From assembly GCF_008065095.1 (NCBI RefSeq), contig NZ_CP042911.1, positions 840,001 through 872,000 on the forward strand: a DNA stretch of 32,000 bases, in the 5' to 3' direction. The notes beneath the pieces are model-generated. The model saw only the letters and a list, made by a program, of their open reading frames with translations. It was not told where the DNA came from and did no database searches. Positions 1-32,000 of the stretch are shown piece after piece. The stretch comes from Gemmata obscuriglobus. Lineage in GTDB: Bacteria; Planctomycetota; Planctomycetia; Gemmatales; Gemmataceae. The stretch's first letter is position 1, and each line of letters begins with the position of its first letter. Both the position numbers and the translations under genes were made by a program.

Positions 1-501
1 GTGAGTGCGGGGGACACCCGCCTCGCGGGCGCCGTAACCGTCGTCGTGCGCACCAGCGCCGCGGCGGTGACCGCGCCCGTCGCCGCGCCGATCGCGCCGG
101 CCCCGCCGCCGGTTCCGGTCCCCCCTCCGATTGCCGCGCCACCTACGCCCGCGCCTCCCGCGCCCCCTGCAGCCGGCGACTACGACGACGGCCTGCCGAT
201 GCCGCTGGTGCCCCCGGCGCCGGCGCGCCGCCCGGTCGCTTCGATCCTCGACCTGGACGACCCGCGACCGGCACCGCCGAAGCCCGTGGCGCCGCCACCC
301 CCGGCGGCGAAACCGCCGGGACCGGTCGCGGGTCCGAAACCGCCGGTGCCGGCCCCGCCGCGCCCGCCCGTTCCGACCGTCGCCAAGCCGCCGGCGATCG
401 CCGCCAAGGACGGCGGCGCGGACGCGTGCCCGACCTGCCGGCGCAAGATCCCCGGCGCCCCGGGCGCGCGGTACTGCATGGTGTGCGACAAGACCTTTTG
501 A
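1..501 (+). CDS. Pro/Ala-rich protein ending in a CxxC-x12-CxxC zinc ribbon; probably 5'-truncated by the window edge
   Basis: Frame +1 is open from nt 1 to TGA 499-501, with G/C-dominated third codon positions. A long PAPPP-type tract is followed by CPTCRRKIPGAPGARYCMVCDKTF. It is on the same strand as the vWA gene and 52 nt upstream of it. The GTG at nt 1 is not evidence for a real start. Confidence 0.5.
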   Translation: MSAGDTRLAGAVTVVVRTSAAAVTAPVAAPIAPAPPPVPVPPPIAAPPTPAPPAPPAAGDYDDGLPMPLVPPAPARRPVASILDLDDPRPAPPKPVAPPPPAAKPPGPVAGPKPPVPAPPRPPVPTVAKPPAIAAKDGGADACPTCRRKIPGAPGARYCMVCDKTF

Positions 502-553
502 AACGCTGCCCCGAAGCCGACCCGACCTCTGCCACAGATAAGGAGCCCCGCCA

Positions 554-1450
554 GTGCCCTACGACATGCAGATCGACCGCTCCAACCCCGGGTGCATCGT
601 GTTCCTGGTGGACCTGTCCAACTCGATGCTCGACGGCATCGCGGGGACGCAGCGGGCCAAGATGGACACGGTCTCGACCGCGATCAACCGGTTCTTCCAG
701 GAGCTGATCACGAGCTGCGAGAAGGGCGAGGAGAAGCCCCGCAACTACTTCGACGTGGGGCTCATCGGGTACACCACCGACGCCAACGGGGTCGCGATCG
801 TCCGCCCGCTGTTCCAGCTCGGGCTGGCCGGCCGGGACCTCGTGAGCATCAGCGAGCTGTACGACCACCCGCTGGAGATCGAGCAGCGCCGCAAGAAGGA
901 GTTCGTGGACGACGGCGCCGGCGGGCTGACCGAGGTGGAGCGGCAGATCGCGTTCCCGGTGTGGTTCCGCTCGCCGGCCCCGACGGAGATGTTCGGCACC
1001 CCGATGTGCACGGCGCTGGGGTACGGCAAGCAGGTGCTCCAGGCGTGGATCGACGCGCACCCGAACAGCTTCCCGCCGATGGTCATCAACCTGACCGACG
1101 GCGAGTCGACCGACGGGATCCCGGTCCCGTTCGCCGAGGACCTCAAGGCGCTGGCCACCGCCGACGGGAGCGTGCTGCTGTTCAACTGCCACCTGTCGGG
1201 CCGCGACGCGCAGCCGGTGTTCCTCCCCTCCACCGAGTCGGCCCTGCCGGACGAGTACGCCCGCGACCTGTTCGGCATGTCCAGCCCGCTGCCGGACAAG
1301 CTGCGGCACATGGCGGAGGTGAAGGGGATCTCGGCCCCGCTCGGGTGCAAGGCGATGGCGTTCAACGCCGACGCGGTGAGCCTGCTGAAGCTGCTTAACG
1401 TGGGCACGCAGGTGGTCGCGGCGGCCACCCTGCCCCCGCACCTGCGGTGA
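554..1450 (+). CDS. von Willebrand factor A (vWA) domain protein, TerY-like, with intact MIDAS
   Basis: GTG 554 lies 8 nt after AGGAG (541-545). The translation shows DLSNS (aa 20-24, nt 611-625), GTPMCTAL (Thr149) and LTDGESTDG (Asp182). These cover all MIDAS positions of a metal-binding vWA fold. Confidence 0.8.
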   Translation: MPYDMQIDRSNPGCIVFLVDLSNSMLDGIAGTQRAKMDTVSTAINRFFQELITSCEKGEEKPRNYFDVGLIGYTTDANGVAIVRPLFQLGLAGRDLVSISELYDHPLEIEQRRKKEFVDDGAGGLTEVERQIAFPVWFRSPAPTEMFGTPMCTALGYGKQVLQAWIDAHPNSFPPMVINLTDGESTDGIPVPFAEDLKALATADGSVLLFNCHLSGRDAQPVFLPSTESALPDEYARDLFGMSSPLPDKLRHMAEVKGISAPLGCKAMAFNADAVSLLKLLNVGTQVVAAATLPPHLR

Positions 1451-1462
1451 GCGCACGTTTCA

Positions 1463-1541
1463 AGTTCCAGGTTCCGAGTTCCACGCCCGACGGTCGGGAG
1501 CCTGGTTTCGTGCCCCTAACTTGGAACCCGCCACTTGGAAC
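1463..1541. repeat. Intergenic GTTCC/GGAAC repeat set between the two vWA genes
   Basis: Read directly from the sequence. There are three tandem 7-mers, AGTTCCA-GGTTCCG-AGTTCCA (1463-1483). A small hairpin CCCGA-CGG-TCGGG follows (1486-1498). Then come two copies of ACTTGGAAC (1519-1527 and 1533-1541) in the opposite orientation to the GTTCC units. The last copy contains the predicted TTG start (1535). Confidence 0.6.
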
Positions 1542-3376
1542 ATGAAACTACAGCGGAGCCGCCGCCCGGGTGCCTCGTGCTGCTCCTGCGGCTCTCGGGC
1601 GGGATGACCCGCGACGTGGTCACCCCCCGGGGCGAGGCGCCGGCGGTCGAGGCGGCGCGGCTCCTCGCGGACGACCTCATCGAAGGGCTGGTGAACACGG
1701 CCGCGGCCGGGTACGCGGTCGGCGCGCTCGACGTCGCCGTGCTCGGCTACCGCGCGCCCGACCAGGAGGGCCAGCAGCTCCTCTCGCTGCTCCCCGACGG
1801 CGACCCCAAGCCGCGGTTCGTGCCGCTCGCGCACGTCGCCGGGGCGCCGGCGGTCCCGCGCGACGGGGACGGGCTCCCGCGGAAGTGGGCCGTGCTCCCC
1901 GCCTGCGCCGGCGAGCCGTCCGCCGGCGCGGCCCTCGCGGGCGTTTACCAGATGGTGTCCGTGTGGCTCACCGGGCGCTACGCGAGCCGCCCGCCGGTCG
2001 TCATCCACTGCGCCGGCGCCGGCGACCACGACGACAGCTACTTTACTACCGCGCGGTCGCTGAACCTGCTCGGCACGGCCCACGGGCCGACGCGCCTGCT
2101 GCACTACACCTTCGCCCCGCAGCCCGCGGCCCCCGCCGACTCCCGGCTCGCGGACGTGTCGGCGGCGCTCGCGGCGCGCCGCGGCGCGTTCGTCAACGAG
2201 TGGGACCTCGCCGACCCGTGGGACGCGATCTTCGCGTGCGCGCCCCAGGAGGACGCGACCGCCTGGGCCGACGCCGGGGCCGGGCTGTCCGGCGTGTGCG
2301 CCATGTGGGCGCAAAAGATGGGCAACACCCCCGAACAGTGGGAGGACGCCTACGCGCTGGACGAGGGCCGCGGCGCCGCGGCCGTTGCCGACGGGGCCAG
2401 CAGCGGCATCTACTGCAGCATCTGGGCGCAGCAGCTCTGCCGGCGGCTTCTGGCGGACCGCCCGGACGTTCGGGACCCCGCGGCTCTGAACAAATGGGTC
2501 GCCGGGTTGCGCGCGGAGTGGCGCGCGGCGATCAACTACGACGGGCTGAACTGGTCGAAGCAGGCCAAGGTCGATCAGGTCGGCGCCGCCGCGACCCTTC
2601 TGGGGCTGGAAGTCGGCCCCGCGGATGCGACCGGCGGGCGCCCGTGGCGCGCGTGCGCGGTCGGCGACGCGAGCCTGTTCTGGGTGCGCCGGGGCGAGCT
2701 GCTGGCGACGTTCCCGGTGGTCGCGGCGGACCAGTTCGGGTCGGCGCCGCTGCTGGTGCGGTCGAGCCCGGGGTACCGCACGGCCGCGCTCGCGGCCGCC
2801 GGGACGTGCGAGCCGGGCGACCGGTTCGTGCTCGCGACGGACGCCGTGGCGGCCCGGCTGTTCAAAAGCGCCGCGACCGAACTCGGCGTCGACTGGGAGC
2901 GGCTCGAGGGCCTCGCGGAAGCCGACTGGCGCGCGGAACTGGACGTGCTCCGGCGCGGCAACGACATGGTCAACGACGATTGCACGCTGGTCGTTCTGCG
3001 CGTCACCGACCCGGCGCGCGAGGGGCCTGAGCCCCCCGAAGTAGTCGGAGAGGTTTTCGCGCGCGAAGACGTACCCGCGCGCGAGCCGCTCGCAGAGGCG
3101 TTCGCGGTCGAAGATGTGCCGGCGAACGAGGGGCTCACGCTCGAAGAGGCGCTCGCCCTCGAGCCGCTCGCGGTCGAAGAGGCGGCCGCGAGCGAGCCGC
3201 CGGCGCGCGAGCCCGGGGGGGAGCCACAAGAGCGCTCGGGACCCGGCGGCTCGGGCGCGCCGCCGAACGAACCCGTTGCGGTCGGCGGCGGCGACGTGGT
3301 GATCGATCTGCCCTGCGACCCGCCACCGGCGCCGCCCGCGGACGGCGCACCGGCGCGAACGGCCTCCGGCGACTGA
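1535..3376 (+). CDS. Fusion protein: degenerate (MIDAS-less) vWA-like domain + PP2C-type Ser/Thr phosphatase domain + acidic Glu/Pro/Ala-rich tail
   Basis: The longest in-frame start is TTG 1535 and it has no obvious SD. GTG 1577 is the next option, so the start is uncertain. The N-terminal ~200 aa parallels the upstream vWA (CLVLLLRLSGGM vs CIVFLVDLSNSM; PPVVIHCAGAGDHDDS vs PPMVINLTDGESTDG), but the MIDAS Asp/Ser/Thr/Asp residues are replaced. Residues ~255-490 carry PP2C-type motifs with their Asp residues: AVADGASSG, AVGDASLFWVRRGEL, FVLATDAV and NDDCTLVVL. The tail contains a duplicated F-A-x-E-D-V-P-A unit. Confidence 0.7.
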   Translation: MEHETTAEPPPGCLVLLLRLSGGMTRDVVTPRGEAPAVEAARLLADDLIEGLVNTAAAGYAVGALDVAVLGYRAPDQEGQQLLSLLPDGDPKPRFVPLAHVAGAPAVPRDGDGLPRKWAVLPACAGEPSAGAALAGVYQMVSVWLTGRYASRPPVVIHCAGAGDHDDSYFTTARSLNLLGTAHGPTRLLHYTFAPQPAAPADSRLADVSAALAARRGAFVNEWDLADPWDAIFACAPQEDATAWADAGAGLSGVCAMWAQKMGNTPEQWEDAYALDEGRGAAAVADGASSGIYCSIWAQQLCRRLLADRPDVRDPAALNKWVAGLRAEWRAAINYDGLNWSKQAKVDQVGAAATLLGLEVGPADATGGRPWRACAVGDASLFWVRRGELLATFPVVAADQFGSAPLLVRSSPGYRTAALAAAGTCEPGDRFVLATDAVAARLFKSAATELGVDWERLEGLAEADWRAELDVLRRGNDMVNDDCTLVVLRVTDPAREGPEPPEVVGEVFAREDVPAREPLAEAFAVEDVPANEGLTLEEALALEPLAVEEAAASEPPAREPGGEPQERSGPGGSGAPPNEPVAVGGGDVVIDLPCDPPPAPPADGAPARTASGD

Positions 3377-3393
3377 CCTGCGCGAGGAACCCC

Positions 3394-5625
3394 ATGCCCC
3401 CGCTCCGTTCGTTCGCACTCGCGGCCCTCGTCGCGCTCGCGCCGGGTGCCGTCGCCCGGGACGCGGCCGAGGTCCAGAAGCGGCTCGCGACCGGGTCCGA
3501 CGCGCAAAAGCGGCTCCGCGTGGACGCCCTCACCGTTGCCGACGGCCGGGCGAAACTCACCGGAGCGTTCCTCGACGTTCCGGCCGCCCGGGAGGGCGCC
3601 CCGACCGCGTTCGCGACCGCGCAGGAAGAGACCGCCAAGCTCGTTCGCGAGGTGCTCAAGAGCGCGAACCTCGTTCTCGACTGGTCCGGGGTGCAAAAGG
3701 TCGAAGAAAAGGATCACCCGCACGTCGTGCTCCAGGCCGCGGCCAACGCGGCGGGGTCGAAGGGCGACGCGCCCGCGGACCGGGTTCTGTTCGCGTCGAG
3801 CCGGTTCGGCCCCGACGGTGCGGTGGTGCTTTCTGGCCGCCGTGGCAAGGACGAAGCCGTTGCGAAATGGGTAGCAGGCGCCATTTCTGAACGCCTCGCG
3901 AAGAGCCCCGCCGTGAAACTCGTCGGCGAGAAGCCGCTCGTCGTTGACGGTTTGAAGGCGGTCGAATGGAAGCTCACTCCGGCGGACGTTCAGAAACTGC
4001 TCGCGACCTCAACTGACGCCGCCACGCGCCGGCTCCGTGCGGACCGCGTGTGCCTCGCGTTCGACGCCCAAAATCCCGACCCGGCCGCGCGTTACACCGT
4101 ACTCCACCTCAGGTTTTCTGGAGTACGGCTCAGCGAGGACGCCGTCCGCACCGGCCCCATCTCCGACGCATGCCGCAAGCAATGGCCCGAACTGTTCGTC
4201 GGCGCGCCGCGGGTGCTGATCGATCTCAAGCCCCTGCTGGGGCCGGGGGTTCCGGAGCTGGCGCAGAAGCTGCAAACCGCGGTCGCGGCCAGACCGCCCC
4301 TCGACGGCGTGCGCATCGACCCGGGGGCGGAGTTCGATTCCGAGGGGCGTTTGGTGCTTGTGGGCGCTCAACCGGGGCTGACGGTCGCGGGTGAGAAGGA
4401 GCTGACGACCACGTTCCAGGCCGTGTTGAAGGAACTCGCCGGCAAAGGGGGCGCGGCGTCCGGGCGGTACCAGCGCCTTGCAGAAGGCGCCATATCGGTC
4501 AAGCGGATGAAGGTCGTCGCGACGAAAAAGGTGCTCGCCGAGCTGCGCGAGTGGGCCGACAAGACGACGGACGACGCCCGCGTCTCGCGAGTCCACTTCG
4601 GGGCCGACGGGGCGCTCACGCTCGACGCCAAAACCGTGACGAAAAGTGACGGCGAGAAGGTGTGGCGGAAGTTCAAGGAACTGACCGATCGGCACCTCGC
4701 CCCGGATGGTTCCCAAGAGAACGGGCGTTCGTTCGGCGCGGTGGCGGAGCCGAAGGGGGACCCGCCCACGTTCGGCGCGAGCCTGACCGCTCACCTGCGC
4801 AAAGAGATGGCCGCCGACCAAAAGAAATGGAACGGCGTGCTCATCGAGCGCGGGCTCTTTGACGCCGACAACCGGTACACGTTACGGGGAGTGGCCGACA
4901 GCGCGAAGCAAAACGACGAACTCGCGAAGCTGCTCGGTGCGATCCAGGCTGACCCCAGGTGGGCCGAATTCTTCGCGGTCGCGCCCAACAAACCGGCGCT
5001 CGACGTGCTTCCGCTCAGCGACCTGCTCGATCGGGTGAAGCGAGTGACGCCAGCGTACCCGGAGTTCGACGGGGTGCGGATCGAGGCCGCGCGGTACGAC
5101 GCGGATGTGAACCTCATTTTCGATGCGACCGCCGCCGGGGCGGTTGGCGCCGCGCCGGCGGAACTGCTGGCGAAACTGATCCGCGACCACGAGGGCTACA
5201 GGCGCCGCGTGCCCGCCGGTAAGCCGGTCAAGATCGTGCGCACCGGCGGCCCGGCCGCAGCGGGCCGCGACGGATTTAGCTTGGCCACCGGGGCCCAACT
5301 GGTGGAACAGGGCGACGACAAGAAGGTCCGGGCGTGGCTCGACGACGCCCTGCTGAACCACGCGAACGAGTCGGGGTTGTGGTACCTGAGCGCGTACCAC
5401 AACCATCTGAAGGGCGAGGCGGAACTGGTGCGCCGCGACCTGCGCCGGGTGATCGAACTGGAGGGCGGCCCGGGGGCGAATGAGGGGACCCAGCGGAAGC
5501 GCCGGTACGAGGCGGCGAAGAACCTTCAGGGCAAAGCCCGTAACGAACTGGACGCGCTGTGGGTGGAGTATCAGCGTGAGGTCAAAAACGGTGCCAAGCG
5601 AATCACGCTGACGGCGGATAAATGA
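3394..5625 (+). CDS. Secreted 743-aa protein of unknown function built from ~7 BON-like repeat modules plus a helical C-terminal region
   Basis: ATG 3394 lies 5 nt after GAGGA (3384-3388) and 17 nt after the previous stop. The N-terminus is signal-like (MPPLRSFALAALVALAPGAVA). A module of the form helix - [RG]-[VI]-x4-[FY]-x2-[DE]-G-x-[LV]-x-L-x-G recurs. Examples are RVDALTVADGRAKLTG, SSRFGPDGAVVLSG, EFDSEGRLVLVG, VHFGADGALTLD, GLFDADNRYTLRG and RYDADVNLIFD. Confidence 0.65.
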   Translation: MPPLRSFALAALVALAPGAVARDAAEVQKRLATGSDAQKRLRVDALTVADGRAKLTGAFLDVPAAREGAPTAFATAQEETAKLVREVLKSANLVLDWSGVQKVEEKDHPHVVLQAAANAAGSKGDAPADRVLFASSRFGPDGAVVLSGRRGKDEAVAKWVAGAISERLAKSPAVKLVGEKPLVVDGLKAVEWKLTPADVQKLLATSTDAATRRLRADRVCLAFDAQNPDPAARYTVLHLRFSGVRLSEDAVRTGPISDACRKQWPELFVGAPRVLIDLKPLLGPGVPELAQKLQTAVAARPPLDGVRIDPGAEFDSEGRLVLVGAQPGLTVAGEKELTTTFQAVLKELAGKGGAASGRYQRLAEGAISVKRMKVVATKKVLAELREWADKTTDDARVSRVHFGADGALTLDAKTVTKSDGEKVWRKFKELTDRHLAPDGSQENGRSFGAVAEPKGDPPTFGASLTAHLRKEMAADQKKWNGVLIERGLFDADNRYTLRGVADSAKQNDELAKLLGAIQADPRWAEFFAVAPNKPALDVLPLSDLLDRVKRVTPAYPEFDGVRIEAARYDADVNLIFDATAAGAVGAAPAELLAKLIRDHEGYRRRVPAGKPVKIVRTGGPAAAGRDGFSLATGAQLVEQGDDKKVRAWLDDALLNHANESGLWYLSAYHNHLKGEAELVRRDLRRVIELEGGPGANEGTQRKRRYEAAKNLQGKARNELDALWVEYQREVKNGAKRITLTADK

Positions 5626-5751
5626 GCCGAAGGCGCGCGGTCGGTCGCGATATGGCTGCTCGCCCCGGTTGGTGGTACCTACGAAGGGCGATCGCCGGTC
5701 GGGAGGGAACGCCATCCGGGATCCGGTCGTTTCAAGCTGTTGGTTGTGCGC

Positions 5752-5823
5752 CACCCGCCTGCTGATGCAGGCGGTTCGACAAGCCACGTTACACCCGCCT
5801 GCGTCAGCAGGCGGGTGTAACGT
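5752..5823. repeat. Two adjacent related palindromes sharing the 11-nt arm CACCCGCCTGC (REP-like); the second is a perfect 17-bp stem
   Basis: Hairpin 1 is CCGCCTGC-TGAT-GCAGGCGG (5755-5774). Hairpin 2 is ACGTTACACCCGCCTGC-GTCA-GCAGGCGGGTGTAACGT (5786-5823). CACCCGCCTGC occurs at 5752-5762 and 5792-5802. Confidence 0.8.
5786..5823. terminator. Probable bidirectional transcription stop (17-bp perfect stem, 4-nt loop) between convergent genes
   Basis: It lies between the stop of the + strand gene (5625) and the stop of the - strand gene (5879). There is no clear U-tract on either side, so intrinsic-terminator function is an inference. Confidence 0.45.
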
Positions 5824-5878
5824 GTTGGGCTCCGCGAGTGATCTCATCTCGGCGGCCGTCAACTTGAAACGACTGGAA

Positions 5879-7393
5879 TCAGTTCAGCCCCGCGGCGCGT
5901 TTCCGCCAGCGCACGAGCGGCGCGCCCGCGGCCTTCGCGTCGAGGGCGTTCCACGCGGTCTGCGCCTCCGCGAGCACATCCGCCGGCTTCGCACCCGAAC
6001 CGAGCTTCCGCAGCGCGGCCGCCGCGTCGCGGGTGAGGGCCTCACGGTCCGGGCCACGCAGACCGAGCGTCGGGTTCTTGACCGCCTCGGCCAGGTACCC
6101 CCGCAGCGTGTCTTGCAGGGCCTGCGACCGGGCCGGGTCGAACCCGTACCCGAGCCACAGCGGGAACTGGTCCGGGCTGAGGTCCGCGGGGCGCAGGGGG
6201 CCGGCGCCCAGGCCCGGGGTGCTGATCAGTTCCGCCGTTCGGGCCGGGCCGGCCAACTCCGCGAGCAGCTCGAACGCCAGTTCGGGACGCGGGCAGCGTG
6301 CCCGGACCACCCCCAGCCGCCCCCCCGCGAAGTACGGAACGTAGTTCACCACCTGCTTCTCGGCCGGGGGGGCGCCCGGCTCGAGGGGCCGTTGCGCGCC
6401 CGGTACGGGGGCGATCCCGAACCGCGCCGGTACCGTGCCGTTCTCGCGCGGCAGTTTCGCGAGCTGGTCGAGCGAAACGATCGCCAGCACCGCCTTGCCG
6501 GCCGTCAGCGCGGCGACCGGGTCATCGGACGCGCCGGGCGGAACGGCGCCGGCCGCCGCGAGCCCCGCCAGCCACCGCGCCGATTCCGCGAACCCCCGCG
6601 CCAGCAGCCGCGGCTTGCCGGTCCGGATCTCGAAGTGGAACGCGAGCAACTCCTCGTCCTTGACCCGCTCGCTCAGGTCCTTGTCGCTCAGGGTCGGGCG
6701 GTCGAAGGAACTCGCGACGCGGGAGAACAGGTCGAACAGGGCGGTCGGGTCGGCCGGCAGCGGGGGCACGCTCGGCCCCTTGTCGCGGGCCGCGAAGAAC
6801 GCGGCCACGTCCGCGTACTGGTCCCAGGTGGCCGGGGCGGCGAGCGGCCCCTTCCCGCGCTTGGCGAACTCCGCGGCGGCGGCCGGATCGGCGAACCGGT
6901 CGGCCCGGTACACCAGCAGCACCCCGTCGCCGGTGAGCGGGATCGCCTGGGTCTGATCGCCCCACGCCGCGAGCCGCTCCGCGTACGGCGGCAGCATCTC
7001 CGAAACCAGCCCGCGCCACTTCAGCGGCAGCGGCGCGAGGTGCCCGGGTTCGGCCCACTCGCCGAGGCGGTTCGCGGGGAGCACCGCGAGGTCGGTGGCG
7101 TCGGCCGCCGTCATCGGGTCGCGGGTGAGGGTCACCGCCGCGCCGGTCCGCACCTCCCAGGAGCGGATCATCGGCTCGACGGCGGCGGCGAACGCCGGGT
7201 CCGAGCAGTTGAACGTCAGTTGCGCGCCTTCGTGGGGCCGCCCGGGGCGGTCCGGGGCGGTGCCCTGCGCCCCGCTCCCGTCGCACCCGGTGACCAGAGC
7301 ACCGAGCGCGGCGACGAGCAGAAGGCCGCCAATTATGGTGAGGGTGTGAAGCCGGTATCGGTTGCGCGGAATCGGGGGAAGTGCCTGTTGCAT
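5879..7393 (-). CDS. Extracellular solute-binding lipoprotein (ABC-type family 1-like), with no adjacent permease or ATPase
   Basis: I place the start at ATG 7393-7391 (MQQALPPIPRNRYRLHTLTIIGGLLLVAALGALVTGC). This gives a signal peptide plus a VTGC lipobox. The longer 7543 start adds a non-signal extension. The body has SBP-like features (APATWDQYADVAAFFAARD, two-lobe length of ~480 aa). Confidence 0.6.
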   Translation of the reverse strand: MQQALPPIPRNRYRLHTLTIIGGLLLVAALGALVTGCDGSGAQGTAPDRPGRPHEGAQLTFNCSDPAFAAAVEPMIRSWEVRTGAAVTLTRDPMTAADATDLAVLPANRLGEWAEPGHLAPLPLKWRGLVSEMLPPYAERLAAWGDQTQAIPLTGDGVLLVYRADRFADPAAAAEFAKRGKGPLAAPATWDQYADVAAFFAARDKGPSVPPLPADPTALFDLFSRVASSFDRPTLSDKDLSERVKDEELLAFHFEIRTGKPRLLARGFAESARWLAGLAAAGAVPPGASDDPVAALTAGKAVLAIVSLDQLAKLPRENGTVPARFGIAPVPGAQRPLEPGAPPAEKQVVNYVPYFAGGRLGVVRARCPRPELAFELLAELAGPARTAELISTPGLGAGPLRPADLSPDQFPLWLGYGFDPARSQALQDTLRGYLAEAVKNPTLGLRGPDREALTRDAAAALRKLGSGAKPADVLAEAQTAWNALDAKAAGAPLVRWRKRAAGLN

Positions 7394-7624
7394 AGCGCGC
7401 CGCCCGTAGCATACAATGACGAGCGCTACCACCAGGGTTTGCCGAAGAAACCCAAGACTCGCAGTGGTGCGCACACTCTGAGCGTAGCCCGATCGGGGTT
7501 CGCGGCAAGTCGGTGATGTCGTCCCTGCCCAGGCGCGGCCCACGCGCGGGGACGGTTCCCGGTCGCTCGCGACTCCTCACCTCGGCCGAGGGTTCGGACG
7601 GTTCAACGGCGAAGGACACACGAC

Positions 7625-8374
7625 ATGAAGGTGAGTTTGGTCGTTGCGTCTGGGGCCCACGAGGGCCGCGTGATTCCGCTGACCGGGTCGCAGTTCCTGA
7701 TCGGCCGCGATCAGCAATGCAACTTGCGCCCGGCCAGCCCCGCGATCAGCAAGTTGCACTGTGCGGTCGTGGTCCGCGACGGGAAAGTGTTCGTCAAGGA
7801 TTTCGGCAGTACCAACGGAACGCTCGTCAACGGCCAACTCGTCCAGAGTGCAGAAATCGTCATTGAGAACGGCGCCTCGCTCCAGGTCGGCCCGCTCGAC
7901 TTTACGGTGCGGATCGAGAAGGCCGCGCCGAAGGTGGACGGTACCCCGCTCGGTGATTCCCCCGAAACGGCGGCGGCACTTGCCGCCGTTAAGGCCGCCG
8001 CGGCGGCCCCGAAGGCGCCGGTCCGCGACGCCACACCGGCACCGGTCAAGCCCGCTAGCAAGTCAGGGGTGACCGCTCCGACCAAGCCGGCCCCGGCGAA
8101 AGTGCCGCCGAAGCCGGCGCCCGCCGCCGCAAGCACGTCGGACGAAGACGACGTGGCCGCGATGCTCCTGGGCATGGACGATGAGGGGAACGGCAGCGTT
8201 CCCGACGGCAGCACGGTGATGGAGATCCCGAACCCGCTTACGGCCGGAACGGGAGAGCCCCCCAAATCGAACAGCGGAGAGAAGCCGGGCGAGCCGAAGA
8301 AGGCCCAGACCCGTGAGGAGATGACCAACGCCGCCAACGACCTGCTCCGTCAGTACATGCGCCGCCCGAAGTGA
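7625..8374 (+). CDS. FHA domain protein with a long Ala/Pro/Lys-rich disordered tail
   Basis: ATG 7625 lies 9 nt after AAGGA. The FHA signature is LIGRDQQCNLR...ISKLHCAVVVRDGKVFVKDFGSTNGTLVNG (G-R...S-x-x-H...N-G). The C-terminal ~150 aa is low complexity. Confidence 0.85.
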   Translation: MKVSLVVASGAHEGRVIPLTGSQFLIGRDQQCNLRPASPAISKLHCAVVVRDGKVFVKDFGSTNGTLVNGQLVQSAEIVIENGASLQVGPLDFTVRIEKAAPKVDGTPLGDSPETAAALAAVKAAAAAPKAPVRDATPAPVKPASKSGVTAPTKPAPAKVPPKPAPAAASTSDEDDVAAMLLGMDDEGNGSVPDGSTVMEIPNPLTAGTGEPPKSNSGEKPGEPKKAQTREEMTNAANDLLRQYMRRPK

Positions 8375-8401
8375 GCGGCGGTCGGAACCCCAAGTCTTCA
8401 A

Positions 8402-8457
8402 AGCGAGTTTGAACCCGCGGGCCCAGCACCGCGGGTTCAAACTCGCTACTGTTTTGT
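8402..8457 (+). terminator. Rho-independent terminator after the FHA gene
   Basis: A 19-bp perfect stem, AGCGAGTTTGAACCCGCGG (8402-8420) pairing with CCGCGGGTTCAAACTCGCT (8429-8447), encloses an 8-nt loop. It is followed by ACTGTTTTGT. Confidence 0.65.
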
Positions 8458-8490
8458 GGCCCGAATTCGTCCGATCCTGGAACCCGGAAC

Positions 8491-9618
8491 GTGAAACTCC
8501 CCGATGGTTGGTCCCCGCGCACGCTCGCCGGGGTACGCACCAAGCTCCTGAACTGGTTCGACAAGCACCAGCGCGACCTGCCCTGGCGGCGCACCGTTAA
8601 CGGAGCCCGCGACGCCTACCAGGTGTGGGTCAGCGAGGTGATGCTCCAACAGACCACGGTCGCGGCCGTGGTCCCGTACTTCGAGCGGTTCCTGGCCGCC
8701 TTCCCCGACGTGCGCGCGCTGGCCGCCGCCGACGAACAGCGCGTCCTGAAACTCTGGGAAGGCCTCGGCTACTACCGCCGCGCCCGGCACCTCCACGCCG
8801 CCGCAAAACTGCTGGTCGAAGCGCACAACGGTGACCTCCCGGACGACCCCGACGTGTGGGAACCGCTCCCGGGCGTCGGCCGGTACATCCTCGGCGCCGT
8901 GCTGTCGCAAGCGTTCGACCGGCCGCTGCCGATCGTCGAAGCGAACAGCCTGCGCGTGCTCGCGCGGCTGTTCGCTTACCCCGGCGACCCGCGCGAGGGC
9001 GAAGGCAAGGTTTGGGTGTGGGCCGCCGCCGAAACCGTTCTCCCCGCGAAGCGGGCCGGGGACTTCAACCAGTCGTTAATGGAACTCGGCGCGCTGGTCT
9101 GCACCCCGACCGCGCCGGCGTGCGACCGCTGCCCGGTGCGCGACAACTGCGAGGCGAAGCGGCTCGGCCGCCAGGACCAGATCCCGCCAAAAAAGAAACA
9201 GCCCGCGATTACCGAGGTCGCAGAAGTCGGGGTCGTGATTCGCGACGGCGCAAACGTGCTGTTGTGCCAGCGGCCTGCGAACGCGGGGCGGTGGCAAAAC
9301 ATGTGGGAGATCCCCCACGCCCCGCGAACGGAGGGAGAAGACGTTTCCGCTGCTGCGGTGCGGGTGGCACGAGAACTGACCGGGTTCGATGTCGAGCCGG
9401 GCGCCGAGATCCGGACCGTCCGGCACGGCGTGACCCGGTACGCGATCACCCTGGTGTGCGTCGGATCGGTTCTCCGGGGCGGGGCGTTTGCCGCCGGTCA
9501 CTATGCGAACGCGAAGTGGGTCGCGCCGCAAGAACTCGGGGACTACCCGGTCAGCTCACCGCAACGGAAGCTGATGACCGCGCTGGCCGATCCGAACCAC
9601 CAGCCGCGTTTATTCTGA
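8491..9618 (+). CDS. mutY: A/G-specific adenine DNA glycosylase MutY (HhH-GPD + 4Fe-4S + NUDIX-like C-terminal domain)
   Basis: Motifs present: VWVSEVMLQQTTV (catalytic Glu motif), the LPGVGRYILGAV helix-hairpin-helix, and CTPTAPACDRCPVRDNC (C-x6-C-x2-C-x5-C cluster). A C-terminal MutT-like domain is also present. The start is GTG 8491. Confidence 0.9.
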   Translation: MKLPDGWSPRTLAGVRTKLLNWFDKHQRDLPWRRTVNGARDAYQVWVSEVMLQQTTVAAVVPYFERFLAAFPDVRALAAADEQRVLKLWEGLGYYRRARHLHAAAKLLVEAHNGDLPDDPDVWEPLPGVGRYILGAVLSQAFDRPLPIVEANSLRVLARLFAYPGDPREGEGKVWVWAAAETVLPAKRAGDFNQSLMELGALVCTPTAPACDRCPVRDNCEAKRLGRQDQIPPKKKQPAITEVAEVGVVIRDGANVLLCQRPANAGRWQNMWEIPHAPRTEGEDVSAAAVRVARELTGFDVEPGAEIRTVRHGVTRYAITLVCVGSVLRGGAFAAGHYANAKWVAPQELGDYPVSSPQRKLMTALADPNHQPRLF

Positions 9619-9753
9619 CGGGCAGGCCGGTTCGGCAAGTGCCAAGTGATGGGCCGAATCTCTCGGCGACCGTCCGTCGGAGGATGATGCGACGGCCGGG
9701 GCCGCGGTGCGTTAACGCGCTCGCCACGGAAATACTGTATGGCGAGACTTTAT

Positions 9754-9782
9754 TTGACCGATCTTGCATGGTGGTCTATAGA
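9754..9782 (+). promoter_or_regulatory. Candidate sigma70-like promoter for the HDOD gene (TTGACC-N17-TATAGA)
   Basis: TTGACC is at 9754-9759, followed by a 17-nt spacer and TATAGA at 9777-9782. This lies ~55 nt upstream of ATG 9838. It is a pattern match only. Confidence 0.3.
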
Positions 9783-9837
9783 TATACGCCGCCCCACACC
9801 ATAGGTCACACTTCGCGATGACGACTTCGGGGACCGC

Positions 9838-10776
9838 ATGCCGACTCAAACAAGTAGAGCCCGTCGCGAACTGCTGCTGACCGTGTTCCCGCCAGACCTC
9901 CTACCCCCGGCCCCCGCGGTCGTCTTGCAGGTGTACGCCGCGGCGGGGTCTCCGGACTGCGACCCGAGCCAACTGGCCGCGCTACTGGCCACCGATCCGG
10001 CGCTGTGTGTCGGCGTTCTGCGGGTCGCGAACTCGTGCGTCTACTCTCTCCCCCGTTCCGTTGCCAGTGTGTCGCGTGCCGTCCAGGTGCTCGGGCGCCG
10101 GACCGTGCGCGCGCTCACGCTCGCGCTGTCCGCTCCCGGCCCCCGCGGCCCCGACGCGCGAGGGTACTGGCTCGCGTCCGTCGGCGGCGCGATCATCGCC
10201 CGCGAGCTGGCGGTGCTGAGACGCGCTCCGGCTCCGGACGAAGACATGGCCGCGGCGCTCTTGCGGGACCTCGGGTCGGAGCTGTTGCGCGGCGCGTTCC
10301 CGGTGCGGTGGGCGAAGCACCCGCAGCGGCAAGGTCACCGGCTCCTGTTCGACCCGTGCGGGGCCGAAAACGAAACGTTCGGGGCGAACCACGCGGACGT
10401 TGGCGCCGCGCTGCTCGCACGCTGGGGGCTGCCGCCCGAAGTCGTCGAGCCGGTCCGATACCACCACCACCCGAACCAGGCTCCGGCAGGTCCGCTGAGA
10501 GAGCGGGCCGAGCTGCTTTGGCTGTCGGACCGATTGATCCACTTGGACACAATGGCCGATTACCCGGAACTCATATCCGAGTTATTAGAAGCGGCGGAAC
10601 GGTGGTACGCACTGACGCCGTCGGCAATGGCCGCCTTCCTGGACGGGGTCGTTCCCAAGATCGAAGCGTTTGCGGCGGCGATTAACGTTGGTGACGTTCA
10701 CTGCCCGAACTTGGCCGCCACCCTCAGTCTGACACTTACCGACCGGCTCAGCGGCACTCGTACCGCGAGCCGCTGA
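9838..10776 (+). CDS. HDOD domain signalling protein
   Basis: The layout is typical of HDOD: LPPAPAVVLQVY...DCDPSQLAALLATDPALCVGVLRVANSCVYSLPRSVASVSRAVQVLG, followed by an HD-like helical region (FGANHADVGAALLARWGLPPEVVEPVRYHH). Confidence 0.75.
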   Translation: MPTQTSRARRELLLTVFPPDLLPPAPAVVLQVYAAAGSPDCDPSQLAALLATDPALCVGVLRVANSCVYSLPRSVASVSRAVQVLGRRTVRALTLALSAPGPRGPDARGYWLASVGGAIIARELAVLRRAPAPDEDMAAALLRDLGSELLRGAFPVRWAKHPQRQGHRLLFDPCGAENETFGANHADVGAALLARWGLPPEVVEPVRYHHHPNQAPAGPLRERAELLWLSDRLIHLDTMADYPELISELLEAAERWYALTPSAMAAFLDGVVPKIEAFAAAINVGDVHCPNLAATLSLTLTDRLSGTRTASR

Positions 10777-10974
10777 GCGGAGCGAGTACGCAGAACGCGC
10801 ACGGCGCTCAAGCCGTTTCTGGGACGTTCGCTTTTTGAGCCTTTCACGAGAGAAACGGCGCCGCGCGTTCGCAGCGGCGCGAGAACTGTAAACTTCACCT
10901 CCCACTCTTCCCGCGGCCGTTACAATCTCATCAAGCCCGGCGGGGTCTTACCTTCACACGATTTGCACAATTCT

Positions 10975-12360
10975 ATGTTTTGGCGCCTGTTCTCCACGTA
11001 TCTGGTACTCGTCCTCGCCGCGGTGGGGCTCCTCGGGTTACTCGTTCGCCACCGATCCGAGGAGATGTTCCGCGAGCTTATGAGCGAGGTCGCGGTGGCG
11101 CTGGCCGGGGTGGTGGTGCTCGCGACCGTCGCGGCGTTCGCGCTGGCCCGGTTGTTCGTGCGTCCGCTGATCGAGTTGCGGGAAGGCGCACGGAAACTGG
11201 CCGATGGCGACCTGGGCCACAAGATCCGCGTCACGGGCGGCGCCGAGCACTACGAACTGGCGGAAACGTTCAACGCCATGAGCGCGCGGCTCGCGTCCAC
11301 GTTCCGGCTGCTCGACCACGACCGCGAGCAGTTACGGGCGATCCTCTCCGGTATGGTCGAAGGCGTCGTCGCGATCGACGACCAGCGGCGGGTGCTGTTC
11401 GCCAACGAGCGGGCCGGTCAGTTGCTCGAGTTCGACCCGCGCAAGGCGGTCAACCAGAAGTTGTGCGATGTCACGCGATTGGCGCCGTTCCACGCGATCG
11501 TCGAACAGGGGCTCACGGCCGCCGAACCCCACCGGGAGGAGTTCGACGTGCCCGGGTCCGGTGGGCGGCACCTGGAGGTGTACGTATCGCGGTTCCCCGG
11601 TCAGGGGATGCCCGGGGCGGTGGTGGTGGTCAACGACACCACCGAAGTGCGGCAGGCGGAGCGCATGCGCCAGGACTTCGTGGCGAACGCGTCGCACGAA
11701 CTGAAGACGCCGATCGCGGTCATCAAGTCGAGCGTGGAGGCGCTACAGGACGGCGCGGCCGAGGACCCGCACACCCTGGCGTCGTTCCTGGAGCAAGTGG
11801 CCCGCGAGTCGGACCGGATGACGTACCTGGTCAAGGACATGCTGAGCCTGTCGCGGATCGAGTCCGGGTCGCTGGGGCTCGAACCCCGCGTGGTCGTACT
11901 GGACCGCGAGATCTCCGACTGTATGGAGCGGCACCACCCGCGGGCCGACACGAAGACGCTCACACTGGTGGAGAAGCCGCCGCCGGACGCGCCCGCGAAC
12001 GTGGCCGCGTGGGCCGACCCCGACGCCCTGCGGCAGGTGATGGACAACCTCGTCGATAACGCGATCAAGTACACGCCCAACGGCGGGCGGATCACCGTTC
12101 GCTGGGGCGCAACCGCGGACACGGTCAGCTTCGAAGTGGAAGACACCGGTGTAGGCATCCCGGAGGGGGACGTGAACCGCGTGTTCGAGCGGTTCTACCG
12201 GGTGGACCGGGCGCGGGGGCGCGCCGAGGGTAGTACCGGGCTCGGGCTCTCGATCGTGAAGCACCTCGTTCAGGCGATGCGCGGCCAGGTGCGGGTCAAC
12301 AGCAAGCTCGGCAAAGGGACCACGTTCCGCGTGACGCTCCCGCGTGCGGGCAGCGCGTGA
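10975..12360 (+). CDS. Sensor histidine kinase (2 TM - HAMP - PAS - HisKA - HATPase_c), PhoR-like architecture
   Basis: ATG 10975 is preferred; TTG 10963 is the alternative. There are two TM helices with only a ~14-aa outer loop. Motifs: HAMP (RPLIELREGARKLADGDL), H-box FVANASHELKTPI, N-box DNLVDNAIKYT, G1 EDTGVGI, G2 GSTGLGLSIV. No response regulator is adjacent. Confidence 0.85.
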   Translation: MFWRLFSTYLVLVLAAVGLLGLLVRHRSEEMFRELMSEVAVALAGVVVLATVAAFALARLFVRPLIELREGARKLADGDLGHKIRVTGGAEHYELAETFNAMSARLASTFRLLDHDREQLRAILSGMVEGVVAIDDQRRVLFANERAGQLLEFDPRKAVNQKLCDVTRLAPFHAIVEQGLTAAEPHREEFDVPGSGGRHLEVYVSRFPGQGMPGAVVVVNDTTEVRQAERMRQDFVANASHELKTPIAVIKSSVEALQDGAAEDPHTLASFLEQVARESDRMTYLVKDMLSLSRIESGSLGLEPRVVVLDREISDCMERHHPRADTKTLTLVEKPPPDAPANVAAWADPDALRQVMDNLVDNAIKYTPNGGRITVRWGATADTVSFEVEDTGVGIPEGDVNRVFERFYRVDRARGRAEGSTGLGLSIVKHLVQAMRGQVRVNSKLGKGTTFRVTLPRAGSA

Positions 12361-12369
12361 GGGCGGGAA

Positions 12370-12981
12370 ATGAACGCGGATGTGTGGTTGTCGACAACGC
12401 GCGCGATAACGCTCCTGAAGCTGACAAAGGGCCGGACCACGGACCGCAAGCTGAGACTGTTCGCGTGCGGGTGCCTGCGCCTGCTCGCGCACCACGTCAC
12501 CGGCGACGCGCCGTCGTTTCTCAACGCGGTCGAAGCTGCGGCCACACCCGACGAACTCCGCCGCCTCAGGCCGGTCGGCTCACAATTGTGGTGGACTGCG
12601 TTCATTTGCCGTATCCGTTACAACCCGTCTCCTTGTCGTCTCGCCGAGGCCGTTACCGACGCGAACGCGCGGAACGCTGCCAGACGCGCGCTCGGTGATG
12701 CGCACTGGAGGTTGAACTTCGCGCAGCAAGCGTCACTTGCACGCGAAATCTTCGGCAACCCATTTCGGCCGATCGACTTTACTTCGTGGCGCACGGGCAC
12801 AACAGTAGCGCTCGCGAACGGCATGTACGAGTCGCGCGACTTCAGCGCGATGCCGATCCTTGCCGACGCCCTTCAAGACGCCGGATGCGACAACTTCGAT
12901 GTGCTCACTCACTGCCGAGACGCGAGCGCGGAACACGTGCGTGGCTGTTGGGTCGTGGACGGCGTTCTCGGTCTGGCGTGA
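12370..12981 (+). CDS. Hypothetical protein; member of a recurrent planctomycete/myxobacterial family ending in ...ILADALQDAGC...HCR...HVRGCWVVD
   Basis: ATG 12370 lies 9 nt after the kinase stop, with good third-position G/C bias. The C-terminal motif MPILADALQDAGCDNFDVLTHCRDASAEHVRGCWVVDGVLG is one I recognise from memory in many uncharacterised Gemmata-type proteins. No function is known. Confidence 0.6.
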   Translation: MNADVWLSTTRAITLLKLTKGRTTDRKLRLFACGCLRLLAHHVTGDAPSFLNAVEAAATPDELRRLRPVGSQLWWTAFICRIRYNPSPCRLAEAVTDANARNAARRALGDAHWRLNFAQQASLAREIFGNPFRPIDFTSWRTGTTVALANGMYESRDFSAMPILADALQDAGCDNFDVLTHCRDASAEHVRGCWVVDGVLGLA

Positions 12982-13087
12982 GAGGAACCGCGAGTCGGTA
13001 TAAAACGCACAAAGAGGCAGGCGCTCGCACTCACAGGGATCGGCCCGGCCGGCTCCCTTCACTCTCCACCTTTCGGCCGAGGATACC

Positions 13088-13717
13088 GTGCCGTTCAAAC
13101 TGGTCGTTTGGGACTTCGACGGGACGCTCGCGGACTCGCTCCCGACCGCGACCGCCATTTTCAACCGGCTCGCGGCCGAAATGGGACTCGAGCCGATCGG
13201 CGACCTGAGCGCCGCGCGGTCGCTACCCACCCGGCAGTTCCTCCGGCAGCACGGCATCTCGATGTGGCGGCTCCCGCGCCTGGTGCGGAAGTATCAGGCT
13301 GCGGCGGCCGAAGAAGCCGACCGGTTGAAACTCGTGACCGGGCTCCCCGAGGTGCTCACGGCCCTCGCCACTTCTGGAATGAAACTCGGCATCCTGTCAT
13401 CAAACCGCGAGGACAACATTCGCCGGTGCCTGCGCGCGAACGGGGCCGAAGGACACTTCGCCTTCGTGGTCGGCTACCCGCGGCTGTTCGGCAAAGCCAA
13501 GGCGCTCAAGCGGATCATTCGTGCCGAACAGATCGACCATTCGGACGTGCTGTACGTCGGCGACGAATTGCGCGACATCGAAGCCGCGAAGAAGGTCGGC
13601 GCGAAGGTCGCCGCGGTGACCTGGGGCTTTCACACGGTGGAACTGCTGCGCTCCGGGGCGCCGGACTTTGTAGTCACTACGCCGGGTGAGCTGTTGGGAA
13701 TTGTTGGGCGGCCGTGA
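13088..13717 (+). CDS. HAD-superfamily hydrolase, phosphoglycolate-phosphatase-like
   Basis: GTG 13088 lies ~5 nt after GAGGA. Motif I is VWDFDGTLADS (DxDGT), motif II is ILSSN, and motif III/IV is K...YVGDELRDIEAAKKVGAKVAAVTWG. Confidence 0.8.
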   Translation: MPFKLVVWDFDGTLADSLPTATAIFNRLAAEMGLEPIGDLSAARSLPTRQFLRQHGISMWRLPRLVRKYQAAAAEEADRLKLVTGLPEVLTALATSGMKLGILSSNREDNIRRCLRANGAEGHFAFVVGYPRLFGKAKALKRIIRAEQIDHSDVLYVGDELRDIEAAKKVGAKVAAVTWGFHTVELLRSGAPDFVVTTPGELLGIVGRP

Positions 13718-13727
13718 GGGTGAAGTG

Positions 13728-14564
13728 TCACCTCGATTCGAGGACGCTCTGGATCGCCAGCGCGAACGCGCGGCCCTCGTCCCCCTGATCGCTCAGCCCG
13801 AGCGGCTTGGCACGGAGTCGCGCCGCGTCGTCGCCGAACGAGTCAACCGTCCGCAGGTGCAGGTACCACACGGCCCCGGCGCGGAGGTCGTCTTCGCCGA
13901 ACACGTACGCCGGGCGGTTCAACCGGTCGGCGGTCACGCGGTTGAACTCGGTCAGCGCGGCGGACAAGGTTTCGGGGGTCGTTTCGATCGCGTGGAACGT
14001 CAACCCGCGGCTCGCGGCCATGTCCTTGATCGCGCTCACATCCTGGCCGTTCGGATGCAGGTACACGACCGCGCGGAACCCGGCGGTCTTAAGCGCGTCG
14101 AACCCGTCGAGCGTCGGCTTGCGGCCGGCGAACAGCCCGTCCTTCACCTTGATCGCACCGCTAACGCCACTTGGTGTGGTGCTTTTGGGCGGCTCGGGCG
14201 TTTGCGGTTTCACTGGGGCGCCGAGAATGCCCTGCGGAGGCGGCTGCGTGGGCCGGGCCGAGGAGCTGCCGGGAGGTGATTCCGGGTACAGCACTTCTGG
14301 GCCGCCACTCTTCGGTGCGGGGCTGCCGCCCGGCGGCAGGTCAAGCGCCGGCGGCGGGAAGTTGCTCGAACCGGTCGGCGGGGGGGAGGGGGCCGGTGTG
14401 GTCGGTACGCCGGCCGGCGGCAACAGGATCGAGTTCCGCGGCGGTTCGGGCAGGTACGGCCGCGGGCGCTTGTCGGGGTCGTTCAGGTGGCAGCACCGGT
14501 GCCGGCACCCGACCGCCCCGACCAGCAGAACTGCGCTCGCGGTGAGCAGCATTTTCCGTAACAT
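13728..14564 (-). CDS. Probable lipoprotein: Pro-rich linker + tyrosine/dual-specificity-phosphatase-like domain lacking the catalytic Cys
   Basis: The start is taken at ATG 14564-14562 (MLRKMLLTASAVLLVGAVGC). A ~110-aa Pro-rich linker follows. The C-terminal domain (LFAGRKPTLDGFDALKTAGFRAVVYLHPNG...GLTFHAIE...RPAYVFGEDDLRAGAVWYLHL) has the layout of a PTP/DSP-like fold. FGEDDLRAG occupies the place where HCxxGxxR(S/T/A)G is expected. Confidence 0.5.
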   Translation of the reverse strand: MLRKMLLTASAVLLVGAVGCRHRCCHLNDPDKRPRPYLPEPPRNSILLPPAGVPTTPAPSPPPTGSSNFPPPALDLPPGGSPAPKSGGPEVLYPESPPGSSSARPTQPPPQGILGAPVKPQTPEPPKSTTPSGVSGAIKVKDGLFAGRKPTLDGFDALKTAGFRAVVYLHPNGQDVSAIKDMAASRGLTFHAIETTPETLSAALTEFNRVTADRLNRPAYVFGEDDLRAGAVWYLHLRTVDSFGDDAARLRAKPLGLSDQGDEGRAFALAIQSVLESR

Positions 14565-14975
14565 CGACCCTCCTCCGCAGCGGCCCAATGGGCGGTCTCC
14601 GACATCCGATTCTAGACCGCCTTGCGGTGCGCCCCAGTGAACTTGAGCCGATCTGCACCGATTCCGGTTGTGCGGCGTGGCGGAGTTTCCGGTTGTGCAA
14701 GTTGTGTGGGGCTAGTGGCGTGGGTAAGCTGGATCGCTCGGCGAAAATGAGGCGAATAAATCGCCCGTCGCGCCGGTTGCTTTTGTGTGCAGGTTTGTCA
14801 TCTTTTGGGAGCCGCACCGCGGCGATTCGCGCGGCCGGGGTATAACCTCAACGAGTACCAGCACACAGCGCTTCGGGTTCCTCGGTACTGAGGACGTGAA
14901 GGACGTGGGTGGCTGTTTTACGAGGTTCTGCCCGTTAGCCGCGACAACGAATAAATACCGACGGAGACGAGACCA

Positions 14976-15350
14976 GTGGCCAAGCAACACGCGCCCGGGT
15001 TCCTGAAGATCGTTGCGGACGCGAAGACCCGAGTTACGGAATGCACGGTCGATGACGTGCGCGCCCGCCGGGACGCGGGCGAATCGTTCGTGCTGGTGGA
15101 CGTGCGCGAGGAGAGCGAGTTCGCGGCCGGACACGTCCCCGGCGCGATCCACATCGGCAAGGGCGTCATCGAGCGCGATGTCGAGGCCAAGATTCCTGAC
15201 CCGGCCGCGCCGGTGGTGCTCTACTGCGGTGGGGGCTTCCGTTCGGCTTTAGCCGCCGACGCGCTTCAGAAGATGGGGTACACCAACGTCATCAGCATGG
15301 ACGGCGGCTGGCGGGCGTGGACCGAGAAGGGGCTGCCGGTCGAGAAGTGA
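14976..15350 (+). CDS. Single-domain rhodanese (sulfurtransferase)
   Basis: Motifs: FVLVDVREESEFAAGHVPGAIHI and an active-site loop VLYCGGGFRSALAA. Length is 124 aa. The start is GTG 14976. Confidence 0.85.
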   Translation: MAKQHAPGFLKIVADAKTRVTECTVDDVRARRDAGESFVLVDVREESEFAAGHVPGAIHIGKGVIERDVEAKIPDPAAPVVLYCGGGFRSALAADALQKMGYTNVISMDGGWRAWTEKGLPVEK

Positions 15351-15603
15351 GGCGCACCGGTCGAGCAAGTCGCACAAGTTTATGAAGGTGTTTTGCGCGA
15401 CGCCGCGGCGCCCACACGGCTGGACCGGTCCGGGTCAAGCAACGCGCTCCCGGCTTGCGGAAGGTTGTGGCGGGCACGAACCCTTGACACGAAGTGCCCC
15501 CGCCGGGGGCACGGGGGCGCGTTCCATTCTCGTGCGTCTGGACACGGCCGGAACGGTCGCGGATACTGACCCGCTCGCCCGCCGCCAGCCCCAGGAGCCA
15601 CAC

Positions 15604-16374
15604 ATGAAGCGCCTCTCCGTGGTCGCATGCGCCGCCCTGCTCGGGAGCCTGTTCCCGGCCGCCCGCGCCGACCTGCCCAAGCCCGAAAGGTTCGACGACG
15701 CCGGCTTCGTGTCCATTTTCGATGGCAAGACGCTCGGCGGTTGGAAGGTGTCCGCCAAGACCGGTCACAGCGGCAAAAGTAAGAACAAGAGCGGCGGGAA
15801 GTGGGCGATCAAGGACGGAGCGATCGTCGGTAGTCAGGACGAACCCGGGAACGGCGGGATCGTCATCACCGAAAAGGAGTACGGGGACTTCGAGGTGGCG
15901 CTGGAGATGAACAACGACGACGGCCCGGACAGCGGGCTGTTCCTGCGCAGCACGGACACCGGGAAGTGCTACCAAGCGATGATCGACTACCACCAGGGCG
16001 GGAACCTGCTGGGCATCTACGGCGAGGGCATCGGCGGCAAGCCGCACGTTCGCAACTTCGACTTCGGGAAGGACGTGACGGAGATCGTGGTGCCCAGCAA
16101 ACAGGCCGACGGCGGGTTCAAGTGTCCGGTGAAGGCGGAAGACTGGAAGGCGTTCTGGAAGCCCGGCGAGTGGAACGAACTGCGGGCACGCATCGAAGGC
16201 AACCCGCCCAAGATCACGACCTGGATCAAGGGCGTGAAGTTCATGGAGTATCAGGACACCGAGAAGCGACTGGCGGACAAGGGCGGCATCGCGCTGCAAG
16301 TCCACGGCGGCGGGGACTACACGAAGCAGTTCGTGCGCTACCGTAACATCCGCGTGAAGGAGTTGAAGAAGTAG
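15604..16374 (+). CDS. Secreted DUF1080 (3-keto-disaccharide hydrolase-like, concanavalin-type) domain protein
   Basis: ATG 15604 follows AGGAG. The signal peptide is MKRLSVVACAALLGSLFPAARA. Motifs: FVSIFDGKTLGGWK, WAIKDGAIVG, EYGDFEVALEM, DSGLFLRS, NELRARIEGN...TWIKG and GGIALQVHGG...VRYRNIRVKEL. The upstream ORF extension (15382-15603) has no signal peptide and was dropped. Confidence 0.8.
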   Translation: MKRLSVVACAALLGSLFPAARADLPKPERFDDAGFVSIFDGKTLGGWKVSAKTGHSGKSKNKSGGKWAIKDGAIVGSQDEPGNGGIVITEKEYGDFEVALEMNNDDGPDSGLFLRSTDTGKCYQAMIDYHQGGNLLGIYGEGIGGKPHVRNFDFGKDVTEIVVPSKQADGGFKCPVKAEDWKAFWKPGEWNELRARIEGNPPKITTWIKGVKFMEYQDTEKRLADKGGIALQVHGGGDYTKQFVRYRNIRVKELKK

Positions 16375-16402
16375 ATTGCTGTCAGGCGTCGTGGGTGCGG
16401 CT

Positions 16403-16705
16403 TCAATCGGTGACCGCGGTCACCCGACCGACAACGGCCGAGCGGTGCGCCCAGCCGTTGATTTTGCCGACGTTGTTCCCGATCAGCAGTTGGTCTCCGT
16501 TCACCTCTTTCACGAGGTGCAAGAGGAACCCGCCACGCCACGCGACCAGTACCACATCGCCAGCGCTCACCGTCGCCGGATCGGCGGGCGCGATCGTGAC
16601 GAGTTGGCCGCTTTCGATCCGCCCGCGCATCGATCCGCCGGTGGGGCGCACCTGGACCGTCCGCCCCTCTGACAGGCCCGCTCGTGCGTCGTTAACCCAG
16701 CCCAT
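16403..16705 (-). CDS. Stand-alone S24 (LexA/UmuD)-like peptidase domain protein, 100 aa
   Basis: ATG 16705-16703 is the only canonical in-frame start between this domain and the upstream gene's stop (16837). GGSM (Ser25) and HLVKEV (Lys66) are spaced 41 aa apart, like the Ser-Lys dyad of LexA/UmuD. GDVVLV and DQLLIGNN strands are present. Third-position G/C bias is strong. The rest of track ORF 16403-17785 is a shadow of the M61 gene. Confidence 0.55.
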   Translation of the reverse strand: MGWVNDARAGLSEGRTVQVRPTGGSMRGRIESGQLVTIAPADPATVSAGDVVLVAWRGGFLLHLVKEVNGDQLLIGNNVGKINGWAHRSAVVGRVTAVTD

Positions 16706-16836
16706 GCAAATACCCTGTCCCAGGATCGAACCCGCAAGGGCTTGTACCTCGCCGACACCCCGGCAGAACTCAACCGGGTGAAGACACCGACGGGCGAAGG
16801 GCGGTTCACTCAGAACGGAACCGCTCCTCGTCGCGG

Positions 16837-18723
16837 TCACTTCGTTTTCGACCCCATCAGTTCGCCGAGCACATCGGGCTTGCCCGCCGTGCGGTCGAGG
16901 CGCGGGTACCGCAACCCGTCCTTGTAGTCGAGCGCGTGGGTCTTGAAGAAGTCGCCGCTTTCGGCCAGCAGTTCGAGCTTCCCGCCGGCTTTTGTCGCGC
17001 CGACGGCGGCCTTGAGCCCGTCCGGCGAGAAGCGGCGACCGTTCACCGCGATCAGTTTCATCCCGGGGGCGAGTCCCGCTTTCGCGGCCGGCGAGTTCGG
17101 GACCGTGTCCCCGACGAGTCCGTCCGCGCTGACCGAGAACCCGACCGAATCGGAGAGGTTCACTCCCTTCGCCAGCCCCTCCATCGTCGTGAACAGATCC
17201 GTCGGCTTGTCGGAGTAGGCGAGTGCCCAGCCTCCGCTCGTGATGCCGTCCAGCGGCGGCGCCTCCGCCACCGCCTCGACCCGGCGGGCGAAGTGCCCCT
17301 TCCAGTCGTAGGGCGCCACCTCGTTGAGAGCCTTCAGCACGTCGTCGAGCGCATAGCGCTCCACCGCGGGTGCGCCCGTTCCGGTGCCGAAGAACGCCTT
17401 GCAGAAGTCGTCCAGAGTCTTCGCGCCCTTCGTCCGGGTGCGAATCAGCACGTCCGCTTCGAGCCACAGCAGCGTGCCCTCGTCGTAAAAATCCACCGAC
17501 CGCCGGGCCGACCGCCACGCCCCCGTGGCGTCGAACAGCGTGCTGGCGGCCGCCGCGGTGTCGTCCAGCGGGCGCCACCCGCGGGCCTTCACGTTCGACA
17601 TGCGGGCCGCCGTCATCGCGAGGTAGTCGCGGCCCTCGTCGGGCGTGTACAGCCCGCTCCGCACCGCCAGCAACCATCCCAGATAGTTGGTCAGCCCTTC
17701 GTACACCCACAGCAGCCGCGTCTGCTGCGGCTGCTGGTAGTCGCGTTTGAGCATGTCGGCCGGGCGCCGGTACTTGCCGTTCCAACTGTGAACGAACTCG
17801 TGCGGGAACAGCGTTGCGGACGCCTTCCGCTCGCCAGCTTTTACCAGCGCGAGTTCGGCGAGGCGGTTGTCGCTCGACTGGTGGTGCTCGATGCCCGCCC
17901 GCGGAATGTGGTTACTCAGGCCTAGTAAGAAAGTGTAGTTGGTGTAGGGTTTCGCCGGCCCGAACAGCTTCTCGGCCTCACCCGGGAGCCGCTTCCACGC
18001 GGCGAGGGTCGCTTCGGGTGCGTCGAGGCCGGCGGCGCTGTCGCACGCGATAAACACCCGGTGTTTGCCGTTCGCCCCGTCGAGGGGCACCTCGCGCACG
18101 TGCTCCCCCGCCAGGAGCGGCGAATCGACGAGCGTGCCAAGGGGCACCGACCCGAAGGTCGTGACGCCGCCGGACGTTCCTTTGGCCGGGAGAGCGGTGC
18201 CGCACACCCAACCGGCCGGCAGCGTCACCGCCGGGGTGAAGGTGAGTTCCTCCAGCGGCGCCGCACGCGGCGCGTCCAACTTCGGGTACATCAGCACGTC
18301 GTTCCAGTTCAGCATCAGCAGCTTCGGCGACGCGACCGTCATGAACTGTGCCCCGCCCTCGGCGCCGGCCGCGAGCAGCAGGTCGAACGTGACTTCGATC
18401 TCCTTCGCGCCGTCGGGCACTGCTACGGCGACGGTGAACGGGTCGGCGTCGTCGCGCTTCCACGTGAGCGCTTTGCCGCTCGCCGCGGCGCGGAACTCGG
18501 TGACGTTGGCGATCTGACCGACGGGCCGGTGCCGCCCCGGGATCCACTTCGGGTAGTGCAGGGTGAGCGACTCCGACTGCGCCGGGATCACCTCACGCAC
18601 GTGGATCACCTTCCGCGCGACCTCGGACGCGTCGACGTGGAGCCGGATCTCTTCAGCCGCCGCAGGGGGCGGGAACAGCGTGAACGCCACGAGGGCAAGA
18701 ACAGCGAGCGCGGAACGCGGCAT
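16837..18723 (-). CDS. M61 family glycyl aminopeptidase with C-terminal PDZ domain, secreted
   Basis: The start is taken at ATG 18723-18721 (MPRSALAVLALVAFTLFPPPAAA signal). The zinc motif is HEFVHSWNGKYRRP (HExxH). The PDZ-like segment is GLAPGMKLIAVNGRRF. The overall length is typical of M61. Confidence 0.85.
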   Translation of the reverse strand: MPRSALAVLALVAFTLFPPPAAAEEIRLHVDASEVARKVIHVREVIPAQSESLTLHYPKWIPGRHRPVGQIANVTEFRAAASGKALTWKRDDADPFTVAVAVPDGAKEIEVTFDLLLAAGAEGGAQFMTVASPKLLMLNWNDVLMYPKLDAPRAAPLEELTFTPAVTLPAGWVCGTALPAKGTSGGVTTFGSVPLGTLVDSPLLAGEHVREVPLDGANGKHRVFIACDSAAGLDAPEATLAAWKRLPGEAEKLFGPAKPYTNYTFLLGLSNHIPRAGIEHHQSSDNRLAELALVKAGERKASATLFPHEFVHSWNGKYRRPADMLKRDYQQPQQTRLLWVYEGLTNYLGWLLAVRSGLYTPDEGRDYLAMTAARMSNVKARGWRPLDDTAAAASTLFDATGAWRSARRSVDFYDEGTLLWLEADVLIRTRTKGAKTLDDFCKAFFGTGTGAPAVERYALDDVLKALNEVAPYDWKGHFARRVEAVAEAPPLDGITSGGWALAYSDKPTDLFTTMEGLAKGVNLSDSVGFSVSADGLVGDTVPNSPAAKAGLAPGMKLIAVNGRRFSPDGLKAAVGATKAGGKLELLAESGDFFKTHALDYKDGLRYPRLDRTAGKPDVLGELMGSKTK

Positions 18724-18803
18724 AACGGCTTCTCCGGTACGAGCGGAAGCCGACATGATACCCGCTCGCCTGTGAAGTTGCGCACCAGCCGCCAGAAACG
18801 CAA

Positions 18804-18829
18804 ACGGCTCGCCCACTTGGGCGAGCCGT
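18804..18829 (-). terminator. Terminator-like hairpin downstream of the 938-aa gene
   Basis: ACGGCTCGCCCA-CT-TGGGCGAGCCGT has perfect 12-nt arms. On the minus strand it is followed by TTGCGTTTCT. Confidence 0.45.
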
Positions 18830-18855
18830 CGCTTGTGTTCCAGCCGTTCATTCAC

Positions 18856-18881
18856 CCAGGCGGGCTCTGGTGCCCGCCTGG
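18856..18881. repeat. Palindrome CCAGGCGGG-N8-CCCGCCTGG immediately after the stop of the 938-aa gene
   Basis: A 9-bp stem, read directly. It shares the CCCGCCTG core with the 5755-5823 palindromes. Confidence 0.6.
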
Positions 18882-18887
18882 AGCTCA

Positions 18888-21704
18888 TCAGCCGACGAAC
18901 ACGCCGCCGAGGAACCCGTCGAACGCGGCGATGGCGCTGAGGGCCGTAAAGTTACTGCCGTCGAAGGTGCGCACCAGCGCGTTGCTGCCCGGCCCCGGCC
19001 CGACCAGGATGTCGGGAACCGCGTCGCTGTTGAGCCGCCCCAGGGCCACGCGGGCGCCGCCCGTGCCCGGGATCGTGGCGATGGTCGCACCACCCGTCGC
19101 GACCGTCGTGCGCTGGAACACCTTCACCTGGCCGTTCACGCCCGGCCCGGTGCCGACCACGAGTTCCGCGAACCCGTCGGCGTTCAGGTCGCCCGCCGCC
19201 ACGTTCACGCCACCGTTGAACCCTGAGAACGCGATGAAGCTGAGCACAGTGCTCCCGGTGCGCGTGAACGCCTTCACGTGCGCCGGGCCGGTCGCGCTGC
19301 CCACGACGATCTCGTCGGCGCCGGTCCCGTCGTAGTTGCCCGCCGCCACCGTCACGCCGCCGGTGGACCCGTCGAACGCGATGAAGCTGGACAGCAGCGT
19401 GTTGTTGGCGAAGCTGAACGCCTTGACGTGCGCCGCGCCGGACCCGGTGCCCACCACGATGTCGCCGCGGCCGTCGCCGTCCACGTCGCCCACCGCGACG
19501 TTCACCCCGCCGGTGAACCCCGAGAACGAGAAGAAGCTCGAGATCAGCGCCCCGGTGGCGCCGTCGAACACCTTCACGTGGCCGCCGGCCGCCCCGGCCC
19601 CGGCCCCCACCACGATGTCTTCAACCTGGTCGCCGTTCACGTCGCCGGTGGCCACGCGCACGCCGCCGTTGAACCCGTCGAACGCGAAGAAGCTGAACCG
19701 CAGCGAGCCGTCCTGGTTGTACACCTTCACGTGGCCGTTGGCGCCCGCGTCCGCGCCCACCGCCGTCAGGTACACCGGGGTCGCGGCCGGACCCGGGTCG
19801 TTCGCCCCGCCGGTGCTGTCGAACAGCGTCACGGTAACCGTCGCGGTGCTGACCGTGAGCCCGTCACTCACCTGCACCGTCAAGTTGAACGTCCCGGTGC
19901 CGAGTGCGGCCGGAACGGCGACGGTGAGCCGGCCGGTCGCCGCGTCGATGGCGAAGGCGCCGCCCGTGTTGCCGTCGGTGATGCTGTACGCCAGCGGGTT
20001 GCTGTTCGCGTCGCTCGCGACCACCTGACCGACGAGCGCGCCCGCCGGGCTGCCGATCGGCAGTTCGAACGTCTGGTTGGCAACCGCCGGCGCCACGTTG
20101 CCGGCCGCGGCGGGGGAGCTGAAGTCGACCGTCCCGCGCGTGGCCACATCAACGCTGTGGTCCACCACCTGCTCGATGAACGCGAGCGAGTCGGACGCGA
20201 AGGTGTTGTTGCGGGCCGAGGTGTTCGCCCCGGCGCCGGCGGCGTTCAGGTTGATGATCGCCCGCGCCGCGCCGGTCGGTAGGTAGTTCGCGAAATTGTT
20301 CCCGCCGGTGCTGGTGCCGAGGGCCGTGCCGCCGCCGCCCGCGTCCGCCAGGCCGACGAAGACCAGGGGAGGAATTTCCTCGCCCTGCGGGATTGTTACG
20401 GTCTGCACCCGCAGCCCGGCGATCGCGTTGTTGTTGAGGTCCGCGCCCTGGATCAGGGCCGTCCCGCCGTTCACGTCGATCCCGACACCGGTGCCCGTGA
20501 AGGAGCCGTTGAAGATCGTCGCGACCGAACCGGCCTGAATGCTCACGCCGGTCCCGGTGGCCGTGCCGGTGATGACGTTGCCGCCGCCCAGTTGCGCCAC
20601 GCCCTTCGACTGGATCAAAATCCCGGTCTGCACGTTGGTTAGCGTGTTGCCGAGGACGAGCACCGGGCCGTTACTCGAGAAGTCGTACCCAGGGAACTCG
20701 ACGGGGCTGAGCCACGCCAGCCCGACGTTCGCACCGGTCACCGTGTTCCCGGCGTAGGTCACGACCCCGTCAGGGCCGGAGTGCGAGGTGATGACGAACG
20801 CCTGCTGCAGGTTCGCCGCCGGGTTCACGCCAGCGGCGTTCAGGAACTGGTTGCCGCTGACGGTGATGTTGCTCCCGTGGGAGTGGCCGTTCTCCCAAAT
20901 GCCCACGATCCGCTGCGGGTTCGCGACCGCGGCCGCGTTCAGCACCCGGATCGTGTTCCCCGTGATCCGCAGCCCTTCGTAGGTTCCCGGGAAGAACGTC
21001 TCGGACTGAATCCCGACCGTACTCGAGTTCGCCGTGGACCCGGCCACATCGCCGGGGATCTCGATCAGGTTGTTCGAGATCGTCTGCCCGGTGCCGAAGC
21101 TGAAATTGATGCCGATGTTCTGGGACACGTCTGCCGGGGCCGCCGCCGTACTCAGGTCGGTCGCGATGCGGATCCGGTTGTTCGTGATGGTCGTGCCGGA
21201 GTAGGCGCCCGCCCCGGCCCCGCTCGGGTCCCCGTACATCCCGATCCCGAGATCGAAATCGAGCAGGGTCAGGTTGGAAAACGTCCACCCGGTGTTGGTG
21301 CCTGCCCCGCCGGGGAAGTAGAACGCGCCCTCGAGGTCGAAGTCGGGTAGGTCGCCCGGACCCTGAATCACCGCGGACCCCAGCGACGCGGCGGTCACCG
21401 TGACGTTGTCCAGGCCGTCGTTGATGGTGATCGCGTACTCGTCCCCGGTGTCCGCAAGGCCGTCGTTGCCCAGCGCCCAGGCGGCGGCAGCGTTCGGCTC
21501 GGTCCAGTCGAAGTTACCGCTCAAGATAACGGTGTCGCCCGGGCTGACGAAGTTAGGGCTAGCGGGGTCAGTGAACGCGTCGGCCAGGATGCGGTAGTTG
21601 TTGTTCGTCGCGGTGAACCCGCTGGTCAAGGCCGTGATTTGGATGGTTGCTGGGGTGAATCGGTTTTCGAGCGATTCAGTCGTCAGGCGAACTCGGTTGC
21701 GCAT
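18888..21704 (-). CDS. Large surface/adhesin-like protein: parallel beta-helix region + cadherin-like domain + six FG-GAP/VCBS-type propeller repeats
   Basis: Residues ~95-500 carry repeated xxITNNRIRI / ISNNLIEI / ITGNTIRV / VSGNQFLN / GNTVTGA / GNTLTNV turns typical of right-handed beta-helices. Residues ~537-628 read VANQTFELPIGSPAGALVGQVVASDANSNPLAYSITDGNTGGAFAIDAATGRLTV...LTVQVSDG, which is cadherin-like. Residues ~645-938 hold six ~50-aa repeats, HVKVF..G.L..SF.AF.GF.GGV.VA.GDV.GDG..DIVVG.G. Confidence 0.8.
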   Translation of the reverse strand: MRNRVRLTTESLENRFTPATIQITALTSGFTATNNNYRILADAFTDPASPNFVSPGDTVILSGNFDWTEPNAAAAWALGNDGLADTGDEYAITINDGLDNVTVTAASLGSAVIQGPGDLPDFDLEGAFYFPGGAGTNTGWTFSNLTLLDFDLGIGMYGDPSGAGAGAYSGTTITNNRIRIATDLSTAAAPADVSQNIGINFSFGTGQTISNNLIEIPGDVAGSTANSSTVGIQSETFFPGTYEGLRITGNTIRVLNAAAVANPQRIVGIWENGHSHGSNITVSGNQFLNAAGVNPAANLQQAFVITSHSGPDGVVTYAGNTVTGANVGLAWLSPVEFPGYDFSSNGPVLVLGNTLTNVQTGILIQSKGVAQLGGGNVITGTATGTGVSIQAGSVATIFNGSFTGTGVGIDVNGGTALIQGADLNNNAIAGLRVQTVTIPQGEEIPPLVFVGLADAGGGGTALGTSTGGNNFANYLPTGAARAIINLNAAGAGANTSARNNTFASDSLAFIEQVVDHSVDVATRGTVDFSSPAAAGNVAPAVANQTFELPIGSPAGALVGQVVASDANSNPLAYSITDGNTGGAFAIDAATGRLTVAVPAALGTGTFNLTVQVSDGLTVSTATVTVTLFDSTGGANDPGPAATPVYLTAVGADAGANGHVKVYNQDGSLRFSFFAFDGFNGGVRVATGDVNGDQVEDIVVGAGAGAAGGHVKVFDGATGALISSFFSFSGFTGGVNVAVGDVDGDGRGDIVVGTGSGAAHVKAFSFANNTLLSSFIAFDGSTGGVTVAAGNYDGTGADEIVVGSATGPAHVKAFTRTGSTVLSFIAFSGFNGGVNVAAGDLNADGFAELVVGTGPGVNGQVKVFQRTTVATGGATIATIPGTGGARVALGRLNSDAVPDILVGPGPGSNALVRTFDGSNFTALSAIAAFDGFLGGVFVG

Positions 21705-22095
21705 CGGTTTAGGATCGTGGGGGGGATGGGGCCGGGATAACCTTCCGAAAGCGACACCTGCGAGGGTCGGGAGGGCACGCAGGTAAGCGCCGGCAGTCGT
21801 CGTCAGGCACGAACTATTGCCGGCGCTGCAGAGTCATTCTGCCCGCAGTGGCATTTATAACCGCGGAGCGTCGGCATTGATTACGGCAGAATGCGACTTT
21901 ATTGAAGGTCCGTGAACTCGCATCGCACTATTAGCTTAAAAAATAGCGAATTCGTGGTAGAGAGGAACCATTTTAGGGTCTCATAAGAAACCCTTGTGGT
22001 TATTGTCTCATCAAAATTCGCCACCCACAAATGGACAATTTTTGTTCAGCCGCCAGCACCTCGGCATCCACTTGTCATGCTGTATTACCCAAAAC

Positions 22096-22131
22096 CAGTT
22101 TACACAGTTTGCACAGTTTACACCGTTGACA
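22096..22131. repeat. Four tandem 9-bp units CAGTTTACA-CAGTTTGCA-CAGTTTACA-CCGTTGACA in an AT-rich intergenic island
   Basis: Read directly. Each unit contains a TT(T/G)(A/G)CA hexamer resembling a -35 box. Confidence 0.8.
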
Positions 22132-22155
22132 CGGCGTAGTGAACCCACAAATTAT
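22126..22155 (+). promoter_or_regulatory. Candidate promoter TTGACA-N18-AATTAT facing the SWIM-SNF2 gene
   Basis: TTGACA is at 22126-22131 and AATTAT at 22150-22155, ~200 nt upstream of ATG 22355. This is a pattern match only, and planctomycete promoter rules are poorly known. Confidence 0.2.
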
Positions 22156-22354
22156 TTTTTCGCTGCCGCCTTAAAGGTCGCACAACGCATTTAAACGGGC
22201 GAGGCGTGGCGGAAGTGCTTCCGCCCCCGCTCCGCTTACCGCAACTGAACTGAACCGCAAGGCACCAGACGCTCTGCACGGCGGGCGAGCGTGCTGGCAC
22301 GGTACAATGGGCGGCGCGAACCGTTCCGCGGTCCGGGTCGGCGAAAGGAAACGC

Positions 22355-24598
22355 ATGCTCCGCGAAGTGCAGATCGACATCCGGCGACAGCGGGCGAGGG
22401 CCACGAAGTTCGCAATCGAGAACTTGGGCAAGAACCGCGTGTTCTCGGACTACCGGGTTACCAACCCGGAGTCCGGCGGGCAGTACACGGTTTCGATTAA
22501 AGGGTTCGAGGTGGGGGACAACGCCTGCACGTGCCCGGACTTCAAGGCGAACACACTCGGCACCTGCAAACACATTGAGGCCGTGCTCGACCACCTCAAG
22601 GACGAACTGCCGGCACACCTCCAGAAAAAGAAAGCGGTCGTCACCCGGCCCGAGATCTTCCTTCACTACGGCGAGCAGCTTCAGGTCGGGGTTCACCTCC
22701 CCCCCCGGCACTCCGACAAACTCGGGCGGCTGGCGCACGCCTACTTCGACGACAAGGGGCTGTGGTCCGGACGGGGGAAGTACCCGGACCTCATCCGCGA
22801 CGTGGAGGCGGTGCCCGAAGAGGTCACCGTAATGTCCGACGCGCTGGAGTTCATCGACCGCGAGATCGAGCGCGCCGAGATGCTCGCCCGCGAGCAGGAG
22901 TGGTTGCAACAACTGGAAGCCGGCACGCTCGACATGCCTCTCCTCTCGGTGCCGCTGTACGACTACCAGATGCGCGGGGTGCTGTTCCTCGCGTGCCGGG
23001 GCCGCAGCATCCTCGGCGACGACATGGGGCTCGGGAAAACCGTACAGACGCTCGCGGCGGTCGAGCTGCTGGCCCGCGAGCGCGGCATCCGCCGCGCGCT
23101 GGTCGTCGCCCCGGCTTCGGTCAAGTACCAGTGGGAGACCGAGATCCGGAAGTTCACCGCGCGGCCCGTTCAGGTGATCGAGGGCGGCCCCGGGGTCCGG
23201 CTCGACCAGTACGCCGAGCCCACCTTCTTCCGGCTCGTCAACTACGAACAGGTCGTGCGTGACCGCGAGGCGATCAACGCCTGGAAGCCCGACGTGATCG
23301 TGCTGGACGAGGCGCAGCGGATCAAGAACTGGGAGGCGAAGACCTCGCGCGAGGTGAAGAAGCTGCGGAGCCGGTACGCGATCGTTCTGACCGGCACCCC
23401 CCTGGAGAACCGGCTCGAGGAGCTGTACAGCATCGTGCAGTTCGTGGACGAGCGCCGGTTCGGCCCGGCGTTCGAGTTCCTCCACGAGCACCGGGTGCTG
23501 GACGAGAACGGCAACCTCAAGGGGTACCGCAACCTCGACAAGATCCGCGAGAAACTCGCGCCCATCTTCCTGCGGCGCACCCGCGGCGAGGTGCTCACGC
23601 AGCTCCCTGCGCGCACGGACAACACCGTGTTCGTGGAACTCGCCGACGAGCAGCGCGGCCCTTACGAGGAGCAGCGGGTCACGCTGGCGCGGCTCCTTCA
23701 AAAGAACTACCTGACCGACCTCGACCGGAAGCGCATCCTCGCGTCGCTGGTGAACCTCCGCACCATCTGCGACAGCCTGTTCCTGTACGACAAGCAGACC
23801 CGCGTGTCCCCCAAGCTGGACGAGTTCGCGGAGCTCGTCCCCGAACTCGTCAGCGATCACAAGCTGGTGGTGTTCTCGCAGTGGGAGACGATGGCGATGG
23901 AGGCCGCGAAGGTGCTCGACCGGTTGGGCGTGGGCTACGTGCTCCTGCACGGCGGCCTGCCCGGGAAGGAGCGCAAGGCGGTGCTCGAGCGGTTCCAGGC
24001 CGACGCGGCGTGCAAAGTGTTCCTCAGCACCGACGCGGGCGGCACCGGCCTGAACCTTCAAATGGCGGACACGGTGGTGAACCTCGAACTGCCGTGGAAC
24101 CCGGCGGTGCTGGAGCAGCGCATCGCCCGGGTCCACCGGATGGGTCAGAACCGCCCGGTGCGGGTGATCAACTTTGTCACCCGTGGCACAATTGAGGAGC
24201 GGGTGCTGCGCACGGTCGAATCGAAGCAGGCGCTGTTCGCCGGGCTGTTCGCGGGCGACGCGGACGAGATCCCGTTCGAGGCGGTCGGCACCGGCAGGTT
24301 CCTCGACACCATGCGCGAACTGGTCGAGACGGGTGCAGAAGCGGAGGACGGCGGGCAAAGGGCCAGCGACCACGATCAGAAGACACAAGGCGAGTGCGTG
24401 CCGGCCTTACCGCCGTCACCGCTTGCGGCCCGGCCCTTGCCTTCCGCGTGGCACGGATTGGCCCAAATTGTAGAAGGTGCGTGCGCGGTGCTGGCTGATC
24501 CGGACGCGATGCAGCAACTGCCCCCCGAGGTACGCGAGCGGCTGCGCGCCGCTATCCGCTCACTTGACAGCCACTTCCGTTCAGAACCGTCGAATTAG
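22355..24598 (+). CDS. SNF2-family ATPase/helicase with N-terminal SWIM zinc finger
   Basis: ATG 22355 (AAGGA 6 nt upstream) is preferred; ATG 22307 is the alternative. The SWIM finger is CTCPDFKANTLGTCKHI. SNF2 motifs: DDMGLGKT (I), LDEAQRIKN (II), LTGTPLENR (III), and helicase-C FLSTDAGGTGLNLQ and QRIARVHRMGQ (VI). A ~110-aa C-terminal extension has no motif I recognise. Confidence 0.85.
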   Translation: MLREVQIDIRRQRARATKFAIENLGKNRVFSDYRVTNPESGGQYTVSIKGFEVGDNACTCPDFKANTLGTCKHIEAVLDHLKDELPAHLQKKKAVVTRPEIFLHYGEQLQVGVHLPPRHSDKLGRLAHAYFDDKGLWSGRGKYPDLIRDVEAVPEEVTVMSDALEFIDREIERAEMLAREQEWLQQLEAGTLDMPLLSVPLYDYQMRGVLFLACRGRSILGDDMGLGKTVQTLAAVELLARERGIRRALVVAPASVKYQWETEIRKFTARPVQVIEGGPGVRLDQYAEPTFFRLVNYEQVVRDREAINAWKPDVIVLDEAQRIKNWEAKTSREVKKLRSRYAIVLTGTPLENRLEELYSIVQFVDERRFGPAFEFLHEHRVLDENGNLKGYRNLDKIREKLAPIFLRRTRGEVLTQLPARTDNTVFVELADEQRGPYEEQRVTLARLLQKNYLTDLDRKRILASLVNLRTICDSLFLYDKQTRVSPKLDEFAELVPELVSDHKLVVFSQWETMAMEAAKVLDRLGVGYVLLHGGLPGKERKAVLERFQADAACKVFLSTDAGGTGLNLQMADTVVNLELPWNPAVLEQRIARVHRMGQNRPVRVINFVTRGTIEERVLRTVESKQALFAGLFAGDADEIPFEAVGTGRFLDTMRELVETGAEAEDGGQRASDHDQKTQGECVPALPPSPLAARPLPSAWHGLAQIVEGACAVLADPDAMQQLPPEVRERLRAAIRSLDSHFRSEPSN

Positions 24599-24715
24599 TG
24601 TCGCGCGAAGGGCCGTTGGTACGGGTCATGCAAGTTCTACCTCCGCTGAACCGGCCCGGCGTGGATCGCCGGCCGAACGAACGGCTCCCCACCCGGGCAG
24701 CCCCGGAGGACACAG

Positions 24716-25081
24716 ATGAAAACGTTCGCACTTGCGGCCTTCGCCGCCATCGGTCTCGCGTTCACCGCCGGCACCGCCGACGCCCAGTTCCGCAGCCGCA
24801 GCGTATCTAGCTACAACTACCCGTCGGCGATTTACAACTATCCGTCCACTGTTTACCCGTCGGCGATTTACAACTATCCGTCCGTCACCTACTCATCTTA
24901 CGCGCCGGCGTACAGCGGCATCGGTGTCAGCAACTACTACTCCCCGTATTCGGGCAGCGTGGTCACGCCCGCCGGCTTCACCACGACTTACAGCACGCCG
25001 TATTACAGCGCTCCGTACTACAGCACGCCGTACTCCAGTAGCTACGGCGGCATGTACCGGGGCCGCGGCTGGCGGCGGTAA
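24716..25081 (+). CDS. Small secreted Tyr/Ser/Pro-rich low-complexity protein (121 aa)
   Basis: ATG 24716 follows GGAGGA. The signal peptide is MKTFALAAFAAIGLAFTAGTADA. The mature part is dominated by YNYPS/YYS units and ends RGRGWRR. A terminator follows the gene. Confidence 0.7.
   Translation: MKTFALAAFAAIGLAFTAGTADAQFRSRSVSSYNYPSAIYNYPSTVYPSAIYNYPSVTYSSYAPAYSGIGVSNYYSPYSGSVVTPAGFTTTYSTPYYSAPYYSTPYSSSYGGMYRGRGWRR
24818..24883 (+). repeat. Perfect 30-bp direct repeat (24818-24847 and 24854-24883), 36-nt period, inside the Tyr-rich gene
   Basis: TACCCGTCGGCGATTTACAACTATCCGTCC occurs twice and encodes YPSAIYNYPS twice, in frame. Confidence 0.9.
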
Positions 25082-25093
25082 CGCTTCCACTAT

Positions 25094-25130
25094 CGGACCG
25101 AGGAGCGAACCCTCGGTCCGCACTTTTTGT
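25094..25130 (+). terminator. Rho-independent terminator
   Basis: CGGACCGAGG-AGCGAAC-CCTCGGTCCG (10-bp stem) is followed by CACTTTTTGTTGTT. Confidence 0.7.
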
Positions 25131-25202
25131 TGTTAAGGCACGACAATCGCAAGGTATGTTCTAACGTTCCGAGCCCGCGGACTTCAACATAGGAGGCACA
25201 CC

Positions 25203-25550
25203 ATGAAACGCTTTACTTTCGCCGCGGTGGCTGCCCTCGCCATCGGCCTGACCACCGCCGCGACCGCCGACGCCCAGTACGCGTACCGCTTCTACAACAC
25301 CACCCCCAACGGCGGCGTTGTGGTTACCAATAACTACGGCAACTGGGGCGCTTACGGCGCGAACCGCACTTACGTTTCCCCGTTCGGCGGCGTGTACCAG
25401 CGGTCGTACTACGGGGACGTGTTCGGTAACTCGGTCGGCCGGTCTTACGGGTACAACCCGCTCGGCGGCTACGGCTACAACCGCGGGTTCGGTTACAACC
25501 CGTACAACCCGCTTGGCGGCTACAACTACAATTTCTACCGCCGCTGGTGA
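25203..25550 (+). CDS. Small secreted Tyr/Gly/Asn-rich low-complexity protein (115 aa), paralogous signal peptide to the upstream gene
   Basis: ATG 25203 follows AGGAGG. The signal peptide is MKRFTFAAVAALAIGLTTAATADA. The mature part carries GYNPLGGYGYN-type units and ends FYRRW. Confidence 0.7.
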   Translation: MKRFTFAAVAALAIGLTTAATADAQYAYRFYNTTPNGGVVVTNNYGNWGAYGANRTYVSPFGGVYQRSYYGDVFGNSVGRSYGYNPLGGYGYNRGFGYNPYNPLGGYNYNFYRRW

Positions 25551-25572
25551 GCGAATTCGGAGTCGAGCAAGA

Positions 25573-25605
25573 GAACGGGCCGCGGATCAGATCCGCGGCC
25601 CGTTC
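25573..25605. terminator. Bidirectional terminator hairpin between convergent genes
   Basis: GAACGGGCCGCGGATC-A-GATCCGCGGCCCGTTC is a near-perfect 16-nt inverted repeat. It lies between stop 25550 (+) and stop 25610 (-). Confidence 0.6.
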
Positions 25606-25609
25606 GCGT

Positions 25610-26638
25610 TCAGCCCACCTCACGCCAGCGGGCGCGGACTTTCTCGGGCGGCGCGGTGCCGGTCACCCCGATCTGCTGAATGGTGATCGACGCCACGAGG
25701 TTCCCGAACGCCGCCGCCTGCTCGTGCGTCAGCCCGCTGACCATCGCGGACGCGATCCCCGCGGAGCAACTGTCGCCGGCGCCGCAAATGTCGATCGGCC
25801 CCGCGACGGGGTACGCCGGCACGCTGGTGAGCACCGGCTCGCCTTTTCGGGTGTCGAATAAGCGGATGCCCTGTTCGCCGTTCGTCGCGAACACGAGCGG
25901 GCCGGGGGGCAGGATCTTCAAGTCGGCGTCGTCGTAGACTGCCCCTCCGCCGGTCGGCTCCTGGGAAGACAACTCGCGCGACGACTTGAGTTCGTTGCCG
26001 TTCGGCTTTACGCAGACGTTGCGGAACTGGTAAATCCGCTCCCGACTGTCGGCCATGACGAACTTGTCCGAGTCGCGCTCCGCCAGTCGTGCGACGTGCT
26101 CGCGCACGCGGGCGGTCACCACGCCGCAATCCTCCTCGCTCACCTGATCGAGTACGAGCAGCGCGTCGAGTTGCGGCCACGCGGCGTCGAGTAACTCGAT
26201 GATGCGCGACTGAATGCCGTCCGGTGTCGGGGTGCGGTTCTTGATGTCGAGCCGGTTCAGCTCGTCCTTTCCCAGCATCGGTTTCGTGTAGGTGGGGGTG
26301 CGCCGCGCCTCCGACTGGATGATCCCGCCCTGTTCGACGGCGGAAAGCGTCCGGAGCGCCTGACGGAGTTCGTACCCCTCGCCGTCGTCGCCGATGCACG
26401 CGATGGGGTAGATGCGTCCCACGCCCAGCGCCGCGAGGTTGTTGATGACGGTTCCTGCGGCTCCGGGATAACTGCGCACCTTCACGACCTGGTACGCGGT
26501 GAGCCCGGTTTCCACTGAAGGCTCGTTCAGACCCGGGTCGATGTCCAGGTAACGGTCGAGGAACAGGTCGCCGAGCACCCCGATCGTGCGGCCCGGGATG
26601 GTGGTCAGTACACGTTCAACGAGGTCGGTTGTGAGCAT
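25610..26638 (-). CDS. PfkB-family carbohydrate kinase, RfaE/HldE kinase-domain-like
   Basis: The start is taken at ATG 26638-26636 (MLTTDLVERVL...). The N-terminus IGVLGDLFLDRYLDID...EPSVETG resembles the heptose-7-phosphate kinase domain. The C-terminal PfkB signature is PIDICGAGDSCSAGIASAM. The upstream ORF extension to 27049 was rejected. Confidence 0.8.
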   Translation of the reverse strand: MLTTDLVERVLTTIPGRTIGVLGDLFLDRYLDIDPGLNEPSVETGLTAYQVVKVRSYPGAAGTVINNLAALGVGRIYPIACIGDDGEGYELRQALRTLSAVEQGGIIQSEARRTPTYTKPMLGKDELNRLDIKNRTPTPDGIQSRIIELLDAAWPQLDALLVLDQVSEEDCGVVTARVREHVARLAERDSDKFVMADSRERIYQFRNVCVKPNGNELKSSRELSSQEPTGGGAVYDDADLKILPPGPLVFATNGEQGIRLFDTRKGEPVLTSVPAYPVAGPIDICGAGDSCSAGIASAMVSGLTHEQAAAFGNLVASITIQQIGVTGTAPPEKVRARWREVG

Positions 26639-26849
26639 GGGGACGGGCTTCTGACGCGGGGGCAGAGTTTCTGTTCGCGTTTTCAGAGTACCGGTTCGAT
26701 TGCGGCCGACATCTCGAAATCCGGGCCGTTTGTGGGCGAATCGTGGTGAGTGTGAAACCGCCGGGAGCGACGGGGGGTGAATGCACTTGCTGCGGAACGA
26801 ATTTTGCGTATACAATTCGCCCGTAGCCCCGTTGCCGGTCAGGGAGTCC

Positions 26850-27206
26850 ATGCGCAGATTAGGTGCGACGCTCCGGTTCCTCGCTGTAGCCCTGTGTCTG
26901 GTGCCCTTCACCAGTTCGCAGCAGGCCCGGGCGGCGCTCTTGCCGGTCGTCCCGGTGCCGGCCGCGCCCGACGCGCCGACGAACGAGGAAGAGGAGCAGC
27001 GCGAGGAGCGCGGCGAGCGGGAAGAGAGTGCGGCCAAGGCTCGACACACCTTCCCGTACCGGAACGCCGAGCCGATTCGCGAACTCGTTGCGACCCTGCC
27101 GCCCGCGCACGCTATGCACTACTCTCACGTCGCCAAACCGCGGACGACGCCGCCGAGCGCCGCCGACCCGTTCCGCAACGGTCTTGGCGCCCCCTATCGC
27201 TGTTAA
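26850..27206 (+). CDS. Hypothetical small secreted protein with an acidic EEEEQREERGEREE tract (118 aa)
   Basis: ATG 26850 directly follows AGGGAG. The N-terminus is signal-like (MRRLGATLRFLAVALCLVPFTSSQQARA). Third-position G/C bias is acceptable. I recognise no motif. Confidence 0.4.
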   Translation: MRRLGATLRFLAVALCLVPFTSSQQARAALLPVVPVPAAPDAPTNEEEEQREERGEREESAAKARHTFPYRNAEPIRELVATLPPAHAMHYSHVAKPRTTPPSAADPFRNGLGAPYRC

Positions 27207-27341
27207 CCGGTTCCGTTACGCACCCCGCGCCGCCCCCGCGCGCCCCGAATCAACCGGTCGGTCCCAGGACCGCGCCGCGCACGCGACCGTGCGCGGCGGC
27301 CCAGCCCCCTCGCGTCACGATCCAAATGGAGACGGTATAAC

Positions 27342-28037
27342 GTGGAAAAGCTCATCAGCGGGATTCACAAGTTCCAGGCCGACGTGTTCGCCCCCAACAG
27401 CGACTTCTTCCGGAAGCTGGTGGAGGGGCAGCACCCGCAGGCGCTGTTCATCACCTGCTCCGACTCCCGCATGGTGCCGGACCTGATCTGCCAGACCGAC
27501 CCCGGCGAGCTGTTCGTGCTCCGCAACGCGGGCAACATCGTTCCGCCGTACACGCCGGGCGCGGCCAGCGGCGAGGCGGCCACGATCGAGTACGCGATCC
27601 GCGGGCTGGGCATCAAGGACATCGTCATCTGCGGGCACACGCGGTGCGGGGCGATGCAGGCGGTGGCCGAGCCGTCGGCGACGGCCAACATGCCGCGCGT
27701 GCGCCAGTGGCTGGAGCACGCGCAGGCCAGTTCGGAGATCGTCTGCACGTGCTACGGGCACCTGACGGGCGAGGCCCGCGCGAAGGTGATGGTGCAGGAG
27801 AACGTGCTGACGCAGGTGGAGCACCTGCGCACCCACCCGACGGTGGCGGCGGCGCTGGCGGCGGGCGAGCTGAAGCTGCACGCCTGGGTGTACAAGATGG
27901 AGACCGGCGACGTGTTCGCCTACGACCCCGAGAGCGGTCAGTTCACGAAGCTCGCGACCGACGCCGACCCGACCCAGTCGTACCCGCTGCTCCCGCGCCG
28001 CCCGGCGACGCCGCTGAGCACCGCGGACGCGATCTGA
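27342..28037 (+). CDS. Beta-class carbonic anhydrase (CynT/Can type)
   Basis: It aligns by eye along its whole length with E. coli CynT. Motifs: LFITCSDSRMVPD (Cys, Asp-x-Arg), LFVLRNAGNIVPPY, and IVICGHTRCGAM (His-x-x-Cys zinc ligands). The start is GTG 27342. No cyanase gene is adjacent. Confidence 0.9.
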   Translation: MEKLISGIHKFQADVFAPNSDFFRKLVEGQHPQALFITCSDSRMVPDLICQTDPGELFVLRNAGNIVPPYTPGAASGEAATIEYAIRGLGIKDIVICGHTRCGAMQAVAEPSATANMPRVRQWLEHAQASSEIVCTCYGHLTGEARAKVMVQENVLTQVEHLRTHPTVAAALAAGELKLHAWVYKMETGDVFAYDPESGQFTKLATDADPTQSYPLLPRRPATPLSTADAI

Positions 28038-28174
28038 TCGCACGCCGGCCGCGGCAACGCCGGCGCGGTCCGCCGGTGTCACCGCGACCGGCCGTCAGCC
28101 GCTTGTGCGTCGTCGCAGTCGCGTCTTTGCCTCCTGCATGTTCGGTGTCGGTGGGAAAAGCGGTGTGAATAAGC

Positions 28175-28216
28175 AAGGGGCGGGCGGCGATCCAAGTGGA
28201 CCGCCGCCCGCCCCTT
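28175..28216. terminator. GC-rich 14-bp stem hairpin between convergent genes
   Basis: AAGGGGCGGGCGGC (28175-28188) pairs with GCCGCCCGCCCCTT (28203-28216). It lies between stop 28037 (+) and stop 28236 (-). Confidence 0.5.
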
Positions 28217-28235
28217 CACTTCAACCTACTCGAAC

Positions 28236-31200
28236 TCAGCGGAGCCGCTCGACGTAGGGCACGACCGGCTTGTACTTATCGAGAGTGAAGTTGAACCCCG
28301 GTTGTGGCCCCGCGTACCCCGGCCGCACGTTCGATACGACGGTACCACCCCAGGCGTCACGAGTGAGGCCAGTCACTTCCAGTTGCCCCGCTCCGAGTAC
28401 CTTGGTCACGACTACGGGAGTGGGGGTCGGATTTCCTGCGGTCGGGTTCGGTGGTTGTTGCTCAGCACCATATCCAATGATCAACTGAGTACCAACCGTG
28501 ATTGGCTTCCTGACCCCATCAGCAGACACGTATACAATCCCATTACCGGTATCATATGACTCATGCGCAATTGACAGTATAGACGTTGTTGCCGGAGCAA
28601 CCGGGGCGCGGGCGGTCGCCGTAAGCGCCGTGAAGAACGGAGCCTCGGTCGCGTGAGGGTTCGTGTCGGTGAGCGACGTCGTTCCCTTCAACGCCATGTT
28701 CGACATGTCGATGACGGCCACGAACTTCTGCCGCATGTCGCCGGGAATTTGATCGTATACCTCGGCTCCGAAGCGCGGAGGCGCTGGCACACCCGTAGGC
28801 CAAGTCGTCGGCACCGTTTGCAAACCATCAGGCTCAAAGTACCCAACGGTCAGATACACCACGAACGAATGGCTGACGGTGGTGAGGTTGTTCATGACCT
28901 TGCGCAGCGGCTCGCTCTGCGTATACGGGTGATGAACAACGGTGGGGTCAGCCTGCGGGTCCAAGATCAGGTGCGGTTCCGGGTTCGGAATGGCCGTTGT
29001 CTCCGGGCGCCGCAAGATCGTGTCCCCGTCGATGAACGTACTCGGGTTCCCGTAGGCAAACGTGCCGGCCGTTGCAGTCGGGGTCGCAAAGGGCATGAAC
29101 GGCCGGTCGGCACCGCCTTCCGCGATGCTCCCGGTCGGCACCGGGGAGTTGAACACGGTGACACCGTCCGCCTGCTTACGTCCCTGCATGTTCGAGCGGG
29201 ACCGCAGCCACTTGTCCCACACTGTGTCGTTCACGAAGGCGAGGTTGAACCGGTTGTTCGCCTGTGGCGCCCACACACCTTGTACGACGCGGCGATCCTG
29301 GATCACGTTCGGGTTCACCTTACCGGCGACCCGACCGCCGTGAGGCACGCGGAGGTCCGGCGACTTCACGGACAGCAGACCCAGCGCCCGCGTGAGCCCG
29401 TCGTTGTGCCTCGTCCACTGCGCGTAGCTGGCGTCGTATCGGAGGGACGGTGCGGTCGCGTTCGGGCGCACGAACTCGGACGTGAGCCGGTGCGGCGGGC
29501 AGTCTCGCACCGTGAACAGATCGCCCTGCGTTTCGAGCGGCCGGTCCAGGTGGGGCAGCCAGTCGAACGGGAGCATAATGGTATCCGTGAGCGTTGCCGG
29601 GGTATTGGCAGGTGTCACGGTCGCGCCCCCCGGGAGTGCCGCCAAGTGCCCATTATGACGACCGAAAGTATTTTTCGGCTCGTTCGGGTCGTTCGTTACC
29701 ATCGGATCTGTCGCCGGAGTCGGCAGGGTCGGGGCACCGGTCTGGTCCCGGATCATCGAGTCTGTCAGCGAAGAAGCGACTGCACGCCCGGTGTTACCGT
29801 TGTACACGTTGTACGCCCCAGGGCCGTTCATCGGAACCATGCCCGAATACGCAGCTAACGGCTGGACCTTTCCGACGGAGAACCTCTGGGTCACAGGATC
29901 GTACCCACCCGGGTTGCCGCCGTCTCGTTCCTTGCGGTCCGTCGGTTGTCCCGCCGCGCGGTGAACCGCGTCGAACGCCGGCACATTGTCCATCATGTCA
30001 ACGGTGACGTAAGGGTTGGGCGTCCGACTCGGATCGTAGCTGTAGTTCGGGTCGTTGGCCGGCAAGTACGGATTGGTGAGCCGGCGGAGTTGCACCACGT
30101 GCCGCTTGAACTCCTTGTTTGATAGGATGGTCGCGCTGGGCATCGTCAACATGTACCCCATCCCGCTACTGGACGTCGCCGGCCCGAGAGGTTGCGAATC
30201 GACCTTGTTCGTCGTTGCCCAAACGCCGGCTGCCGGGGGGGTGAATTCTTTTGCGTCCTTTTTCGGAGTGAGCGTCGGCGGGCCGACCAGTACGAACCCG
30301 CCCGCCGGGAGCGTGCTGGCCGGGCCGCCCGTGTACGGCGGAGCATACTGGCTATTGGGGCCGTTGTTAATCAGTGTCACATCGTTGGGCGCGACAGCCG
30401 CAGGGTTACTCCCGACCGGAACAAGCGGGAAGTTAAACATTGCGTCAGCAGTGACCGGGGTTCCGGTCGCGTCACCAAATACTCCGGACGTGTTACTGAG
30501 CGAGCTAAGGAACGAGATCCGATCCCCGGTGCCACCGGTCTCCTGAATCGCACGTGCGATTTGGATCTGATAAGCGCTCAGATTCACGGCGCCGGTCCCA
30601 AGTACACCGGTGTTCGTTGCGTGCGGGGCGGAAGTCGGGTTCACTAACTCGGCCCAAAACCGAACTTGGGCGTTGGCCGTCGGTGCCAACGGAGTCGGGT
30701 TGCCGTCCTTGTCTTTGACAGCTTCAACCTGGTCACCCGGACCCGTATCGTTGGTGATCTCGCTATACACCTCGTTGAGCAGCAACCGCGGCTTCTCGAT
30801 GCCGAACACCGCCCGGTTGCCAACCTTTGCCGCTTTCAAATCCTCTGCTGCACCTTCAACAGGGTTCCACAGGAACGTGGTGCTGACATCGTCGTTGTCG
30901 ATGTGATCCACGATGTTCACCGCGAGCTGCGCCAGGTACCGCAGCGCGTCGTATTGCTGCGTGGTGTACGCCACACCCGCGCCGTTGATTTGGCGCGTGA
31001 TCGGGTTGGGAAGGCTGATGTTGCCGGTGTTTGGGTCAACGATGGCCGCCGCGCCGGTCGCGACACAGAGGCGGATGAAGATGTCTTTCGCCAGCGCCTG
31101 CCGGTCGGCCTCGGCCTGAACAACGTTGCCCATGTTTTTTAGCAACAACGGGTCCGGGGTCAGAGTTCCCGTCGGGTTTACATCGGTGCCGAGTGGCTTC

Positions 31201-32000
31201 GTCAGATCGGTGCGGTAGTCGGCCAGCGGGCGGTTCAGGTTCACCGACCCCAGCGCGGCCTGAATGTTGTACCAGCGCTGCGTAACACCTGCGCCAACAG
31301 CCACCGGCGGCGCGAAGTCGGTCACCGTCCCAGGGTTTTGCGGCGTGGGGTATACGGTTGCGGTGGGATTGGCGCCAGCGAACAGGCCGCCCGGCTTGGT
31401 CGCACCCGCAACGATTTGCAGCGCCGGCGACGCAGACCCGGTACCGGTCCCGTCGTCGCGGCTCACGAAGTTCGGCGCCAGGGCCGGGCGATCCAGCCCC
31501 GTCGCCTTCGGGGTAAACAGGAGCCGCCGGTTGTGCGCCGGGTCGAGCCGGTAATTGGACGACGTACTAGCCCCCGGGTTCGCCAAATACGGGTATGTGG
31601 TCGGTTGCCCCAGGAACGTGTCTTGCGCGGCCTTGGTCGCGAACGCCTGGTAATACCAGTCCGGCGTGTACGCGTACCGCAGGCTGAACCGCTTCAGGTC
31701 CGTGTACGGGAAGATCGGGCTGTTCATGTTGGCCGTGTTACGCACGGCGAACTCGTCCCGGTTGTACCCGGCAGGGTGCCCGAGCGTCAGATCGGGGAGA
31801 GCCGGGGGCTTGGGCACCTGGGCATTGTCGTTCTGGAAGTTGCTGTAGATGGGGGTCAGAGTCGGGTTGGCACGTGACGGCTGCCCGAACAGGCTGTTGC
31901 CGGCCGGGAACTGGAAGTCCACCTGTGCCCCGGTCCACGACACGCCGCCGTAGGTCGGGAGCAGTTGTCCGGTCGCGAACGGGTTGAACTCGGCGGGGTA
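28236..32000 (-). CDS. Very large (>1254 aa, 5'-truncated by the window) Thr/Asn/Pro/Gly-rich protein of unknown function; possibly a giant GspK-like pseudopilin/pilus-associated protein
   Basis: The reading frame stays open from 31943 to the window edge (...YPAEFNPFATGQLLPTYGG-VSWTGAQ...), so the GTG at 31943 is not the start. Coding bias is consistent over 3.7 kb. Motifs: GSVNLNRPLADY (31215-31247), RLLLNEVYSE, VQLRRLTNPYLP, FDWLPHLDRPLETQGDLFTV and GKVNPNV (29304-29324). Confidence 0.75.
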   Translation of the reverse strand, partial: YPAEFNPFATGQLLPTYGGVSWTGAQVDFQFPAGNSLFGQPSRANPTLTPIYSNFQNDNAQVPKPPALPDLTLGHPAGYNRDEFAVRNTANMNSPIFPYTDLKRFSLRYAYTPDWYYQAFATKAAQDTFLGQPTTYPYLANPGASTSSNYRLDPAHNRRLLFTPKATGLDRPALAPNFVSRDDGTGTGSASPALQIVAGATKPGGLFAGANPTATVYPTPQNPGTVTDFAPPVAVGAGVTQRWYNIQAALGSVNLNRPLADYRTDLTKPLGTDVNPTGTLTPDPLLLKNMGNVVQAEADRQALAKDIFIRLCVATGAAAIVDPNTGNISLPNPITRQINGAGVAYTTQQYDALRYLAQLAVNIVDHIDNDDVSTTFLWNPVEGAAEDLKAAKVGNRAVFGIEKPRLLLNEVYSEITNDTGPGDQVEAVKDKDGNPTPLAPTANAQVRFWAELVNPTSAPHATNTGVLGTGAVNLSAYQIQIARAIQETGGTGDRISFLSSLSNTSGVFGDATGTPVTADAMFNFPLVPVGSNPAAVAPNDVTLINNGPNSQYAPPYTGGPASTLPAGGFVLVGPPTLTPKKDAKEFTPPAAGVWATTNKVDSQPLGPATSSSGMGYMLTMPSATILSNKEFKRHVVQLRRLTNPYLPANDPNYSYDPSRTPNPYVTVDMMDNVPAFDAVHRAAGQPTDRKERDGGNPGGYDPVTQRFSVGKVQPLAAYSGMVPMNGPGAYNVYNGNTGRAVASSLTDSMIRDQTGAPTLPTPATDPMVTNDPNEPKNTFGRHNGHLAALPGGATVTPANTPATLTDTIMLPFDWLPHLDRPLETQGDLFTVRDCPPHRLTSEFVRPNATAPSLRYDASYAQWTRHNDGLTRALGLLSVKSPDLRVPHGGRVAGKVNPNVIQDRRVVQGVWAPQANNRFNLAFVNDTVWDKWLRSRSNMQGRKQADGVTVFNSPVPTGSIAEGGADRPFMPFATPTATAGTFAYGNPSTFIDGDTILRRPETTAIPNPEPHLILDPQADPTVVHHPYTQSEPLRKVMNNLTTVSHSFVVYLTVGYFEPDGLQTVPTTWPTGVPAPPRFGAEVYDQIPGDMRQKFVAVIDMSNMALKGTTSLTDTNPHATEAPFFTALTATARAPVAPATTSILSIAHESYDTGNGIVYVSADGVRKPITVGTQLIIGYGAEQQPPNPTAGNPTPTPVVVTKVLGAGQLEVTGLTRDAWGGTVVSNVRPGYAGPQPGFNFTLDKYKPVVPYVERLR

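What the first reader, a model, noticed from the sequence alone, without database searches (positions are those of the whole stretch)
1..5625. Four-gene same-strand cluster: Zn-ribbon protein, live vWA, dead-vWA::PP2C fusion, exported multi-BON-like protein
Seen in sequence: four ORFs on one strand are separated by gaps of only 52, 84 and 17 nt, and the cluster is closed by strong palindromes at 5755-5823. It therefore looks like one operon. The products are as follows. (i) A Pro-rich protein ends in a CxxC-x12-CxxC zinc ribbon. (ii) A vWA protein has every MIDAS residue. (iii) A second, clearly paralogous vWA has every MIDAS residue substituted and is fused to a PP2C-type phosphatase that keeps its metal-binding Asp residues. 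(iv) A signal-peptide protein is made of ~7 BON-like modules. Established knowledge: vWA (TerY) + PP2C + Ser/Thr kinase form the 'TerY-phosphorylation triad' noted in comparative genomics of Ter (tellurite-resistance-associated) loci. A vWA-containing kinase (PpkA), a PP2C (PppA) and an FHA protein (Fha1) form the threonine-phosphorylation switch of the Pseudomonas H1-T6SS. Here no kinase, Ter or T6SS gene is visible. The phosphatase is fused to a dead vWA, and the operon ends in an envelope-type repeat protein. I cannot match this combination to a described system. Inference: a ligand/metal-sensing vWA pair gates a phosphatase whose output is tied to an exported, membrane-associating protein. 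An FHA protein (7625-8374) lies 2 kb downstream and is a candidate phospho-reader.
Basis: partly seen in the sequence, partly recalled or inferred. Interest (0 to 1): 0.75.

Follow-up and report, generated by a model that had tools for sequence, protein, structure and literature searches.

The report
Half of a split GTPase/TerY-P system
The four genes are real and conserved, but they are the second half of a larger membrane-spanning signalling or defence system of Gemmata-type bacteria, and its missing kinase, GTPase and GAP1 partner are encoded elsewhere in this genome.

Summary
The window is Gemmata obscuriglobus and carries four tightly spaced same-strand genes.
- 1-501: the end of a 693-aa, roughly six-TM membrane protein (g693) with a cytoplasmic Pro-rich linker and a terminal zinc ribbon (ZnR).
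- 554-1450: a TerY-type vWA with an intact MIDAS.
- 1535-3376: a TerY-paralogous vWA with a degenerate MIDAS, fused to an intact PP2C.
- 3394-5625: an exported protein of seven alpha-beta-beta-alpha-beta modules plus a TPR-like end.

The claim that it has no kinase and matches no described system does not hold. In 34 Gemmatales/Isosphaerales-labelled loci the usual order is DO-GTPase2, TerY-P-type Ser/Thr kinase, GAP1-N2, g486, g693, TerY, vWA*::PP2C, orf4, then 0-3 vWA-TM-ZnR paralogues. TerY lies upstream of the fusion in 28/29 loci and orf4 downstream in 25/29.

G. obscuriglobus has split this system. DO-GTPase2, the kinase (GobsT_02160) and GAP1-N2 sit on other contigs, and orf4 is GobsT_07290.

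The kinase + PP2C + vWA theme of GAP1-N2 systems was described by Kaur et al. 2020, who called it restricted to actinobacteria. This is therefore a new variant of a known kind. Its function is untested. The nearby FHA gene is not part of the conserved cluster.

The parts
1..501 (+). 3' end (166 codons) of g693, a 693-aa membrane protein. A hydropathy scan indicates one N-terminal TM, then about 270 aa read as periplasmic, then a TM block at residues 311-466 that I read as five helices. The cytoplasmic part is a small beta-rich region, a Pro-rich linker and a C-terminal zinc ribbon. The window starts inside this gene.
   Evidence: Full gene at L002:2084-4165; hydropathy scan; no Pfam or PADLOC kinase or other hit. 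Found upstream of the fusion in 17/24 loci with enough flank.
427..486 (+). Zinc ribbon CPTC-x12-CMVC at the extreme C-terminus of g693. The motif CPxCGRxxPGxPGxRYCxxCDxT[YF]-end is shared with the vWA-TM-ZnR paralogues of relatives.
   Evidence: tblastn matches to the last ~26-36 residues at 55-76% identity in many loci.
554..1450 (+). TerY-type cytoplasmic vWA protein (298 aa) with intact MIDAS (D20, S22, S24, T149, D182). It is the most conserved component, 80-97% identical across the Gemmata- and Frigoriglobus-like loci.
   Evidence: PADLOC TerY E = 1.9e-77; MIDAS invariant in 19/19; identities; directly upstream of the fusion in 28/29 loci.
1535..2269 (+). N-terminal domain of the fusion protein: a TerY-paralogous vWA fold with a degenerate MIDAS (DxSxS becomes RLSGG, Thr lost, beta4 TDGE becomes CAGAG). 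The start is probably TTG 1535, because the conserved beta1 strand PPGCLV lies upstream of the start at 1577 that public gene calls use.
   Evidence: BLASTP to TerY 24% identity, E = 2e-4; hhalign 99.6%, E = 1e-24; AF2 pLDDT > 90; alignment A1; residue counts.
2306..3010 (+). PP2C (PPM) phosphatase domain of the fusion. All metal-binding and catalytic motifs are invariant in 16 orthologues (WEDA, DGAS, GAAAT, GDA, ATDA, NDDCT). Probably active.
   Evidence: Pfam PP2C_2 26.6 bits (cut-off 24) and PADLOC PP2C E = 7.9e-24; Foldseek PstP 2cm1 E = 2e-9, SpoIIE, PppA; invariant columns.
3011..3376 (+). Low-complexity acidic/Pro-rich C-terminal tail of the fusion. Predicted disordered and not conserved.
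   Evidence: pLDDT < 50 over model residues 484-599; unaligned tails in A1.
3394..5625 (+). orf4 (743 aa, GobsT_07290). It has an N-terminal hydrophobic segment (residues ~3-25) read as a signal peptide, then seven tandem alpha-beta-beta-alpha-beta modules (about residues 18-622; the BON / YscD-PrgH ring-building fold class), then a C-terminal TPR-like helical domain (about 628-735). It evolves fast: 35% identity where TerY is 83%.
   Evidence: AF2 pLDDT 87.4, pTM 0.72; module-to-module hhalign up to 91.5%; hydropathy. No Pfam BON. Sub-threshold PF16693 'YscD/CdsD-like Bon-like domain 1' and TPR in distant long relatives. Downstream of the fusion in 25/29 loci.
5752..5824 (.). Nested GC-rich inverted repeats between convergent genes. 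Probably a bidirectional transcription stop that closes the operon.
   Evidence: No T-run, so the simple terminator scan did not list it.

Best explanation
What it is. The cluster is the downstream half (g486, g693, TerY, vWA*::PP2C, orf4) of a 7-11-gene system found here only in genomes labelled Gemmatales or Isosphaerales. That system embeds a TerY-P phospho-switch (TerY vWA, PP2C, TerY-P-type Ser/Thr kinase) in a DO-GTPase2 / GAP1-N2 system. In G. obscuriglobus the upstream half (DO-GTPase2, the kinase with a ~670-aa helical extension, GAP1-N2) was found on other contigs, so the kinase would act in trans.

Shown:
- the identities of the domains;
- the conserved gene order;
- the intact catalytic motifs of the PP2C, and of the kinase's catalytic loop;
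- the invariant MIDAS of TerY and the degenerate MIDAS of its fused paralogue;
- N-terminal hydrophobic segments on g486 and orf4, the TM blocks of g693, and no TM segment in TerY. The compartment assignments (g486, orf4 and the first ~270 aa of g693 outside; TerY and the fusion inside) are read from these.

Inferred mechanism:
1. The proteins form an envelope-spanning assembly.
2. The fast-evolving periplasmic repeat protein orf4, and the periplasmic domains of g693-type proteins, meet an external or envelope cue.
3. The cytoplasmic ZnR tails of g693-type proteins dock the cytoplasmic module.
4. TerY uses its MIDAS metal to bind an acidic or phosphorylated peptide of a partner.
5. The dead vWA is a targeting domain. 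It holds the PP2C on the same scaffold, by pairing with TerY or by occupying its site.
6. Kinase and phosphatase set the phosphorylation state that controls assembly, with the DO-GTPase/GAP1 pair as the GTP-dependent switch.

The biological role is most likely surveillance or conflict (defence), as proposed for DO-GTPase and TerY-P systems, but this has not been tested.
For: - PADLOC TerY 1.9e-77 and PP2C 7.9e-24.
- The first ~300 residues of the 963-aa protein that heads relatives' operons match PADLOC STK_OB at 3e-50. They also match the third gene of canonical TerY-PP2C-STK triads.
- GAP1-N2/GAP1-M and DO-GTPase2.
- Gene-order table and counts: TerY 28/29, orf4 25/29, g693 17/24, g486 13/20, GAP1 13/17, kinase 11/15.
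- A compact complete operon in a soil metagenome contig, L079: DO-GTPase2, STK, GAP1-N2, a 460-aa gene in the g486 position (no BLAST match to g486), TerY, fusion, and a 2354-aa orf4-family protein.
- G. obscuriglobus orthologues of the upstream half on other contigs, L077 and L078. Locus tags are GobsT_02160 against GobsT_07290.
- Kinase catalytic loop HxDLQHxN and the DYD motif are invariant. PP2C motifs are invariant.
- Hydropathy scan.
- Literature: kinase + PP2C + standalone vWA is a theme of GAP1-N2 systems (PMC7159879). TerY-P kinases often end in a zinc ribbon, and live/degenerate TerY pairs occur (PMC11090510).
Against: - No experiment bears on function.
- The physical contacts (TerY with ZnR tail, dead vWA with TerY) are inferred only.
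- Two Gemmata species have lost orf4 (L011, L019), and 7/24 loci lack g693 upstream, so neither is indispensable.
- The identity of each component falls with taxonomic distance. This fits vertical descent, which is not typical of mobile defence islands.
- In G. obscuriglobus, co-regulation of the two loci is unknown. Other kinases could serve the PP2C: relatives also carry canonical TerY-P triads, for example L053 in G. algarum.
Confidence: 0.65

Rival explanations
1. Housekeeping envelope regulator. The same proteins form a lineage-specific, constitutive machine that controls assembly of a periplasmic or cell-surface structure. orf4's ring-building/BON-like modules would be the structural output. 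It would not be an immune or conflict system.
For: The identity of each component falls with taxonomic distance, as vertical descent predicts. TerY is very strongly conserved (80-97%). m504 and the FHA gene follow the cluster in both G. obscuriglobus and G. algarum. Among the loci retrieved, the fusion is confined to genomes labelled Gemmatales or Isosphaerales. orf4 modules weakly resemble PrgH/YscD periplasmic domains.
Against: The system has a constant core with a variable periphery. orf4 is 35% identical where TerY is 83%. The orf4 family ranges from 743 to 2354 aa. There are 0-3 vWA-TM-ZnR paralogues. orf4 is lost in two Gemmata species. An IS element and a bAvd gene are inserted in relatives. 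This pattern is the published hallmark of DO-GTPase conflict systems.
Confidence: 0.2
2. Autonomous kinase-less operon. The vWA pair senses a metal or ligand and gates the fused PP2C, which acts on the exported protein pathway. The nearby FHA protein is the phospho-reader.
For: No Ser/Thr kinase was found among the 15 window products scanned with Pfam, nor in the two genes upstream. The operon has its own ~430-nt upstream intergenic region and a divergent neighbour. The FHA gene is real (Pfam FHA E = 8e-16).
Against: In relatives the kinase, GAP1 and DO-GTPase lie in the same operon, and G. obscuriglobus retains all three. FHA is separated by an opposite-strand gene and is absent from the other fusion loci. 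A PP2C needs a kinase-made substrate.
Confidence: 0.08
3. Ordinary stand-alone TerY-P anti-phage triad (Gao et al. 2020 type), merely mis-assembled or rearranged.
For: Very strong PADLOC TerY and PP2C matches. Canonical TerY-PP2C-STK triads were retrieved with the same query from several phyla and from the same planctomycete genomes.
Against: In canonical triads the PP2C is a separate gene and the kinase follows it (STK downstream in 22/29). Here the PP2C is fused to a dead vWA and is followed by orf4, in 25/29 of the 34 fusion loci. The kinase, when linked, lies upstream beside GAP1-N2 and DO-GTPase2. The split is seen in independent assemblies.
Confidence: 0.05

Closest known systems
GAP1-N2-type DO-GTPase systems, third theme (kinase + PP2C + standalone vWA); Kaur, Burroughs, Iyer & Aravind 2020, eLife (PMC7159879)
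   Same: DO-GTPase2 with TM and zinc-ribbon elements; GAP1-N2/GAP1-M protein; an apparently active kinase; an active PP2C; a standalone vWA; TM-rich components with extracytoplasmic vWA domains; a fast-evolving repeat protein; a constant core with a variable periphery.
   Different: The paper calls this theme restricted to actinobacteria. The loci here are labelled Planctomycetota (Gemmatales/Isosphaerales). The PP2C is fused to a dead TerY paralogue. The kinase carries a long helical extension and no ZnR; the ZnR sits instead on the g693/vWA-TM proteins. The repeat protein is built of alpha-beta-beta-alpha-beta modules, not FNIII. g486 is an extra conserved gene. In Gemmata proper the system is split into two loci.
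TerY-P triad (Anantharaman et al. 2012, as summarised in PMC11090510; anti-phage TerY-P of Gao et al. 2020, PADLOC models TerY/PP2C/STK_OB)
   Same: TerY-family vWA with a perfect MIDAS, directly followed by a PP2C of the same subfamily. The cognate kinase belongs to the STK_OB family.
   Different: It is not a three-gene cassette. The kinase is not adjacent: it is in trans here and upstream in relatives. The PP2C is fused to a second, degenerate vWA. There is no OB fold, and no ZnR on the kinase. The module is embedded in a DO-GTPase system with exported and membrane proteins.
[quoted passage not shown]
   Same: A pair of TerY-related vWA domains in one operon. The 5' copy has a perfect MIDAS and the internal copy is degenerate.
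   Different: There the second vWA only lacks the middle Thr and is a separate gene flanking an ATPase. Here it has lost most MIDAS residues and is fused to PP2C. No McrBC, HEPN or CnuH components were seen.
YscD/PrgH periplasmic ring-building (BON-like) domains and BON domains (OsmY type)
   Same: alpha-beta-beta-alpha-beta modules in tandem in an exported protein. There are weak Foldseek matches to PrgH and near-threshold PF16693 matches in distant orf4-family members.
   Different: No orthologue reaches any Pfam threshold. There are seven or more modules plus a TPR end. No secretion-system genes are nearby. Ring formation and lipid binding are untested.
PpkA/PppA/Fha1 threonine-phosphorylation pathway of the Pseudomonas H1-T6SS
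   Same: A vWA-containing component, a PP2C (PppA is among the fold matches) and an FHA protein in the neighbourhood.
   Different: No T6SS-family match among the window products scanned. The vWA is not on the kinase. The FHA gene is not conserved with the cluster.

Membership tests
TerY-P triad | TerY-family vWA with intact MIDAS (DxSxS...T...D) | tested here: met
   PADLOC TerY E = 1.9e-77 over 286 of 298 residues. D20, S22, S24, T149 and D182 are invariant in 19/19 orthologues.
TerY-P triad | PP2C phosphatase gene next to TerY | tested here: met
   PADLOC PP2C E = 7.9e-24; Pfam PP2C_2 above the gathering score; PP2C fold. It is fused to an extra domain.
TerY-P triad | Ser/Thr kinase encoded in the same three-gene cassette | tested here: not met
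   No kinase among the 15 window products scanned or the two upstream genes. The orthologous STK_OB-type kinase P0241 is on another contig. In relatives it lies 3-4 genes upstream of TerY.
DO-GTPase / GAP1-N2 system (Kaur et al. 2020) | DO-GTPase gene in the system | tested here: inconclusive
   Absent from the window. Pfam DO-GTPase2 lies next to the kinase on G. obscuriglobus contig L077. It is in cis in L007/L033, L035, L040, L073 and L079. Functional linkage of the two G. obscuriglobus loci is inferred.
DO-GTPase / GAP1-N2 system (Kaur et al. 2020) | GAP1 protein with GAP1-N2 and GAP1-M domains | tested here: inconclusive
   Absent from the window. Present after the kinase on L078. Present in cis in 13/17 relatives with enough flank.
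DO-GTPase / GAP1-N2 system (Kaur et al. 2020) | Protein with rapidly evolving FNIII repeats | tested here: not met
   No FNIII match in Pfam for any product scanned. The fast-evolving repeat protein here, orf4, has alpha-beta-beta-alpha-beta modules. The fold of g693's periplasmic domains was not determined.
DO-GTPase / GAP1-N2 system, theme 3 | Active kinase + active PP2C + standalone vWA linked to GAP1-N2 | tested here: met
   All three are linked to GAP1-N2 in relatives. Catalytic motifs are conserved.
BON domain (Pfam PF04972) | Sequence match to the BON profile | tested here: not met
   No BON hit at E <= 1 for orf4, or at E <= 0.1 for any of 30 orthologues.
BON / ring-building-motif fold class | alpha-beta-beta-alpha-beta fold of each ~85-aa module | tested here: inconclusive
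   The DSSP pattern of a confident AF2 model fits seven such modules. Whole-chain Foldseek gives only weak PrgH matches (E ~ 0.1). PF16693 reaches 23.0 bits against a cut-off of 24 in a distant relative. No per-domain structure search was possible.
H1-T6SS threonine phosphorylation pathway | Linkage to T6SS core genes and a conserved FHA partner | tested here: not met
   No T6SS-family match among the window products scanned. FHA is syntenic only in G. algarum.
Ter (tellurite-resistance) cluster | TerD/TerZ/TerC/TerB genes nearby | tested here: not met
   No Ter-family Pfam match among the 15 window products scanned.

The most novel reading that the evidence does not exclude
The cluster encodes a new kind of trans-envelope apparatus.
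- orf4's tandem ring-building/BON-like modules would oligomerise into a periplasmic ring or sheath.
- Assembly would be controlled from the cytoplasm by a TerY / pseudo-vWA-PP2C / kinase phospho-switch.
- That switch would be docked on the zinc-ribbon tails of g693-type membrane proteins and gated by a DO-GTPase.

This would be a planctomycete-specific machine with no characterised equivalent. It would also give a first molecular role to the pseudo-vWA as a phosphatase-targeting domain.
Probability: 0.12. Interest if true: 0.75.

Novelty: new variant of a known kind. Interest (0 to 1): 0.45.

Why it matters
- It extends a predicted but uncharacterised class of bacterial conflict or signalling systems (DO-GTPase/GAP1-N2 with a TerY-P phospho-switch) to Planctomycetota. 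The only description I found says this theme is restricted to actinobacteria.
- It defines lineage-specific parts that can be tested: a dead-vWA::PP2C fusion, ZnR-tailed membrane proteins, and a repeat protein of BON/ring-building-like modules.
- The G. obscuriglobus split is a natural experiment. It shows that the kinase/GTPase half and the vWA/phosphatase/periplasmic half can be encoded apart.
- It is also a caution. Absence of a kinase from a 32-kb window did not mean a kinase-less system.

Tried and rejected
- Kinase hidden in the truncated ORF1. Rejected: the full 693-aa protein has no Pfam or PADLOC kinase match and is a multi-TM protein.
- Kinase elsewhere in the window. None among the 15 products scanned.
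- Plus-strand ORF 5669-7516. Spurious; the called gene there is the minus-strand 5879-7393.
- FHA as a system member. Rejected on synteny.
- NCBIfam gave nothing for the four proteins.
- PDB sequence searches found nothing for orf4, g693 or TerY.
- Foldseek of orf4 against PDB and BFVD gave no match at E <= 0.001.
- I tested whether canonical TerY-P kinases in the retrieved loci end in a ZnR like that of g693. None had CxxC...CxxC; they carry TM or other C-terminal regions. The ZnR link to TerY-P kinases therefore rests on the literature only.
- Anantharaman et al. 2012 could not be read.
- Rfam and tRNA scans of the window were empty.

Full report
**Observation.**
The window matches Gemmata obscuriglobus. 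Its TerY protein is encoded identically on ABGO01000249 (GCA_000171775) and on many read-set assemblies.

Four + strand ORFs lie at 1-501, 554-1450, 1535-3376 and 3394-5625, with gaps of 52, 84 and 17 nt. GC3 of 0.87-0.99 marks the first three frames as coding in this 70% G+C DNA; orf4 fell below that filter and rests on public gene calls and conserved orthologues. Nested inverted repeats at 5752-5824 lie between orf4 and a convergent minus-strand gene at 5879-7393. The long + ORF at 5669-7516 is spurious.

**What the four products are.**
- *ORF1.* This is only the last 166 codons of a 693-aa protein, g693 (L002:2084-4165). A hydropathy scan gives an N-terminal TM, then about 270 aa that I read as periplasmic and beta-rich, then a TM block at 311-466 that I read as five helices. 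The cytoplasmic part is a small beta region, a ~130-aa Pro-rich linker and a terminal CPTC-x12-CMVC ribbon. It has no kinase domain.
- *ORF2.* A TerY-family vWA: PADLOC TerY E = 1.9e-77. Pfam VWA is only sub-threshold. D20, S22, S24, T149 and D182 are invariant in 19 orthologues.
- *ORF3, N-terminal ~245 residues.* A TerY paralogue: BLASTP E = 2e-4 and profile-profile 99.6%, E = 1e-24, with AF2 pLDDT above 90. Its MIDAS is degenerate. The first Asp is never Asp in 15 orthologues. The first Ser is mostly kept. The beta4 Asp is kept in 9/16 orthologues but not here.
- *ORF3, C-terminal half.* A PP2C: Pfam 26.6 bits against a cut-off of 24, PADLOC E = 7.9e-24, and Foldseek matches to PstP, SpoIIE and PppA. 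All metal-binding motifs are invariant. The conserved beta1 strand (PPGCLV) lies upstream of the 1577 start used by public gene calls, so TTG 1535 is the likelier start.
- *ORF4.* It has an N-terminal hydrophobic segment read as a signal peptide. A confident model (pLDDT 87.4, pTM 0.72) shows seven alpha-beta-beta-alpha-beta modules and a helical TPR-like end. The modules are related to one another: hhalign gives up to 91.5%, and the pairs link all seven. No orthologue matches Pfam BON.
  - Whole-chain fold searches give only weak PrgH matches and TPR matches.
  - Distant, longer family members come close to PF16693, 'YscD/CdsD-like Bon-like domain 1' (23.0 bits against 24), and match TPR.
  - 'BON-like' is therefore a fair description of the fold class, not a family assignment.

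**Context beyond the window.**
Upstream of g693 lies a fifth co-oriented gene, g486. It has a hydrophobic N-terminus and no Pfam match. It is preceded by a ~430-nt intergenic region and a divergent gene.

A genome scan with an alignment of the fusion protein returned 62 loci. I mapped them with reference proteins.
- 34 loci carry the vWA*::PP2C fusion. All are labelled Gemmatales, Isosphaerales or unclassified Planctomycetota.
- The usual order is DO-GTPase2, a ~965-aa protein, a ~940-aa protein, g486, g693, TerY, the fusion, orf4, then 0-3 large paralogues of g693. These paralogues carry an N-terminal vWA domain, read as periplasmic, and the same C-terminal ZnR.
- The first ~300 residues of the ~965-aa protein are the TerY-P kinase (PADLOC STK_OB E = 3e-50). 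They also match the third gene of canonical TerY-PP2C-STK triads retrieved from Rhodothermales, Chloroflexota, Actinomycetota and others. The ~940-aa protein is GAP1-N2/GAP1-M.
- Counts among loci with enough flank: TerY upstream 28/29, orf4 downstream 25/29, g693 17/24, g486 13/20, GAP1 13/17, kinase 11/15, vWA-TM paralogue downstream 14/26.
- A soil metagenome contig carries a compact complete version ending in a 2354-aa orf4-family protein.

**The split in G. obscuriglobus.**
The kinase orthologue (P0241, 976 aa, GobsT_02160) is on other contigs. There it is flanked by DO-GTPase2 (736 aa) and GAP1-N2 (908 aa). orf4 is GobsT_07290. That is about 500 genes away if locus tags rise in tens, which is my inference.

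G. algarum and Gemmata sp. IIL30 also lack the kinase and GAP1 next to the cluster, and both lack orf4. G. palustris has the kinase standing alone. So the kinase is missing from the window because of a genus-level rearrangement, not because the system works without a kinase.

**Comparison with what is known.**
- Kaur et al. 2020 defined DO-GTPase/GAP1 systems. For the GAP1-N2 type they described a theme with an active kinase, a PP2C and a standalone vWA, which they called 'restricted to actinobacteria'.
- The CoCoNuT study summarises the TerY-P triad. It notes that the kinase often ends in a zinc ribbon, and that duplicated TerY domains can have one degenerate MIDAS.
- The present system belongs to this kind but differs in five ways:
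  1. lineage;
  2. the dead-vWA::PP2C fusion;
  3. the ZnR sits on membrane proteins rather than on the kinase;
  4. the repeat protein is built of alpha-beta-beta-alpha-beta modules in place of FNIII repeats;
  5. the extra gene g486.
- I found no paper describing this variant. That search covers only the open-access library held here.

**Mechanism.**
Domain identities, hydrophobic segments, catalytic competence and gene linkage are shown. The rest is inference.
- The periplasmic parts are orf4, g486 and the ectodomains of g693-type proteins. They evolve fast: orf4 is 35% identical where TerY is 83%. They vary in copy number and length, as expected of a sensing or contact surface.
- TerY is the most constrained part, so it is probably the hub. 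Its MIDAS would bind an acidic or phosphorylated peptide.
- The fused dead paralogue would tether the PP2C to the same scaffold.
- The kinase and the PP2C set a phosphorylation state that controls assembly, with the DO-GTPase/GAP1 pair as a GTP switch at the membrane.
- A defence or conflict role follows the published reading of both parent systems. A housekeeping envelope role is a serious rival, because the pattern of identities fits vertical inheritance.

**Not part of it.**
The FHA gene (7625-8374) is real. It lies beyond an opposite-strand gene with a lipoprotein-like N-terminus, and it is syntenic only in G. algarum. The other window products scanned are MutY-like, HDOD, a histidine kinase, an M61 peptidase, an FG-GAP/cadherin protein, a SWIM-SNF2 helicase and a PfkB kinase. 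They show no link to the cluster.

**Verdict.**
It is a new variant of a known kind, of moderate interest, and its function is untested.

Noticed in passing
window 8402-8447: A 19-pair (12 G-C) hairpin followed by a T-rich run, directly after the FHA gene. It is the strongest terminator-like site in the first 8.5 kb.
   Followed up: no
window 1535-1577: Public gene calls start the fusion gene at 1577 (599 aa). The conserved beta1 strand PPGCLV of orthologues lies upstream of that start, so the TTG at 1535 is the likelier start.
   Followed up: partly
L008:9567-9947; L007:9537-9971: In L008 a bAvd-type gene (PF22296/PF05635, an accessory protein of diversity-generating retroelements) is inserted between TerY and the fusion. 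In L007 an unrelated 144-aa ORF sits in the same place.
   Followed up: no
L011 (Gemmata algarum), L019 (Gemmata sp. IIL30): Both species keep g693, TerY and the fusion but have no orf4. In G. algarum the fusion is followed directly by the m504 and FHA genes.
   Followed up: partly
L078:6102-7043: At the other G. obscuriglobus locus, GAP1-N2 is followed by a 313-aa protein with a hydrophobic N-terminal region and a weak Exo_endo_phos (EEP) match. It could be a locus-specific effector. It is absent between GAP1 and g486 in relatives.
   Followed up: no
L073:20916-21798: A transposase pair (DDE_3 plus HTH) follows g693 in a metagenome contig that carries DO-GTPase2, STK, GAP1, g486 and g693. No TerY or fusion match was found in the ~3.5 kb that remain downstream.
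   Followed up: no
L050: A MAG labelled Singulisphaera carries a canonical TerY-PP2C-STK triad with an ~1800-aa kinase. About 6 kb downstream there is a second arrangement, GAP1-like, TerY-like, then another STK.
   Followed up: no
window 28236-31943 (-): A 1235-aa ORF with no Pfam match at E <= 0.01.
   Followed up: no
window 22307-24595 (+): A SWIM zinc finger fused to an SNF2-family helicase (763 aa).
   Followed up: no
L053, L048, L058 (canonical triads in planctomycetes): The canonical TerY-P kinases of these planctomycete genomes carry very long C-terminal extensions (1050-1480 aa) that start with a hydrophobic segment. In L053 there is a weak beta-propeller match. These genomes therefore hold two different TerY-P-derived systems.
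   Followed up: partly

Follow-up and report, generated by a model that had tools for sequence, protein, structure and literature searches.

GspK, the minor pseudopilin K of type II secretion (T2SS), tops the GspI-J-K tip complex with no subunit above it, and its equivalent in the type IVa pili of Pseudomonas aeruginosa, the minor pilin PilX, is a protein of about 200 aa whose gene is followed by a separate PilY1 gene; PilY1 carries a Sec signal. Members of TIGR02600 ('Verru_Chthon cassette protein A') are encoded beside the prepilin-type cassette proteins B, C and D, and the length of this model, 1296 positions, implies a very large protein. PilY1 is believed to be placed at the tip, on top of the priming complex of minor pilins (PMC7541494, PMC8179133); it does not belong to the pilins, its defining feature being a C-terminal beta-propeller (PMC8179133). 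In GspK and ComZ, both accepted as pilins, a large inserted domain interrupts the pilin sheet, and the largest modular pilin of the survey that describes them has 860 aa and the canonical IPR012902 motif (PMC8179133).

Here we analysed a window of 32,000 nucleotides from Gemmata obscuriglobus (NZ_CP042911.1:840001-872000), the whole stretch under study, at the edge of which lies a giant open reading frame. Our results suggest that this ORF probably encodes the body of a giant minor pilin of the GspK/PilX class, which would cap the tip of a retractile type IVa-like pilus. The gene closes a type IV pilus operon and the protein starts like GspK and PilX, which makes an outsized pilus tip subunit the most likely reading; a first-pass annotation of the window had proposed such a pilus or pseudopilus tip protein, and both the operon position and the N-terminus support it.

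The giant gene and its operon

The ORF occupies positions 28236-32000 on the minus strand, with 1254 sense codons and a single stop at 28236-28238, and its frame is still open at nt 32000. The full protein (P0001) has 1658 aa and is 100% identical to the window ORF, which therefore corresponds to residues 405-1658, that is, the C-terminal 1254 codons and stop of the last gene of the operon; the first 404 residues lie beyond nt 32000, as expected from the first-pass description of an ORF cut by the window edge. The hundreds of homologues show that the gene is real. It had also been called compositionally distinct, with visibly lower G+C. The G+C is indeed lower, yet only modestly so (63.2% versus 67.5% in the whole window; GC3 77% versus 84-97% in the six nearest genes on the 3' side, window 15382-28037), and "distinct" overstates the difference. 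Since equally low values occur in other 1-kb stretches of the window, the lower G+C is not evidence of foreign origin, and we rejected horizontal transfer: the difference amounts to four points, and synteny of the gene extends across the order. With regard to residues, the protein is rich in Pro (10.7%), Ala (10.5%), Thr (10.3%) and Gly (8.5%), with Asn at 6.5%; Tyr, which had been listed among the abundant residues, reaches 3.5% and ranks 13th of 20. Neither the truncated nor the full protein showed an enzyme or adhesin domain in Pfam or NCBIfam, in line with the earlier failure to see an enzymatic motif; for P0001 the scans returned nothing at E<=1, including PF21687/PF03934 and NF037980.

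Extension of the contig (CP025958.1) revealed the partner genes that had been predicted beyond nt 32000, all on the same strand and directly upstream of the giant gene. Their order is pilT-pilB-pilC-five prepilins-giant, and they code for a PilT-family ATPase, PilB/GspE (616 bits to TIGR02538), PilC/GspF (386 bits) and five prepilins with signals G/FTLIE, A/FTLVE, G/FTLVE, G/LTMTE and A/FTLPE, all of the N_methyl type. The C-terminus of the PilT-family protein was detected upstream in CP025958.1, and the first gene in related loci scored 432 bits against pilT_fam (cut-off 319). The operon thus has the type IVa pilus set of PilB-type and PilT-type ATPases, a PilC platform and several prepilins, and PilT gives it the look of a type IVa pilus, not of a T2SS. 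No gene for a secretin or a prepilin peptidase, and no pilM, pilN, pilO, pilP or pilQ, was found within the 10-kb flank.

Identical gene order was found in Telmatocola and in one distant MAG. Across 51 genome loci for which 6 kb or more of upstream sequence is available, three to six same-strand prepilin ORFs were present in 46, pilC in 45 and pilB in 42; the remaining copies, at 5 of the 51 loci, are orphans without adjacent pilin genes. The order is held across the Gemmatales down to about 27% identity. The family itself, a large planctomycete one, comprises 3781 clusters at 50% identity that match the C-terminal core; the matches listed in the representative search are close relatives, the distant fringe, for example in Verrucomicrobia, lying beyond them. 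Its members range from 1350 to 2100 aa, have no Pfam model and are annotated "hypothetical", and no publication on this protein was found in the literature on the Verru_Chthon cassette or on Planctomycetes with GspK.

UniRef names three homologues (P0002, P0010, P0188) Verru_Chthon cassette protein A. Membership in TIGR02600 was rejected, as the scores are far below the cut-off of 332.3 bits: the matches were marginal in P0101 (18.8 bits, at the model N-terminus) and P0120 (9.6 bits, positions 1199-1220), and there was none for P0001, P0002, P0010 or P0190-P0194. Judged by these profiles, TIGR02600 would be at best a distant sister family. The stretch of P0120 that matched is equivalent to KVMNNLTTVSHSFVVYLTVGYFE.

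The N-terminus and its relation to GspK and PilX

P0001 begins with a basic, class III-type leader of 16 residues that ends in RRG; the hydrophobic stretch after it lacks Glu5 (PRRG/TAILITCFFL). Of 118 homologues, 111 keep the Gly after RR and 115 have V, L or I at position +5; acidic residues are absent from +1 to +8 in all 118, and leaders are again most often 16 residues long. This is the only hydrophobic segment of P0001; its hydrophobic region of about 25 residues lies within a 42-residue helix (residues 15-56) predicted by AlphaFold2. In a comparison by hhalign against a GspK alignment, with a reversed GspK profile as control, residues 1-120 matched GspK 1-57 with 84% probability (E 7e-6). 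The canonical G/FxxxE form of the prepilin-type methylation motif, for which the first-pass annotation had suggested looking, is absent: P0001 has no N_methyl match (PF07963 / TIGR02532), and the G/F-x-x-x-E form with Glu5 is absent from the family (118 homologues). Judged by sequence, the N-terminus is of the GspK/PilX type, being neither a canonical G/FxxxE prepilin nor an ordinary Sec signal. The canonical N_methyl signature misses the whole Glu5-less giant class.

The same comparison was extended to the body; in GspK, the inserted alpha-domain has the DW-x-D-x-D and I-N-x-N-T motifs (helix-hairpin-helix-like), and an S-x-x-F strand lies towards the C-terminus. Residues 685-810 matched GspK 123-208 with 51% probability (E 1.5e-4), compared with 0.1% for the reversed control. 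The C-terminal core matched at 11-22%: PHGGRVAGKVNPNVIQD aligned weakly with CFNLNAL or INVNTA of GspK (14-22%; reversed control 0.5%), and KVMNNLTTVSHSFVVYLTVGYFE weakly with the C-terminal LxVxSxyF strand (11% for the S-x-x-F strand). Outside the N-terminus, these signals are below conventional significance; all matches are colinear, with scores of 30-41 versus 11-20 for the reversed profile, two to three times higher. For the GspK-like Asn motifs noted in the first-pass annotation, the match to the NxN motifs of GspK has low probability. Curated profiles gave no match above threshold: when as many as 29 relatives were compared with Pfam and NCBIfam, no member reached the threshold for a pilin, GspK, PilX or TIGR02600. 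None of 29 members matched T2SSK at E<=10, the one match elsewhere being the N-terminus of P0190 (E 0.9), and PilX_N (PF14341) matched weakly in 6 of the 29 and not in P0001. Family profiles searched against PDB sequences gave 0 matches.

The giant resembles GspK in several respects. Its gene is also the last after (pseudo)pilin genes and next to the GspE/F-type ATPase and platform genes. In the protein, a short basic leader with R-G at its end precedes a hydrophobic alpha-1 that lacks Glu5. No other subunit of its set is as large, and its putative pilin module would carry an inserted domain, as in GspK. The motifs, which outside the N-terminus align weakly, follow the GspK order, namely the N-helix, a helix with D-[WY]-I-D-x-D, I-N-x-N-T and the S-x-x-F strand. 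It differs in being five times larger (1658 aa versus about 330 aa), in belonging to a type IVa pilus-like operon with PilT rather than to a T2SS, in having no counterpart of the GAED-x-Y and PPY-x-AN of GspK in the family consensus, and in matching neither GspK models above threshold nor solved structures in Foldseek. Like PilX, it appears to be a minor pilin without Glu5 whose gene comes after those of the other minor pilins in a type IVa cluster; in contrast to that system, a single giant protein fills the slots of both PilX and PilY1. Both the giant and PilY1 exceed 1000 aa and stand at the end of a minor-pilin operon. The beta-propeller of PilY1 was not found in the giant, either by Pfam or by Foldseek of the 459-1658 model, and the likeness concerns function and position and does not extend to homology. 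Modular pilins (S. sanguinis PilB, T. thermophilus ComZ) are similar in that a pilin module bears a bulky, tip-displayed module, whereas the giant family, at 1350-2100 aa, lacks the IPR012902 motif and any recognisable grafted domain. If these proteins are pilins, the size range of pilin-type subunits would be extended to 1350-2100 residues, compared with the published 860 (PMC8179133).

Conserved blocks and predicted structure of the body

All six motifs quoted in the first-pass annotation were located, a few bases off the positions given there. They had been described as recurrent; self-BLAST yields nothing beyond the identity match, so that internal repeats were rejected, and the blocks are single-copy motifs conserved through the family. 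The first "NxN" motif is the GSVNLNRPLADY block (residues 655-666; 31215-31250, minus strand, as are all blocks below), with the family consensus LGxVDLNRPLADYR, in which N660, R661, L663 and Y666 are nearly invariant. Two long helices and an acidic motif follow at residues 697-780 (30873-31124; DRQxLAxDIFxRL…ATG … LAQLAVNIVDHIDNDD); within the 51% match, this region aligns with the GspK segment FxxLLxxxG…DWxDxD, and no other 30 consecutive residues are as well conserved in the family as 751-780. The VFGIEKPRLLLNEVYSE block (residues 802-818; 30759-30809), with invariant G804, E806 and E814, is a beta strand in the model and starts a predicted sheet with 848-857, 881-887, 1038-1045 and 1068-1082. 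The VQLRRLTNPYLP block (residues 1040-1051; 30060-30095) contains the invariant R1044 and is also predicted to be a beta strand.

The C-terminal half contains the FDWLPHLDRPLETQGDLFTV block (residues 1216-1235; 29508-29567), with invariant D1223 and R1224, which is kept in distant Planctomycetaceae relatives too (WQPHFDRDFSSxxELL). The second "NxN" motif is PHGGRVAGKVNPNVIQD (residues 1290-1306; 29295-29345; consensus GGRVPGKINxNTIxD), in which G1297 and N1302 are invariant; two of the quoted motifs, GKVNPNVIQD and HSFVVYLTVGYF, are at 29295-29324 and 28836-28871, respectively. In the model, KVMNNLTTVSHSFVVYLTVGYFE (residues 1438-1460; 28833-28901) forms a helix followed by a beta hairpin, and RQKFVAVIDMSN (residues 1494-1505; 28698-28733; consensus RxKFFAVVDRSN) is the last conserved core strand. 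The protein ends in a variable, predicted all-beta domain (residues 1527-1658; 28239-28634) whose extreme C-terminus is conserved (VSNVxPGNPGPQPxF…VVPY). The blocks that align with GspK belong to the six 30-residue stretches in which the family is best conserved.

AlphaFold2 models of residues 459-1658 and 1-830 had pTM values of 0.85 and 0.54, respectively, so that the first is a confident model. Foldseek against the PDB gave no GspK, pilin or PilY1 match for either model (best E 0.21 and 4.4), a search in which large insertions would defeat local 3Di alignment, and the C-terminal model had nothing below E 0.1 in BFVD. The top PDB match, the FCCH domain of UBA1 (E 0.21, TM 0.05), was rejected as noise. 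The predicted body is thus without a structural relative in the PDB, and for the globular body no significant profile or structure match to GspK, PilX or PilY1 was obtained, the colinear hhalign signals being weak.

These findings also bear on another explanation, that the giant is a bitopic machine part and not a fibre subunit: an uncleaved N-terminal anchor would hold a huge periplasmic body that serves the planctomycete pilus apparatus as a scaffold, for alignment or by spanning the envelope, for example replacing PilMNOPQ-type parts or within the crateriform structure. A plain anchor needs neither a near-invariant RRG before the hydrophobic stretch nor a strict lack of acidic residues, and the match of the N-terminus to GspK and PilX_N, the colinearity of the body motifs with GspK and the position of the gene in the GspK/PilX slot after the minor pilins argue against it as well. 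We consider it unlikely, although one N-terminal hydrophobic helix with an extracytoplasmic body of about 1600 aa, a body without a structural match to pilins, the tight linkage to pilB and pilC and the absence of pilM, pilN, pilO, pilP and pilQ within 10 kb are all compatible with such a part.

Proposed role at the pilus tip

The ordinary Sec or Tat signals found on T2SS substrates are unlike the giant's hydrophobic region of some 25 residues within its long helix after the conserved RRG. The PilT-family gene marks a retractile pilus rather than a T2SS, and no enzyme or adhesin domain was detected. It is therefore quite improbable that the giant is exported cargo, a surface adhesin or enzyme passed through a T2SS, type IV pilus-like machinery or Sec and then released or attached to the wall unpolymerised, even though very large size, a composition rich in Pro, Thr, Asn and Gly and a variable C-terminal beta domain are shared with many surface proteins and orphan copies exist away from pilin genes. 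That the giant is functionally unrelated to the pilus and its adjacency incidental is highly improbable and close to refuted by synteny. In its favour, the body is not proven to be directly homologous to a pilus protein; against it, the gene order is kept in 46 of the 51 loci and in Gemmatales down to about 27% identity, and the N-terminus is pilin-like.

For the giant as a tip minor pilin, we infer cleavage, methylation and a location at the tip. Prepilin peptidase would cut after Gly16, and the N-terminal helix would bundle with the helices of the upstream minor pilins into a complex on which priming of the fibre at PilC/PilB depends. As it lacks Glu5, the giant would sit uppermost in this complex, with no subunit above it. 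The body of about 1600 residues, with its large lineage-specific insertions, would be displayed at the pilus tip and may act as a putative binding head, the role that PilY1 or grafted modules have in other pili, and PilT-driven retraction would pull on whatever the body has bound. A subunit of 1658 aa must pass an outer-membrane conduit; the secretin gene was not seen within 10 kb.

G. obscuriglobus makes pili-like fibres (PMC5394234, PMC5287468), which emerge from crateriform structures and bind dextran (PMC5394234). It is conceivable, if rather doubtful, that the giant Glu5-less tip pilins are the capture heads of these dextran-binding fibres, and that the PilT of the operon retracts the fibre and drags polymers into the enlarged periplasm. 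If so, the gene family would provide a molecular handle on the long-debated uptake of macromolecules by planctomycetes, and the body, about 1200 residues long, would have a new fold, a GspK-type scaffold inflated by lineage-specific insertions. For planctomycete cell biology, the gene offers a concrete candidate, open to deletion, for the tip of polysaccharide-binding fibres, and genetic tools for the phylum exist (PMC5394234, PMC11958385).

The open reading frame and its N-terminus

Translation of the minus strand at 28236-32000 gave a single open frame of 1254 sense codons, with its stop codon at 28236-28238 and the frame still open at nt 32000. This confirmed the long frame running off the window that the first-pass annotation had described. 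The ORF listing begins the frame at an internal GTG for the sole reason that its true start is beyond the window edge. The full protein, P0001 (1658 aa), is encoded on G. obscuriglobus CP025958.1 and also on ABGO01000121; it is 100% identical to the window frame across the entire stretch, and its codon 405 marks the window edge. All six motifs quoted earlier were found, a few bases at most from their assigned positions. They are not internal repeats: self-BLAST of P0001 yielded the identity match alone, and the six blocks are single-copy and conserved family-wide. The supposed compositional distinctness held only in part. G+C is indeed lower in the frame than in the whole window (63.2% vs 67.5%), and GC3 is 77% vs 84-97% in the six nearest 3'-side genes (15382-28037), but G+C falls just as low elsewhere in the window, and a foreign origin was therefore not adopted. 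The product is rich in Pro, Ala, Thr and Gly, with 6.5% Asn. At window 1-8000, G+C rises to 72-75% and long ORFs overlap on opposite strands (for example 1460-3418 minus and 1535-3376 plus); such overlaps are expected at very high G+C, and genes there cannot be recognised reliably from ORF length alone.

P0001 begins MFRPLLRSHRRPPRRG↓TAILITCFFLITIMMVTGLALV. Among 118 homologues, the RR pair is followed by Gly in 111 and position +5 holds V, L or I in 115. Acidic residues are absent from +1 to +8 in all of them, and the commonest leader length is 16 residues. A 38-sequence GspK alignment has the pattern QRG↓VALxxVLL, and hhalign matched residues 1-120 to it with a probability of 84% (E 7e-6), compared with 2.4% for the reversed GspK profile. 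PilX_N matched weakly in 6 of 29 family members. The N-terminus is of the GspK/PilX pattern, not an ordinary Sec signal, as a pilus-tip assignment anticipated, though not a canonical prepilin signal either. In the GspI-J-K structure the tip is capped by GspK, which lacks Glu5 because no subunit sits above it. The N-terminal hydrophobic segment is the sole one in P0001, and AlphaFold2 predicted one helix, at residues 15-56; beside the GspK/PilX-type leader, it is rather unlikely that this segment marks an uncleaved bitopic component of the machine.

The body of the protein

No Pfam or NCBIfam model matched P0001 or its close relatives, and family profiles found nothing among PDB sequences. The UniRef name of some homologues, 'Verru_Chthon cassette protein A', was rejected, as TIGR02600 matched marginally at most, and only in the homologues P0101 (18.8 bits) and P0120 (9.6 bits; cut-off 332). 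AlphaFold2 modelled residues 459-1658, with 47 homologues, as a single large assembly, mostly beta and irregular (mean pLDDT 76, pTM 0.85); the model of residues 1-830 had a mean pLDDT of 68.5 and a pTM of 0.54. Foldseek found nothing significant in the PDB (best E 0.21 and 4.4, respectively) or, for the 459-1658 model, in BFVD (best E 0.12). The lack of any domain match, taken with the GspK/PilX-type N-terminus, makes exported cargo or an adhesin an unlikely reading.

Sliced profile-profile comparison gave weak, colinear matches to GspK. Residues 685-810 (DRQxLAxDIFxRL…ATG … NIVDYIDNDD) aligned with GspK 123-208 (FxxLLxxxG … DWxDxD) at 51% (E 1.5e-4), the GGRVPGKINxNT block with the GspK NxN motifs at a probability of 14-22%, and NNxTTVSxxFAV…VGYFE with the LxVxSxyF strand at 11%. 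Forward scores were 30-41, vs 11-20 with the reversed profile. The aligning blocks fall within the family's six most conserved 30-residue stretches, residues 751-780 being the most conserved, and also persist in remote relatives from the Planctomycetaceae (22-28% identity). From these alignments we infer that the body may be a GspK-type skeleton swollen by large variable insertions.

The upstream pilus genes and their conservation

The genes directly upstream of the giant gene lie on the same strand past nt 32000, where partner genes of the predicted kind were indeed found. In the CP025958.1 locus (L001), the row holds the C-terminus of a PilT-family ATPase (432 bits for the intact gene in related loci, cut-off 319), an MshEN-domain ATPase of PilB/GspE type (L001:581-2521), a small four-helix-bundle protein between pilB and pilC (L001:2578-3018), PilC/GspF, and five genes with prepilin signals (L001:4458-9916; G↓FTLIE, A↓FTLVE, G↓FTLVE, G↓LTMTE and A↓FTLPE), all on the giant's strand; the giant gene is the final one. 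A carbonic anhydrase gene at window 27342-28037 is convergent with it. The presence of PilT makes the cluster type IVa-pilus-like, not a type II secretion system.

The PilB-type ATPase also matched the c-di-GMP-binding motif model NF053729 weakly (E 0.0044); this match and the MshEN domain hint that pilus extension may be under c-di-GMP regulation. The four-helix-bundle protein is of the 23S rRNA-intervening-sequence type (TIGR02436, 84 bits), and its gene is not at the pilB-pilC position in Telmatocola (L005) or a MAG (L006). All five prepilin-type proteins have 271-404 aa, unusually large for (pseudo)pilins; their pilin-model match is confined to the N-terminal 25-70 residues, and the globular parts are unclassified. 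In the third prepilin gene, the two G. obscuriglobus assemblies are offset by a frameshift (L001:7150-7210 vs L003:7150-7380) within a C-rich run that encodes proline: CP025958 gives a product of 318 aa, ABGO01000121 one of 378 aa. Either an error in sequencing or a tract prone to slippage could account for the difference.

The pilB-pilC-five prepilins-giant order recurs in Telmatocola sphagniphila and one distant MAG. A genome scan gave 228 loci with relatives of the giant gene; 76 distinct loci were kept, nearly all labelled Gemmataceae, Gemmatales or unclassified Planctomycetota. Among the 51 with at least 6 kb of upstream sequence, 3-6 same-strand prepilin-motif ORFs precede the giant in 46, pilC in 45 and pilB in 42. 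Orphan copies occupy 5 of the 51 (L046, L050, L057, L063, L070), with prepilin, pilB and pilC genes all absent within 7-10 kb upstream; beside the counts for the other loci, incidental adjacency to the pilus genes is very improbable. Three orphans (L046, L050, L063) visibly keep the basic leader, Gly and hydrophobic N-terminus; L070 is atypical, RRA replacing RRG, and the spanning ORF of L057 was not recovered.

Family members are 1350-2100 aa long, and a C-terminal core profile (residues 1205-1515) found 3781 50%-identity clusters at E<=1e-3 and 1504 at E<=1e-30. Some genomes hold two or three copies; MAG palsa_1347 has three (L040, L046, L050). Relatives at 27-31% identity lie on eight MAG contigs labelled 'Alcaligenaceae' or 'Bacteroidales' (L036, L039, L051, L052, L056, L072, L076, L082), the first six with a whole Gemmataceae-type pilB-pilC-prepilin-giant operon; these labels probably reflect mistakes in binning or taxonomy.

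Proposed role and related systems

The operon, the GspK/PilX-type N-terminus and the motif order support the outsized pilus-tip protein proposed in the first-pass annotation. We infer cleavage, tip location and a ligand, and consider the following course fairly probable: prepilin peptidase would cut P0001 after Gly16, its alpha-1 helix would bundle with the helices of the upstream minor pilins and prime fibre assembly, P0001 would become the topmost subunit, displaying a head of about 1600 residues, and PilT retraction would pull on its ligand.

Of known proteins, P0001 comes closest to GspK and PilX, in the type of signal, the position of the gene and, more weakly, the order of the motifs; to PilY1 in size and role, though not through homology; and to ComZ and other modular pilins in principle, as a pilin carrying a bulky module (PMC8179133). 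It does not pass the curated tests for membership of any of these. The giants are a very large, unnamed and structurally unmatched family of tip-pilin-like proteins, and our literature search found no paper on P0001. Pili-like fibres that emerge from crateriform structures and bind dextran have been described in G. obscuriglobus (PMC5394234), and pili and predicted pilins were observed in its membrane fractions (PMC5287468); a connection of the family to the biology of planctomycete fibres can be tested.

Elsewhere in the window, a 938-aa protein (18888-21704, minus strand) shows matches of FG-GAP, cadherin and beta-helix type, all weak or faint. An M61 peptidase gene (16837-18888, minus strand) follows directly, its start codon overlapping the preceding stop by one base, so the two are probably co-translated, as a putative surface-protein/protease pair.
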